Position numbers and translations under genes: made by a program. A model generated the notes under the pieces. It was given only the letters and a program-made list of their open reading frames with translations, did no database searches and was not told where the DNA came from. A DNA stretch of 63,466 bases, filler included. It is 4 parts of 4 records of this genome, joined end to end, with 100 filler letters (N's around TTAATTAATTAA, not from the genome) between each part and the next. Parts side by side here need not be neighbours in the genome. Positions count along the whole stretch, not along the records: positions 8,804 to 36,463 come from SRR20825019_2409; 3 more parts are not named here. One strand, written 5' to 3'. This document shows positions 1 to 63,466 of this stretch, in pieces (within the stretch, counting starts at the first letter, position 1; each line of letters starts with the position of its first letter).

Positions 1-766
1 TAATGTTTGGTTTACAGATGCTATAAGCTTGATGCAAGAAAACAATATTGGATGGTGTTGGTGGCCATTAAAAAAGCTTGGTTTTAATAATCCGTTAGAG
101 GTAAAAATTAATAATGGGTATCAGCAAATTTTAAATTATTGGAAAGGGGAGACTAAAAAACCTTCAAAAGAGGAAGCGTATAATGCTTTTATGCAGCTTG
201 CGGAAAATGCTAAAATAGAAAATAACATTTTTCACAGAGGGGTTGTAGATGCAATGATAAGGCAAACTACATCCGACGAAACAAAACCTTTTAAAAAGAA
301 CTTAATAAAAAAAGAGGGAGTTGTTAATGCTGTAGATTATGATATGGGGCATATAGGAAAAGCATATTTTGATACAGGCGCAGGAAATTATTACATTTCT
401 ACTGGAGGAGAAAGAACAGGCTGGAATAATGGTAGAATATATCGAAATGATGGCGTTGATATTTTTGAAGAGGAAAACTCTGAGACATTGTATGTTGGAG
501 CTATAGAAAATGGGGAGTGGCTTCAGTATACTTTTAATGCTTATAAAAAAGGAAATTATGAGGTTTCGATTGTTTTAAAATCAGCTTCTAAGGGGAAAAT
601 CAGCTTAAGTATTAATGGGGAATCATCAGTAGTAAATATTATAAATACAGATACTTGGAAGGCGGTTAAAACTAAAATCAACTTACATAAAGGAGAAAAT
701 AAATTAAAAGTTGAGTTTCTTTCTGAAGGGATTCAGTTTAAAGAATTAAAATTTAAAAGATTATAA
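1..766 (+). CDS. Glycoside hydrolase family 5 C-terminal part with CBM6-like module (5'-truncated)
   Basis: The frame is open from position 2 (NVWFTDAISLMQENNIGWCWWPLKK, the end of a GH5 barrel). It is followed by YDMG...YFDT...YRNDGVDI...GEWLQYT, typical of CBM6-type modules. Confidence 0.8.
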   Translation, partial: NVWFTDAISLMQENNIGWCWWPLKKLGFNNPLEVKINNGYQQILNYWKGETKKPSKEEAYNAFMQLAENAKIENNIFHRGVVDAMIRQTTSDETKPFKKNLIKKEGVVNAVDYDMGHIGKAYFDTGAGNYYISTGGERTGWNNGRIYRNDGVDIFEEENSETLYVGAIENGEWLQYTFNAYKKGNYEVSIVLKSASKGKISLSINGESSVVNIINTDTWKAVKTKINLHKGENKLKVEFLSEGIQFKELKFKRL

Positions 767-769
767 GTA

Positions 770-2170
770 ATGTTCAATTTAAGAAATGCTTTCCTCTTGA
801 GTTTTGCAGTGAGTGTAATTGCTTGTCAGCCAAAAAAAGAAGTGGATAATAACGCCTCGATTTGGATAACAACTTTGGATAAAAAAATGTTATTGAAACA
901 GGTTGAAGTAGAGCAGATTAAAAATGTAAAACCAACCCATACAATTACCATAGATACTACAAAAACGTATCAAGAAATGGAGGGTTTTGGATACACTTTA
1001 ACAGGCGGGAGTGCTATGTTGCTTCATAAAATGTCGGATAAAGTAAGGGCATCTATCATACAGGAACTTTTCGGGAATAAAGAAAATAATATCGGTGTTA
1101 GTTATTTAAGGGCGAGTATAGGTGCTTCGGATTTAGATGAAAATACATGGTCTTATAATGATTTAGCGTCTGGGGAAACCGATGAAAATTTGGAGCACTT
1201 CTCACTTGCTTATGATACCCTTTACTTAGTACCAGTATTAAAAGAGATATTAAAAGTGAATCCACAATTAAAAATTATGGGTTCTCCATGGTCTGCTCCT
1301 ACATGGATGAAAACAAATAACGATACACGGGGTGGAAGTTTAAAAGAAGAATACCACCAAGTGTATGCAAATTATTTTGTAAAATACATTGAGGCAATGA
1401 CATCTCATGGGATTAATATTGATGCAATTACGATACAAAATGAGCCTTTGCACCCAGGGAATAATCCTAGTATGTTGATGTTGCCAGAACAGCAAAAAGA
1501 GTTTATTAAGAATAGTTTAGGTCCTATTTTTAAAGAAAATAATATTGAAACTAAAATTGTGGTATACGACCATAATGCAGATAGACCAGATTATCCAATT
1601 TCTATATTAGACGATCCTGAAGCGGCCAAATATGTTGATGGCAGTGCTTTTCATTTATATGGAGGATCAATTGAAGCGTTGACTGAAGTGCATGAAAAAC
1701 ATCCGAATAAAAATTTATATTTTACTGAGCAGTGGGTGGGAGCACCAGGAAATTTTTCTAAAGAAATGGAGTGGCATACCGAAAACTTAATTATTGGAGC
1801 GCCACGTAATTGGTGTAAAACTGTTTTGGAATGGAATTTGGCGGCCGACGAAAATCAAGATCCACATACAGATAGAGGTGGTTGCGACCGTTGTTTGGGA
1901 GCTATTACCATTCAAGGGGATAAAATAACTCGTAATCCAGCATATTATATTATTGCGCAGGCTTCAAAATTTATAACGCCAGGTTCAGTTCGAGTAGCTT
2001 CTAGTACAGCCAATATTATTCCGAATGTAGCTTATAAAACTTCAGAAGGAATTGTAACGATTATTCTGAATAAGACAGAAGAGCTTCAGCAGATTTCAGT
2101 AAAAATAGGAGAAAAAAATACATTTGTAAGCTTGCCTGCAAAATCTGTAGGGACGCTCCTTGTTGATTAG
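770..2170 (+). CDS. GH30 glycoside hydrolase lipoprotein (glucosylceramidase-like, probable endo-beta-1,6-glucanase)
   Basis: Lipobox SVIAC. Motifs GFGYTLTGGSA, SPWSAPTWMK, QNEP (acid/base), FTEQW (nucleophile) and LEWNLA. Confidence 0.85.
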   Translation: MFNLRNAFLLSFAVSVIACQPKKEVDNNASIWITTLDKKMLLKQVEVEQIKNVKPTHTITIDTTKTYQEMEGFGYTLTGGSAMLLHKMSDKVRASIIQELFGNKENNIGVSYLRASIGASDLDENTWSYNDLASGETDENLEHFSLAYDTLYLVPVLKEILKVNPQLKIMGSPWSAPTWMKTNNDTRGGSLKEEYHQVYANYFVKYIEAMTSHGINIDAITIQNEPLHPGNNPSMLMLPEQQKEFIKNSLGPIFKENNIETKIVVYDHNADRPDYPISILDDPEAAKYVDGSAFHLYGGSIEALTEVHEKHPNKNLYFTEQWVGAPGNFSKEMEWHTENLIIGAPRNWCKTVLEWNLAADENQDPHTDRGGCDRCLGAITIQGDKITRNPAYYIIAQASKFITPGSVRVASSTANIIPNVAYKTSEGIVTIILNKTEELQQISVKIGEKNTFVSLPAKSVGTLLVD

Positions 2171-2260
2171 GAAACTCAAAACAGGCTTGAATTAAAGCTT
2201 ACCTAGTGAGCACAATTAAAACCTCAGGAATTTGTCTTGAGAAAAATTATTTAAGAAAAG

Positions 2261-4570
2261 ATGAAATTAAAAAACATAACAACTGTAGTATTTGCTGGCC
2301 TTTTTGGGTTCTTAGCATTGGCTCAAGAAAATGGCGCTAAGTATGAGCAAGAAATTGAAGCGCTTATTAAAAAAATGACCGTAAAGGAAAAGGTGGGTCA
2401 AATGGCGCAAATTACCTTAGATGTAATTGGAAAAGGAAACGACCGTTACACAAGTTTTGAGCCTTTACAGCTTGATGAAAAAGAAGTTAAAAAGGCTCTT
2501 GGAGATTATCATATCGGGTCGGTTTTAAATACAGCAAATAATAGAGCTTTACCAAAAGAAAAATGGTATGAAATTATAAAAGAAATCCAAGATTTTTCAA
2601 TTAATAAAACTAGACTTGGAATCCCGAATATTTACGGAGTGGACGAAATACATGGGGCTACTTATACTGCAGGAGCAACTATGTTTCCTCAGCAAATAGC
2701 ACAAGGGGCTGCTAGAAACCCAGCTTTAACAAAACAAGGAGCAGCAATCACCGCTTATGAAACGCGCGCAAGTAATATTCCATGGTCTTTTTCTCCTGTT
2801 TTAGATTTGGCACTAGACCCAAGGTTTTCTAGAATGTGGGAGTCTTTTGGAGAAGATCCATATTTATGTTCGGTACTTGGAGTAGCAGCAATAAATGGGT
2901 ACGAAGGCGATGATAATAATATTTCCAATCCAACAAAGGTGGCTGTAAGTTTAAAACATTTTTTAGGATACCATGCAACAATATCTGGAAAAGACAGAAC
3001 CCCTTCTTACATTCCTGAGGATGCTTTGAGGGAATATCATCTTCCTGCTTTTGAGGCGGCTATAGCAGCTGGTGCTCATACAATTATGATTAATTCTGGA
3101 ATAATAAATGGAGTTCCTGTACATGCTAATTATGAATTATTGACCACACTTTTAAAAGAAGAGTTAGGGTTTAAAGGTTTAGTGGTTACCGACTGGGCAG
3201 ATATTGAAAATTTACATCGTAGAGACCGTGTTGCTGCTACCGATAAGGAGGCAATTATGTTGGCAATTAATGCAGGAATAGACATGTCTATGATTCCATA
3301 TAATTATGAGGTTTTTTGTGATGGTTTGGTGGAATTGGTTAATGAAGGAAAAGTTAAAGAGTCTCGTTTAGACGATGCAGTACGTAGGATTCTTAAAGTA
3401 AAATATGAACTTGGATTGTTTGAAACTCCAAATACAAACTATAAAGATTATCCTGAGTTTGGAAGTAAAACTCATGAAAAGGCTTCTTATGAAATGGCGG
3501 CTGAAGCCATTACTTTGTTGAAAAACGATTCAGGAATACTTCCGCTTAAAAAAGGAACAAAAGTATTGGTGGTTGGTCCTAATGCCAATTCTATGCGTAC
3601 ACTAAATGGAGCTTGGACATATTCTTGGCAAGGAGAGAAAACTCCAGAATTTGCTGCACAATACAATACAATTTTGGAAGCTGTTCAAAATGAAAATGGT
3701 AAAGAAAATACCACTTTTGTAGAAGGGGTTGCTTATAAAGATGGAGGGAGTTATTATGAAGAAGAGAAAAAAGATTTTGATAAAGCAATTGAAGAGGCTA
3801 AAAATGCAGAAGTAATCCTTCTTTGTTTAGGGGAAAACACATATACTGAAAAGCCAGGCGATTTAAACGATTTGTATCTTTCTGATTATCAAACAGAATT
3901 AGCTTTAGAGCTAGCAAAAACAGGAAAGCCTGTAGTTTTAATATTAAATGAAGGTCGCCCACGAATTATTTCTAAGTTTGAAAGAGAAACAAAAGCAATT
4001 GTACAAGCTTATTTGCCAGGAAATTTTGGAGGAGATGCTTTAGCAGATATTATTTTTGGGGATGTTAACCCTTCTGGAAAATTACCTTACACCTATCCAA
4101 GATATCCAAATGCAACTATTTCTTACATTCATAAACCTTCCGAAGAGCAGAAAAAAGCAGAAGGGGTTTATAATTATGAAGCAGATTACAATCCGCAATT
4201 TCGATTTGGAGATGGTTTGAGTTATACTACTTTTGAATTCAGCGCTTTAAAATTAAGTTCAAAAAACATAAAAAAAGGAGAAAATGTTGAGGTTTCTGTA
4301 GTTGTAAAAAATACAGGAAAAAGAGAAGGGAAAGAAGTGGTAGAATTATATACTTCAGATTTATATGCTAGCAGCGTAACTCCAGATGTTAAAAGGTTAC
4401 GCCGTTTCCAAAAAATAACTCTAAAAAGAGGAGAAAGCAAAACCGTAAAATTCACTTTAAATCCAAAAGATATGAGTTATTTTGGGCGTGAAGGAAATGA
4501 GATTTTAGAAGCTGGAGAGTTTGAAGTAATGATAGATAACTTGACAAGTAAATTTAAACTGACCCTCTAA
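2261..4570 (+). CDS. GH3 beta-glucosidase
   Basis: Signal peptide. Motifs EKVGQM, ESFGEDP, KHF, VVTDW (nucleophile), PSGKLPYTYP, and a C-terminal FnIII-like domain. Confidence 0.92.
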   Translation: MKLKNITTVVFAGLFGFLALAQENGAKYEQEIEALIKKMTVKEKVGQMAQITLDVIGKGNDRYTSFEPLQLDEKEVKKALGDYHIGSVLNTANNRALPKEKWYEIIKEIQDFSINKTRLGIPNIYGVDEIHGATYTAGATMFPQQIAQGAARNPALTKQGAAITAYETRASNIPWSFSPVLDLALDPRFSRMWESFGEDPYLCSVLGVAAINGYEGDDNNISNPTKVAVSLKHFLGYHATISGKDRTPSYIPEDALREYHLPAFEAAIAAGAHTIMINSGIINGVPVHANYELLTTLLKEELGFKGLVVTDWADIENLHRRDRVAATDKEAIMLAINAGIDMSMIPYNYEVFCDGLVELVNEGKVKESRLDDAVRRILKVKYELGLFETPNTNYKDYPEFGSKTHEKASYEMAAEAITLLKNDSGILPLKKGTKVLVVGPNANSMRTLNGAWTYSWQGEKTPEFAAQYNTILEAVQNENGKENTTFVEGVAYKDGGSYYEEEKKDFDKAIEEAKNAEVILLCLGENTYTEKPGDLNDLYLSDYQTELALELAKTGKPVVLILNEGRPRIISKFERETKAIVQAYLPGNFGGDALADIIFGDVNPSGKLPYTYPRYPNATISYIHKPSEEQKKAEGVYNYEADYNPQFRFGDGLSYTTFEFSALKLSSKNIKKGENVEVSVVVKNTGKREGKEVVELYTSDLYASSVTPDVKRLRRFQKITLKRGESKTVKFTLNPKDMSYFGREGNEILEAGEFEVMIDNLTSKFKLTL

Positions 4571-4611
4571 TTTAACCTACGAATTGGTCCCCCCGAACTA
4601 ATTTTAAGACA

Positions 4612-4658
4612 TCTTTAGAGCAAAGTCGATAAATTTATTTCGACTTTGCTCCTAAAGA
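4612..4658. terminator. Long hairpin between convergent GH3 and enoyl-CoA hydratase genes (bidirectional terminator)
   Basis: TCTTTAGAGCAAAGTCGA ... TCGACTTTGCTCCTAAAGA: a 12-bp perfect core extended across a 1-nt bulge. Confidence 0.7.
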
Positions 4659-4667
4659 CAAATACTA

Positions 4668-5444
4668 TTATTTTCCAGGGAAGTTTGCTTTTCTTTTTTC
4701 TAAAAAAGCGGTAGTTCCTTCTTTGAAATCGTCAGTTCCAAAGCATTCTCCAAACGATTCTATTTCTTTTTTGTAACCATTGTTGTTGTAGCCAGCATTT
4801 ATAGAATTAATAGCCGCTGCAATAGCTACGGGAGAATTGTTTATAATTTTTGTAGCTATTTTTTTACAACAAGGAATTAGGAGTTCTTGCGCCACCATTT
4901 GGTTAATTAATCCAGACATTAACGCTTGTTCTGTGCCAATCATGCCTGCGGTTAAAATCATTTCCATGGCACGTCCTTTTCCAACTAGTTGAGGAAGGCG
5001 TTGTGTACCTCCATATCCTGGAATTACTCCTAAAGAGGTTTCTGGCAATCCCATACGTGCATGATCGCTTGCTATTCTAAAATGGCATGCCATAGCCAAT
5101 TCTAATCCGCCTCCTAAGGCAAAACCATTAATGGCAGCAATTACTGGAGTTTGCATTCTTTCTACCTGATTGAATAGTAATTCTTGTCCTTTAGCAGCAA
5201 GTTGAGAGCCTTCGTAAACCGAATAATTAGCAAACTCGGCAATATCTGCACCTGCAACAAAAGCTTTTTCTCCAGCACCAGTAATAATAATTACTCGTAC
5301 GTCTTCATCTTCATCTAAATCTTTAAATGCATGATGGAGTTCTTCAATAGTAGCTTTATTTAATGCATTTAGTTTTTTGGGTCTGTTGATGGTAATTAAA
5401 CCAATTTGGTCTTCAATTTCAATCAAAATGTTTTCAAAATCCAT
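4668..5444 (-). CDS. Enoyl-CoA hydratase/isomerase family protein
   Basis: Motifs NRPKKLNALN, AFVAGADI, GFALGGGLELA, PETSLGVIPGYGGTQRL. Confidence 0.93.
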   Translation of the reverse strand: MDFENILIEIEDQIGLITINRPKKLNALNKATIEELHHAFKDLDEDEDVRVIIITGAGEKAFVAGADIAEFANYSVYEGSQLAAKGQELLFNQVERMQTPVIAAINGFALGGGLELAMACHFRIASDHARMGLPETSLGVIPGYGGTQRLPQLVGKGRAMEMILTAGMIGTEQALMSGLINQMVAQELLIPCCKKIATKIINNSPVAIAAAINSINAGYNNNGYKKEIESFGECFGTDDFKEGTTAFLEKRKANFPGK

Positions 5445-5456
5445 AGCTGTTTTTTT

Positions 5457-6926
5457 TTATTCAGAATGCGACTTAAATTTAGGAAAAGAAACTGTAAAAA
5501 CAGTGCCTTTATCTAAAACAGACGACATACATATATGTCCGTTATACGTTTCTACAATATTTTTTACCATACCTAAACCTAATCCCATACCGCTAGTTTT
5601 GGTAGTAAATTTAGGTTCGAATATTTTTTCTTGATTTTCTTCAGCAATCCCAATTCCATTATCGGCAATAGAAATTTTTATAGTATCTTTTTCAGAATAT
5701 ACGTTTACAACAATTTTACCTTCTCTGTCTTCTGGAATTGCTTGAATAGCATTTTTAACTAAATTGGTAATAACTCTTATGAGTTGTGTACGGTCTAGTT
5801 TGGCAGTAATTTCTTTTTCATCAGCAATAAAACTTATATAGTCTTCATTAAAAATATCTACAGAAAGTCTAACCACTTCAATAACGTTGAGGGTTTCATT
5901 TTGTTGGGCTGGCATATTTGCAAAACTTCCAAAAGCAGAAGCAATATTGCTCATAGTATCGATTTGCTGAATAAGAGTTTTGGAAAATTCTTCTATTTTA
6001 TGTTTTGCATTTTCATCGTTGGGATCAAATTTACGTTGGAAACTCTGGACACTTAATCGCATTGGAGTAAGCGGATTTTTAATTTCGTGCGCTACTTGTT
6101 TAGCCATTTCTCGCCAAGCTTGCTCTCTTTCGCTTTTTGCCAAAAGAGTGGCGCTATTTTCCAACTCGTCAATCATGCCATTATAAGCATCTACTAAGGC
6201 GCCGATTTCTTCACTTGGGTCGTCCAAATAAATTTTTTGATTACGTCTGCTAAGTCTAGTTTGATATAATTTCTCACTAATAGCTTTTAAGGAACGGGTA
6301 ATATATTTTGAAATAATATAGGCTAGCATAACTGCCAAAACCAACAATAAAATATAGACAGCAGCTAAGCGAAGTAAGAACTCTTTTAACTCATCGGTAT
6401 TAAAAGTGTCGTCCTCGTAATAGGGAATGTGGAGAATTCCGATAGGTTTGAATTTAGGATCTAAAATATAGCTGTAAGACGATTGAAATCTGTCTCCCGC
6501 AGCTTTTGTTTTTTCTACATATCGTTTGGTTATACTCGATGATAAACCATGAATTATTGCTTGGTCTAGCTTGCCATAATCATTGGCTGCTTCAATTCTA
6601 GGCTTGGAACTTATAATGAGATTTCCTTCGAGATCGTATACATTAAAATTAATATCTAATACATCAGACGCCTCGTAAATAGCATGTTTGTACTCTAAAA
6701 TATACTTTAAATTCTCCGTCTTTACTTCCCAAGTGGTATTTTTTAAGATATAATCAATTTGAGCGTTAAGTTGGTCTTCTTTACGTTGGAGGTATTCTTT
6801 GTGGTAATCTTCTGCCTGATCTTTGTACTGAAATATTGTTACCCCTGCAATGAGTACAGAAGCTAAAATCACTATAAAAATCATAGTGATAAAAATGCGA
6901 GTACGAAGCGATAATTTATTGTACAC
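5457..6926 (-). CDS. Membrane sensor histidine kinase (HAMP-HisKA-HATPase)
   Basis: Two TM segments. H-box AHEIKNPLTP, N-box NLVKNA, G1 DNGIGI, F box, G2 GMGLGL. Confidence 0.93.
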   Translation of the reverse strand: MYNKLSLRTRIFITMIFIVILASVLIAGVTIFQYKDQAEDYHKEYLQRKEDQLNAQIDYILKNTTWEVKTENLKYILEYKHAIYEASDVLDINFNVYDLEGNLIISSKPRIEAANDYGKLDQAIIHGLSSSITKRYVEKTKAAGDRFQSSYSYILDPKFKPIGILHIPYYEDDTFNTDELKEFLLRLAAVYILLLVLAVMLAYIISKYITRSLKAISEKLYQTRLSRRNQKIYLDDPSEEIGALVDAYNGMIDELENSATLLAKSEREQAWREMAKQVAHEIKNPLTPMRLSVQSFQRKFDPNDENAKHKIEEFSKTLIQQIDTMSNIASAFGSFANMPAQQNETLNVIEVVRLSVDIFNEDYISFIADEKEITAKLDRTQLIRVITNLVKNAIQAIPEDREGKIVVNVYSEKDTIKISIADNGIGIAEENQEKIFEPKFTTKTSGMGLGLGMVKNIVETYNGHICMSSVLDKGTVFTVSFPKFKSHSE

Positions 6927-7070
6927 AGACTAAATTTTTCCTCATGGATTAGTTTAAAAATGCAATTACTGAAACTAATTTCACCCTAAATATAACAATA
7001 ATTACGCCAAGAAATAGCCCTTGTAAAGCGTGTCTTTTGTTTTATTGCTGAAGTTTTAAAAATGAAGCGT

Positions 7071-7679
7071 TTATTCTGCTATTTTATCGTGTACTTTAGT
7101 GTGCTTTCCGCCGTTCCAAAGAGTTAAAATATCGGTACCTACTTGAGCGCCACTTCCTGCGGCAATAGCAAACTGACTGCGCCCACCAGCTAGCGTTCCA
7201 GCTACATACAATCCTTCTGTAATTAAATGATTGTTGTTTTTAAGTTGGATTCTATTTTTATCAGCAGGACTTAAAGCATGTGGTTCTATGTAGTGTTTCA
7301 AACCATCTATGTCAAACATATCGGTATATCCCAATGCAACTACTATAATCTTAGCTTCGTAACTTTTTTTATTGGTAATAACGGTATAAATCCCTTTTTT
7401 TTCTTCAACAGAAAGAACTTTTTCATTTTCAATTTGAAGAACTTCTGGGTATAAATTAGCAAGTTGTTCTTTACCTTCCTTTAAAATTTGTGCTCCTGTA
7501 GTTCCTGGTGCAATACCTAAAACATTATTAAGCAAAGCCGATTGTAGGTGAGATGCTTTTTGATGCATTACAATACCTACTTTTTTATCTTTTGCATAGG
7601 GGGCTTTTTTTGCAGAACCCAGTACAAGCGCACATTGCATTCCAGCAGCTCCACCTCCAATAATTAAAGCGTCTAACAT
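7071..7679 (-). CDS. Short FAD-dependent pyridine nucleotide-disulfide oxidoreductase family protein
   Basis: N-terminal GGGAAG FAD motif and C-terminal GLYVAG...QFAIAAGSG. TrxB-like but without the NADPH domain. Confidence 0.75.
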   Translation of the reverse strand: MLDALIIGGGAAGMQCALVLGSAKKAPYAKDKKVGIVMHQKASHLQSALLNNVLGIAPGTTGAQILKEGKEQLANLYPEVLQIENEKVLSVEEKKGIYTVITNKKSYEAKIIVVALGYTDMFDIDGLKHYIEPHALSPADKNRIQLKNNNHLITEGLYVAGTLAGGRSQFAIAAGSGAQVGTDILTLWNGGKHTKVHDKIAE

Positions 7680-7882
7680 TACTCTTTTTCTTTAACTTTT
7701 TGCTGAATTTTTTTTGACTGATAAAAAATCATTAATAGTAGGATAGCGCAAAATGCAGCTATAATTCCAATTACAGCAATAAGACTATCTCCAGCAAAAG
7801 GATTATTTAGATCCAACATTGTTACGTTAAACCCTATCATGGCTACTGCAACTAAAATAAGTATAATTGTTAAAGCTTTCAT
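7679..7882 (-). CDS. Small two-TM hypothetical membrane protein
   Basis: 67-aa ORF with two hydrophobic segments; its stop overlaps the start of the next gene. Confidence 0.7.
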   Translation of the reverse strand: MKALTIILILVAVAMIGFNVTMLDLNNPFAGDSLIAVIGIIAAFCAILLLMIFYQSKKIQQKVKEKE

Positions 7883-7909
7883 CCGAAGTGAGATTTGAAA
7901 TATTTTAAT

Positions 7910-8482
7910 TTAAAATAAACCTGTTACGTTACTAGCAAATAACTTAACAGAAATGGCTAGCAAAATTACACCAAAAATTTTACGAATCACAGCCAATCCA
8001 GATTTACCTAGAATCTTTCCAATTCTGCTAGAAGATTTTAGCACAGCATATACTATAATTATATTGATAATAATAGCCAAAATAATATTTTCTACATGGT
8101 ATTCTGCTCGTAAAGATAATAAGGTCGTCATTGTTCCAGCCCCAGCAATTAAAGGGAATGCTAGCGGTACAATAGAAGCAGTTTCTGGAGCATCATCTTT
8201 ATAAAGGGAGATTCCTAAAATCATTTCTATAGCTAAAAAGAACAGGATAAAAGAACCTGCTACCGCAAAAGAATTGACATCAATCCCAATAAGTTTTAAA
8301 ATCTCTTCTCCAATAAATAGGAAAGCAATCATAATAACAGCAGCAACAATAGAAGCTTTTTCAGATTGAATATGACCTACTTTATTCCTTAAGTCTACTA
8401 TAATTGGCACATTTCCAACAATATCGATAACTGCGAAAAGGATCATTCCGGCAGTAGCTATTTCTTTGATGCTAAAATTCAT
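7910..8482 (-). CDS. MarC family integral membrane protein
   Basis: Motifs LFAVIDIVGNVP, SFAVAG, IVPLAFPLIAGAG, RKIFGVILLAI. Confidence 0.9.
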   Translation of the reverse strand: MNFSIKEIATAGMILFAVIDIVGNVPIIVDLRNKVGHIQSEKASIVAAVIMIAFLFIGEEILKLIGIDVNSFAVAGSFILFFLAIEMILGISLYKDDAPETASIVPLAFPLIAGAGTMTTLLSLRAEYHVENIILAIIINIIIVYAVLKSSSRIGKILGKSGLAVIRKIFGVILLAISVKLFASNVTGLF

Positions 8483-8507
8483 TTCTTACAGATTTTGAAA
8501 ATCGCTG

Positions 8508-8515
8508 CAAAGCTA
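8508..8515 (-). promoter_or_regulatory. Bacteroidota -7 promoter element for marC
   Basis: TAGCTTTG on the minus strand matches TAnnTTTG and lies about 25 nt upstream of the start. Confidence 0.6.
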
Positions 8516-8595
8516 TAAATAACTAATTGATTTATAGTGGTAAAATAGATTAAAAAATAGCGAATTTTTTTACACTTTCAGCCCATCAAAAATGG

Positions 8596-8603
8596 TATAT
8601 TTG
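8596..8603 (+). promoter_or_regulatory. Bacteroidota -7 promoter element directly before the ATG at 8608
   Basis: TATATTTG followed by CAGC-ATG. Confidence 0.65.
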
Positions 8604-8607
8604 CAGC

Positions 8608-8703
8608 ATGTTTCAATTAGGAAAAACCATAGTATCCGAAGAGATTTTGGAGAACGATTTTGTATGCAACCTGTCGGCTTGCAAAGGTGCTTGTTGTGTA
8701 GAT
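8608..8703 (+). CDS. DUF3109 family protein, N-terminal fragment (truncated by contig end; absent from the ORF track)
   Basis: Translates MFQLGKTIVSEEILENDFVCNLSACKGACCVD, the Cys-rich start recalled for DUF3109 proteins. Confidence 0.8.
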
Positions 8704-8803
8704 NNNNNNNNNNNNNNNNNNNNNNNNNNNNNNNNNNNNNNNNNNNNTTAATTAATTAANNNNNNNNNNNNNNNNNNNNNNNNNNNNNNNNNNNNNNNNN
8801 NNN
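8704..8803. other. Artificial contig-joining spacer
   Basis: 44 N + TTAATTAATTAA (stops in all six frames) + 44 N. Base composition changes abruptly across it. Confidence 0.98.
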
Positions 8804-11428
8804 AAGGAAGCGCGCACGGAAGAGATTCCGTTCGTGGTTGCTCGGATCGTGCTACAGGATTTCACCGGTGTGCCTCTCCTGGTCGATCTCGCGGCGATGC
8901 GTGCTGCCGTGGAACGTCTCGGCAAGGATCCGAAGATCATCGAGCCGCTCGTGCCGGTTGATCTTGTGGTCGATCATTCCGTGCAGGTTGATTTCGCGGG
9001 CAGTGCGGAAGCGTTGAAGCAAAACCTCGAGTTGGAATTCACCCGCAATCGTGAGCGTTACCAATTCCTCAAGTGGGGGATGCAGGCTTTTGATACCTTC
9101 AAGGTCGTGCCTCCGGGCATCGGGATCGTTCACCAGGTGAATCTCGAGTATCTCGCCAAGGGCGTGCTCAATCAGGATTCCGTTTACTACCCCGACACGC
9201 TTGTCGGCACGGATTCGCACACGACGATGATCAACGGTCTCGGAATCGTGGGCTGGGGCGTCGGCGGGATCGAAGCCGAAGCCGGGATGCTTGGCCAACC
9301 GGTCTACTTCCTGACTCCTGATGTCGTGGGGGTTTACCTGACTGGTGCGTTGCGCGAAGGCGTGACGGCGACTGACCTTGCGCTGACGATTACCGAGAAA
9401 CTCCGTGCGGCCAAGGTCGTCGGTAAGTTTGTTGAATTTTACGGCCCCGGTGCCGCGGCGCTTCCAGTGGTGGATCGCGCGACGATTGCCAACATGGCGC
9501 CGGAATACGGTGCCACGATGGGCTTCTTCCCGATTGATGCTGAGACCACGAATTATCTCCGCGCAACGGGTCGCACCGACGAACAGGTCGCTACTTACGA
9601 AGCTTACTACAAGGCGCAAAACCTCTGGGGAATTCCACAGAAGGGGGATATCGAATATTCGGTCGATCTTGAACTCGATCTCGCCTCCGTGGTGCCCAGT
9701 GTGGCCGGTCCGAAGCGTCCTCAGGATCGCATCGTGCTTCCCGACCTGAAGGAGGCATTTACTTCGTCCCTGTCCCGTGCGGTCAATGACGCCGGTTTCG
9801 GCAAGAAACCCGAAGAACTCGGGAAGAAATTTGCGGTGGCGACGAGCGGGAAGGAAATTTTGCATGGCAGTGGCGGGAGCCAGGAATCGGTGTCGGCATC
9901 CGACGCCGAATCGAAGGGAACTAATCCCGCCACAGAGACCGAAATGGCGAACAACCGTCCCACTCCGGACGACGTCAATGGAGTGGCACCGAAAGTGGCT
10001 GGCGAGGTTGGCGACGGTTCCGTGCTGATCGCGGCGATCACCAGTTGCACCAATACTTCCAATCCGAGCGTGATGCTTGCGGCGGGGATTCTCGCGAAGA
10101 AAGCGGTCGAGAAGGGACTCACGGTTAATCCGATGGTGAAGTCTTCGCTCGCGCCGGGCTCGCGTGTGGTTACCGACTATTTGGAAAAGACCGGTCTGAC
10201 TCCTTACTTGGATCAGCTCGGCTTCCAAACGGTGGGTTATGGTTGCACGACTTGTATCGGTAATTCCGGTCCGCTCCATCCGGCGATCGAAGAAGCCGTC
10301 ACGAGCAACAATCTCGTGGCCGCCTCGGTGCTCTCCGGTAACCGCAACTTTGAAGCCCGGGTGCATCAGAACGTGCGGGCAAATTTCCTGATGTCGCCTC
10401 CGCTCGTGGTCGCCTTCGCTCTCGCGGGTCGCGTCGATATCGACATGGACAACGATCCGATCGGCAAAGACAAGGACGGCGCCGATGTTTATCTCAAGGA
10501 TATCTGGCCGAGCTTACAGGAAGTGCGTGATCAGATGCAGGCCGCCCTCAAACCCGAGGTCTTCCGCAAGCTCTACAAGGACTTCGCGGAGCAGAATCCG
10601 AAGTGGAACGAAATTCCTTCCACGACCGGTAACGTTTATGCCTTTGATGCCGATTCAACCTACATTCAGGAGCCTCCGTTCTTCACGGACTTCTCGATGA
10701 CGCCGGATGATATCAAGCCGATCACGGGTGCTCGTGCGCTCGGCGTATTTGGCGATTCCGTGACGACCGATCACGTGTCTCCGGCCGGTGCGATCAAGAA
10801 GGCTTCTCCCGCGGGTGAATATCTCGTGGCGAACAATGTGGAGTTTGCCGATTTTAATTCCTACGGCTCGCGTCGGGGCAATGACCGGGTGATGACCCGC
10901 GGCACCTTCGCGAATGTGCGGATCAAGAATCTCATGCTGAATGGCAAAGAAGGTGGTTACACCCTCGGACCTGACGGTGAGGAGACCTCGATTTACGATG
11001 CTTCGATCGCCTACCAGCAGCAGGGCACGCCTCTTGTCGTGATCGCCGGTCAGGAATACGGCACCGGTTCGTCTCGTGATTGGGCTGCCAAAGGCACCAA
11101 TCTTCTCGGCGTGAAAGCGGTCGTGGCGCAGAGCTTTGAGCGGATTCACCGTTCCAATCTCGTCGGCATGGGGGTGCTGCCTCTCCAATTCAAGGAAGGC
11201 GATTCCGCGGCGAGCCTGAAGCTTGATGGCTCTGAGACCTATGATGTTGTTGGACTCGATGCTTCGGTGAAACCTCAACAGGATCTCACTTTGCGGATCA
11301 CCCGGAAAAATGGTGATGCACAGGAAGTCTCGGTGCGCTGTCGGATCGATACGCCGATCGAAATCGATTACTACCAGCACGGGGGAATTCTCCATTACGT
11401 GCTCCGTCAAATCGTCGCACGTAACTAA
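8804..11428 (+). CDS. acnA: Aconitate hydratase A (5'-truncated)
   Basis: The frame is open from the contig edge ([22 protein letters not shown]). Motifs [47 protein letters not shown]. Confidence 0.96.
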
Positions 11429-11440
11429 TGACTCACTCTT

Positions 11441-11479
11441 CGCAAAGCCGGGCACTCTTTGATGACCGGCTTTGCGTTT
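11441..11479 (+). terminator. Intrinsic terminator after acnA
   Basis: 11-bp stem CGCAAAGCCGG / CCGGCTTTGCG followed by TTT. Confidence 0.65.
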
Positions 11480-11506
11480 GGGGTAAAATGGCTTAATCTT
11501 TTAATC

Positions 11507-12019
11507 ATGCCTGAGAGCGAGAGTCCTGTTTATCTGGTCGACGCCCATTCGGATCCTGTCGTGGTGCGAGTGGGGGGGCGTGCCTGTTTTCAAAACAGCG
11601 CGAGTCTGAAGGAGTTTCTAAGCGGCTTGATCAAGCAGGGCAAAACGCGATTCGTCCTCGATCTGCAGCAATGCGCGAGCATGGATAGCACGTTCCTCGG
11701 GGTGTTGGCGGGAGCTGCGTTGGAACTGCGCAAAGCCACCGACAATCAGGGCAGTTTCGTGCTCGCACGGGTGGGACAGCGTAATCTGGAGCTATTGCGG
11801 AACATGGGGTTGCACCGGATCATGTCGATCGACAGCGGTGACTTTCAGATGAGTTTTGACAAGTGCAAGCAGGAGCTGTCACCGGAAAAACTCAGCGAAT
11901 TGGAAAACGCGCGGATGGTGCTTTCTGCCCACGAGAATCTGGTATCGGCGGATGAAAAGAATCGTTCGAAGTTTCAGGATGTGCTCGATTTCATGAAGAA
12001 TCGAGTCGATCAGGGTTGA
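11507..12019 (+). CDS. STAS-domain anti-sigma factor antagonist
   Basis: LDLQQCASMDSTFLG with the phosphorylatable Ser. Start placed at ATG 11507, downstream of the terminator. Confidence 0.85.
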   Translation: MPESESPVYLVDAHSDPVVVRVGGRACFQNSASLKEFLSGLIKQGKTRFVLDLQQCASMDSTFLGVLAGAALELRKATDNQGSFVLARVGQRNLELLRNMGLHRIMSIDSGDFQMSFDKCKQELSPEKLSELENARMVLSAHENLVSADEKNRSKFQDVLDFMKNRVDQG

Positions 12020-12097
12020 TCCCTCAGGGCGGGCAACCACGCTTAGCTGCATTCCGCGATTGATCGCGGGGCAGGCCCCTGCCAAACCAGCCTTTTA

Positions 12098-13537
12098 ATG
12101 TCACTGATTTTCCTCGGAGTCCTGTTGGGTGTCGCGGCAATGTTGCTGCCGATTTACCGTGCGCGGAAAGAAACCGAACGGGTGGATGAGGAACGGCAGC
12201 AGATCGCTCAGGAACGTCAATTGGTTGTCGATTTTATGCACCATATGGTGGAGGCACTTGGCGAGGGGCTGACGCGCGAAGAACTGCGTCAACGAATCGT
12301 GCATGCCGCGATCCTTTGTTCGGGCGGATTGAGTGCCGCGATGTTCGAGCGGGTGGGCGAAGGGCAGATGCGCAGTGTCGCCGTGGAGGGATTGTTCCCC
12401 CCGCACCGACCGTTGCCCGAAGCGGCGCGGGAAAAGTTGACGACGCGAGCCAAGTTCATCGAAGGGGTGTTGCGTTCGGAAACCTTTCCGGAAACAGAAG
12501 GCATTGTCGGGGCCGTCGTGAGCACGGGCAAGGCTCAGCTGATCGGCGATGCGGAGATGGATGAGCGCATTGTGAAGCACGAGGATAGTTCCCTGCGGGT
12601 TCGTTCGGTGATCGCGGTGCCGATTCAGTTTCGTGATCAATTTTTCGGGGTATTGGCCGTGGCGAATTCCGCCGATGGGCAGCCGTTTACGGAGTCGGAT
12701 TCTTCGCTCATGCAATCATTGGCGGAGCAGGCGGCACTCGCGTTGCACAATGCGGATTTTCTGAATTACCAAATCGTCAAGAAGCAGCTGGATCTCGACC
12801 TCTCACTGGCGAGTGGTATTCAACAAATGTTGTTGCCGGATGAGATGCCGAAGTTGGCGGGCCTGGATATCGATGCGCGCTACAGTCCTGCTCAGTCTGT
12901 GGGTGGCGATCTTTACGATGTGTTTGCGTTATCCGATTCCCGATTAGGTGTCGCAGTCGCTGATGTTTCCGGCAAAGGCATCCCCGCGTCCTTGCTGATG
13001 GCGATCTGTCGCACGAATCTCCGGCAAATTGCCCCAAGGCAAGGATCGCCTGCCCAGACGCTGATTGACCTGAACCGGGTGCTCGGCGGGGATCTGAGTA
13101 ACGGGATGTATATCACCATCCTGTATGCCGTGATCGACCTTGCGGCCTGCACGGTGACGTTTGCCCGCGCTGGTCACGAACTGCCGCTGCTCTCACGCCG
13201 CAATCCGCTCACGAGTGTTCCTGAAGAAACCTATGTGGGGTCTGAGGGGATGTCGCTCGGCATGGTGCCCGATGAGATTTTCACGGAAGTGATCGAGGAT
13301 CATGTCGAACCCTTCAACCCCGGCGATATTCTCGTGCTCTACACCGATGGTATTACGGAGGCACCGAATGAGGAGGATAAGGAGTTTTCGGGGGCACGTT
13401 TGGCTGATACCGTGCGCACGTTGCACAGCCGTTCCGCAGTGGAGTTGAATAACGGTATTTTGGAAAACCTGCATCGATTCACCGGTGACGAGCCTCAACG
13501 TGATGATTTCACTCTCGTCTCCGTCAAACGTGCTTAG
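12098..13537 (+). CDS. GAF + SpoIIE/RsbU-type PP2C phosphatase
   Basis: N-terminal TM and a GAF segment (SVIAVPI...GVLAVAN). Motifs VGGDLYD, ADVSGKG, AGH, YTDGITE, DDFT. Confidence 0.92.
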   Translation: MSLIFLGVLLGVAAMLLPIYRARKETERVDEERQQIAQERQLVVDFMHHMVEALGEGLTREELRQRIVHAAILCSGGLSAAMFERVGEGQMRSVAVEGLFPPHRPLPEAAREKLTTRAKFIEGVLRSETFPETEGIVGAVVSTGKAQLIGDAEMDERIVKHEDSSLRVRSVIAVPIQFRDQFFGVLAVANSADGQPFTESDSSLMQSLAEQAALALHNADFLNYQIVKKQLDLDLSLASGIQQMLLPDEMPKLAGLDIDARYSPAQSVGGDLYDVFALSDSRLGVAVADVSGKGIPASLLMAICRTNLRQIAPRQGSPAQTLIDLNRVLGGDLSNGMYITILYAVIDLAACTVTFARAGHELPLLSRRNPLTSVPEETYVGSEGMSLGMVPDEIFTEVIEDHVEPFNPGDILVLYTDGITEAPNEEDKEFSGARLADTVRTLHSRSAVELNNGILENLHRFTGDEPQRDDFTLVSVKRA

Positions 13538-13745
13538 ATAGATACCCGCTTGACGAAGTGGGGGCACTGAAAAATCAATATTACAGATTCATCTTTCGTT
13601 GAAGGTTAAGGAAATTGCGGTAAATTAGGCTTGCGGTGAATACGTAGTAAAAAACCTTCTTTCAGAGGAAGATGGCAATAGGCCTAGATGGTCATGTGCT
13701 TTTGCGCAGTTGCATAGGGTGATTTCCTGAGTGCTAGTGACCTAA

Positions 13746-14684
13746 GTGAAACACCCTAGCTCACAATGTATCACTGGCGTCCTGTTGATGTCTTTCGTCT
13801 TTGGATCCGACCTACGCTCCCAAATCGATGCCACGACCAACGCAGGCTGGACTGCTTGGCTCTCAGGGTCGGGTAATATGATCGATCCGGAAAACGATCA
13901 GCAGACTGGACAGGGACAAGACGATTTTGCGGGTGATTCGACCACGGCAGCCCTGCAATCTCAGGCCGGAGAAGCGAGTTTCGATACCGGCGTGGATTAT
14001 TTATTTTTGCGTGCCAGATTCAATGACTACGATGCCGACAATAAGTGGGGGAATGGTGGTAATTGGGGAACCGGTATGGATATCGACGGAGACGGCGATC
14101 TCGATTTGATCATGATGTTTTCCGAGGGATCGGGTAATGTCAAAAACCGCACCCATGAGATTCAGTTTGGCGCACCCGGCTCTGGTGCTAACGACGGTCC
14201 GAGCACGACCACCTGGACATTTCCAACCCAGACTGCGATCTCGTTGACCGTGGGTGAAACCTACAATTTGCAGAATGCCTCGGCTAGTGATTCTGTGCAG
14301 ATTGATGGAGATGATGATGCTTGGCTGACGTTTGGTCTTAGTTTCTCGCAATTAGAGACCGCCATCCGGACCTACGCGGTTGGGGATGTGGGCGACGAAA
14401 ACGAATTTGCCAATTACAATTTAACTTACGAAAGCCGGATCGCGTTCGTGGCGTTTACTTCCACCCAAGATAATGCTCTCAATCAGGATTTAGGTGGAGT
14501 GGCTGGAAGCACTGGCAGCGGTTTGAGTTGGGCAGATTTGGGGGCGATCACTCCACCGATGGGGCCGGGTGGGTTTATTCCGGAGCCGGGAACTTATGCG
14601 CAAGTCGGCTTCATTCTATTGATTGGCTTTGCAGCGATGTCTCGTCGACGAGCTGTCTGCAAAAATAAGGAGAATAAAAACTGA
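13746..14684 (+). CDS. PEP-CTERM sorting domain protein (Asp/Gly/Thr-rich)
   Basis: Putative signal peptide. C-terminal IPEP + hydrophobic helix + RRR. Internal DIDGDGDLD motif. Confidence 0.85.
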   Translation: MKHPSSQCITGVLLMSFVFGSDLRSQIDATTNAGWTAWLSGSGNMIDPENDQQTGQGQDDFAGDSTTAALQSQAGEASFDTGVDYLFLRARFNDYDADNKWGNGGNWGTGMDIDGDGDLDLIMMFSEGSGNVKNRTHEIQFGAPGSGANDGPSTTTWTFPTQTAISLTVGETYNLQNASASDSVQIDGDDDAWLTFGLSFSQLETAIRTYAVGDVGDENEFANYNLTYESRIAFVAFTSTQDNALNQDLGGVAGSTGSGLSWADLGAITPPMGPGGFIPEPGTYAQVGFILLIGFAAMSRRRAVCKNKENKN

Positions 14685-14725
14685 TCTTTTCGTAAACTGG
14701 AAGGTATCCGAAAGAATCTATAACA

Positions 14726-16228
14726 ATGCGCTTTTTCAGTATCCTTCGGGATGGATTTCGTTTGTTAGGGGCACTTCTCTACTGGAATCTTCGTAAATCG
14801 ATTTATATAGTTCTCGGAAGAAAAGGCCGTGCGCCGTGTCAAAGTGACAGTGATGATGAGGTGGTTGGCTGCATTGGTTGTGATGCCGTGCTGCATTGGG
14901 ACAATCCGGAAAGATTTCGGCGTTTCTGCCCACTCCTGATTAAAAAGAAAGAGGGGTGGCGGTGTTCGGTTTTATCGGATCAAGTGCGCCCTTATTGGGT
15001 GGCCGCAGTGAAATGGTATGGTGCTGTTCTGTTGGCACTCTACTTATTGGGTGGAGTGTTCCTCTGGGGTTTGATGAATGGCGTGGGCGATGCCCGGGTG
15101 CCTCTTAGGAGCATTCTGTGGCCCGGTGCGTGGAGTAGTGTCGGAGAAATCCAATCAATGGCGTTCTATCGACAAAGTCGGATAGATTTTGCCCATGGTA
15201 ATTACCAAAAGGCGCATCAAGCGTTGGAAAGTGCGCGAATACGGGATCTGAATAATTATTCAGCCGCGCTCCTTATGGCGCAGATCCATATGTTTCAAGG
15301 GAGCTACCTCTATGCCGATGATCAGTATGAGTTATTGTTGAACTCGCACCCTGAGAATCGGGAACTGACTGCGGTAAACTACCATGACGCACTCCTTTCG
15401 CTAAACCGGATGGATAGATTAGCGGAACACAGCCTCACGATGATCAGTCGTGATCCTGATCACACGGCACTTTGGGTGAAATCTCTCCTCTTGGGACTGA
15501 GTGTGCCAGAGGTCGCTGAAACCATCCAGTCCGAGTATGGGGATGCTCTTGAATTACTTCCGGCGTTTGCCCGTTTATTGATCAAGGCACAGATTCTCCA
15601 AACCCAAGGAAGTGAAAAGGCAGCTCGCCGCAGTTTGAGAGAGCCTTTCCGTGGGCCCTGGAATCTACAATATATTCAGGAGCAGATTGCTCTTCTTTTG
15701 CGGCTGGAGGCTCCCTGGGAAGCCTCGAATCTCTTGGGGTATTACGGTCCAGGTCTGCGCATTGATGAGAGCATGGCTCAACAGTATCTGATCAATTCGG
15801 CCCGCAATGATGAATGGGGGGCTCAGAGCGTCTTTCGCAGTTTGTTGCGCAAGGATATGTCTGCGCAGCGAATCCTTCGCCTGCAATTATTGCTGATCCG
15901 CGAACCAAACCGAGAATGTTTTCTGCATCTGCACCGGTTGTTACAATCTGATGCACAGCTGGCTGAACAGGCGAACGGTGCGGTCATGTGGGTGACTGGA
16001 CTGGTGTGTAATGCTCCCGTTGAAGCGAAAAGCTGGCAGAGCGACGAACATTTGATTTATGGCCATGGGTATCCTGTGATCGACCAACTTGATTTTATGA
16101 CGGCACGGATGGATCAGATAAATTCAGTCGTTCATATTATCAATAGGGTCGACTTGCCTAGAGAGGTTATTTGGGAACTGCTGGCGCGGTTGAATCGGCA
16201 GCGACCACAGGAATCGCCCAGAGGATAA
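14726..16228 (+). CDS. Hypothetical membrane protein with Cys-rich N-terminal domain and TPR-like region
   Basis: Five Cys within about 45 aa, a TM helix (YGAVLLALYLLGGVFLWGL), then helical repeats (AHGNYQKAHQALESA; AALLMAQIHMFQGSYLYADDQY). Confidence 0.7.
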   Translation: MRFFSILRDGFRLLGALLYWNLRKSIYIVLGRKGRAPCQSDSDDEVVGCIGCDAVLHWDNPERFRRFCPLLIKKKEGWRCSVLSDQVRPYWVAAVKWYGAVLLALYLLGGVFLWGLMNGVGDARVPLRSILWPGAWSSVGEIQSMAFYRQSRIDFAHGNYQKAHQALESARIRDLNNYSAALLMAQIHMFQGSYLYADDQYELLLNSHPENRELTAVNYHDALLSLNRMDRLAEHSLTMISRDPDHTALWVKSLLLGLSVPEVAETIQSEYGDALELLPAFARLLIKAQILQTQGSEKAARRSLREPFRGPWNLQYIQEQIALLLRLEAPWEASNLLGYYGPGLRIDESMAQQYLINSARNDEWGAQSVFRSLLRKDMSAQRILRLQLLLIREPNRECFLHLHRLLQSDAQLAEQANGAVMWVTGLVCNAPVEAKSWQSDEHLIYGHGYPVIDQLDFMTARMDQINSVVHIINRVDLPREVIWELLARLNRQRPQESPRG

Positions 16229-16273
16229 AAAGGACGTTGCCCTGCGAACGGCGCTGAGTAGCGATAGTGGGCC

Positions 16274-17506
16274 ATGTCGTCAGACTCTGAAAATTATTCC
16301 GCTCCTTTGGATCGCTTTTCTTTACCGGATCGCGCTGGTCACTTCGGTGAATACGGTGGCGTTTATGTGCCGGAAACGTTGATGACCGCTCTGCAGGATT
16401 TGGAGCGCGAGTATTTGGCGGCGAAGGAAGATCCGGCCTTTCAAACCGAGTTGCGTCAGCATTTGGCGGAGTTTGCGGGCCGGCCGACCAAATTGTATTT
16501 TGCCAGTCGGCTCACCGAGCACTGCGGTGGGGCGAAGATCTATTTTAAGCGCGAGGATTTGCTTCATACCGGCGCGCACAAAATTAACAACGCGATCGGT
16601 CAGGCCCTGTTGGCGAAACGCATGGGGAAGAAGCGGGTCATTGCGGAAACGGGTGCTGGTCAGCACGGTGTAGCGACGGCGGCGGTCTGTGCGAAATTCG
16701 GTCTCGAATGCGTGGTTTACATGGGTGCGCATGATATGGAGCGTCAGGCATTGAATGTGTTTCGGATGCGTTTGATGGGAGCCGAAGTGCGTGGAGTTGA
16801 GGCGGGGCAAAAAACGCTCAAGGAAGCCATCAATGAGGCCATGCGTGACTGGGTGACCAATGTGCGTTCGACCCACTACATCCTCGGCACAGCCTATGGT
16901 TCGCATCCTTATCCCATGATGGTGCGTGATTTTCACCGCGTAATTGGACAAGAGGCAAAGGAGCAGATTCTCGAGCGGGAAAACCGCCTGCCGGATGAGC
17001 TTGTCGCCTGCGTGGGTGGTGGCAGTAACGCGATCGGCCTGTTTTTCGATTTTCTCGAGGAACCCAATATCAAGATGACGGGCGTTGAAGCCGGTGGCTT
17101 GGGGATCGCCCGAGGTGAGCACGCCGCACGATTCGAAGGCGGTAAGCTGGGCGTGTTGCAAGGATGTAAAACCTACGTGCTGCAGGATCCGGAGGGGCAG
17201 ATCGAGTTGACTCATTCTGTTTCCGCCGGACTCGATTACGCGGCGGTGGGGCCAGAACACGCGTTCTACCGTGAACGCGGTCGGATCGATTTCGCCTATG
17301 CGAAGGACGATGAAGTTCTGGAAACATTCCAACTGGTGTCCCGGCTCGAAGGAATCATTCCCGCACTCGAAAGCACGCATGCCTTGGTGCACGGCATCAA
17401 ACGCGCGAAGGCCCTCGATAAGGACAAGATCGTGATCGTGAATCTATCCGGTCGGGGAGACAAAGATGTGCAGCAAGTGTCCGATTTGCTGAAGCAGTCG
17501 GAATAA
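16274..17506 (+). CDS. trpB: Tryptophan synthase beta chain
   Basis: Motifs [19 protein letters not shown] (PLP Lys), [30 protein letters not shown]. Confidence 0.97.
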
Positions 17507-17536
17507 ATCCCAAACGCCAAGAAGGCAAATTTCAAA
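17500..17536 (+). repeat. Left arm of imperfect inverted repeat (CAAA-periodic, 7-7-8-7 units) flanking the four-helix-bundle gene
   Basis: GGAATAAA TCCCAAA CGCCAAG AAGGCAAA TTTCAAA; overlaps the trpB stop codon. Confidence 0.8.
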
Positions 17537-17544
17537 GAAAACGC

Positions 17545-17901
17545 ATGGCCGACAAACCAAGAGACTTGGAGGGTCGGACGGCCAATTTTGCTGAGGATGT
17601 TCGAAACTTTGTCAGAAGTTTGCCGCGAACCATCGCAAATATTGAAGATGTAAAACAGCTGGTTCGTTCCTCAGGGTCGGTGGCGGCCAATTGCATCGAG
17701 GCCAATGAAGCTTTGGGTGAGAAAGATCGCGTGATGCGATTCAGAATTTCCCGTAAGGAGGCGAAAGAGAGCCAACTCTGGCTGCGACTATTGCATATGA
17801 GCAACGATGAGAATTTGAAGGCTGAACAGCAGAAGTTATGGCAAGAGGCGCATGAGCTAAAACTGATCCTGACGGCTATCATTAATAAATTGGAAAAATG
17901 A
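17545..17901 (+). CDS. Four helix bundle protein (23S rRNA-IVP / TIGR02436-like)
   Basis: Motifs DLEGRTANFA, QLVRSSGSVAANCIEA, RISRKEAKESQLWL, ELKLIL. Confidence 0.9.
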   Translation: MADKPRDLEGRTANFAEDVRNFVRSLPRTIANIEDVKQLVRSSGSVAANCIEANEALGEKDRVMRFRISRKEAKESQLWLRLLHMSNDENLKAEQQKLWQEAHELKLILTAIINKLEK

Positions 17902-17924
17902 TACGGTTCCGACTCCGGATTGTA

Positions 17925-17961
17925 TTTGGCCTTTGGTCATTTGATCTTTGAGATTTATTCC
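17925..17961 (-). repeat. Right arm of the inverted repeat (TTTG-periodic)
   Basis: TTTGGCC TTTGGTCA TTTGATC TTTGAGA TTTATTCC, ending on the base immediately before the yicC ATG. Confidence 0.8.
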
Positions 17962-18834
17962 ATGAAAAGTATGACCGGCTACGGGCGCGCCATCGCGTCT
18001 CTCGAGAACTCGACTCTGACGATTCAGGTCAACTCCGTGAATCGAAAGACGTTGGATCTGTCGGTGTCGCTACCGTCCGCCTGGGATGATTTGGAGTCTG
18101 CCGTTCGGGATGCGGTCAGAGGTGTCGCCGCGCGCGGTAAGGTGCATGTGCGAATCGAACTCACCAGTGAAGGCGGGGTGACCTCCCTGATCTGGGACGA
18201 GAAGGCCGTGAGCGCGACATTACAGAAGCTGCAAGCCACCGCAGAGCGGCAGGGGATCGTGTTTGATCCGTCCTCCGGGTTGTTGTGGCAGGTGGTCAAT
18301 GCTCATCGTCAAAGCAGTGAGACGGTCGATGCTGAGACGGCGAGTGAGATCGTATTGAAGACACTGCAGGAGGCTCTCGATGCTTTTGCGGCGATGCGCA
18401 GCACCGAAGGAGCCGCCTTGTTGGAGGACTTTGAAAAGCGACTCGCGATCCTGCAGGACTTGACGAAGACGATCGCGGAACGAGCGCCCGAGGTCGCCCC
18501 GGCTCATCGCGATACGCTGCTGAAACGTCTCAATGAAGGGAATCTTGAGCTCGATCTCAACGATGAGCGGGTCTTGAAAGAAATCGCGTTCTTTGCCGAT
18601 CGCTGTGATGTGACCGAGGAACTGACACGTCTGCAAAGCCACTTTGATCAATTTGGGAAGTTGCTGCGTAGTGAACACGAAATCGGCCGCAAAGCTGAGT
18701 TTCTCCTTCAGGAAATTGGTCGCGAGGTGAATACCATCGGGAGCAAAGCAAACGACCTGACGATTGCGCGTCAGGTCATTGAGATGAAAAACGAACTGGA
18801 TCGCGTGCGCGAGCAGATCGCCAACGTGGAATAA
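17962..18834 (+). CDS. yicC: YicC/YloC family endoribonuclease
   Basis: Starts MKSMTGYGR. Motifs SVNRK, RGKV, DVTEELTRL, GRKAEFLLQEIGREVNTIGSKA, REQIANVE. Confidence 0.93.
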   Translation: MKSMTGYGRAIASLENSTLTIQVNSVNRKTLDLSVSLPSAWDDLESAVRDAVRGVAARGKVHVRIELTSEGGVTSLIWDEKAVSATLQKLQATAERQGIVFDPSSGLLWQVVNAHRQSSETVDAETASEIVLKTLQEALDAFAAMRSTEGAALLEDFEKRLAILQDLTKTIAERAPEVAPAHRDTLLKRLNEGNLELDLNDERVLKEIAFFADRCDVTEELTRLQSHFDQFGKLLRSEHEIGRKAEFLLQEIGREVNTIGSKANDLTIARQVIEMKNELDRVREQIANVE

Positions 18835-18849
18835 GCCCGCGTTGATGGA

Positions 18850-20022
18850 CTAGTCCAAATCGATCCGGCGGCAGAGGATGGCTTTGTGGGGCACTCCGGC
18901 CGCCGTGCGGTGATCAAAATCCGAGTAGGTGAGCAGGAAGCTTTTGGGGCCGATTACAATCATCCCGGTGTAACCGCAGGTGTGCGCGCCGACTTCATTC
19001 GGATCGCCTTCGATGATACAGATCGGCTCTGACCAATTCTTACCAAGACCATCCTCATTGATTTTGATCCAGACTCCGGGACGTCCGTAACTGACCACCA
19101 GAGGACCGCTGGGGAGACGAACCAAAAATGGGAAGACGCCGAATTCGGCGAGCACCTCAGGTTCACTCCAAGTGTAGCCGGCATCCGATGAAAAATTCAT
19201 CATCATCGGTTTCTGTTCATGATCAGATTTGCGGGTCACACAGATAAGTCCGCCATCGGCGGTTTCTTCCAAGGCGGGCTCTCCGTAAAGATCATTGCCT
19301 TCACGATCCACTGCAATGGTTGCGCGGTGTTTGAAAGATTGTCCGTTGTCGTCTGACGCCATCAGATCCGTGCCGCCTTTTCCGGGAATATGTCCGTCGG
19401 TCATCGCGTAGCGCACGCGGTAATCCGCATAGAGAAGCTCACCCTTGTGCTGGAGCGCCGGGCGCTCAAAAAAGGCGCGGGGGAGCAGATCGCTGTCTTT
19501 TCTCCGCCACGCGAGGAGATCCTTCGTGTCGTAGGCGACTTTGATGTCTTCCCATTTTCCGGTCGAAGGCAGCCAACGTCGGCCGTCCAAATTTTTAAAA
19601 TAATCGAATACTTGCTCTGAGAAATCACTTACCCGGTAGGTGTAGAGCGGGCCATATACAAAGCTCTCGGCCACGGGTTCAGGTAAAGTGACGTTTTGTT
19701 CCTGAACATTGAAATAGTGCAATGACGGCACGACGAGAAACTCACCATGATAGGCAGGGGTGACTGAAAAGTGAGGACGGGCGGGGATGAGATCGCCTTC
19801 GAGAGTTTCCCAGGTCTGCCCTTGGTCGCGCGTCACGAATGAAGGGGCGGGTTCCCCGTGAGTTTCACTGGCGTCTTCCGCATCAGCATAAACCAAGAGG
19901 ATGCTCCCATCAGGCATGGGCGAGAGCGCTGGAAATTGGGTGAAACCCCAGCGGGTTTCATGAGGGGCGGAGAGGGCGACCACTACGGGTTCGCCGAACT
20001 TGAGATTTGGGGTAGAAGTCAC
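18850..20022 (-). CDS. BNR/Asp-box repeat (sialidase-like beta-propeller) protein
   Basis: Asp-boxes TRDQGQTW, SDDNGQSF, SSDAGYTW. No clear signal peptide. Confidence 0.75.
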   Translation of the reverse strand: MTSTPNLKFGEPVVVALSAPHETRWGFTQFPALSPMPDGSILLVYADAEDASETHGEPAPSFVTRDQGQTWETLEGDLIPARPHFSVTPAYHGEFLVVPSLHYFNVQEQNVTLPEPVAESFVYGPLYTYRVSDFSEQVFDYFKNLDGRRWLPSTGKWEDIKVAYDTKDLLAWRRKDSDLLPRAFFERPALQHKGELLYADYRVRYAMTDGHIPGKGGTDLMASDDNGQSFKHRATIAVDREGNDLYGEPALEETADGGLICVTRKSDHEQKPMMMNFSSDAGYTWSEPEVLAEFGVFPFLVRLPSGPLVVSYGRPGVWIKINEDGLGKNWSEPICIIEGDPNEVGAHTCGYTGMIVIGPKSFLLTYSDFDHRTAAGVPHKAILCRRIDLD

Positions 20023-20046
20023 AGCGGAAGCACGATGGCCTCTCGT

Positions 20047-20664
20047 TTATTCAGAGCGAGTCTCTTTCGGAGAATCGGCATCTTTTTTGGCAGGCTGCGT
20101 TTTCAGGGAGTGCCAGATATAGAAAAACACTCCGACGCAAATGCCGGCGTCGGCGACATTGAAGGTGGGATAGATATATGTCCCGAAGTGAAAATCGAGG
20201 AAATCAACGACATGCCCGTGTTGCAGTCGATCAACGAGGTTGCCGATGATCCCACCGCAGAGGAGCCCGAAAGCGACCTGTGCGAGGCGATCCCGCAGGG
20301 CGAGGGCGCGGCGCCAGATGTAGATGCCGACCAGCGTGGCGATGGCGATGATTGCGAGTAACGTGCTCTTACCCGAAAGCATGCTCCAGGCTGCGCCGGT
20401 ATTGCCAACGTGCACCAGATAAAAGAGATCGGGGATGATCGTGATCGAGTGCCCCGGCCCATAACTGCCCAAAGGCATGCGATTGATGATCCAGACTTTC
20501 GTGAGTTGATCCGCGACGAAAACCAGGGTCGCGAGAAACAGGAGGAGACGATAAGACTTTATCCGTAGCCACCGGGAATCCGGGCACGGAGATGACTGGT
20601 CGGTCGTCGAGTTAGTATTGGGTGGAATCATCAGAGGGCAGGGCCCCTGAGTGGCAGAGATCAA
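20047..20664 (-). CDS. lspA: Lipoprotein signal peptidase II (start uncertain)
   Basis: Motifs DQLTK, NTGAAWS, GGIIGNLVDRL, VVDFLD, FNVAD. Confidence 0.95.
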   Translation of the reverse strand: MISATQGPCPLMIPPNTNSTTDQSSPCPDSRWLRIKSYRLLLFLATLVFVADQLTKVWIINRMPLGSYGPGHSITIIPDLFYLVHVGNTGAAWSMLSGKSTLLAIIAIATLVGIYIWRRALALRDRLAQVAFGLLCGGIIGNLVDRLQHGHVVDFLDFHFGTYIYPTFNVADAGICVGVFFYIWHSLKTQPAKKDADSPKETRSE

Positions 20665-21764
20665 TCTCCGTCACCATCAACATCCATCATTTTGCCGGCA
20701 TCGTCGCCGTGCTCACCAAAGAGTCCGGCTTGGGTGCGGGTGCGATGGCGATTACGTTCCAGGTCCTTTTGAGCTTCGGTCGAATAGCGGGTGAAGGGCA
20801 CGGCGCCGAGACGATCCTTGGCGATGGCTTTGCCGGTGATTTCACAGACGCCATAGGTTCCATCGTAGATTCGATTGATGGCGGCTTCGATTTCCGAAAG
20901 GGCTTCCTGTTCGGATGAAACCAACGAAAGCGCGAAGTCGCGGTCGAAAGTGTCAGTGCCGGCATCGGCCATGTGTTGGCCGTAGCTGGAGAGGTCTCCC
21001 GCATCGTCTTTCGCGGAGCGCTTGAGAGTTTCTTCCGAGTGCAGCTCGATGCCCTCCGTCAGATGGGTGCGCAACTCAATGAGTAGCTTGTGAAAACGCT
21101 TAAATTTCTCAGGCACCTTTTTACCGGCAGGAGCCGAGTTGGAACGCTTGGTTTTGCCGGGAGCGAACCCCAGAATATCGGCCAACGATGCCGCGGCGAC
21201 GTGACTGGGCTTGGCCGGTGGCGGTTCGACGACGATTTTCTTGGCCGGGACGGCAACCTTGGTCGCTTTGGCCGCGACTTTCGGAGTTTTCGGGGCTGTC
21301 TTGCTCACCGTTTTCGCGATAGTGCGAACCTCATCGAGACTGAACGCGATCGGTTTGGCTGCGCTTTTACGGGAGAGAGCTCCTTTACGGAGAGATACTT
21401 TCTTCGTGGGTTTATCCATGGAAATTGTTGGCTTCTTGGTCGGCGAGGCTGCGGGGGCGGCCTTGCTGGTCGCTTTGGTCTTTTTGGCGGGAGCTACTTT
21501 GGTAGCCGCGGCCTTTTTCTTAGGTGCGGCGCTTTTGACAATAGTTTTCTTCGCGACGGTTTTCTTTTTGGATTGTGGCTTGGTTTTGACGGGCGGTTTT
21601 TTCTTGGCGCTTGGCTTGGCCTTGCTCGCAGTCTTTTTCTTGGCTGGTGCTTTTTTGGCAGGGGCGGCCTTCTTTTTGGCGACCTTTTTAGCAGCCGGTT
21701 TCTTAATGATTTTCTTCTTGGCCGGAGTCTTTTTGGCGGGGATTTTCTTTTTTGCTTTAGCCAT
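20661..21764 (-). CDS. TraR/DksA family regulator with long Lys/Ala/Pro-rich histone-H1-like N-terminus
   Basis: C-terminal HMADAGTD coiled-coil tip and GTYGVCEITGKAIAKDRLGAVPFTR. About 200 N-terminal residues of AKK/PAKK repeats. Confidence 0.85.
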   Translation of the reverse strand: MAKAKKKIPAKKTPAKKKIIKKPAAKKVAKKKAAPAKKAPAKKKTASKAKPSAKKKPPVKTKPQSKKKTVAKKTIVKSAAPKKKAAATKVAPAKKTKATSKAAPAASPTKKPTISMDKPTKKVSLRKGALSRKSAAKPIAFSLDEVRTIAKTVSKTAPKTPKVAAKATKVAVPAKKIVVEPPPAKPSHVAAASLADILGFAPGKTKRSNSAPAGKKVPEKFKRFHKLLIELRTHLTEGIELHSEETLKRSAKDDAGDLSSYGQHMADAGTDTFDRDFALSLVSSEQEALSEIEAAINRIYDGTYGVCEITGKAIAKDRLGAVPFTRYSTEAQKDLERNRHRTRTQAGLFGEHGDDAGKMMDVDGDGD

Positions 21765-21792
21765 GGGGAGTCAGGGGTTGAGGGATGATAAA

Positions 21793-24648
21793 CTAGAATT
21801 TGAGAGCGCTTGTGCAGCGTGGACAGGTCTTCTCATCGGCGGTGGAATCAAGCAGCTCAGCAACCCATCGCCAGCAGCGTGGGCAACGTTGAAGTCCTGA
21901 TTCGGTGCCGGTGCTCACGCTAACGTCGAGAGTGGTAACTGCTTTCACGTCGAGGGAGACTTGCGAGACGATGAAAAGTTCAGGCAAAAATTTGAGATGC
22001 TTGCTCAGAATGCGATGAGCGGGATCGTCGGGTGCCAGCTGGAGGGTGATGGTGGCATCAAGCGATTTGCCGATGGTGCCGGCCTTACGCGCTGGTTCGA
22101 TCCGTTCGTTCACAAGCGTGCGCACGCGTAAGAGCGTTTCGAAATCAGATGCGATAAGCTTGTCTTTCCACTCTGCAGGTGCCACCGGCCAATCCTGGAG
22201 GTGAACGGAATCATCCGAGTATTCTTCACCAGTTGTGCGGTAGCTCCATGCTTCGTCGGCGGTAAAACAGATGACCGGGGAGAGCAGCTTTACGAGTGTT
22301 TCGAAAATGTGATGGATGGCCGTTTGCGACGAACGTCGCAACGGATCACTGGCACCGAGCGTGTAGAGACGATCCTTTAAGACATCGTGGTATGTAGCCG
22401 AGAGGGTGACCGAGCGGAATTGGGTGCAGAGCTGATAAACGCGGTGAAACTCGTAGTTCCGATAGGCCGCCGTGCACTCTTCGATTAAGGTCGCTGTCTG
22501 CTGCAGTGCCCAACGGTCAAGCACATCGAGATCAGCAATCGCGATCGCATGCTGGGCAAAGTCGAAATCAAAGAGATTGGAAAGTTGGAAACGTAAGGTA
22601 TTCCGCAGAAGGCGATACGATTCGCTGACATTTTTAAGAATCTCGTCATCGACCGGGATATCGTCGCGGAAATCCTGGGAGGCGATCCAGAGTCGGATCA
22701 CATCGGCCCCATACTGCGAGATGTAAGCTTCGGAAGTCTGCGGTTTCTGGTAGGTGCTGCTCTTGGAGATCTTCTGACGATCCTTATCGACAATGAACCC
22801 GTGGGTGAGAACGGCTTGGTAGGGGGCCTGATCGTGCGCGATGACACCGGTCCACAGTGAAGATTGAAACCAGCCGCGATGTTGATCGCTGCCCTCCAAA
22901 TAAAGATCAGCGGGCCAGCGGGTTTTTCCCTGCTCGCGCTTCAGGACGGCGGAGTGGCTCGATCCGGAATCGATCCAGACATCCAAAGTATCGCGGCCGC
23001 AGGTGAGCTCGCTGGCTGCGGGCCAATCGGCGGGAAGCTCCACCCCCTCGAGGATTTCCGCTGCGGAAAGATCATACCACGCATTGCTGCCGAGCTTCGC
23101 AATTTTGTCGGCGATGGCCCGGGCGACATCGCCGCTGAGGTAGGGATTTTTCCCGGCGTCAAAGAATGCGGGGATCGGCACGCCCCAGGTGCGCTGCCGG
23201 CTGATACACCAATCGGGACGTGATTCCACCGCACCGCGGATCCGGGCTTCGCCCCAGGAAGGAATCCAGCCTTGGCGTTCTGCGATCGTCTTGATTTCGG
23301 CGAGGGCCTTATCGCGGTGGCCACCCTTATCGAGGGAGACGAACCACTGATCGACTGCACGGAAAATAATCGGCGTCTTCGAGCGCCAGCAATGCGGGTA
23401 GCTGTGCTCATACTTCTGTTTGGCGAGCAGGGCATTGTTGCCCGCGAGTTGCTTGAGCACCGCGATGTTGGCTACGGAAGGCTTCTTGGCTTTGAGATCC
23501 TCGACGCTTTCGAGACAGGACAGACCGACTAATTCGGCGGGGATTTTTCCATCGTCGAGGTAAGTGCCGTCATCTGCGACCGGGCAGTAAATATCGAGGC
23601 CGTATTTGAGACCGGTCACATAGTCCTCACCACCATGGCCGGGCGCCGTGTGCACGCAGCCGGTGCCGCTTTCCGTTGTCACGTAATCGGCGAGCACGAC
23701 CGGTGAAGCGCGATCGATAAACGGATGTCGGGCCGCGAGGTTTTCGAGATCGCCGCCTTTCACGGTGTGGACGATTTCAGGGGTGCTCTCGAGTTTGACG
23801 GCTTTCGCAACAGAATCGAGCAACTCACCCGCGACAAGAATTCGCTCTTCGCCGAGATCGGCGACCACGTAATCGACGTTGGCATGGAGAGCGACCGCCA
23901 TGTTGGCGGGGATCGTCCACGGTGTCGTGGTCCAGATGACGATGGAGAGAGGCTTGTCAGTCGGCAGGTTGAATTTTGCCGCTTCCTCGGTCGGGACGGT
24001 AAACTTGACCCAAATCGCGATTGAGGTGTGGTCTCGGTATTCGATCTCAGCTTCCGCGAGGGCGGTTTCAAAGGGAATAGACCAGTAAACGGGTTTCTTA
24101 CTGCGGAAGACGATATCCTGATCCACGAACGTGGCGAAGTTTCTCAGAATCTCAGCTTCGAATTCGGGTGCCTTGGTCTTATATTCGTTGGCCCAATCGG
24201 CGAGCACGCCGACGCGTTTGAACTGGGACTTTTGAGTTTCGATCCACTTTTCGGAAAACGCATCGCAGCGCGCACGCACTTCGGCGGTGGTCAGATCGAG
24301 TTTCTGTTCACGGATTTCCTGGACGACTTTTTGCTCGATCGGTAATCCGTGGCAATCCCAGCCGGGGACGTAGGGCGTGCGATAGCCGTCCATCGATTTG
24401 AAGCGATTGACGATATCCTTGAGGCTCTTGTTCAGGGCGGTGCCGATATGCACATCGCCATTGGTGAAAGGAGGGCCGTCATGCAGCACGAAGGTTTTCT
24501 CACTCTCAGCGCGCTTGCTTTGGATCGCGGCGTAGAGGTCGAGTTTTTCCCAATGTGCCAATCGGGAAGGCTCGCGCTGGACCAGATTTGCCCGCATCGG
24601 GAAGTCGGTTTTGGGCAGGAGAAGTGTGTTTTTCAGGTCTTGGGCCAT
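21793..24648 (-). CDS. ileS: Isoleucine--tRNA ligase (type 1)
   Basis: Motifs HDGPP, HIGT, PGWDCHGLPIE, WTTTPWT, GTGCVH, DWCISRQR, EGSDQHRGWF, KISKS, and a C-terminal CxxC..CxxC finger. Confidence 0.97.
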   Translation of the reverse strand: MAQDLKNTLLLPKTDFPMRANLVQREPSRLAHWEKLDLYAAIQSKRAESEKTFVLHDGPPFTNGDVHIGTALNKSLKDIVNRFKSMDGYRTPYVPGWDCHGLPIEQKVVQEIREQKLDLTTAEVRARCDAFSEKWIETQKSQFKRVGVLADWANEYKTKAPEFEAEILRNFATFVDQDIVFRSKKPVYWSIPFETALAEAEIEYRDHTSIAIWVKFTVPTEEAAKFNLPTDKPLSIVIWTTTPWTIPANMAVALHANVDYVVADLGEERILVAGELLDSVAKAVKLESTPEIVHTVKGGDLENLAARHPFIDRASPVVLADYVTTESGTGCVHTAPGHGGEDYVTGLKYGLDIYCPVADDGTYLDDGKIPAELVGLSCLESVEDLKAKKPSVANIAVLKQLAGNNALLAKQKYEHSYPHCWRSKTPIIFRAVDQWFVSLDKGGHRDKALAEIKTIAERQGWIPSWGEARIRGAVESRPDWCISRQRTWGVPIPAFFDAGKNPYLSGDVARAIADKIAKLGSNAWYDLSAAEILEGVELPADWPAASELTCGRDTLDVWIDSGSSHSAVLKREQGKTRWPADLYLEGSDQHRGWFQSSLWTGVIAHDQAPYQAVLTHGFIVDKDRQKISKSSTYQKPQTSEAYISQYGADVIRLWIASQDFRDDIPVDDEILKNVSESYRLLRNTLRFQLSNLFDFDFAQHAIAIADLDVLDRWALQQTATLIEECTAAYRNYEFHRVYQLCTQFRSVTLSATYHDVLKDRLYTLGASDPLRRSSQTAIHHIFETLVKLLSPVICFTADEAWSYRTTGEEYSDDSVHLQDWPVAPAEWKDKLIASDFETLLRVRTLVNERIEPARKAGTIGKSLDATITLQLAPDDPAHRILSKHLKFLPELFIVSQVSLDVKAVTTLDVSVSTGTESGLQRCPRCWRWVAELLDSTADEKTCPRCTSALKF

Positions 24649-24706
24649 GCGGATTAGAAGCGCGGAAGGGTAGGTGGCCCCATGGGCGAGTCAAGGGAAA
24701 GCCCGG

Positions 24707-26083
24707 TTACGATACGATGGCCTTGGCCGCCAGTGTTTCCCCGGCCGCAATACAGGCTGGCACGGAGATGCCGTCGCGCACTTGTCCGCCGATGAAAAGC
24801 CTCGGGTTTTCCTGTTCGCAGAGGGATATCGCGTCAAGAAACCGACCATGCCCCAGATTATATTGGGGGATCGCGTGGGCCCAGCTTTGGTGACGTCTGA
24901 AAACAGGCTCACCTTTGACACCGAGCAGATCGCGCAGGTCGGGTTGGATGCGGCGCAGCAAGTCCTCAGTCTCTAATCCGGTCAATTCCGGTTGTCGGGT
25001 CCCGCCGACCATGACGGTGAGCGACGCGTGATCATCCGGTGCTCGGTTGGGAAATAATGATGAGGAAAATAAGACACCTAACATGGAGCGTTTTTCAATT
25101 TCCGGCACCAGCATCCCGAAGCCATCCAAGGCATGGGCGATCTGTTCGCGTCGGAAGCCGAGCACGAGTGAGTCCACCGGCGGATGCGGCACTTCACTGA
25201 GTGCAGCCAGCGGACAAGCGCCGGATGAACCGATTTGCAAGCGGGCCAATCCGGCGGCCGGCAAAGCCGAGACGACGATGTCGAAATTTTCCTGGTGTTC
25301 TTCGAGATCGGTTTTCCAAACGACACGCCACTTATTCTGGTCGCGGATCAGGTGTTCCACCTCGGCATTCAAGTGAAGTGAATCGGGAGGTAAGCTCTTC
25401 GCGAGCGCATGGGTGAGGGTCTGCAAACCGTTGCGAAATGAAATGATGCCCAAGCGAGGCCGATCCGATTTGGGACGATCGTTTCTCTGCGCGATCATTC
25501 CGCGGATGATGGAGCCATGGCTTTGTTCGCTTTTCCAAAATTGAGGGAAGGCATGTTGTGCGGAGAGCTGAGTGGGGTCCCCGGCATAGACACCTCCGAT
25601 AAACGGATTGAGCGCATAGTCGACGATCTCGCGACCGAAGTGCTCTTCGATAAAGGTGGCCAAACTCACATCCGCAGGACGTTGGCGGGGACGGTGGAAA
25701 AGATCGCGCACGAAGGCTAACTTCGCCCCCAGCGAAAAGAGGGAAGTCGTAACGAGACTCACCGGAGAGCTTGGCGTGGCCAAAGGCCGGCCTCCTTTCA
25801 CGAGAAAACGCTTTCGGGCCCGTGGGTTGGCCGCGACAACCTCGGCGGTGAGACCCAGTTCTTCGATCAGGGCGGCAATCGATGGATCGTTCGCGAGCAT
25901 GGAGTTCGGCCCGCGTTCGCAAAGCCAACCGTCAATCAAATCACTGCCTACCGCGCCTCCGGTGCGGTCTTGTTTTTCAAAGACACGGACTCGATGCCCG
26001 GCTTGCGCCAACCGATGGGCCGCGGTCAGGCCGGTAATGCCGGCACCGAGAACTGCGATCGATTTAGTGGCAGCGGGAGGCAT
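24707..26083 (-). CDS. hemG: Protoporphyrinogen oxidase (HemY/PPOX type)
   Basis: GAGITGL FAD motif, ERGPNS, GGVYAGDP, GFGMLVP, AIPQY. Start moved to ATG 26083 (MPPAATK). Confidence 0.9.
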   Translation of the reverse strand: MPPAATKSIAVLGAGITGLTAAHRLAQAGHRVRVFEKQDRTGGAVGSDLIDGWLCERGPNSMLANDPSIAALIEELGLTAEVVAANPRARKRFLVKGGRPLATPSSPVSLVTTSLFSLGAKLAFVRDLFHRPRQRPADVSLATFIEEHFGREIVDYALNPFIGGVYAGDPTQLSAQHAFPQFWKSEQSHGSIIRGMIAQRNDRPKSDRPRLGIISFRNGLQTLTHALAKSLPPDSLHLNAEVEHLIRDQNKWRVVWKTDLEEHQENFDIVVSALPAAGLARLQIGSSGACPLAALSEVPHPPVDSLVLGFRREQIAHALDGFGMLVPEIEKRSMLGVLFSSSLFPNRAPDDHASLTVMVGGTRQPELTGLETEDLLRRIQPDLRDLLGVKGEPVFRRHQSWAHAIPQYNLGHGRFLDAISLCEQENPRLFIGGQVRDGISVPACIAAGETLAAKAIVS

Positions 26084-26102
26084 GGTGAATGGTTGAGGTG
26101 GA

Positions 26103-26179
26103 TGTAGGGCGGGGGTTCCGGACCCCGGCTCGTTGGCCGTTAGATTGTCGAAGGCGGGGGGAGGAGACCCCGCCCTACA
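26103..26179. repeat. GTAG-family REP doublet (REPIN-like) between hemE and hemG
   Basis: TGTAGGGCGGGG ... CCCCGCCCTACA form 12-bp inverted termini. Each half is GTAG followed by its own GC-rich hairpin. Confidence 0.7.
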
Positions 26180-26192
26180 AGTAATGCTCCGC

Positions 26193-27221
26193 TCATTTCC
26201 ATGTGGTGACCGTATCGACGAGTGCCTGCATGCACTCGAGCTTCGCGTTGGGCGTAATGCCGTGACCGAGATTAAAAATGTGGCCCTGGGTGCCACGCAT
26301 GGATTCGAGCAAACGGGTGGCCTCGCGCGAGACGATCTCCGGTGTGGTCGTCATGAGCACGGGATCGAAATTGCCCTGGACGGCGACATTGTCAGGGAGG
26401 GTTTGGCGCACGATTGAGAGGTCGCAGGTCCAATCAACACTCAGCACCTTAGCGCCGCTGAATGCCTGATCGGTGAGATGCGGAGCGGTGCCTTTCGCAT
26501 AGAGGATCGTTGGAAAGTCGCTGGGGAGTGCCGCGATGATCCGGCGAATCCATTGTAAGGAGGCCGCTTCGTAATCCGGTCCGGCAATGATACCGCCCCA
26601 AGAGTCGAAGATTTGGATCGCATCGGCCCCCGCGGCGATCTGCATCTTGAAATAGGTGATCAGCGATTCGGATAGTTTTTCGAGCAACGCATCGAAGGTC
26701 GCGCGATCGGTGTAAAACAGTTCCTTGCTCCGGGCGAAATCCGGGGAACTGCCGCCTTCGAGCATATAGGTCGCCAGCGTCCACGGAGATCCGCCGAAAC
26801 CGAGCAGCGCTTTCGTATCACCAATTTCGCCTTTGATCTGTTTCAACGCGACGGAGACATAGTCGAGTTTTTCGGGAATGGATTCAGCCGCCGCGAGCGC
26901 TTCGATCTGTGCCTTGTTTTCCAATCGGTAGTCCATCGCGATGCCGCCTTCGTCGCGAAAGTGATACCCCTGGCCCAGGGCTTCGGGAATCACGAGAATG
27001 TCGGAAAACAGAATGGCCGCATCGAGCTCGAACCGCTTCAACGGTTGCAGGGTCACTTCGGTTGCGAGGTCGGGCGTTTTGACCATCTCCAAAAAGGACG
27101 ACTTCGCTTTGAGCGCACGATATTCCGGCAAGTAACGCCCCGCCTGTCGCATGACCCAGATCGGTGGGCGGTCGAGTGGCGCGCAGGCACAGGCTGAAAG
27201 GAAGCGTTCGCGTGAAGTCAT
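26193..27221 (-). CDS. hemE: Uroporphyrinogen decarboxylase
   Basis: Motifs PIWVMRQAGRYLPEY, AAILFSDIL, GSPWTLATY, QIFDSWGG, FNLGHG. Start moved to ATG 27221. Confidence 0.96.
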   Translation of the reverse strand: MTSRERFLSACACAPLDRPPIWVMRQAGRYLPEYRALKAKSSFLEMVKTPDLATEVTLQPLKRFELDAAILFSDILVIPEALGQGYHFRDEGGIAMDYRLENKAQIEALAAAESIPEKLDYVSVALKQIKGEIGDTKALLGFGGSPWTLATYMLEGGSSPDFARSKELFYTDRATFDALLEKLSESLITYFKMQIAAGADAIQIFDSWGGIIAGPDYEAASLQWIRRIIAALPSDFPTILYAKGTAPHLTDQAFSGAKVLSVDWTCDLSIVRQTLPDNVAVQGNFDPVLMTTTPEIVSREATRLLESMRGTQGHIFNLGHGITPNAKLECMQALVDTVTTWK

Positions 27222-27274
27222 GTTTGGTTTGTGCTGAAAAGAGATAAGCTGCCGTGGTTTGGCGGTATGAAAAG

Positions 27275-28492
27275 TCAGGTGATTGTCGGGTGTGTCGAGT
27301 CTTCTGTTTTGGGGCAGCCGAGCATGACGGCCACCGCGCCGGTGGTTAAAAAACCCGCCAGCAACCATTCGTTCGCCTGCACGAAATAGAAGCCGATGGC
27401 ACCGAGATGGAAGGGGGCAAATAAGGTGATGGCGATGAGAATGAGCGTCGCGAGTGCCCAGGGGCGGCAGGTCCGACTTTGCAGCACACTAAAAAGGGCC
27501 GGTAAACAGAAAATCAGAAATGTGAGCCGATAGGCCCAATTAGCCCCCAAGGCAAAGGTGCCGATATAAACCAGTGCACCCGCCCAGAATCCCGCCCTCT
27601 GCCAAGGGGAGGTGGTGAGGGAATCACCGATTCGGAATCTCATTCTGATTCCGATCCAAGTGGCGGCGAGCAGGATGATCAGACAGGCATAAAAACTACT
27701 GCGCATCACGGTGGGTTTGTGTTTCAGATCCACCGCATCGACCACGAAGGGACGAGATCCGGCGACTGACCAGCCGTAGGAAGCTTCCAATCCCCGGCCT
27801 GTCTTGCGCAGAATCATCTCCGGTTCTTCCGGCTGTAGCGCCAGTGCTCCGAAAAATAGGGCCATCGCAGCCAGAAGCATCCGACGCACCGATCCGGACC
27901 AAGCGACGATGCCGCCGATCATGATAATTGCAGGGTAGAATTTCAGCAGTGAGGCGAGGAGCAGGAAAGCGACACCGGTTAATTGTAAGCTCAGATGAGC
28001 CCTCCGAGTGGCCCCCCAAAGGCCGAATAAGACCAAGACTATCATCAGGCTGTCGATATTACCCCGTTCGACCAACATCCACACGGGGGGCGAAAGCAGG
28101 GCCAGGGAGCCGACGATGATACCGGCACGATGACTCTGCCGTAGAAATAGCGATAGCGCAGTGAGACAGCCTCCGGCGAGAATGAGCCCGACGAGAAGAG
28201 GGGGCCAGAATTGCAAATGCAGCGCCGTGCCAATCACCAGAAGTATCCTCGGGTAATTATAAGGCAGATGAGCAGTTGCCAGCGGATCGATTCCGATAGC
28301 ATAGGCCTCGAGTCCCTCCTTCACGACCAACCAGTCGTGAAAGATCGGTTGAATTAACCAGGATAGCTGCGGCTGGATTCGAATCCCTAAAGCCGGATTG
28401 AGTGCGAGAATCGCCACCGAACTCACTACCGCCCCGGTCGCGATCCACGGTAAGTAGCGGAGCCAACGGGGACCGGAGGGCGAAGTGCTCAT
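27275..28492 (-). CDS. Polytopic membrane protein, GT-C fold (GT87/DUF2029-like)
   Basis: About ten hydrophobic segments. Motifs YNYP, PPVWMLVERGNID, LLKFYP. Confidence 0.6.
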   Translation of the reverse strand: MSTSPSGPRWLRYLPWIATGAVVSSVAILALNPALGIRIQPQLSWLIQPIFHDWLVVKEGLEAYAIGIDPLATAHLPYNYPRILLVIGTALHLQFWPPLLVGLILAGGCLTALSLFLRQSHRAGIIVGSLALLSPPVWMLVERGNIDSLMIVLVLFGLWGATRRAHLSLQLTGVAFLLLASLLKFYPAIIMIGGIVAWSGSVRRMLLAAMALFFGALALQPEEPEMILRKTGRGLEASYGWSVAGSRPFVVDAVDLKHKPTVMRSSFYACLIILLAATWIGIRMRFRIGDSLTTSPWQRAGFWAGALVYIGTFALGANWAYRLTFLIFCLPALFSVLQSRTCRPWALATLILIAITLFAPFHLGAIGFYFVQANEWLLAGFLTTGAVAVMLGCPKTEDSTHPTIT

Positions 28493-28496
28493 GGGC

Positions 28497-29414
28497 TCAG
28501 GCGGATTCTCCCAGCCAATCGCGGGGCTGCAGATATTTCGCGTAGAGTTCAGATTCAGGGGTATCGGGCTCCGGAGCCCAATTGTATTTCCAACTGACGA
28601 GTGGCGGCAGACTCATGAGAATCGATTCGGTGCGACCACCGCTCTGCAATCCGAAATGGGTGCCGCGATCCCAGACCAGATTGAACTCAACATAGCGACC
28701 GCGACGGTAAAGCTGGAACTCGCGTTCTCGTTCGTTGGTGGGACTCTCTTTGCGTCGGGCGACGATCGGTTGATAAGCGGGAATGAAGGCATCGCCGACA
28801 CTCCGCATCATGGCGAAACTTTGCTCAAACCCGAGTTCGTTGAAATCGTCGAAGAAGAGCCCGCCGATGCCGCGGGCTTCATCGCGGTGTTTCAGAAAAA
28901 AATACTCGTCGCACCATTTTTTAAAACGCGGGTAAAGCTCATCGCCAAACGGAGCGACGGCATCGCGCGCCGTGCGATGCCAATGGACCGCGTCTTCCTC
29001 GTTGCCGTAATAGGGCGTGAGATCGAATCCACCGCCAAACCACCAGATCGGATTGGGTCCGTCGGCATCGGCGATGAAGCAACGCACATTCGCATGACTG
29101 GTTGGGACGTGCGGGTTGCGAGGGTGGATGACGAGGGAGACGCCGAGTGCTTCCCAGCTTTTCCCCACGAGTTCGGGACGATGGGCGGTTGCGGACGGGG
29201 GGAGTTTGGTCCCGGTCACATGGGAGAATCCCACCCCGGCTTTTTCGAAAACTTTCCCGTCGGTGAGAATCCGTGACAGACCTCCACCGCCTTCCGGTCG
29301 GTTCCAGGTATCGCTCCCGAATTTTGCCTCACCGTCTTCCGCTTCCAACGCGGCGCAAATTCTCGATTGAAGATCGAGGAGGTAGGGACGAACAGTGGTG
29401 AAATCGGCGGCCAT
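28497..29414 (-). CDS. hemF: Oxygen-dependent coproporphyrinogen III oxidase
   Basis: Motifs [54 protein letters not shown]. Start moved to ATG 29414. Confidence 0.96.
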
Positions 29415-29584
29415 AGGAGCGAGCACGGAAACACAGATAGCCGGAGTTGAAAACCCCATTCATGAACCACCTCGACGTAAGAAGCCGGGCCGCTAGAGGG
29501 GTTCACATGGCGTAATTCGAGGGGGTTGACGACTTTGCTAGAGTGCGACTTCGTAGGCTTCGCTCTATCGCGTGCCGCAACCGC

Positions 29585-30307
29585 ATGAATTCGACCCTCC
29601 TCACCACCATCGCCGCTACGGGCTTCACCGTGGCGTTTTTTCATGCGGCGATTCCCACGCACTGGTTGCCATTCGTCTTGGTGTCACGGGCCCGTGGTTG
29701 GTCCAGAGGACGCACGATGGCCGTCGCGCTGTTTGCGGGACTGGGCCATGTGGCACTCACCACGCTACTCGGATTGTTGATTGCGTGGCTCGGCTTTCAG
29801 CTCGATGAAGAGATTGGTCATGCCTTTGCGCCGATTGCGGGTGGGGTTCTGATCTTAATCGGTCTCTATTACCTGTGGAAACAGGTTCGGGGCGGAGGGA
29901 TTTGTCATCACGCCATGCCCGGGAGTCACCATCAGGCCGATGAGCATTGTGGAGATGAACACGAACACGACAGCCACTGGGAGCACGAATTGAAAGACAG
30001 TCGGCTCGCCTCAATCAGCGCGGGAGATTGGACGGCGATCAGTGGGCTGTTTTTCATGCTCACGCTTTCGCCCTGCGAAGGGTTCCTGCCGGTGTATCTC
30101 TCCGCGGTGCAATTCGGTTGGACCGGCTTCGTGGTTCTCAGTCTGATCCTCGCCGTGGCGACACTTGCGGGGATGACGGTGTTTACCTGGCTGACATTGA
30201 TTGGTTTCGAGAAACTGAAGCTTAGCTACTTTGAAAAGTGGGAAGCAGGTTTACTCGGAACGATCTTTGTTTTGCTCGGAGCGATGTTCTTCGTGCTTGA
30301 GCACTAA
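29585..30307 (+). CDS. His-rich membrane protein, probable Ni/Co transporter-like
   Basis: HAAIPTHW motif, GLGH, a His-rich loop (CHHAMPGSHHQADEHCGDEHEHDSH), SPCE, and about six TM segments. Confidence 0.65.
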   Translation: MNSTLLTTIAATGFTVAFFHAAIPTHWLPFVLVSRARGWSRGRTMAVALFAGLGHVALTTLLGLLIAWLGFQLDEEIGHAFAPIAGGVLILIGLYYLWKQVRGGGICHHAMPGSHHQADEHCGDEHEHDSHWEHELKDSRLASISAGDWTAISGLFFMLTLSPCEGFLPVYLSAVQFGWTGFVVLSLILAVATLAGMTVFTWLTLIGFEKLKLSYFEKWEAGLLGTIFVLLGAMFFVLEH

Positions 30308-30343
30308 GAGACGGGGAGGAGCCACTTTACGCCGCGATTCCAT

Positions 30344-31354
30344 TTAGAGATCGGGAATCGAAAACTTAATCACCGGAGAGGACTCCTCTTCTGGCTCGGG
30401 CTCTTCCTGCGCGGTCTTTACTTCTGGTGGTGCCATTTGAATAGGTGATGCGGATTGCACGGGTGAAGGCATGGGGGCGAGCGATAAGGGGGAATTACTC
30501 ACGGGTAGGGAGGCGAAGCCTTTGGCAAGGAGTTCGGCTACCTTGAGGTCGCGCACCTTGCTCGAGGGTGATCCCATGCTCACGGCGATCACGCGTCTTC
30601 CATTGCGTGAGGCCGTGGCGGCGAGGCAGAAGCCGGCCCCGCGGGTATAGCCGGTCTTTAGTCCGTCAACTCCCGCGACCCGTTCGAGAAGATGGTTGTG
30701 ATTGCGCATGACAATGCGCCCTTTTGTTTCCCCTTCGCGGAAAGCGCGCACTTTGATGGAAGAGTATTTGAGCACGTCGGTATGAAGCACCAAGTGGCGG
30801 CTCAGGAGTGCGAGATCGCGAGGGGTGGTGAGATCTCCATCGGCAATTTTTCGATTGGAGGGCGGGAGGCCGTGAGGGCTGCGAAAATTGGTATGGGTCA
30901 TGCCGAGCTGACGGGCCCGGGCATTCATCATTTCGACAAAGGCATCAGGCGTGCCTCCGACCAATGTGGCGAGGGCATGGGCACAATCGTTAGCCGATTG
31001 AATCATCAGCGCATAGAGCATCTCTTCGACAGAAAACGATTCACCATGGGCGAGCCAAACCTGGGTGCCCCCGATTCGGGAACTTGCCGCGCTGACCGGA
31101 ACCTGGGTTTGTAACGTAAGCACCCCTTTTTTAAGCTGATCGTGCACGATCAGAAAGGTCATCAACTTTGTGATGCTCGCGGGCGGGGCCATGACATCGG
31201 CGTCATCCTCGAAGAGGATTTTCCCGCTCTGCGCATCAACGACGATGGCTCCTTTGTAAGCAGGGTCGGACGCGGCGGAGAGTGGCGCAGACCAGAATGG
31301 GGAAACCGAGAGTAGGCCGATCAACAGACAGCGACGCAGGAAAACCATGCACAA
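30344..31354 (-). CDS. D-alanyl-D-alanine carboxypeptidase (peptidase S11)
   Basis: SxxK (ASITK), SxN (SAND), HGL and KTG motifs; signal peptide. Confidence 0.92.
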   Translation of the reverse strand: MCMVFLRRCLLIGLLSVSPFWSAPLSAASDPAYKGAIVVDAQSGKILFEDDADVMAPPASITKLMTFLIVHDQLKKGVLTLQTQVPVSAASSRIGGTQVWLAHGESFSVEEMLYALMIQSANDCAHALATLVGGTPDAFVEMMNARARQLGMTHTNFRSPHGLPPSNRKIADGDLTTPRDLALLSRHLVLHTDVLKYSSIKVRAFREGETKGRIVMRNHNHLLERVAGVDGLKTGYTRGAGFCLAATASRNGRRVIAVSMGSPSSKVRDLKVAELLAKGFASLPVSNSPLSLAPMPSPVQSASPIQMAPPEVKTAQEEPEPEEESSPVIKFSIPDL

Positions 31355-31402
31355 GAGGGAGACCGCAAAACGGTTAAGTCGCGAGCGAAAACAAAACTAT
31401 GA

Positions 31403-33037
31403 TCAGGTGCTCAACTCGATCGGCTGCTCATGTATTTTGAGTTCTGGGTTTTTCTCGACGAAGTAATTCATCGACCATTCGTTGGGGAAGAGGACGATGG
31501 GATGATCGAATTTATCGGTGCCAAAACTAACTCCGCTGGCGACGACGATGGAGGAGGGATCATCGAGGCTCGGATGAGGCTCCAACCAGCGTAGGAGCGT
31601 CCAAGGTGAAGGCACGAGGGTGGACTCGGCTTTGTATTCGCCCCTGAGGCGATGTTGCACGACTTCGAATTGGAGGACGCCGACTGCGGCGAGCAAGGTC
31701 GCGCCGGGCGGCGCGTTGCGTGCCTGGAATGATTGCACGACACCTTCCTGCAGGAGTTGGTCGAGACCAGCGCGGTATTTTTTGGAATCCGCCGGAGTGG
31801 GATTGGAAATATACGAGAAGACTTCGGAGGGGAAACGCGGAATCTCGTCATAGGCGATGGTGCGGTCTTCGGTGAGGGTGTCGCCGATACCGAATTCATT
31901 GTGTCCGACGAGACCAATCACATCGCCCGGCCAGGCTTCGTCCACGGTTTCACGGTCCTGACCGAATAGTTTATGAGAGGAGGAGAGTCGGATGGTTTTA
32001 CCCGTGCGTTGATGCGTGACCGACATATCGCGGGTGAATTTGCCCGAGCAGACGCGGATAAAGGCGATGCGATCACGATGACGCGGATCCATGTTGGCCT
32101 GAATTTTGAAGACAAACCCGGAAAACTTTTCGTGGGTCACCGGGATCTCGCGCGCTTCGGTGGGAGCGGGCATGCCCGGCACCGTAATGCTGACCGATTT
32201 ACGGCTAGCCGGTGGGACCGAGTGATGGAGAAAGCCATTGAGGAGCAGTTGAATCCCGAAGTTGTTGATCGCCGAACCGAAATAGACGGGGGTCTGTTCG
32301 CCGGCGTGAATCGCCCGGAGATCGAAGGGATGACCGGCGCCGTCGAGCATCTCGAGTTGTTCCGTGACTTGACCGTAGGAATACTCATCGAGCTTGGCAC
32401 GCACCGTGGGATCCTCAATTGAAGAGACTTTCACCGGGGCTTGAAACGCGCCGCTGGGAACGCGGTCAAACAGGTGAACCCGCTTTTCCCGGCGATCGAA
32501 GACGCCTTTGAAGGTCGGACCATTGCCGAGAGGCCAGATGACGGGTGAAGCTTGGATACCCAGCACACTTTCGAGTTCATCGAGCAGATCGAGTGGATCT
32601 TTCATCGGCCGATCGCACTTGTTCATGAACGTGAAAATCGGCACGCCACGACGCCGGCAGACTTCGAATAACTTACGGGTTTGTGCTTCGACACCCTTGG
32701 CCGTGTCGATGACCATCAGCGCGGCATCCACGGCGGTGAGCACGCGGTAAGTGTCTTCCGAGAAATCCTTGTGGCCGGGGGTATCGAGTAGATTGACGGC
32801 GCAGCCTTCGTAATCGAATTGGAGGACGGTGGAGGAGATCGAAATGCCGCGTTGTTTCTCAATTTCCATCCAGTCCGACGCGGTCGCCCGGGCGTTTTTG
32901 CGATCCTTCACGGCACCTGCGAGGTGAATCGCGTTGCCGTAGAGAAGAAATTTCTCGGTCAACGTGGTTTTACCCGCATCCGGATGGGAGATGATGGCAA
33001 AGGTGCGGCGGCGGGCGATTTCCTGCTTAGGTGTCAT
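31403..33037 (-). CDS. prfC: Peptide chain release factor 3
   Basis: Motifs RRRTFAIISHPDAGKTT, DTPGHKDFSEDTYR, NKCD, FKIQANMDPRHRDRIAF, VGVLQFEV. Confidence 0.97.
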   Translation of the reverse strand: MTPKQEIARRRTFAIISHPDAGKTTLTEKFLLYGNAIHLAGAVKDRKNARATASDWMEIEKQRGISISSTVLQFDYEGCAVNLLDTPGHKDFSEDTYRVLTAVDAALMVIDTAKGVEAQTRKLFEVCRRRGVPIFTFMNKCDRPMKDPLDLLDELESVLGIQASPVIWPLGNGPTFKGVFDRREKRVHLFDRVPSGAFQAPVKVSSIEDPTVRAKLDEYSYGQVTEQLEMLDGAGHPFDLRAIHAGEQTPVYFGSAINNFGIQLLLNGFLHHSVPPASRKSVSITVPGMPAPTEAREIPVTHEKFSGFVFKIQANMDPRHRDRIAFIRVCSGKFTRDMSVTHQRTGKTIRLSSSHKLFGQDRETVDEAWPGDVIGLVGHNEFGIGDTLTEDRTIAYDEIPRFPSEVFSYISNPTPADSKKYRAGLDQLLQEGVVQSFQARNAPPGATLLAAVGVLQFEVVQHRLRGEYKAESTLVPSPWTLLRWLEPHPSLDDPSSIVVASGVSFGTDKFDHPIVLFPNEWSMNYFVEKNPELKIHEQPIELST

Positions 33038-33358
33038 GGCGAAAGAGAGAGCGAAGAGGGCGGATCGGTGTGGGGGAAGTCAAAACGTATTTGTATGAGT
33101 GCTGTGATCGACTGGGGATAAGACTCACGTCAGTGAGAATGATGCACAGTCTCTGCAAAACCTAGTGGGTTTGGCTTGCAGAACGTTACCCTAATTTTAA
33201 GCGATTTGTGATCTGGGGGCAGATCGGATCATGAAATATTCAGCTTTTTACGAATGAAGGGATGATTTTGGGGAATAATCTTACTTATTCACTTTACTTG
33301 AATCATCTAACCTAAAATAGGTGATACACCCTACTCATCTAATACGCGGCAATTACCT

Positions 33359-36300
33359 ATGATTCCATCTCAAGCCCCTGTGTCTAAGTGCCAACAAGAA
33401 TGGATAGGGGACATCGGTTCGCAGGATGCAGCGCTCAAGGGGGGCAGGCCAGATCGCCTCTCGTCATTGACTGGCCTCAGTCTTCCAAGTGGTGAGGTGT
33501 TGCGACAACTCTCTGTAATTCTGCTGCTTACGGCATCTTTAGGATTCGTAAGCACCGGACGGACTCAGGAAAATTTGCCGATGGGTCCGGAGATCGTGCA
33601 CGGCTCGGTGGAGATCGAGACAAGCGGTTCACAGATGAATGTGAATCAGCGAACCGATCATGGAATTGTTGAATGGGATTCGTTTAAAGTCGGCAATGGG
33701 TTTGGGGTGCATTTCGATAACGGCTCGGGTGCTACCCTCAATCGTGTGACGGGTGATGAGGGTTCATTTATCGATGGTTCCCTGACCGCGACCGGCAGCC
33801 TGTTTTTGCTCAATCGCAATGGGGTGGTTATCGGTGAAAACGGTCAGGTCCTCACTGGCGGTAGCTTTTTGGCCTCTACCATGGATATCACCAATGAGGA
33901 TTTTCTGAATGGCGGGGGCTTCAGTCTGATCGGCACCGACGAGGCCAGCGTTGTTAATCTCGGCCAAATCGGGTCGAGCGGCGGCAATGTGGTGTTGGCG
34001 GGATACACCGTGAGAAACGAAGGGTCGATCCAAGCTGATGCAGGACAGGTCGGCCTGCTTGCGGGCACTCGGATCGATGTCTTGGCGGACCTGAGTTGGA
34101 TGGGCGGCGCCTACGCCGTGAGTCTGGGTGAACGGGGCAATGACATCACCAACCTTGGCCGCATCGAGGCCATGATCGCCGAGCTGCGCACGCACAACGG
34201 CAATATTTACGCGCTGGCGGGTAACAACGACGGCCTGATTCAGGCGACGGGGGTGGCGACCGAGGGTGGTCGCGTGGTGCTCACGGCGGGAAACGGTCTC
34301 GTCGAAAGCGGCGGCACGATCGTCGCGACGAAAGGGGAGAACGGCGGATCCATCGAAATCGCCGCGAGTGAAGTGCATAACTTTGGAGGTTTGCAGGATG
34401 TGAGCGGAGCCACGGGCGGCTCGATTCAGATCACGACCGATTCCCTGATCGCAGACACCGAAATGCGGGCTGACGGCCTTACGGGCAGCGGCGGGTCCAT
34501 TGTGATCGACGCTGACGGGCAAACCCTACTCACGTCAGCCGGAGTGATTTCGGCGGATGGTGCCACCACGGGTGGCCAGGTTGTGATCGGTTCCGGCTCC
34601 GGCGCACTGATCGACTCGGCGACAATTTCCGCCAATGGCGGTGAAACGGGGGGACACGTGGCGCTACTGGGATCAGATGTGGCGTTGCTCGCCGGTCAGG
34701 TCAGCGCAGAAGGGGGCACTAAAGGGGGACGGATCGAGGTGGGTGGCGGTTATCAGGGCGGTGCGATTTGGGCCGCGGGATCGGCTCCGCTCAACTACAC
34801 GAATGCGAACTCTGTTTATGTGAGCGACCGCAGTCAGCTCAGTGCCGATGCAACAGCGGCGGGGGACGGGGGCCAACTCATTCTATGGTCGGACGGGACC
34901 ACGCAATTTTATGGTGAACTCTCTACTCGTGAAGGCTCCGCGGGCGGGACCGGCGGGTTGATTGAAACGTCCGGGCTGCAAGGCCTCGGCGGTGATGGCG
35001 TGGTGGATGCGGGACAGGACGGCGAGTGGCTGCAGGATCCGCGCAACATCATCATCGATGCGTCGACGGATGCGGTGACCCAGTTTCAGCGCTTGATCTC
35101 ACCGGTGGCGGCAGGCGGGCAAACCGCGGATCGCGAAGCGAGAAATGCGGCCGCGGGGATCGGCGTGAATTTCGGGTCCGTCATCGATATGGATGGGGAC
35201 ACTTTTGTGATCGGTGGGGCGCGGGAAGGGGTCTCGGGTTCCTATCCGGACACGGGCGTTTACGTGTTTGAAAACGGAGCCATCGTGGCGCGACTGTCGT
35301 CCACTCTGGGGGCGAGTAATCAAGCGGGTTTGGGGGACGTCGCCGTGGTGGACGATTTCGTGGCGTTTACGACGACGCACACGATCTTTGACGGAACGAC
35401 CTACAACGGCGCGGTCCATTTTTTCAGCAAGGGTGCGGGTTGGCAGAACGGGACGAACAACTTGTTTGGCACCAAACACAGTTGGGTTGCGGCCGACGGG
35501 ATCACTTTAAACGAGTTTGGCGAAGGACAGCTGGTGGGGTTTCAGGCCTCCAACGCAGGGGCTGGGGCGGTTGAGTTTGCCCTGGCGCTGCCGACCGCGG
35601 ATCTCGGCTCCTTGACCGATGCGGGTAATGTGACCTTCTTTTCAGTGAGTCCGAACGGGGGGAATCCTTCGGTCTCGTTGAGCGCAAATTTTTACGGGAG
35701 TGCGGCCAACCAGCAAGCGGGTTACTTTATCACGGCGGCGGACGATTCCGTGTTCTTCGGTCATCACTATGGTTCCTCGTTGAACAACACCGTTCATTTC
35801 GGTGGCAGTGGCTACGCGCTCAACACGACGAGTTTGGGGGTCGCGTCGGCCTACGACATGGCGGCGGCAGCCTCGGGGTCGCTTGCGAGTGGCGATCTGA
35901 CCTTGGCGCTGCGCACGGGGTCCGTGTTTAACATCTTCGAGTTGGAGTCGCAGGCTGGCAGCCTTGCGATCGCGGAAGCCGGGGTGTTTCGCTCCCCCAC
36001 GTTTGCGGATTACGTGAAGGACATCGCTTACTCCGGCGATACGTTGCTGGTCGGCGCACCCAACGCCAACAGCTCTGGCGGCGGCGCCTTGTTCTTTCGT
36101 GAACCGGCTGCCGGATGGGGCTCGCTGACTTCTTCCAGCTCCACCTACACCCCGGAACTGGTGATCAATGGGAGCGGCGGATACCAACCCGCAGGCTACG
36201 AATCCTTCAATGGTCAGATGGGCAGCGCGGTGGCCCTCGACGGGGACACCGCTCTGCTCGGCTTGCCAACCTGGCATGGCGGAGTTTTCACCAGCTCAAG

Positions 36301-36463
36301 CGGCGGGGCTTACGATGCGGCGGTGGGCGAAGTGCGGGTGGTGTCGCGCAATCCGGACGGTTCGTGGACGGGTGCCACCCACCAGATCGGCCTGCGCCCG
36401 GCCTCGGCCCTTACGCCGACGGATACGTCCTCCTGGTTCGGTCAGGCCGTGGCCATCGATGGG
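33359..36463 (+). CDS. Filamentous haemagglutinin N-terminal (TPS) domain protein with FG-GAP-like repeats (3'-truncated; start uncertain)
   Basis: LPMG..IVHG, WDSF, LNRV, LLNRNGVVIG; GG-x-I beta-helix repeats; GEWLQDP; FGSVIDMDGD, MGSAVALDGD, FGQAVAIDG. Confidence 0.85.
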
Positions 36464-36563
36464 NNNNNNNNNNNNNNNNNNNNNNNNNNNNNNNNNNNNN
36501 NNNNNNNTTAATTAATTAANNNNNNNNNNNNNNNNNNNNNNNNNNNNNNNNNNNNNNNNNNNN
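36464..36563. other. Artificial contig-joining spacer
   Basis: Same N44-TTAATTAATTAA-N44 linker. Confidence 0.98.
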
Positions 36564-36785
36564 CCCCCCCCCCCCCCCCCCCGGAGCCCCCGCGGAGTTC
36601 ACAACCAGTGGCAGTGCCGCGAATGACGGAGCGCGCGCAGCGCGGCCGACCGGGACCGGCCGCCTTCTTTCGGTATTTGGCTCATGAAGGTGTCAGTGGG
36701 ACTCTGGCGAACGGTTGTGGTTGCAAGACTTCAAACGCGTTAAGTAGTTGTACAGCCAAACTGCGGAAAGACAGTGTCAACAATA

Positions 36786-37058
36786 ATGGCCTCAAGCGAC
36801 GGTGGAGCAGCAGGGGCTTCAGAGCCCTTGACTGTAGACGGAACTCTCACGCATGCTGGCGCTGCGCACATATTTGAAATGGCGGGGAAGGATACTCTTA
36901 CTCTCACGGAGATTGATAAGTTCTGGGCCAAGATTCCCGACATCAACGCCTTGGGAATCAAACCCTTTTACATCGACGTGAAGAAAACTCCGAAAAAGAC
37001 CATGAACTTGAAGCAGTTCTGGCAGAAGCACCAGGCCATTATGAAGGAGTGGGAATGA
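36786..37058 (+). CDS. Small hypothetical eukaryotic protein (90 aa)
   Basis: ATG in an ATAATGG context, G/C-ending codon bias like neighbouring genes, AT-richer 3' flank. Weak resemblance to a degenerate EF-hand pair. Confidence 0.5.
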   Translation: MASSDGGAAGASEPLTVDGTLTHAGAAHIFEMAGKDTLTLTEIDKFWAKIPDINALGIKPFYIDVKKTPKKTMNLKQFWQKHQAIMKEWE

Positions 37059-37646
37059 TTCTGCGACGAAAACTGAACCGCTTCCTTGTGCTGCGGGGAC
37101 GTCTGGGCGCCGCCAGGCACAAATGGCCGGGTCCATTCCTCAAGTTCACCCAACTGAGGTCACTCAGGTGCTACTATTAATAACTATGTATGCTATGAAG
37201 TGGTTTCTTTACTAAATCCTGGTTGGCTATAAACTAGTACCGACTAGACCTCTCATCACCATGATGGCATCAAACTGGCTTGACTCGGCCTGCTGCTGGA
37301 CGCTGCTTAAGGCGGCCGGCTGTCCCACTGACCCCCTTCCATATTCACAAGTGCAGGTCGCGATACAAGGAGGCTACAGCTAGATAGACAGGACCAGCCG
37401 CGTCGCTCTATCATCACCCCCCGACTCCTGAATCACGCACATTTCACGGATATCTCCCCGGCACTATTCGTGATCTCACACGAGTGAATGCGAACGCAGG
37501 GTCTCAGGATTGCCCATTTCTTCCCGTCATGTTCGGGTTCCGAACGGTTAACACCCGCGACTCCGACTCCGACTCCGACTACCGCACGTATGGAGCAGGA
37601 GAGGAAAATACCGCGGGGACGACGGCCAGTCATTCATCATCATGGA

Positions 37647-39176
37647 TCACTCATCCTCATTGTATCTGTCGTAGTCCTTCCGCATCGCCTTTTCATAAAT
37701 GTCCTGCTGCTTCTCCGTCATCACCAACTTGCGTGTCTCCGGGGAAATGTCCGGGTGCCAGAGATCGATGATCATGATGGCCCGGTACTCATCGCTGTCA
37801 TTCCATACCTCATGTTCGAATGAATCGTCGAATATGAACACCTTCCCATTCTCCCACCGCTTGGTTGACGATCCCACGCGGATGCGCGCGCCGCCGTCCT
37901 TCGGGATGACAAGGCCAAGGTGGGCACGAAGACGCGCATTGGTAGGCCCGCAATGTGCCCGGATGTGGGTTTTCGGGGCGAGAACGGAGAACTTGAGATT
38001 GCCCCACGTGTTGGTGGTAATTTCTGGGAAGCGTTCAAACAGCTCTACCGTCTTGGGCACGCGCTTGAAGTTCTGGTAGTTGATCGCGCCGTTCGTAATG
38101 ATGTGGAACTCGGTCCAGTTGCCAGAGTCGTGCAGGAACTGCTTCTCAAAGCCCTTGTATGTTTTGACGGGGTCAGGGTTGTAGTTGGCATGGAACTCCG
38201 CCAGAATGGTCGGATATGCTTTCTCCACTTCGTTCACCCAGGAGAAGGCCTCCTTTTGCCAGAACGGGGCCGACCGGATGCCGCCCACCCTGAACTGCGG
38301 CCGCTGGAGCGGGCTTGGCCAATGGCCGCACTTGAAGCCGGTATTCTTGTACTCGGTGGCCTCGGGGGAGGACAAGGTGTCCAGGTTCTCGTGAACACCC
38401 AGCACCGAGACGAGTGCCTCGCGGATGCATGGCTCCGACTCGAGCGCCGCCTTGCAGAGGTGCTCCGCGACCATATATGACCCCACCGCCCCCTCGGCCC
38501 CGGAGTATGACTGAGCGAGGTTGGTCATCATGGTACCTGGGCTGTCAGCGGTGTTGATGCGATCGAGCCCGCTCATATACTGGTATGAAGACTGCAGCGC
38601 GTCGTTGACCTCGCCATGACACAGCCCGGTCGTGTGGCGTAGGCCCGAGTGGTTAGGGTACAGCGCCGCAGCAAAGCTCCCGACATCCGCGCACTCCTGC
38701 TGCCTGCCCGCCTCTCGCAACTTGGAGATAAGACTGAATGCCACCTGGTCGCCGTAGTTACCCTCGTCGCCTCTGGGCCCTCCACCCTCGACTATCATGT
38801 CCCATGCCTGCATGTGTGCCTTAAGAACCTCGTCGATATCTCGAGACAGCTCCGACATGACGTTGGCAAGGTTGTGATATGTCACTGCCCGCTTCCCGCC
38901 AGGCAGGCTCAGGGCAGTCCGATAAGACTCCTCGGCCTTAAGGTACTCGCGGCCGTCGTTCAGGGCCACGCCCAGGTTGATGTAGGCCTCTGGTCTGTGC
39001 GGCTCCAGCCTGATCGCCTCCTCCAGCAACGAAATGGACTGCTCTCGCGGGACCCTCAGTGCTTCGTTGATGAGGGCTGCAGCAGACTTGTGGGCGGCGG
39101 GCACTTGCGGCTGTAGCATGATAAGCACGAGCACTGCCCAGCACCCGCGTGGAAGCCTGACCTCCCCCGCACCCAT
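37647..39176 (-). CDS. TPR-containing aspartyl/asparaginyl beta-hydroxylase-like 2OG dioxygenase
   Basis: Signal-like N-terminus and TPRs (EAYINLGVAL, TYHNLANV). Catalytic motifs AHCGPTNARLRAHLGL and FDDSFEHEVW. Confidence 0.88.
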   Translation of the reverse strand: MGAGEVRLPRGCWAVLVLIMLQPQVPAAHKSAAALINEALRVPREQSISLLEEAIRLEPHRPEAYINLGVALNDGREYLKAEESYRTALSLPGGKRAVTYHNLANVMSELSRDIDEVLKAHMQAWDMIVEGGGPRGDEGNYGDQVAFSLISKLREAGRQQECADVGSFAAALYPNHSGLRHTTGLCHGEVNDALQSSYQYMSGLDRINTADSPGTMMTNLAQSYSGAEGAVGSYMVAEHLCKAALESEPCIREALVSVLGVHENLDTLSSPEATEYKNTGFKCGHWPSPLQRPQFRVGGIRSAPFWQKEAFSWVNEVEKAYPTILAEFHANYNPDPVKTYKGFEKQFLHDSGNWTEFHIITNGAINYQNFKRVPKTVELFERFPEITTNTWGNLKFSVLAPKTHIRAHCGPTNARLRAHLGLVIPKDGGARIRVGSSTKRWENGKVFIFDDSFEHEVWNDSDEYRAIMIIDLWHPDISPETRKLVMTEKQQDIYEKAMRKDYDRYNEDE

Positions 39177-39946
39177 GACGAGTTACTGAAGTCGTTGACG
39201 GCAGAGCACCCATGTGTTTATGCATGAACTTGACCTCGTCACCGGCGCCGGCGGGGGGGCAGGTCGCGGCAGTGCGCCCATTGGTAACGTGGCCGACAGT
39301 CATTTCCACGCGTCCGGGGACGACCATTGAAGGGCAGGCGCCCGCCACGGCGGCCCGGGCGCCCGTCGCCGCCCGGGCGGGGCGCGGGCGCGCCCGCTCT
39401 GAGCGGGGGCCCGCCCGCCGTGGCGCCGACGCAGCGTCGGTGACTCTGCTCAGCAAATTATCATCCCGATTGGGGATAGTTATTGACCTCCGACTCCAAA
39501 ATTGACAAAGTTAACAACGTCTCACATTCATAACAGCTACTTTCTTGTTACGAGACGTTCCGGTTAGGGCGCCTCTGCCGGAGCCGAGTATCCTGGCCGT
39601 GTAACACCGCCCGGCTCAAGAGTGAAGGTGAAACGGCCCTCTCCTAAGTGGTCTAACTTAGTAATGCCTCATCACACCGTGGCCGGCGGTGCTGTGATGC
39701 CGGCCCGGACGAGCTCGGCCCTCTCGGCGAGTGGTCGGCCAGCCTGCGTCTTAGGCAGCTGGTCGGCCGGCCAGTCCTGGTGCCGCCGACATTGGTGGCG
39801 CCCGGCCGAGTAGCGACGCAGAGAGCTAGAACCTGCCCGGCCCCAGGGTGGCTTGCATGCGCATGGCAAGGATGCAACAGCTATGAATATAATCTAAGGA
39901 GGCAAGGATCTGGGCCATATGGTCATAGCTGCGGTGGGTCCTCACC

Positions 39947-42900
39947 ATGGCCGACCTCAACGCAAACTCCATCATGCACCAGTACTTCCAGTACAACGGA
40001 GATATCCAGTCCGTTGCTGCGCAGGACGCCGCGGCTGTGATGTCGGTAGAAAAAGACATCTTTGGGGAGATAGAGTTCTCACTCCCGAACAAAAGAATGG
40101 AGGAGCTGAAGCTGAGGATTAAATCAGCCGGAGCGGCTTCGAGCATGAAGATAGCGGAGGAGAGCATACTTCATGCCCTTCCCAAGATTGGGGTGAAAAT
40201 GCAGCAACCCAATCTAGCCGACGTGATCACGGGGTTATTAAAACACGCGCTAGAAGCAGACGAGAAGATTCAGAAGCTTGAGGAGCGGCTTAATACCGGC
40301 GATCTGGTAGCCCCTTTCCAACCCACAGACCCTAGCGCTGCGAATAACGCCGGGGGTGGCGGCGGGGCGGCCGATGCCGCTATCCTTGCCAACATGGACA
40401 CTAGGCTGTCTGAGCTGCAAAATCAGCTCCTGATGCGAGTGTGCCAAGTCAGTGACAAGAACGACGAGATTGCGGAGGAGATGCAGCATATCAAGGAGAT
40501 GGTAGAGAACGAGCGCACGGTGGGCATGACCAACGGGGTCCGGAACCGCTTCGACGACCTTACGGAGGAGATATCGAACGCGAAGGCCGAGGCAGAGAAA
40601 CTGGGAAAGGTTGTGGCGGATCTGAAGGCAACAGGGCTGCAAGCTGCGTCTGGTACTGGAGGGTCGGAAGGGGTAGAGGCGAGTTCGGAGTCCTTCCAGA
40701 CTCTGTTTGGAGACGTGCGGAAGCTCGAGAACGACATTGAGCGGCTGGGCGAGGCCCTTGCGAACGGACTTGACGTGGCCAACTTGAACTACGAGGCGAT
40801 CGAGGAGAGCCTCGAAGCCAAGGCGGAGAAGAACGACCTTGAGCCTATGGTCGAGCGCGTGAACGATTCGTTCAAGGAGATCGCGGCGATGCGGGCGTAC
40901 ATCGACACTTACACGTCGGAGCAGGCGCAGGTCTTCGAAGGCATGGCCGCCAAGGATGACGACGATGAAGCCGGCAATGTCGCGCTTGGGCCCGTGGTTG
41001 AACAGCGGCTGTCTGAGCTGGAGGCACAGATTCAGAGCAACACCGTTCTTGAGGAGAAGGTCAGTGAGATTGAGCGCAACATGCACACCTCCATCCTTGG
41101 CCTTGAGAATTACGTGCAAAAGAGCGTGGATGCTCGGCCATCCGAGATGCCGGAGATCAAGGTGGATCTGGAAGAGGTGTACGCCCGCCTGAGCGAGGAG
41201 ACAGAGAAGATCCACGAGCTCATTCAGCAGAAGCCCGACAAGGAGGAGCTGATGATGTCGTTGAATGTTGTCCGTGAGCAGCTGAAGGAAATGGTCTCAA
41301 AGGAGGCGGCCGACCTCAAGGGTTACACCGACGCACTGCATGAGGAGGAGATCAAGACGGTTGAGGAGAAGGAACAGGGCATTCGCGCCACCATCGACGA
41401 GACGGCTAAGACTGTCAAGACCGAGGTGGACACCAAGGCGGCAACCGATGACCTGCGGAAGCTTCAGGGAGTTCTGCGCCGAAAGGACGACGAGATCAGC
41501 GGCCTCAAGAAGATGCTGGAAGGGAACAAGAAGACCCTGCAGAGCATGGCGACGGAACTCCGAGGAGAGATCGAGAAATCCAGGGACGACATCATGCGGG
41601 AGCAGAAGAAGAAGGAGAAGCGGGAGAAGAGCCCGTGGAACAACCTGGCGTCCAACTGGGGCCAAGGCTGGGCATACTCGCCACCCACCTCCGCGGATGG
41701 AACAACTTCAGCGCCATTGTTCCCTGGTGGCCAGAAGCCCGGCCAGGGCAAGCTTCCGATCGCTCCTCCACCGGTCCCACTAAGCCGAATGATTGCCCTG
41801 CCCCAGTTTGGAGGGGACGCTCCAAAGGGCACGGACCAGCAGGCGGCGCAGGCTATGCTGGGCCTGCCTCTGAATCCCACATCTCCTGTGGAGAGCTCCA
41901 ACCAGGGCAACACACGCCCTGTCATCACCCCGGAGAATGCTCAGCAGGAGCGGGAGAACGGAATTTCGCCGTCCGGCCTGAAGATGCTGCAGAAAGCAAA
42001 GCAAGTAAGCAAGACCTCCGGTGCTCTCCGCAAGCTAGGCTCGCAGGAGCACCCTCAAGAGTCACAGGGCTCGCCTCAGAGACTGCCTCAGAGAAATCCG
42101 CCGGGTTCATCCATGCAGACCAACATGCCGTCGCAATCGTTCTACTCGCAACCGGATGGAGTGGAGCAGCAGCCGTCTATGTACATGCAGCAGAACAGCG
42201 GGCTCGCGATAGGCAATCCGAATGCGCCACAGGGGCCGTCGCAGTTTGAGATAACGCGGATCACCGAGAAACTCAAGAAGCAAGAGGAGGCGATCGCCGC
42301 ACACGCAGAGGAGACCCAGCAGTTGAACCACAAGAACTTAAGGCTTATGGAGACGATGCAATCGCAGAGCAGGATGGCAACAATGCAGGAGAAACAGATG
42401 AATATTCTGCGAGAACAGGTGAAAATGTTGATGCAAGGATCCCTGGGAGATTCCTCTGTCTCGGAAAGCCTTAAAAAGGAGCACGAGCGCATGCTGGCCG
42501 AAGAAAAGAAGGAAAACAAGGATAAGGACGCCAAGGGCGCCACCAGCACGGGCAATGAGGGCACTGGTGGTACAATGGTGAATCTGACTGACCTTGAGAA
42601 TGTGGAGGCCTCGTTGAAAATGCAAATGCAGGAGACGATTAACAACCAAATGAATCAACAGCTTGATCAGATGCGCACGATGCAGCGGCTCCACCAGGAT
42701 AAAATGGAGATGATGATGAGCCATGAACTCGAGCGAGTTGAAGCTCTTGCTGCCAGTGCTACCTCGGAAGAGGATCGGTACAAAATGAAGAGGTTGGCCC
42801 GGGACCAGCAGCAGCGTCTACGGGAGATCCGGGAAGCGCATGCAATTCAGAACGAGAAATTGGAACAACGGCACCAGGCCATCCGGGCGACTGGGGCGAA

Positions 42901-44040
42901 AATGCCCGGTCATATTGCAAAACAAGGACACATGGAGAGCTACGATGCCCCACAAGCATTGGGTAAGTATTTCGGTTGAATGACAACGTTGCCATCAGTG
43001 AGTCTCACTCCGCATGCAGGATTGGAATATGAAGGCATGCGCGTAACGTCGTATGATTCTCATCCGGGACTTGGGCGACCTGCCCAAGACAACTCGGTGA
43101 TGGTTGCGCCGGAGCGTAGGCTTCAGCCTATTCGTCCCCGTGTAATGTCGGCACAAGGGTTCTCAAAGGACCAATCTGGGCCCATGAATCGTGTGGGTAG
43201 TGCACCCCTAAGGCGGCCATTCGCCGACATGACGAATACGGAGATTCCAGCCCCGAGCCTTCAGGTAAGAATCATGCCGTCTTGGAATGAACTGTGTCTC
43301 ACGTGTCCGTTTCAGATGATGAATCGCTTCCAGGACGTGTACATGAACTACCAGTATTTCTATCCGCCACTCGAGGCACCGCCCAGGGTGGAATACCAAC
43401 GGCAAACGAAGAGGAAGTTGCAGAAGTTTTCGTATCTCTTCCAGCCTCGCAATGGCACCCTGATCAAATCCTATACGGAGACTTATCCTCCTGATGAGTA
43501 AGATTCTAGCTATTGCCTCAGGCTGACCGGTCGTTAATGACTTGCCCGTAGCCCAAAGAACATATTCCTGGAGGCCGTCCCAATGAATCTGAACAGGGAG
43601 CGGCAGATGCCTCCGTCGCCCCGTCCAGACAGGAATCTCAAGCCGCAAGAAATATTCAAGCTTGACAGCAGCATATTTACAGAGGAAGGTGGCCCGCTGA
43701 GAGTCAAGCCCGAGGAGATTTACGGGATCACAGGTATTCACGGCCAGACCGCGGTCCACTGACATTGCTGATAACGAATCGTCCAGGTGCACCACCGCCC
43801 GTCGCGCAACGGCCGTACACATCAATGGACTCGGTGACGAAGACCCAGCGGGTGAGATTTCCTCCTGTTCAACAGACAAAGGGAGCGAAGAAGAAGGCCA
43901 ACAAGCGATACCAAGAGGAGCATCGAGAGCAACACCAGGGCCCCGTCAAGCCATGGACACCCGTAAAAAGCACTGCCCGAGATTTCTTCCACCTCGATGG
44001 AGCGAGTGCCAACGGCAGCAGACCGCCTACCCAGGGTTAG
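39947..44040 (+). CDS. Large coiled-coil protein of unknown function, 5 exons (about 1292 aa)
   Basis: Exons 39947-42962, 43020-43264, 43316-43497, 43552-43733, 43787-44040. GT-AG introns of 57, 51, 54 and 53 nt join three separate ORF-track entries into one open frame. Confidence 0.78.
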
Positions 44041-44662
44041 GTGCTCATATGAGCGACTGACTTGGCATTGGATATGACTGGCCAGCCTTGGTCTAATGGG
44101 CGGCTGATGACAGCCGGCCCCGACTGACGAGTGAACAGAAGAGCGCTCCTCATAAACTTCTATATTTAGAAACCAAATCAGGAAATTTTTTGTCAATTGT
44201 GTAAAATTGTGTGGTTTGGCGTCAGATTGAATTCTGTCCGGTAATCGCGGTTCCTCCCAAATCTTACGAGATCTTCCTCTTGGTTGAAAACTGGCTCACT
44301 GCCAGGCCAGGCTCAGAGATGCTGGCCCGGCCAAGGGCAGCCGGGCCTGGCCGGCCGCTCTGAGTGCTTGACTCGCATGCCCGTCGCTTTTTAGTGCCCC
44401 ATGCGCTATGTGACTCCTGTCGGCAGTCCCTGTTAAGTTATGGACGGCCCAGTGGGAGAGCCGGTGCCGCTCGGTTGCCCGGCCGGCCGGCTAAATGCGA
44501 GGCGGAGCACCCAGTTTTCGACCCAGCCCTGGCCGACCCCTACCGTCACGGCCGTTTTAACCATCAAACTCACCAAAGGTTTGAGTGTTCCCCAACATGC
44601 AGCCAACACGAAGAGATATATATCTCATTACGAAGAAGGTGCCAGAGCATATCGCGCAAGGC

Positions 44663-46104
44663 ATGCGGCACAGGACCGCAGTCTGGGTGAGCGCCATTGT
44701 GCTGGTGGCGTGCCTGGCACAAGTCACATATGCAAGTAGTTTGCGCTCGGAGAAGGCTATGCGTGGTTCTCTCTCTACAGATCGTGCGTAAAAAGTGGTA
44801 GTGTCTGGGCTTTCTCGTTGACATTTGTTGTAGTGTCGAACCTGCGCGCTTTTTTTAGAGCTATGAACGGGGCCAACTGGCGTGTTAACAGGAATTGGGC
44901 TCAGGACGACAACCCGTGCACCTGGCACGGCATCCACTGTGTTGATCACAAGCTCAACAAGAAGGTCAACCGTGTCACTGGAATGTAAGACGCGCCAACA
45001 ATGCGGGCTAGGCTCCGGCTAGACACCTAAACTGCTTTTTTCAGCTCACTCCCCAACAATGGCCTGAATGGAGCGATTCCGGACGCGCTGTGGAATCTGG
45101 ACAGGCTTGAGATTTTGTGGCTTCCCAACAATGGGCTGACTGGATCGCTTAACGCGAACGGGCTGGGCAATGCTCGTGTGCTCAAGGTGTTGAACCTCGA
45201 AGGGAACAAACTCACTGGGGCCGTCCCGCAAAGCATTGGACAGGTGCGGAATCTGAGGAATCTCAACTTGGGCCAGAACCAGTTGACCGGGATGGTGCCC
45301 AACTCCATCGGGTCTTTGACTCAGCTGACGCATCTGACGCTTGGGGGGAATAAGTGGGACGGGGCCATTCCTGCGGAGATCGGCTCTCTGTACAATCTGC
45401 GTTCGCTGTCCATTGAAGACTCGAACATGGGGGGCTTTTTGCCGGCGGAACTGCGGTTCTGTACCAAGCTGGAGCGGGTAAAGCTGAGCGGGAACAAGTT
45501 TGAGGGGGTCATTCCGCCCGAGTGGGGAAAGTTGAAGAAGTTGCAGACTCTGTACGTAGCTGTGTCCTCGTCATCATGATCACTCGTCTGACTCCTTGCT
45601 GAATTGACAGGGATGTGCGCAACAACCGCCTGGACGGCGCGGTGGAACCTCCTCTTGTGGAGATGAACTCGCTTAAGAAAGTGTAAGTTTACATTCGTGT
45701 TGAGATGCACGCCTCGTGACGGTGGCGCTGACGGGGTTTGTGTCTTGTGCAGTGAATTTAGCGGGAATGCCCTCTGCTTCAACAACGATACCGTGGTGCA
45801 CTTCTTCACGCCCAAGATGGCCGATCTGGCACCGGGAGAGAAGTTCCCCCTGTGTGACATGCTCAGACAGGCGCCCGAGCCCACGTCGAGTGAGTATCAG
45901 CAGCCGCGCCCCGTGACACCAGGGCCCATCTTCCACAAGTTGTGCCCTAAGGATGGTGACCGGTACTTCCACTGTGGCGGCATCGACCAGTGCCCGGGCC
46001 ACTACACCTATTGCAGGTTGAAGAAGCCAGATGAAATCGTGTCGCAGGAGGCCCCGCCCGAATGCCCACCGAAGTATGCTCACTGTGAACCCTTGGTGGG
46101 ATAA
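44663..46104 (+). CDS. Secreted plant-type leucine-rich-repeat protein with Cys-rich tail, 5 exons (about 400 aa)
   Basis: Exons 44663-44783, 44834-44984, 45045-45551, 45611-45682, 45753-46104 (introns of 50, 60, 59, 70 nt). Signal peptide, LRRNT cap (NW...PCTWHGIHC) and LxLxxNxLTGxxP repeats. Confidence 0.82.
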
Positions 46105-46333
46105 ACGTCCCCATTCATGACTCGTAGCATCTGTGACATTGCATTATGTTGTCTGGACGAGCACAGAGCTCGGATGGTTTATTGCTCACTTAAAGAGGGG
46201 AGTGGGGGTGTGTTTCAGGCCTTGCAGATATTGAGCACAGACCACTGGTCAGTAGTACAACCTATCCAGTTAATATACAACATGACGGTACGGCACCGCC
46301 GAATCGTGTGGGTCTCCATTTTCTAGCATGCGC

Positions 46334-49300
46334 TTAGTTGGTTGGCTGGTTCGGAGACGTGGGAGTCTCGCCGCCAGTGGAGTTGGCTTCACTCTCGCCG
46401 CCAGAGTCCTTCTTGCCCTTGAGGTTGGAGTAGGCCTTCATCAAGTACTTGCTCCTCTGCTTCTTCTGGTTCTGCTCCGCCTCCGGATTGAACAACAACT
46501 GCCGCTTGCTGGCGTTGGACTTGGGCTCCGAGTTGATGGTGTTGTTGATGCGAGCAAAGTCACTTCCGCGTGGGCTCTCACCAAAGGCATATAGAGTCCT
46601 GGTGCGCGGGGTCATGTGCGCATTGTTCGATGGCGTGGCGGCGTTGCCGCCCGAGGAGCGAACGGGAGACATGTAGACGTTTCCAGTGCTGCCCACCCTC
46701 TTAGGGGACATGAACTGGGGCATTCTCGCGAGCATGGCGACATGCCCGGCACCAACATTGTTCAGCTGCGTCACCGGCATCCTCGACGGGCCGTCGCTCT
46801 GACCGCCCTCATTGGTCTCCTGGGCCGAAGCCTGCGAGGCGGAGTAGTTGGTGATGTGAGACTTGACGAGGGGAACATACACATTGTTGTAGAACTTGAT
46901 GATGTCCACAGGATCATCGCTCTCACGGGCACCCCGGATACCACGGAACTGAGGCCGCAACGGACGGTACTGGGGCTGGAGTTTGTACGCTTCCGTAATG
47001 CGCTTGAAAGTTAAGGAAGACTCATTGTGGACACGTCCGAGGCCATACAGGGAGCACATGATGATCACATCCATATCACGGTTCATGACGAGTTCGCGCC
47101 TCTCCTCCAGGCAGTACTTGAACAGAGTATATGTATGCTGCATGAGATGGGTGCACGAGAGGCGGTGGCACAGCTCGAAAATGCGCACCGAGGCAAGATG
47201 AAGAACCTTCTGAGCAAAACTCTTCAGCAGACTCGTGTGCGGGGTCTTTTGGATGGTCTCGTCCTGCAGTAATGGAGCGGGTCAGTATTAACATGGCAAC
47301 ATAGACACCAACACGAAACCAAGGGGAGAGAATAGGATGGGAGCATCAATTGGTTGTTAGGTATCAGCAAAGACGAATCTCTGATTGGAGTGATTTGTCA
47401 TTGTTTTTGGTATTTTTTCATTTGCTTCCATCCAAACACAGACACAAATAAGGATGGATTCCTCACCTGCTCGGAGCCGGCCTCTGCGGTTCCAGAGAAA
47501 GACTGTAAGAAGCGCTTGAACGCGTTCTTGTTGCCGGCCACCTGGAGAACTTGCACGAGGGTGTCAGATGACTTCCACATGTGCTCGCTCACAAGGCGGT
47601 GCTCGACGCTTTGGAGATGCCGGCGGATGGGGCGGGGGGTTCCGTTGGGCATGTGCAGAACAAAATAAGTGATGACCTTGAAGAGATCCCATGCAGTCAA
47701 GGAAAACCAGTCCAGGGCGGCGGGGGACTCAACAGAGAATACAACCCGTTGGCTATACTGAACCACCTCAGCAGCACAACCAACCACTGCCTTGTGGAAG
47801 GTATCGGATGAGATCATGTTGGTAAGCGCGGCGCGGGCCTTTTCCTCAGTGGCGTCTGGGAGTCCCTTCTGCCTCTTCTCCTCCGATTCCATCAACCGCT
47901 CAAGCACATGAACATAAAGCTTTGCGATCAGGGTGCGGCGGTGGTCTTGCGCATCCGAACTGGTCGGCACCTTGCTCAAATACTTCTCCATCAGCTCAAC
48001 GAACGTATCCTTGGGGTTCTTTGAGAACAGGGCAAAGTAGCCAAGGAGCTTCTCGCTAGCACAATCCGGGAGAGGGGTTGTCGCGCTGCCCAGGGTGCTG
48101 TTCAGCCACTCGGTGCATTCAAGGGCCGCGTCAACAACATCCATTGCACCACCGCCACGAGCAGGGCTGCCACGGGCAGCCGGCGCCGGGCTCATCCACG
48201 GCTGGAACGAAGCATTCTCTGTACGCACAGTCGCATTACTGGGGTGGAGTGGGGACGGGAGAAGCTGAGTGGGAACGGTCGAGCTCCTCTCACGAACAGC
48301 AGCGTCGAACCTTGCAGATAGGTTGCGCGCGGAGCTGCGCGGAATGTACTGGGGGGTGGACCCTGTCTTCTTCGGGGTGGCGGGTGTTCCTGGGACCGCC
48401 ACGCCATGGCTTTCAATGTAGAGTCGCTCGTCAAAGTCTGCCTTGGTCAAGTAAACCATATCATACAACTGGCGAAGCTCCGCCACGGCGGCATCGAGGA
48501 AACGCTCCATCAAGCCATCCCATACATAGAAATCCTGCCCGCCGTTGTTCCCAAGCACTGAAGGGGAGGTGATCTTCCTGAAGCTTTCCTTCTGTGTAAA
48601 AAGTTAGCAAAGCTGAAAACCGCACCGCGAGGTTAGGCTGCACGTACCTCATACAAAAACTTGTGGAGCGCACCCTCCTTACTCTCCAGATCTGCCACAC
48701 TGAGCTTGCACAGTCGACTCAAACCCACGATCGACTTCTCCTCTTTTCCGCTCAGGCGGGAGTACTTCCCCGCATGAAGAACCATGAAATGGACAGAAGC
48801 CATCAGCAGCTGGTAGTTCTGCATCATATCGGTCTCGTGACCAGCAAGCATGGAGTCCTTTGACCACACGAACAAAAGCCACCCGAATCTCTTGAGTGCA
48901 TCCAAGAAGGAAATCTTTGTCTTATCCTCCAAGGTTGTGGATGAGGTGGGTGCCGGGAAAACGTTGTCGAAAACGGACAAGTATTTGGTTTTCATGGCCT
49001 GCCCGATAACAAACTTGGCCTCAAGCGAACGAATCTTCTTCTCAAAATTGACGGGGGCGTTGATGCGCTTCACCGCGAAAAGAGACCTCAGCGTCTCGAA
49101 AAAGCGCTTCTCTTCAATATTTGCCTCACGGACAAGCTGTGTGATGGTTACACTCGTTCCATTGACAACCCCCCCTCCAACAGTACGAAGACCCTTCTTG
49201 TGCCCTGCAATGAACATACATGCCACCATCCATGGAACCCGGTGGTCATGGAATGAAGGAATATGTTCTCCACCGCTCCGAGCCGGTGTGCCGCGCTGAG

Positions 49301-49673
49301 GGGTGTTGCCCAAGGAAGCCAGCACCGACGGGGCAGAGAAGAAAGACTCGTCAACTTCGCGAGGGTGCCTCACAAGGTCACTGAACATCGTCCATGCAAG
49401 GTCCTTTGTGTCCGCGTCGAGGTTGACTCCGGCGGCAATGCTGTCAAACTCGCCTCTGTCTGTGCTCAATATCTTGCTGTACAGCTCCTCGCCCACCTAC
49501 GTCCTACACGTTAGTTTCCCACAAAGACACCAAACCATAAAAAGAACACCCACCGCTGCACCGTTGCCAGCAGGAGCTGATCCCGGGCGACTGGGAGAGG
49601 GAGAAGGTAGAGGAGGCTTTCGCATCGGAGATGGTTTTGGGGTTGGCGACGCCGGAACGCGCGGTGGATCCAT
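46334..49673 (-). CDS. RBR: Retinoblastoma-related pocket protein, 4 exons (about 1007 aa)
   Basis: Exons 49673-49554, 49496-48648, 48591-47467, 47263-46334, all phase 0. RbN (FGWLLFV), pocket A (FHKAVVGCAAEVV; HLQSVEHRL..W), pocket B (RDMDVIIMCSLYG; DIIKFYNNVY), C-terminal VYMSP, MTPRT and KRQLLF. Confidence 0.9.
47364..47421 (-). ncRNA. Candidate intronic guide RNA (C/D-snoRNA-like) in RB intron 3
   Basis: 14-nt GACAAATCACTCCA antisense to a conserved 18S segment (recalled), followed by CAGA and then CTGA. The C box is non-canonical and the boundaries are uncertain. Confidence 0.35.
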
Positions 49674-50079
49674 TGTCACGTCTCGATATTTGTTGTGGTG
49701 AAAATGGGGGGCAAGTCACTTTTATATGCTTGTGGTGGTGCGACAGGAAGGGTGCGCTTTGGCAAGCCTGCAGTTGTGTTGTCGAGTACAACACTACGCT
49801 GTTCACCAACCGTTTTCATGGGCCCTGAAAGCCCCCTGAACCAGTCAGTTGGCCACACTTGAGTGAGGGGTGTCACGAGCCCTAACTAGGTTTGTGAGCA
49901 GACCTTTGTTGCCCCGCAAAGGCGCCTGCTAGTAGGCATTAGGAGTGGCAGAGTCAACGACCAATAGTGTGACCGAGGCATGCGAATGAGCAATCCTCCT
50001 CTTGCGGCTGCTATCAAGGCGGGCGTCATGCTCCCTAACTTGGTCACAAACCTCACTGTCGAAAACTGGGGGGGATGGT

Positions 50080-50092
50080 TTTCGCGCGCAAA
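50080..50092. promoter_or_regulatory. Palindromic E2F-like binding site in the RB/SPT5 divergent promoter
   Basis: TTTCGCGCGCAAA: TTTSSCGC on the plus strand overlapping TTTGCGCG on the minus strand. Confidence 0.55.
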
Positions 50093-50592
50093 TTATCCCA
50101 GAGAACCTGTCTAAGGCAAAGAAAAAATAATCATCAGACTATAATGACCATGAATATCTACATAAATATCATAAATATTCACTTTTTCATTGAAAAATAA
50201 GTAATCTCTACATGGAAAACCCTGGCTTCAGCCCTACCCAGCCTGATGAGTCACCCTCTAGTAACTCTCTTCGACCCTCACCTCTGTTCAATGACCATTG
50301 CGTCTCACCCGGCAGTCACCCCACGCATGCGCCCCCAGCTCGGCCGCACTTCGGCCGGCGGGGGCGGCGAGGGCGGCCCATTCCCTTGCACTAGTCGACG
50401 ACCGTGACCCGCAGTGCCCCCAAGGGCCCGCACGATCAGCCGGCCAGAACGCCCGTGCAGTCACGGCTGGTCCGTCCCACGGCACGCCCCAAGTTCTCAG
50501 TGCTCGCTGCTTAGTGTCCCTAGAGTACGTGTATTAAATGGTTGTACTTCACATTACACCTATAGACGCTGCCTTTGCGTCGCTCATCGAGG

Positions 50593-53500
50593 ATGAGTGA
50601 CAGTAGTGGCGACGAGAAAGCAGAAAGCCCTGTCCGGGAGCCGGAAAAGGGATCAGATAGGGAGGAGAAGCCGAAGAAGGAGAAGCACTCGAAGAAGCGC
50701 GACATATCTGACGACGAAAATGAGGAGCGGCCCAAGAAGAAAACAAAGAAGAGGAAGAAACGTGAAAAATTAACGGGAGCTTCTTTCCTTGAGCTCGAGG
50801 CTGAGGTTGATGACGAAGATGAGGAGGACGAGTATGACGAGGGTGAAGACGGCGTCTCCGAGTTGGAGGAAGAGGTCCATGAGAGCTTGGGTGAGCGCGC
50901 TCGACTTCACAGCAAGGTGGAAGCTGGATTCTCGAAGCAGGCGGATACTTTGAAAATGAACGACAAACTGGCCGATCTCGAGAGGAGATACGCCCAGCAA
51001 GGTTCCGACGACGACGATGACGACGTAGTCCGCAGTGATGACGAGGAAGGATACAAGCGGAGAGACCGTGGAGGGGACAGGATTCTTGCCGACGAGGACG
51101 AAGCTACAGATGGCATCGACAAAGCTCGTCTCCTTCCTGGGGTCCGTGACCCTAAACTGTGGATGGTGCGTGTGAAGCCGGGTGCCGAGAAGGCCCTCTG
51201 TATTCGCATGTTCCAGAAGTCTTTTGACCTTCAAGGGACGCCCGAAGCATTGAAGATTAAGAGCGTGGTTGCGCCCGAAAATGTCAAGGGTTGCATCTAT
51301 GTCGAAGCCGAGAAAGAGGTTGACGTGCGCAATGCCTGCTATGGGATGAGAGATATGTTTAGTTTCGATGTCAAGATCGTCCCCATCAAGGAAATGACGC
51401 AGGTTTTGGAATTCAGGCCGACTCGGACAAAGATAGAGAAGGGGATGTGGGTACGGTGCCGGACAGGAGCCTACAAGGGCGATGTTGGACGCGTGTACGA
51501 TGTTGTGGATGGCCGTGACAAGGTCGTTGTGCAACTTGTCCCGCGTATCGACTACGACCAGCTCGTCAAGGACGGATCTGAACGGAAGAAGAAGCCAGGA
51601 AAGCCGCCGCAGAAGATGTTCAATGTTGATGAGTTCACCAGCCGCGGAGGTCAGTATCAGATGAAGCGTAATGAGCTCGGTGAGCAGTTCTATGTCGTTG
51701 ACGGCGCCAAGTGGTTCAAGGAGGGATACTTGTACAAAGACATGAAGTCTCGCAGCCTTGAGCCTGGGGTTCAGCCTTCTCTCGACGAGATTCAGAGGTT
51801 TGGTCTTGAGGATGAAGAGGGCGAGGAGGAGACCAACCTAGCCTTGTCCGTGAACCGCACGAAGCCCTCCTTTGTTCTCAACGATTGCATTCGCGTGACT
51901 CACGGGGACCTGAAGAACTTGACAGGTAGGATCGCGGCTGTCGATCACGCTAACAAGATTGTCCGCGTGAAGGCCGACGAGACATTTGGCCTTTCTAGTG
52001 AGGTTGAATTCGACCTCGACGCCATCCAGAAGTACTTCAAGGTCGGCGACCACGTCAAGGTCATTGCCGGAAGCTACAAAGACGAGACTGGTATGGTCGT
52101 GAAGGTGGATTCCGACGTCTGCGTCCTCTACACCGATCTGACAAAGAAAGAAATTAAGGTGTTTGTCACTGATGTAGTGGAGACATCGGAGGTTGCTACC
52201 GGGCAGGAATCCCTTGGCCAGTATGAGTTGTTTGACCTTGTGCAGATTGACCCGTATACCCTTGGCGTCATTGTGAAGGTGGAGAGCGATTCTTTCCAGG
52301 TGCTGGACAACATGGGTAACGTCAAGCATATGTTGTTGACGGAAATGGGAACCAAGAAAGATTCGAAGAGGACCACGCTGGTCGATAATGAGCAGAATAG
52401 CATATGTGTCAACGACGTGGTGCGCTGCATTGAGGGAGATCACAAGGGGCGCCAGGGCACCATCCGGCATTTGTACCGCACGTGGGTTTGGCTGTACTCG
52501 CGTGATGTGATGGACAACAATGGAATCTTTGTCGTGCGTGCCCGACAGGTCCTGGCACAGAATAAGAAGAGCAGCGGGCCGGGCATGAACAGCCCGGCGG
52601 GTGGGTTCGACAGGCTTCAGTCCCCGTCCATGAGGGGCGGCATGCAGCAGAGGGGAGGGATGAGTCCGCGGGGAGGCATGGGCGGCGGTCGCGGGGGTCG
52701 CCAATCGCACCCTTTGGAGAACAAGACCATTCGGGTGACGAAGGGTCCGTACAAGGGCATGATTGGCCTTGTGAAGAACGGGAATGACACACATGTACGT
52801 GTGGAGCTCCATGCCAAGAGCAAGGCCATCACCGTACCTGTCCAAATGGTGAGACAAGAGGGTGGCCAGAGCACCTTTGGTGGAGGTGGCCGGCAGGACT
52901 ACGCCCCCGGAGATGGCTACCACATGGGCGCGGCCACACCCATGCACGCCGGTGCGCAGACTCCTATGTGGCGCCCCAATGATGACTACGGGTCCAGCCG
53001 TTCACCATGGGGTGGTGTGGGATCGCGCACCCCCATGCGCGATGACGATGGCAGCCGCACTCCGATGAGGGATGGCGGTCGCTCGTCCGCCCGTGACGAC
53101 ATCTGGAACCCTAACGTTCCACAGACCCCGGCCCGTGACCCTAACCAGGGCTACGATGACGACCCCGGGACCCCCGCCTACGGCGGGGCAACACCTGGAG
53201 GCTACAATATGCGGACGCCGGGAGATAGGTGGGGCAACACCCCTGGTGGAGCCACACCCTACGGTGCTCCGAGCCCCGGCTTTGGCAACATGGACCGTGG
53301 TGCCCCAACACCCGGAGGGGCGCCGACGCCCGGTGGCCACTACGGAGGGTGGGATGCACATAATGCGCACACGCCTGGCATGGGCGCAATGACCCCTGGC
53401 ATGGGTGCCCCCACGCCGGGTGGCATGATGGCACACACCCCGGGGATGGCCGCCCACACTCCTGGGATGGCCGCACCGACACCAGGGATGGGTGCGCCGA

Positions 53501-54066
53501 CCCCTGGGGGCATGGGAGCGCCGACTCCAGGCGGCATGAGCGCTCCGACGCCCGGCGGCATGAGCGCGCCTACGCCGGGCGGTGGCGGAATGGGAGCCCC
53601 CACACCCGGAATGGGCGCCCCCACGCCCGGCATGGGAGCCCCCACGCCCGGCATGGTAGCCCCGACGCCAGGCTATGACCACAACTCATTTACCCCTGGC
53701 TATGGAGGAACTTATGCCGACCAAGCCGCTCCTACTCCTGGTGCGGGATATGCGAATGTCGAGCCGTGGTGTTCTCCCAACATTGTGGTTGAGGTGGAGG
53801 CGTCTGGCGAGCAGGGTACCGTCGTTAATGTGGATGGAAACAACGTGACCATCAGCGTCAATGGCCGTTCTTCCTCGCACGCCGCGGACCAACTGAAAAA
53901 GGTTGACCCCCAGAAGAACGACCTGGTGCGTATCATTAAGGGCGAAAGCACGGGCAAGACCGGTAAACTTGTTGGTGTGGACTCTGGTGATGGTATCGTA
54001 CAGATGGACGTGGACAATGATATTAAGATTATCCCCATTGACGAGCTGGCCAAGCTGGCTAGGTAG
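50593..54066 (+). CDS. SPT5: Transcription elongation factor SPT5 (intronless CDS, about 1157 aa)
   Basis: Acidic N-terminus, NGN domain (LLPGVRDPKLWMVRV; KGCIYVEA), multiple KOW motifs, TP-rich CTR repeats and C-terminal KOWs. Confidence 0.95.
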   Translation: MSDSSGDEKAESPVREPEKGSDREEKPKKEKHSKKRDISDDENEERPKKKTKKRKKREKLTGASFLELEAEVDDEDEEDEYDEGEDGVSELEEEVHESLGERARLHSKVEAGFSKQADTLKMNDKLADLERRYAQQGSDDDDDDVVRSDDEEGYKRRDRGGDRILADEDEATDGIDKARLLPGVRDPKLWMVRVKPGAEKALCIRMFQKSFDLQGTPEALKIKSVVAPENVKGCIYVEAEKEVDVRNACYGMRDMFSFDVKIVPIKEMTQVLEFRPTRTKIEKGMWVRCRTGAYKGDVGRVYDVVDGRDKVVVQLVPRIDYDQLVKDGSERKKKPGKPPQKMFNVDEFTSRGGQYQMKRNELGEQFYVVDGAKWFKEGYLYKDMKSRSLEPGVQPSLDEIQRFGLEDEEGEEETNLALSVNRTKPSFVLNDCIRVTHGDLKNLTGRIAAVDHANKIVRVKADETFGLSSEVEFDLDAIQKYFKVGDHVKVIAGSYKDETGMVVKVDSDVCVLYTDLTKKEIKVFVTDVVETSEVATGQESLGQYELFDLVQIDPYTLGVIVKVESDSFQVLDNMGNVKHMLLTEMGTKKDSKRTTLVDNEQNSICVNDVVRCIEGDHKGRQGTIRHLYRTWVWLYSRDVMDNNGIFVVRARQVLAQNKKSSGPGMNSPAGGFDRLQSPSMRGGMQQRGGMSPRGGMGGGRGGRQSHPLENKTIRVTKGPYKGMIGLVKNGNDTHVRVELHAKSKAITVPVQMVRQEGGQSTFGGGGRQDYAPGDGYHMGAATPMHAGAQTPMWRPNDDYGSSRSPWGGVGSRTPMRDDDGSRTPMRDGGRSSARDDIWNPNVPQTPARDPNQGYDDDPGTPAYGGATPGGYNMRTPGDRWGNTPGGATPYGAPSPGFGNMDRGAPTPGGAPTPGGHYGGWDAHNAHTPGMGAMTPGMGAPTPGGMMAHTPGMAAHTPGMAAPTPGMGAPTPGGMGAPTPGGMSAPTPGGMSAPTPGGGGMGAPTPGMGAPTPGMGAPTPGMVAPTPGYDHNSFTPGYGGTYADQAAPTPGAGYANVEPWCSPNIVVEVEASGEQGTVVNVDGNNVTISVNGRSSSHAADQLKKVDPQKNDLVRIIKGESTGKTGKLVGVDSGDGIVQMDVDNDIKIIPIDELAKLAR
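53299..53742 (+). repeat. Coding tandem array of 18 TPG units (mostly MxAPTPG) in the SPT5 C-terminal repeat region
   Basis: Counted from the translation. Synonymous positions vary between units. Confidence 0.85.
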
Positions 54067-54682
54067 TTGGCCAAAGAACTAAACGGAAGAGTTTCTTGTT
54101 TTTGTTGGTGTTGCTGCTCTTTTCAATGTAGCCTGTGTGTGAGAGGGAGTCCATCATGATTGAGCATTGCTACTATAAATAGAAATCAATACCGCATTGT
54201 TTCTTGTACATATCTTATGTGAACTTGTACACTTACGTGCGGTTGGTGGAGGCAATCGCAGCATTTGTGATTCTCTGCACCGGGTCTATGCGGAGGCCAG
54301 TCATGGATTGGCAGTGAAATTTGCAGGCGCCGGGGAATGAAATCGGCCCTACTCACCCTCAGTGTGGGCACACTCAAGGGTACACCCTGACCGGAGCCGG
54401 TCACCACCGGCCTCGGGAGTATGACCGACGAGTCATCATGCCAGGCCAGGTGAGCTTTCGAGTTGGTGTGGTGTGTTGGTTGAGTGTGGGGCAGTCCGAC
54501 TGAGTTCGAAGCCACTTCAGTATGGGAAGGTTCGGGTCCATCCTAAGGCTAACCTACGCACCGCCAGTGCCTCCCGTCCGCTGTGCACCACTACTGCTGA
54601 AGGCAAGGCGCTGGGCCAACCAAATATATATGCGGCCGTGAGTCTGACGTTGAATCACTGAAGCGCATACTCAAGCACCGTC

Positions 54683-57484
54683 ATGGGCAAGCCGCGTCCC
54701 CCGTGCCCAAAGACTCAAAAGAAGTTGGGTGTATCCAACGTTGACAAGAAGGCAGTGGGAAGCCTTTCCCGCTCCCGTAGTGCCATTCCAAATGCAACTT
54801 CACCTGCAACTTCACCTGCAACTTCACCTGAACGGGCGACCAGTCCCGCACCGAAGAGGAAGGATAAGGATAAGAGCAAGGACAAAGATAAACCGAAGCC
54901 TGACAAAAAGAGCCGCGCGCCGGTGCAGGATCGAAAGGAGAGTCTTGGATCTCCCCCACTTAGTGACAATGAGCCCATGAGTAGTGGGGGCAGTCGGCCC
55001 ATGTCTCCGGCTTCGGTTGACTTGCCTGACTGGGCCGATAAGGACGACGAGCCTATGTCACCCGCAGCCTCGCCGCCCCCAATTGAGTCTCCTGTGGAGG
55101 GTGGTGCTGGCGGAAAGCAGGATCCTAAGTCAACGCCGGGGAACTTCGGTGGTAAGGCCAGTAAGAAGAAGAAGAAGGAAGCGGAACCAGAGCCCGAGGA
55201 GGAGGAGGACGAAGAAGAACTGAGTGAAGATGATACTCAAACAAAGAATGCTCTAGACAAGAAGAAGGAAGAACTGAGGAAGAAGGGGCTGGGTGCCACT
55301 GCCAAGGCAGCTGAGGAGGGCAGAGAGAGAATGGGGAAGATGATGGGGAAGAAGAAGTTTGCTGAAGCTGAAGCTGACCGAGCTGATCTACAGGCGGAGG
55401 AAAAGGCCCCTTCGGCGTGGCGCCACGGCAGGGGTAATGACAGGTCTGTTGCTCCTCTCAAGGGGACGGTGACGAAGATCGGGGGCATGACGCCAACTAC
55501 CCGCTTCCTCAGTGACCCCGAGATCAAGGCGTTTATATCCTCGAAGAACTACGCCGGGGTACTGTTCCATCCCAGATACACCCAACTTATAGATGAGCTC
55601 TCCGATGGCCCTGGCCCCAAAGACTGGAACTCGTGGAAGTCTCCACGCAACTATTGGGCTATTGGGAAGTTGATCAAGCACATCGAGGGGATTTACGAGC
55701 TGCCGAACGCAAAGACTCAGTCTATGCTCAGACATATGGATTACAGGGAGCTTCTGAAGAGCAATGGATTCTGCCAGGCGTTATCGAACATGAGGCCAAA
55801 GGAACAGGAGAAATGCATCCGGTGCCTGACAGGCAATGTGGCGTATTATTCCATGAATAGCATGAACTCAGCTTCGAGCCTGATGACACTCGAACGAAAA
55901 AAGAAGGTTGGCCCGGAAGAAGTGGAGCAGGTGGAGGAAGCAGAAGGCGTCAAGGCCAAAACATTCGGGCGTTTCCTCAAGAAGACCCAGTCTGCGGAGA
56001 AGGAGATTTCCGACAAGATGAAGCTGCAGTCTTATTGCAAGGATGTCGTCGCGGATACGATGGTCGACCGTGGCTCTGCATACACAGATATTCAGCGTCG
56101 TCTCCAGTCGCTTAACTTTGCCGACATCATCGTTGCCGGGGAGCCCTTTGTGGAGATCCTGTTGCGGTTTGTTGAACGCTACCCTCCTGCTGACGAGGGC
56201 AGTCCTTGGGGCCAGATCTACAACGCTATCACCGCCGAGCTGTGGGCTGAGGTGTTGGACGATGACGTCTTCTTGGCCGCGCTCAAGCGCGCTGTTGGCG
56301 CGCGCAAGGCCAAGGAAAAGTTCGGCAAGTTCAAGGGCGCGACCATGGGAAAATTCAAAAAGGTGGCCAAGGGAGACATTTTGGCGAAAGGAGAAGACGA
56401 CGAAGAAGGGGAGGAAGGAGGTGGAGAAGGCGAGAAGAAGGAAGAGCTCTGTTGGTCATCTGGCCGTGATCGGGAGGGTCGCACTGTTGTGGTCTTCGAC
56501 GTTATGCAGCTGCCAGTGTATGACGACGCAGAGCTTGTTGAAGAAGCTGTGGACAAGGCGAATGCACTTCTGGACCAAGTGGTTGATGGCAACTTTGTCT
56601 GCGTTGCCTGCTACGATAACGCCCTGCCTAATGCCACCGAGGCCACCATCACCAACGTCTTCAATGCCGTGCAGAACATATACAAATACATCGGCCGTCG
56701 TTACATGAGCCTTCTGTCCGTGCTCTACATTGTACACCCCAAGAAGGAGTACAATGCCGTCGAGGCACCAAAGTTCAAGGGCGCAGCGAAGAAGTTGGCG
56801 CAGCAGGTTGAGACATTTGCCCAGAAAACGGAGCACATCTGGTGCGTGCTCGATTTGTATGAGGCGATTCGCCATGAGCAGGTCAATCTTCCTCCGTACA
56901 CTTATGCCCGTGAATATGAGAAGAAGGTCGAGGTGCGCATCTCCGTGCGTGAGCTGCGCCAGCTTAAGACATCGATGACTAAGGCCCTGAATGAGAAACG
57001 TAAGATCGCGGAGGATCTACTCAGCCGCGATGTCAAGCTCAGTGATGAGCATCGTCGCGAGGTTCAGAAGTATCTTACGGTCGATCCTGCCTTTGAGAAT
57101 CGGTACAAGAAGTTTAAGGCGCGCCTGCCCCCCAAGGAAGAGGCCGAGAGCTTCGTGCTCTGCGAATCCGGCGAGATTGTCTTCCTGCTACGCAGCCTTA
57201 GCTTGGAGATGCACTACCGCGAGCGTATGCGCATCATAGATAGTTTGAACCAAGGTGGTGTGAAGAAGGGAGGCAAGGAGGAGGGGGCACGTCGAGGCTC
57301 CGCTATCTCGTCAGCGACAGCAAACCTTGGTATGCGTCGTGGCTCTCAGCAGCGTGGCAGTGTGTCTGGGAATACCGGGTCCGAGATGACACCCGAGGAG
57401 GCAGCCAAGGTTGCCGCCGAGGCTGCAGGTGGGGGCAAGCGTAAGATGTCCAAATTTGGCCTTCGTCGTGGGAGTCAGGCATAG
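54683..57484 (+). CDS. Hypothetical protein with divergent CRAL-TRIO (BCH-like) domain, intronless
   Basis: SGRDREGRTVVVF...LLDQVVDGNFV...YKYIGRRYMSLLSVLYIVHP pattern. Low-complexity SP-rich N-terminus and repeated RRGS at the C-terminus. Confidence 0.7.
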   Translation: MGKPRPPCPKTQKKLGVSNVDKKAVGSLSRSRSAIPNATSPATSPATSPERATSPAPKRKDKDKSKDKDKPKPDKKSRAPVQDRKESLGSPPLSDNEPMSSGGSRPMSPASVDLPDWADKDDEPMSPAASPPPIESPVEGGAGGKQDPKSTPGNFGGKASKKKKKEAEPEPEEEEDEEELSEDDTQTKNALDKKKEELRKKGLGATAKAAEEGRERMGKMMGKKKFAEAEADRADLQAEEKAPSAWRHGRGNDRSVAPLKGTVTKIGGMTPTTRFLSDPEIKAFISSKNYAGVLFHPRYTQLIDELSDGPGPKDWNSWKSPRNYWAIGKLIKHIEGIYELPNAKTQSMLRHMDYRELLKSNGFCQALSNMRPKEQEKCIRCLTGNVAYYSMNSMNSASSLMTLERKKKVGPEEVEQVEEAEGVKAKTFGRFLKKTQSAEKEISDKMKLQSYCKDVVADTMVDRGSAYTDIQRRLQSLNFADIIVAGEPFVEILLRFVERYPPADEGSPWGQIYNAITAELWAEVLDDDVFLAALKRAVGARKAKEKFGKFKGATMGKFKKVAKGDILAKGEDDEEGEEGGGEGEKKEELCWSSGRDREGRTVVVFDVMQLPVYDDAELVEEAVDKANALLDQVVDGNFVCVACYDNALPNATEATITNVFNAVQNIYKYIGRRYMSLLSVLYIVHPKKEYNAVEAPKFKGAAKKLAQQVETFAQKTEHIWCVLDLYEAIRHEQVNLPPYTYAREYEKKVEVRISVRELRQLKTSMTKALNEKRKIAEDLLSRDVKLSDEHRREVQKYLTVDPAFENRYKKFKARLPPKEEAESFVLCESGEIVFLLRSLSLEMHYRERMRIIDSLNQGGVKKGGKEEGARRGSAISSATANLGMRRGSQQRGSVSGNTGSEMTPEEAAKVAAEAAGGGKRKMSKFGLRRGSQA

Positions 57485-57654
57485 AACTGAGGTGCCTTAG
57501 CTCGGTCTTATTTTTCATCGTTTGACGATGTGCTCGTGGCGGCCTTTACCCAGGAGCAGCAGTGCGGGTTGTCTGAATGTAGCCTTCAAAGGCCACCGTC
57601 ACGTCCCGAGCAATAAAGAAGTTGCAAGCATGTGTGCGCTGACATTTATGAATT

Positions 57655-57852
57655 CTACTCATCGTCGTCACTGACTTCAACATTGGCAGCGGCAGCAGCA
57701 TCCACATCCGCATCACTGTCGTCATCATCTGCTGCTTCCTTGGGCGCTTCTGCCTCAGCAGGGCTCTTTTCTTCCTCCTTCTCCTCTTCCTTCTGCTCCT
57801 CCTTCTGCTCCTCCTCCTGTTCCTCCTCCTTCTCCTCCTCCTCCTCCTCCTC
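57655..57852 (-). CDS. Acidic C-terminal fragment of a gene truncated by the contig end (absent from the ORF track)
   Basis: The minus frame reads ...EEEKEEEQEEEQKEEQKEEEKEEEKSPAEAEAPKEAADDDSDADVDAAAAANVEVSDDDE-stop. Confidence 0.65.
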   Translation of the reverse strand, partial: EEEEEEEKEEEQEEEQKEEQKEEEKEEEKSPAEAEAPKEAADDDDSDADVDAAAAANVEVSDDDE

Positions 57853-57952
57853 NNNNNNNNNNNNNNNNNNNNNNNNNNNNNNNNNNNNNNNNNNNNTTAA
57901 TTAATTAANNNNNNNNNNNNNNNNNNNNNNNNNNNNNNNNNNNNNNNNNNNN
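57853..57952. other. Artificial contig-joining spacer
   Basis: Same N44-TTAATTAATTAA-N44 linker. Confidence 0.98.
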
Positions 57953-57998
57953 GCTATCAGGTATTCAAGTTGTGCCTAGCTGTTTGGCTAAGCGGGTG

Positions 57999-58049
57999 CA
58001 AATATAACATCAATAATCTATTTTCCAAGGTGAATTATAGATAAATTTG
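57999..58049. promoter_or_regulatory. Divergent Bacteroidota -7 elements
   Basis: TATATTTG on minus (57999-58006, pointing off the contig) and TAAATTTG on plus (58042-58049, before aroK). Confidence 0.55.
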
Positions 58050-58081
58050 TGTTTTTTTGAAATCTGATAAAATTCATCAAT

Positions 58082-58594
58082 ATGAAAATTGTGTTAGTGG
58101 GATATATGGCGAGTGGAAAGTCGACCGTTGGACGATTGTTGGCCAGTCATTTACAGATGGAGTTCATCGATTTGGACGACTATATTGAAGCCAATCAAAA
58201 AAAATCCATAAAAAATATTTTTTCTGAAAAAGGAGAGATTTTTTTCAGGAAGTTGGAGCATCAAATGCTAAAAGAGGTTCTGGAAAAGGAAGAGTCTATT
58301 ATAATTTCAACCGGGGGCGGCACACCGTGCTATGGAACCAATATGGCCACCATTTTGGAACAGGCCGATGCATCCATTTATCTTGACTTGAGCATTCCCA
58401 ATTTGGTGAACCGGATTTCAAAAGAAAAAGTGAACCGGCCGCTGGTGAAAAATATTCCCGATTCGGAACTTCCCGAATTTATAGGCAAGCACTTGTTTGA
58501 GCGTAGGCCCTATTATTTACAATCAAAACACATTTTGGACTGCAACGACAAAGATGTGGAAACGGTAGTGGATGAAATCAAGGAACTACTCTAG
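58082..58594 (+). CDS. aroK: Shikimate kinase
   Basis: GYMASGKST P-loop, DLD, GEIFFR, STGGG, RPL. Confidence 0.93.
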   Translation: MKIVLVGYMASGKSTVGRLLASHLQMEFIDLDDYIEANQKKSIKNIFSEKGEIFFRKLEHQMLKEVLEKEESIIISTGGGTPCYGTNMATILEQADASIYLDLSIPNLVNRISKEKVNRPLVKNIPDSELPEFIGKHLFERRPYYLQSKHILDCNDKDVETVVDEIKELL

Positions 58595-59083
58595 GTAGAC
58601 AGCATTGTTCTTGGGCTCAAAATCAACTTTTATATGTTCGTTCAAGGAGGTGGATAACGAAATACCCTTAAAATCGGCCTTGATGGGATATTTTTTGTGG
58701 TTCCTGTTCACCAATACGGCCGTTTTAAGTTGTTTTATGGGCGTTTTGAGAAAATGATGGGTTCCATATATCAAAGTAGTGCCGGAATTCAGCACATCGT
58801 CCACCAAAACGATTGATTTATTTTTATAACCATCTTCCGCAAGGGAGGTACTGACGCCGCTTTCCAACGGATTTTTCTTGTCCATATCCATTTTGCACAA
58901 CACAATGTTGGCATCGGTTATGTTTTTGAGTACGGTGACTATTTTTTTTGCAAAACTTTCTCCGCCACCTTTAATTCCGGCGACCACAATTTCAGCCTCG
59001 TCCACATTGGTCTCATAAATCTGATAAGCGATTCTTTTGGTAATGTGCTGTATCTGGTCATGGTTAAGAATAAGGTTCCTCAT
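58586..59083 (-). CDS. Phosphoribosyltransferase family protein (PyrR-like)
   Basis: RIAYQIYE and the PRPP-binding loop IVLVDDVLNSGTT. Preceded by TATCTTTG at 59103-59110 (minus). Confidence 0.85.
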   Translation of the reverse strand: MRNLILNHDQIQHITKRIAYQIYETNVDEAEIVVAGIKGGGESFAKKIVTVLKNITDANIVLCKMDMDKKNPLESGVSTSLAEDGYKNKSIVLVDDVLNSGTTLIYGTHHFLKTPIKQLKTAVLVNRNHKKYPIKADFKGISLSTSLNEHIKVDFEPKNNAVYLE

Positions 59084-59120
59084 AGTTGCGCAATAGTTGA
59101 TTCAAAGATATGAAAACGGT

Positions 59121-59492
59121 TTATTCCGATTCGTCCAAAAAGTCGTCCAAATCCCGACGGTCTTTTTTGGTAGGTCGACCAAGTCCTTTTTTTCGGTAAT
59201 GCTTTTTTGCATGTTGAAGCAGTTCGCTGTGTTCAAAGGCATCTTTTGGCGTGGTATCCTTTCGGTAAATATCCACCAATTTGGCTCCTACACGGCTCTC
59301 GGGAACGTCCAAAACCGTAAGTTGATAGTCGATTTGATTTTTCCGTACCACGATTTTATCCATAGGGAAAACATCCCGTGAAGGCTTTACGGCACTGCCA
59401 TTTACCTTAACATGGCCCTTTTTTACCGCATTGGAGGCAATGCTTCGTGTTTTAAAGTATCTGGTGCACCAAAGGTACTTGTCTATTCGCAT
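59121..59492 (-). CDS. RNA-binding S4 domain protein (Hsp15/HslR-like)
   Basis: MRIDKYLW..R.FKTRS, GRPTKKDRR. Preceded by TATTTTTG at 59524-59531 (minus). Confidence 0.9.
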   Translation of the reverse strand: MRIDKYLWCTRYFKTRSIASNAVKKGHVKVNGSAVKPSRDVFPMDKIVVRKNQIDYQLTVLDVPESRVGAKLVDIYRKDTTPKDAFEHSELLQHAKKHYRKKGLGRPTKKDRRDLDDFLDESE

Positions 59493-59567
59493 GGTCTTCG
59501 CAAATCTTTGTTAACGGACGGAACAAAAATAATGGAAAATTGTATCTTGCGCGCCTAAATAACAGAC

Positions 59568-60521
59568 TTGATGAAGTACGGAATTTTAGTATTTATTTGT
59601 TTTGCGGTAACGCTGCTATCCTGTAAAAATGATGATAATGGAGGCCCCGAAGCCATACCGCCAAGCTTATTGAGCGATGTTGCACCGGAGGATGACGAAA
59701 CCATTAGGGAGTTTTTGAACACCCACTTTTACAACTATGAAGAATTTGAAACACCACCTGAGGGTTTTGATTATAGGATAGTTATTGATACCATAGCTGG
59801 TGAGAATGCCGACAAACGACCTTTAATGGAAGATGCTGAATCCATTACTTTTAATGTATCATCAAGTTTTTTGGGCCTTAGTGCGGGAGAAGAGAATATA
59901 GCTCACAAACTGTATTATATTGAAGCGCGGGAAGGCGGCGGAGAAAGCCCAACCTATGCGGATTCTACTTTGTTGAAATATGAAGGGACCTTGTTGAATG
60001 GGACTCCCTTTGATCAAAGAGCCGAATTTACTTGGCAAGAACTTTCCTTTAGCGTTCAAGGTTACTCCAATGGTGTTGCAAAAATGAAAGCGGGAACACC
60101 CGACCAAATCATAGATAATCCAGATGGTACCTACAGTATTGCCGATAGCGGAATAGGGTTGATTATTATGCCATCCGGTCTTGGATATTTTCATAATCCA
60201 ACTACCTCGGTAATACCAAGATATGCCCCTCTAATCTTTAAAGTGGAGTTGGGTGCTTTTGTTGAGGATACCGATAGTGATAATGATGGTATTCCTTCAA
60301 TTGACGAAGATTTGAACGGTAATGGGTATTTGTTTGATGACAACACAGACTTTGATGTAGAGCCTTTCAATGGTCGTTTGGCCAATTTTCGTGACCCTGA
60401 TGACGATGGCGATGGTATACCCACACGGGATGAGATATCCGATGGGAATGGCAATATTATAAAGCCATATCCAGATGCGGACGGAGATGGAGTCCCTGAT
60501 TATTTAGATCCGGACAACTAA
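59568..60521 (+). CDS. FKBP-type peptidyl-prolyl isomerase lipoprotein with C-terminal DxDxDG Ca-binding repeats
   Basis: Lipobox LLSC. YEGTLLNGTPFD, MPSGLGY, PLIFKVEL. DSDNDGIP, DDDGDGIP, DADGDGVPDYLD. Confidence 0.85.
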   Translation: MMKYGILVFICFAVTLLSCKNDDNGGPEAIPPSLLSDVAPEDDETIREFLNTHFYNYEEFETPPEGFDYRIVIDTIAGENADKRPLMEDAESITFNVSSSFLGLSAGEENIAHKLYYIEAREGGGESPTYADSTLLKYEGTLLNGTPFDQRAEFTWQELSFSVQGYSNGVAKMKAGTPDQIIDNPDGTYSIADSGIGLIIMPSGLGYFHNPTTSVIPRYAPLIFKVELGAFVEDTDSDNDGIPSIDEDLNGNGYLFDDNTDFDVEPFNGRLANFRDPDDDGDGIPTRDEISDGNGNIIKPYPDADGDGVPDYLDPDN

Positions 60522-60540
60522 AAAACAACTTATAAAAAAT

Positions 60541-60570
60541 AAAAACCCGCTGCATTGCAGCGGGTTTTTT
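60541..60570. terminator. Bidirectional intrinsic terminator
   Basis: AAAAACCCGCTGCA-T-TGCAGCGGGTTTTT between convergent genes. Confidence 0.85.
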
Positions 60571-60588
60571 TATGTACTTAATTGGATA

Positions 60589-61188
60589 TTATAATTTCAG
60601 CGATGCTGCAAAAATAACTTGGGAAGGTCTTGAATCTATCCTCCCTTCGACATTGGCAACATTGGCATCGATAAATTCGGCTTCATTTTTAGAAAAACCT
60701 CTTTCATAACGCACATCCAGTCCAAGCCTACCAAGATTGACACCGATACCGGCATTTAGACCAACTGTAAAATCGTTTTCTACGTCTTCGATTGTCAAAC
60801 CTTCCAAATCGTTTTTAAGGGTATATTGGAATGCAGGACCTGCAAAAATATGCAAGGGTCCAATCAGTTTATAGCCCAAAAGCACGGGCATGTCCAATTT
60901 GGACACATCGTAGTCTTGTGAATTTCCATTAATATCATAAGAACTTTTTGTTTTGGAATATACCAATTCGGGCCTTAGATAAATTTTCGGAAAATCCAAT
61001 TTGCCCCAAAAACCAAAATGATATCCAGCTTTACCTTCAGGATCATCAACGGCATCTGTTACGGTGTTGACCAAATCTCCATTCTTGTTGTACGAGAGAC
61101 CGGCCTTTACACCGAATCCTGAGCCACTCTGGGCCATGGCAGTAGAGCCAATAAGGGCAAATGCCACTACTAAAAAAGTTTTTTTCAT
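60589..61188 (-). CDS. Outer-membrane beta-barrel (PorT/porin family) protein
   Basis: Signal peptide ending AMAQ, FGVKAGL, RPELVY, LDMPVLLGYK, DVRYERG. Confidence 0.8.
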   Translation of the reverse strand: MKKTFLVVAFALIGSTAMAQSGSGFGVKAGLSYNKNGDLVNTVTDAVDDPEGKAGYHFGFWGKLDFPKIYLRPELVYSKTKSSYDINGNSQDYDVSKLDMPVLLGYKLIGPLHIFAGPAFQYTLKNDLEGLTIEDVENDFTVGLNAGIGVNLGRLGLDVRYERGFSKNEAEFIDANVANVEGRIDSRPSQVIFAASLKL

Positions 61189-61235
61189 AAGTGTTGTTTT
61201 AAAAGATGAAATATCCCCATAGGGGATACCTGAAA

Positions 61236-62189
61236 CTATTTACGTTTCAACACTTTTAAAACGGCAGCTTCGATTGCTTTATTGTTCAAGCCATATTTCT
61301 CCATCAACTGTTCTGGCGTACCACTTTCCCCGAAGGTATCCTGTGTGGCCACAAACTCTTGAGGAGCAGGATGATTGCTGGCCAAAACACGGGCCACGCT
61401 CTCTCCAAGTCCACCTAAATAATTGTGTTCCTCAGCGGTTACCACACATCCGGTTTTCTTCACAGAATCCAAAATAGCTTTGTCATCCAAAGGCTTAATG
61501 GTGTGAATATTGATCACTTCCGCGGATATTCCTTGGTTTTCCAAACTTTCAGCAGCAAGTAGTGCCTGCCATACCAAATGTCCAGTTGCAATGATCGTTA
61601 CATCGGTACCTTCGTTGAGCATTAGGGCCTTCCCGATTTCAAATTTTTGGTCAACAGGAGTAAAATTGGCCACTTTTGGTCTTCCAAAACGAAGATATAC
61701 GGGGCCATGATGTTCTGCGATGGCAATGGTGGCCGCCTTGGTTTGGTTGAAATCACAAGGATTGATCACCGTCATCCCGGGTAACATTTTCATCAAACCG
61801 ATATCTTCCAAAATTTGGTGGGTCGCACCATCTTCGCCCAAGGTCAATCCGGAGTGGGAAGCGCATATTTTTACGTTTTTGTCAGAATATGCAATGGATT
61901 GGCGGATTTGATCATAAACACGTCCAGTGGCAAAGTTGGCAAAGGTTGATGCAAAAGGGATTTTTCCACCGATGGTCAAACCTGCCGCCATGCCCATCAT
62001 ATTGGCCTCTGCAATTCCTACTTGAAAGAAACGCTCTGGATTTTCTTCAATAAAGGTTTCAATCTTAAGGGAACCTACCAAATCGGCACAAAGGGCCACT
62101 ACATTGGGATTGGTTCTTCCCAGTTCCGTCATTCCGGCACCATATCCGCTTCGGGTGTCCTGTTTTCCTTGATCTGTATATTTAGTCAT
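61236..62189 (-). CDS. Transketolase, C-terminal subunit
   Basis: Motifs GIAEANM, GEDGATHQ, GPVYLRFGR, TIKPLD, AEEH. Confidence 0.93.
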   Translation of the reverse strand: MTKYTDQGKQDTRSGYGAGMTELGRTNPNVVALCADLVGSLKIETFIEENPERFFQVGIAEANMMGMAAGLTIGGKIPFASTFANFATGRVYDQIRQSIAYSDKNVKICASHSGLTLGEDGATHQILEDIGLMKMLPGMTVINPCDFNQTKAATIAIAEHHGPVYLRFGRPKVANFTPVDQKFEIGKALMLNEGTDVTIIATGHLVWQALLAAESLENQGISAEVINIHTIKPLDDKAILDSVKKTGCVVTAEEHNYLGGLGESVARVLASNHPAPQEFVATQDTFGESGTPEQLMEKYGLNNKAIEAAVLKVLKRK

Positions 62190-62206
62190 CGTATCTTTTT
62201 CTATAA

Positions 62207-63052
62207 TTAGTAATCGCCTAAAGTCTCTGGGTTCTGTTCCAATGCGTTTGCCAATTGCTCATCGCTAGGGGCTTTGCCGTGCCATGCATGGGTGTGCATC
62301 ATAAAATCGACACCATTGCCCATTTCGGTGGTCATTACAATACAAACAGGTTTTCCCTTTCCAGTTCTGCTTTTGGCTTCTTTAAGGCCTGCCAAAACTT
62401 GCTCTATGTCGTTTCCGTTTTCTATTTCCAACACATCCCAGCCAAAAACCCTGAATTTTTCGGCAACATCGCCAATGGGTAATACATCTTCTGTGGCACC
62501 GTCGATTTGTTGTCCGTTTCTATCAACGGTTGAAATCAAGTTGTCCACTTTGTTACCTGCGGCATACATAATTGCCTCCCAGTTCTGACCTTCCTGTAAC
62601 TCGCCATCTCCATGTAGGCTGAATACCAAATGATCATCACCGTTCAATTTTTTGGCCAATGCGGCACCAATGGCAACGGACATTCCCTGTCCCAAGGAAC
62701 CTGATGCTACACGAACCCCTGGCAAACCTTCGTGGGTAGTGGGGTGCCCCTGTAATCTGGAATCGATTAGCCTAAAGGTGTTGAGTTCCTCGATGGGAAA
62801 ATAACCTCTTCGAGCTAGTACACTATAAAAAACGGGCGAAATATGGCCATTGGAGAGGAAAAATACGTCTTCCCCGATTCCATCCATGTCAAATCCATCT
62901 TTTAATTCCATTACCTCATTGTAGAGTGCTACAAAAAACTCGGTACAGCCCAAAGAACCTCCTGGGTGACCCGAATTTACCTTATGGACCATGCGTAAAA
63001 TGTCCCTTCTAACCTGTACTACCAGGTCCTGTAATTCTTGCGTGTTCGGCAT
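62207..63052 (-). CDS. Transketolase, N-terminal subunit
   Basis: Motifs SGHPGGSLG, LSNGH, LQGHP, GSLGQG, GDGELQEGQNWEA, WHGKAP. Preceded by TACATTTG at 63073-63080 (minus). Confidence 0.93.
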   Translation of the reverse strand: MPNTQELQDLVVQVRRDILRMVHKVNSGHPGGSLGCTEFFVALYNEVMELKDGFDMDGIGEDVFFLSNGHISPVFYSVLARRGYFPIEELNTFRLIDSRLQGHPTTHEGLPGVRVASGSLGQGMSVAIGAALAKKLNGDDHLVFSLHGDGELQEGQNWEAIMYAAGNKVDNLISTVDRNGQQIDGATEDVLPIGDVAEKFRVFGWDVLEIENGNDIEQVLAGLKEAKSRTGKGKPVCIVMTTEMGNGVDFMMHTHAWHGKAPSDEQLANALEQNPETLGDY

Positions 63053-63208
63053 CGTGTTTCTAATTTAGATATCAAATGTAATCGCATTATTCGTAGAAAA
63101 CAAGTGTTGAATGTACATTTATTAAACGGCTTATGCTCAGAAACTTTATTTTTTTGTTAAGGATGAACGAAATAGAGTTAGTTATATTTGCGGTTCTAAA
63201 ACGAACAA

Positions 63209-63466
63209 TTGGATTTTACCTTACTACAAAAGGATAGCAAAACTAAGGCTAGGGCAGGGGAGTTGAAGACCGACAACGGCAACATTCAGACCCCGATATT
63301 TATGCCGGTTGGCACCGTTGCCTCGGTAAAGGGCGTGCACCAGCGCGAGTTAAAGGATGAAATTAATCCTGATATTATTTTGGGGAACACCTATCATCTT
63401 TTTTTGAGACCGGGTACCGGAATACTTGAAGAAGCCGGTGGACTTCATAAATTTATGAATTGGGAC
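63209..63466 (+). CDS. tgt: tRNA-guanine transglycosylase, N-terminal part (runs off the window; absent from the ORF track)
   Basis: TTG start after TATATTTG (63183-63190). Translates ...ARAGELKTDNGNIQTPIFMPVGT...ILGNTYHLFLRPG...GGLHKFMNWD. Confidence 0.93.
   Translation, partial: MDFTLLQKDSKTKARAGELKTDNGNIQTPIFMPVGTVASVKGVHQRELKDEINPDIILGNTYHLFLRPGTGILEEAGGLHKFMNWD

Follow-up and report, generated by a model that had tools for sequence, protein, structure and literature searches.

To our knowledge, neither the tandem heptamers of cyanobacteria nor the way in which rRNA intervening sequences arose and spread have been explained for decades, and the PF05635/TIGR02436 protein family has no assigned function. 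Heptamer arrays of the STRR type were reportedly found by Vioque, in 1997, inside the RNase P RNA gene. A report on the 23S rRNA intervening sequence of Coxiella describes a 428-nt element that carries an S23p ORF and whose terminal inverted repeats pair into a 28-bp stem that RNase III cuts; two to three tandem heptamers, in a number that depends on the strain, precede the ATG (PMC4990558). Direct heptamer repeats that lie between genes and end by start codons have been described from Beggiatoaceae, cyanobacteria and Bacteroidetes, and the TAACTGA-type arrays vary by insertions and deletions in steps of 7 (PMC4679880). Here we compare with these systems an insert between trpB and yicC, which is probably a small selfish cassette, built in the way of the ORF-bearing 23S intervening sequences.

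The insert was found in a window of 63,466 nucleotides, which is the whole stretch of DNA that was analysed, filler between its four joined parts included. The features of the locus are as follows.

16274..17506, plus strand: trpB, tryptophan synthase beta (TIGR00263, 613 bits; PALP)
17500..17536, plus strand: left arm, degenerate 7-nt units with TAAA/CAAR words, containing the trpB stop
17507..17961, plus strand: whole insert, 455 nt if the ancestral 4-nt overlap of trpB with yicC is taken as reference (gap table and alignment of L012 with L013), with a left boundary uncertain by ~30 nt, the trpB tail being altered as well
17545..17901, plus strand: cargo gene, PF05635/TIGR02436 four-helix-bundle family (profiles, structure model)
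17902..17924, plus strand: short local hairpin from the cargo stop to the right arm (co-fold of the flanks)
17925..17961, plus strand: right arm, 7-nt units with YTTG/TTTA words, whose last base precedes the yicC ATG
17962..18834, plus strand: yicC, YicC/YloC-family endoribonuclease (TIGR00255, 200 bits; PF03755 and PF08340)

The cargo protein, 118 aa long, scores 44 bits against PF05635 (E 2.9e-11; cut-off 33.8) and 68.1 bits against TIGR02436 (cut-off 24), and its sequence matches 2rld_A with an E of 2.3e-7. Its structure model consists of four long helices (pLDDT 91.6), which Foldseek aligns with the S23-family structures 2RLD (TM 0.79) and 2GSC (TM 0.77) and, at 14% identity, with Avd (TM 0.70-0.75; 4DWL 0.70, also 8UB7). 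The start of yicC is the ATG at 17962, the MKSMTGYG N-terminus (DNA ATGAARAG...) being found in all relatives. Direct reading places the TAA of trpB (17504-17506) inside the left arm, 8 nt between the end of this arm and the cargo ATG, and the end of the right arm immediately in front of the yicC ATG. The gene identities and the structural kinship with Avd agree with an earlier note made on this DNA. A domain search of the 51 ORFs of at least 90 aa in the window found no transposase, integrase or reverse transcriptase, and Rfam gave no match within 17300-18100. No sigma-70-like promoter was found at the locus, where the only terminator-like prediction is one weak hairpin at 17927-17939. The cargo family had no match in the phage collection and none in PADLOC.

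The arms are 37 nt each and, when set in register, form 25 Watson-Crick and 4 G-U pairs, with 14 of the outermost 15 positions paired. TAAA at 17504 and CAAR at 17511, 17518, 17526 and 17533 in the left arm are mirrored by YTTG at 17925, 17932, 17940 and 17947 and TTTA at 17954 in the right arm, with a 7-7-8-7 spacing in both. The recount thus reproduces the lengths, the pairing and the mirrored spacing on which the earlier note had built. When only the flanks of the cargo gene were shuffled, none of 5000 shuffles reached 25/37 and 8 of 5000 reached a local score of 14, the score of the window copy. Among natural controls, a score of 14 was reached by 5 of 2997 random gene-sized spans of related DNA; with 200-nt flanks, it coincides with the 99th percentile of 2000 controls. 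The 25/37 count alone is not rare, since five inverted pairs across the window reach at least this value at gaps of 200-700 nt. By statistics alone the window copy is borderline, and it is mainly the related loci, rather than these figures, that argue for the reality of the feature.

Within the 63-kb window, a lag-7 self-similarity of at least 0.6 was seen at the right arm only (0.64-0.67), the left arm being weaker (0.46-0.48). TRF at a score of 30 reported no array at the arms, and a general repeat search listed a shifted 12-nt pair instead of the 37-nt arm pair. The 15-mer at the arm end has no other occurrence in the window at up to 2 mismatches; therefore, it is not a dispersed repeat here. 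The weakness of the window arms, with a score that matches the 99th percentile without passing it and a left arm that is barely periodic, counts against a cassette.

The trpB-yicC junction was compared in 40 relatives that have trpB upstream of yicC (the best YicC identity to the window is 79% among the relatives collected, the window's own genome lying outside the collection). In 24 of the 40, the two genes overlap by 4 nt (ATGA). These are the empty sites that the earlier note had proposed to look for, and they include the nearest relatives (L001, L002, L003 and L006) as well as the distant L071 and L072. Only the window, L007, L012, L024 and L041 have the cargo gene at this junction, while in L008 the gene has been deleted and the two arms remain. 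Aligned with L008, the left-arm words of the window correspond one by one and the spacer bases differ; the right arm aligns too. In a tree of TrpB plus YicC with 40 rows, 5 changes are required to explain the 5-6 filled sites. The window groups with L001 and L002 as their sister (support 100), both of which are empty, and the filled L012 is sister to the empty L013, to which it is about 90% identical right up to the insert on both flanks. Comparison of the aligned junctions thus shows a site that is mostly empty in relatives and filled sporadically. Together with the L008 remnant and the lack of a mobility ORF among those searched, this pattern upholds the proposal of an intervening-sequence-like or mobile cassette devoid of a transposase.

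At every filled trpB-yicC site the arms have a period of 7, with units of the CAAA/TTTG, CAAGGA/CTTG or AAATCCC/GGGATTT type. In L007, L012 and L041, and at another site in L061, they lie directly against the stop of the upstream gene and the start of the downstream one; in L024 they lie 17-20 nt from both. No target duplication is recognisable at the window junctions, and the last ~9 codons of trpB (about 17478-17506, ...VSDLLKQSE*) are unlike the QVAKILGxxx* tail of empty-site relatives. That the trpB tail is replaced and not merely interrupted could mean allele exchange by homologous recombination. The replaced tail and the lack of a visible duplication in the window are points against a cassette. 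A narrow HMM made from 120 close homologues recovered the junction copies and one weak match in L061 only, the latter a true family member by Pfam.

To extend the comparison beyond this junction, 19 family genes were considered, 6 from Verrucomicrobiota and 13 on Nostocales or Bacteroidota plasmids. Repeats of 7 nt flank all 19 of them, and in 15 arm complementarity is above the 99th percentile of 2000 random spans, so the mirrored heptamers that the earlier note had suggested seeking around TIGR02436 genes are indeed there. The left array is the reverse complement of the gene's own right array, while the repeat unit and the number of units vary from copy to copy. Accordingly, in 14 family genes the inverted-repeat score averages 18.2 with a gene's own arms vs 9.4 with the arms of other genes, an excess matched by none of 100000 permutations. 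The Nostocales arrays are perfect (lag-7 similarity 1.00). Units in the Chondrinema copy (L086) are of the CAGT/ACTG type and, by our own reading, include TCAGTTA, the reverse complement of TAACTGA. Altogether, the flanks compared show the bracketed layout to be a property of the PF05635/TIGR02436 gene family across three phyla.

A filled/empty pair is also found in Nostoc, where L083 differs from L089 by an insert of ~505 nt flanked by the direct repeat TGGAGTTGGGT, a duplication of 11 nt (range 11-16 nt). Our own reading of L024 gives a putative duplication of possibly 6-7 nt. Between L083 and L084 homology runs from arm to arm only, the contexts being different. The Nostoc flagelliforme copies say nothing about the ends of the element because they lie inside larger duplications. 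At a second junction, gmk-coaBC, L061 has a divergent family gene with arms (L061:4210-4611); L059, L060 and L063 have inverted heptamer pairs with no ORF, L066 has a PDDEXK_3 gene with a heptamer array in front of it, and L073 is empty.

Strict heptamer arrays number 37 in 1.28 Mb of related DNA, mostly by housekeeping genes (lspA, gmk, rpsI). An inverted partner lies within 700 nt of 20 of the 37, and pairs with no ORF between them are common. None of the 55 ORFs adjoining 35 other heptamer arrays belongs to the family; the sole member among the 56 ORFs scanned was L061:4210-4611, which had been added from the HMM match. Most arrays are therefore devoid of such cargo. That many arrays adjoin ordinary genes and no family gene is a point against a cassette. 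The PF05635/TIGR02436 family itself is very large, at least 7996 of 8000 scored candidates being matches. One copy lies between cas2 and cas1; another, between cmr3 and cmr2, was reported as a cas-gene "association" (PMC3936711). A literature search, made mostly without subscription journals, found no link between this gene family and inverted heptamer arrays outside rRNA.

As the earlier note had proposed, the segment 17495-17970 was folded, and its optimal structure does contain the outer 10-bp helix (17500-17509/17952-17961). However, in the slightly longer context of 17480-17985 a shifted 12-bp helix (17527-17538/17945-17956) is preferred, with a probability of 0.8-0.9; the in-register outer helix falls to about 0.1 and the inner periodic part to about 0. 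The in-register arm duplex is also poorer in energy than the arms' own optimum (-18.6 vs -22.3 kcal/mol). Thus, the register-matched periodic stem of 37 bp is not supported as proposed; either helix, 10-bp or shifted, would still loop out the cargo gene. Both helices, predicted from folding only, are short for RNase III. Measured against shuffles, arm pairing has a z of -2.9 in the window, -1.0 in L024 and -0.3 in L007; hence the predicted pairing gains only modestly over shuffled sequence. Dinucleotide-shuffled flanks, which are complementary in composition, pair well too. Long-flank duplexfold alignments were left out because they extended into coding sequence. A test for G-U bias, in which duplex energies of the plus and minus strands were compared, gave mixed signs and no bias toward the plus strand. 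The lack of a strand bias favouring a role at the RNA level is a point against a cassette.

Comparison with related loci decides in favour of a cassette, the statistics of the window copy being borderline. We picture its history as follows. The ancestral state would have been a translationally coupled overlap of the trpB stop and the yicC start (ATGA), into which a four-helix-bundle gene bracketed by two inverted arrays of degenerate heptamers would have been placed. Arms and gene would move as one unit, either as DNA or via an RNA copy, with mobility functions provided in trans. The arms may pair within the polycistronic RNA and loop out the cargo, which would make an insertion within an operon tolerable, as the terminal stem that RNase III cuts does in rRNA intervening sequences. 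The copy in the window is presumably old and eroded, which would explain its weak stem. We know of no mobilising enzyme or partner transposase for such cassettes.

The same loci can be read in other ways. The arms could act solely as DNA, either as terminal inverted repeats or recombination sites for an enzyme encoded elsewhere or as places where replication slips and heptamer arrays recombine with one another; pairing in RNA would then be a by-product. The direct duplication at the Nostoc insert, the homology of L083 and L084 that stops at the arms, the MITE-like deletion in L008 with both arms kept and the abundance of ORF-less inverted pairs (20 of 37 strict arrays with a partner within 700 nt) would all suit this explanation, as would the missing plus-strand G-U bias and the unfavourable in-register stem. 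A unit that changes from copy to copy is, however, not easily squared with a single sequence-specific transposase, the putative duplications are uneven (11-16 nt in L083, possibly 6-7 nt in L024), and the related rRNA intervening sequences are known to work as stems of RNA that RNase III cuts (PMC4990558). We regard an action confined to DNA as possible, though not as the favoured explanation. The earlier note had instead envisaged that a putative 37-bp periodic stem sets the trpB stop by the yicC start, that a terminating ribosome melts this stem and unmasks the yicC start, which would restore translational coupling, and that the oligomeric protein binds the heptamers. The ancestral junction was indeed coupled, to judge from ATGA in 24 of 40 relatives; the outer 10-bp helix in the fold of 17495-17970 would put TAA beside ATG, and arms adjoin stop and start also in L007, L012, L041 and L061. 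Conservation of words and not of spacers between the window and L008 is as expected of repeated binding sites, and PDB 2RLD lists five chains. Against this, the in-register helix drops to about 0.1 and its inner periodic part to about 0 once the context is slightly longer, its energy is poorer than the arms' optimum, and the arms of L024 are 17-20 nt away from stop and start. Such a coupling stem seems unlikely.

Two further explanations dispense with mobility. If the arrays were ordinary regulatory or structural repeats of the STRR/TAACTGA type, with the cargo a resident gene under them, one would expect what is indeed seen: heptamers by start codons, as PMC4679880 describes for Beggiatoaceae, cyanobacteria and Bacteroidetes, 37 strict arrays in 1.28 Mb mostly beside housekeeping genes, a left arm that stops 8 nt before the cargo ATG and a right arm that stops at the yicC ATG. 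Left unexplained would be the empty ATGA junctions of the closest relatives, the scattered distribution, the filled/empty pair in Nostoc, and the reverse complementarity of the left and right arrays of one gene, all of which make this account improbable. Finally, an ordinary gene might lie between two low-complexity spacers, A/C-rich and T/G-rich, that are complementary by chance, a view to which the five window pairs with 25/37, the score at and not above the 99th percentile and the good pairing of dinucleotide-shuffled flanks lend themselves. Chance is nonetheless very improbable: flank shuffles reach 25/37 in 0 of 5000 cases, the arm words are kept one by one in L008, and the same architecture surrounds 19 of 19 family genes, 15 of them beyond the 99th percentile. 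On the sequences compared, it is already contradicted.

Going beyond the selfish cassette at trpB-yicC, we tentatively envisage, while thinking it doubtful, one superfamily of mobile elements with ends that are inverted, freely varying heptamer arrays, present in Verrucomicrobiota, Cyanobacteriota and Bacteroidota at the least. It would comprise PF05635 cassettes at operon junctions, ORF-bearing rRNA intervening sequences, ORF-less inverted heptamer hairpins and at least part of the STRR/TAACTGA arrays. Pairing of the arms in the transcript would let the insert be bypassed or excised, which would account for its tolerance both inside helices of rRNA and at junctions of coupled genes. The cargo, Avd-like in fold, would work as a chaperone of nucleic acids and bring in a polymerase or a nuclease in trans; a reverse transcriptase is one candidate, in view of the Avd fold and of duplications that differ in length. 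PDDEXK_3 nucleases and other cargos could travel in the same vehicle. If there is one such cassette system, the PF05635/TIGR02436 family gains a biological context, its copies among cas genes (cmr3/cmr2, cas2/cas1) may be insertions at operon junctions and not partnerships, and the filled/empty pairs in culturable Nostoc and Opitutaceae offer direct test material. Annotators should also be aware that the 3' end of the upstream gene is rewritten by an insert of this kind, and that genes which overlapped lose their coupling.

Set against known systems, the insert has a single link to diversity-generating retroelements, namely the four-helix-bundle fold that its cargo has in common with Avd; unlike these retroelements, the window has no RT domain among its 51 ORFs of at least 90 aa. 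As in transposon-like elements, presence and absence alternate at an orthologous site, trpB-yicC. MITE-like elements likewise have inverted ends, no internal transposase and internally deleted derivatives (here L008), and one filled/empty pair with a direct duplication (Nostoc L083/L089) adds to this likeness. Unlike MITEs, however, these inserts end in short-repeat arrays that vary by copy and carry a conserved small protein, and the window copy has no visible duplication. With STRR/TAACTGA arrays, the arms share intergenic tandem 7-nt units, often next to a start codon; taken as at least three head-to-tail intergenic 7-nt units, a tandem array is present in the window arms, though degenerate. 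What the accessible text on TAACTGA reports is direct repeats, with no mention of this gene family (PMC4679880), whereas here an inverted pair surrounds a cargo. The 23S intervening sequences occupy helix 45 of 23S rRNA and not a junction of protein-coding genes. The near-perfect 28-bp Coxiella stem contrasts with the imperfect arms of the window (25/37), and the RNase III cutting that has been described belongs to Coxiella, the window insert being known from sequence and folding. Nevertheless, the cargo of these intervening sequences (Coxiella burnetii; Leptospira type) belongs, by Pfam, to the same protein family as that of the window. The Coxiella element resembles the window insert in size (428 vs ~455 nt), in the terminal inverted repeats that enclose it and in the heptamers upstream of its ATG, and deleted or ORF-less variants and sporadic occurrence are common to 23S intervening sequences and inserts of the window type.

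Between trpB and yicC lies a small gene whose two sides each carry a 37-nt arm:

16274-17506, trpB (TIGR00263, 613 bits)
17500-17536, left arm, with TAAA/CAAR words starting at 17504, 17511, 17518, 17526 and 17533
17545-17901, small gene encoding 118 aa, a PF05635 and TIGR02436 member
17925-17961, right arm, with YTTG/TTTA words starting at 17925, 17932, 17940, 17947 and 17954, mirroring those on the left
17962-18834, yicC (TIGR00255)

The small protein is modelled as a four-helix bundle (AlphaFold, pLDDT 91.6). The PDB structures that it matches best are 2RLD (TM 0.79) and 2GSC of the S23 family, followed by Avd (4DWL; TM 0.70), a protein of diversity-generating retroelements. Since the profile families and the S23-type and Avd fold matches were confirmed, what the earlier note gave as known (a family first found in 23S rRNA intervening sequences and related to Avd, and an endoribonuclease YicC) holds. 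The paired arms and mirrored words that it described are also present: in register, 25 positions pair and four more form G-U pairs, with 14 of the outermost 15 nt paired. The left arm contains the trpB stop codon; the last base of the right arm directly precedes the yicC ATG.

Taken alone, the window copy is statistically borderline. Five inverted pairs within the whole window reach 25/37, and none of 5000 shuffles of only the two arm flanks did so. Among 2997 gene-sized spans drawn at random from related DNA, only 5 reached the window copy's local score of 14, which lies exactly at the 99th percentile when longer flanks are used. The right arm is the sole strongly 7-periodic stretch in the window. 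It is the relatives, rather than the statistics of this copy, that settle the reality of the feature.

The optimal fold of 17495-17970 is closed by an outer 10 bp and a 7-bp helix (z = -2.43; 1 of 100 shuffles equally good). Within 17480-17985, the predicted probability is only about 0.1 for the outer helix in register, against 0.8-0.9 for a shifted helix (17527-17538/17945-17956). The whole in-register periodic duplex comes to -18.6 kcal/mol, which is less favourable than the -22.3 kcal/mol of the arms' optimum. The long periodic stem previously proposed is thus unsupported. All predictions loop out the family gene. Co-folds of the arms outdo shuffles only modestly (z of -2.9 in the window, -0.3 in L007, -2.0 in L012, -1.0 in L024, -2.0 in L041 and -2.8 in L061, the L numbers denoting related loci). 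A strand bias was looked for and none was seen; the arms may act as RNA or as DNA. The stem geometry put forward in the earlier note, unmasking of the yicC start by ribosomes terminating at trpB, and binding of the protein to the heptamers stand as hypotheses.

A YicC search of genome contigs returned 80 loci, 40 of which have trpB directly upstream of yicC. Comparison of these junctions, suggested earlier as a way to find an empty site, did reveal one: in 24 of the 40, trpB and yicC share 4 nt (ATGA), and these 24 include the nearest relatives (L001 and L002, with 79% YicC identity, L003 and L006) as well as the distant Opitutales L071 and L072. The family gene fills the junction solely in the window, L007, L012, L024 and L041, whose contig starts within the left arm. 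In L008, a 141-nt gap contains the two arms plus ~11 codons from the start of the gene; its words align one for one with those of the window cassette, whereas the spacer bases are unlike. Filled sites are scattered on the TrpB+YicC tree (five changes for 5-6 filled rows of 40), with filled/empty sister pairs in window/L001+L002, L007/L006 and L012/L013. L012 and L013 are ~90% identical on either side of the insert, the alignment diverging at the last ~8 trpB codons and resuming at the yicC ATG. Empty sites have the TrpB tail QVAKILGxxx; filled and remnant sites have altered tails (LLKQ..., LLTKE..., LLKKQ...), and filled L024 retains the ancestral tail, lengthened by one codon. Given the empty ATGA sites, the scattered filled ones, the L012/L013 breakpoints and the TrpB tails, the cassette is an insertion into a formerly coupled trpB/yicC junction. 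It may have come in more than once, or recombination may spread it as an allele.

The L012 gene (9586-9947) is interrupted in frame, with a stop after the first ~20 codons and a tblastn match spanning residues 23-115 only; either this copy is decaying or the assembly is at fault. In L021 and L055, 115 and 96 nt separate trpB from yicC and the TrpB tails are of the K type found at filled sites, and the L021 sequence right before the yicC ATG (..GTTACTTCCCCC) resembles L041 and L012. These intermediate gaps probably represent cassettes that have decayed completely.

All filled sites in Opitutaceae show arms with a 7-nt period, but the unit varies: CAAA/TTTG in the window and the L008 remnant, CAAGGA/CTTG in L007 and L012, AAATCCC/GGGATTT in L024 and L041. 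A divergent member between gmk and coaBC (L061; Pfam E 4e-21) has inverted arms of its own. A tblastn search of a plasmid collection gave 15 records; in all 13 examined, heptamer arrays flank the gene, clearly inverted in 12 and unclear in L087. Examples are ATTCAAA x4/TTTGAAT x4-5, TAATTCG x4/TTACGAA x4, GTCGGAR/YTCCGAC and GTCGCAA x4/CTTGCGA x>30. Arms scored a mean of 18.2 with their own partners versus 9.4 with foreign ones (14 genes; 0/100000 permutations): the two arms of a gene covary in their repeat unit. The flanks of TIGR02436 genes, a comparison the earlier note had proposed, carry recurring heptamer arms. In arm complementarity, 15 of 19 family genes lie beyond the 99th percentile for random spans; the exceptions are the window, L007, L061 and L087. 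The arms are a property of the gene family.

Signs of mobility come from other sites as well. In L083 (Nostoc), a ~505-nt arm-gene-arm insert, flanked by the direct repeat TGGAGTTGGGT, splits an ORF that L089 has uninterrupted; homology between L083 and L084 (76%) is confined to the arm-to-arm span, and their surroundings differ. On plasmids of Nostoc (L081 1195-1551) and Anabaena (L082 1195-1542), family genes with heptamer flanks separate cas2 from cas1 and are encoded on the opposite strand; on a Chondrinema plasmid, another such gene (L086 1132-1488) separates the adaptor gene from the permease gene in an RND efflux operon. These placements look like operon-junction insertion rather than functional partnership.

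The content of the gmk-coaBC junction varies: nothing in L073, ORF-less inverted heptamer pairs in L059, L060 and L063, and the family gene in L061. In L066 the junction holds a 141-aa PDDEXK_3 gene (11671-12096; PD-(D/E)XK nuclease superfamily, E 2.6e-39) preceded by CGCTAAT-type heptamers, with one complementary unit overlapping its stop codon; the nuclease gene may represent another type of cargo carried by the same vehicle. Strict heptamer arrays number 37 in 1.28 Mb of related DNA, 20 of them with an inverted partner within 700 nt. Arrays also occur without cargo, since none of 55 ORFs scanned beside them is a family member. In many relatives arrays lie just downstream of yicC (yicC/lspA or yicC/gmk), several as ORF-less inverted pairs (L018 10896-11075; L022 10895-11024; L020 1765-1794; L032 1991-2030; L056 10952-10987; L059/L060/L063 about 10904-10948). 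Both sides of the RNase gene yicC attract heptamer repeats in these loci, which were picked via yicC and include many close kin, so that enrichment is not established.

The window may be composite, judging by jumps in G+C from ~34% to ~55% near 8-10 kb and to ~40-42% beyond 58 kb (blocks 1-8000, 8000-58000 and 58000-63466). The trpB-yicC junction is well within the 55% block, where the order trpB, yicC, lspA is that of Opitutaceae relatives. Elsewhere, in otherwise bacterial surroundings (46337-49496, minus strand; 50575-54063, plus strand), three consecutive ORFs carry eukaryote-type retinoblastoma domains (DUF3452, RB_A, RB_B plus Rb_C), and a 1163-aa SPT5-like ORF has Spt5-NGN and KOW4/5/7_SPT5 domains, with 21-24-nt tandem repeats at 53431-53669. 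Horizontal transfer or chimeric assembly could account for them. A 19-C run (36564-36582) adjoins an 11-nt direct repeat.

In conclusion, the finding is real, and the window segment is quite probably an eroded copy of an IVS-type cassette inserted into the trpB/yicC overlap. That operon-junction cassettes, rRNA IVS, ORF-less hairpins and part of the heptamer arrays form one superfamily is a tentative and rather doubtful extension. Incomplete literature coverage yielded no report of inverted heptamer arrays around PF05635/TIGR02436 genes outside rRNA. In Beggiatoaceae, cyanobacteria and Bacteroidetes, published work reports intergenic heptamer direct repeats that adjoin start codons, with the family left unmentioned (PMC4679880). 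Family genes within cas loci were interpreted as functional association (PMC3936711), and rRNA insertions of CPR bacteria also hold family ORFs (bioRxiv 10.1101/2024.02.27.582315). The Coxiella 23S IVS has the same architecture as the cassette: 428 nt with an S23p ORF, a 176-bp deletion in that ORF in one strain, two or three tandem GACAGAT heptamers (strain-variable in number) ahead of the ATG, and inverted repeats at its termini, which pair into a 28-bp stem that RNase III cuts (PMC4990558).
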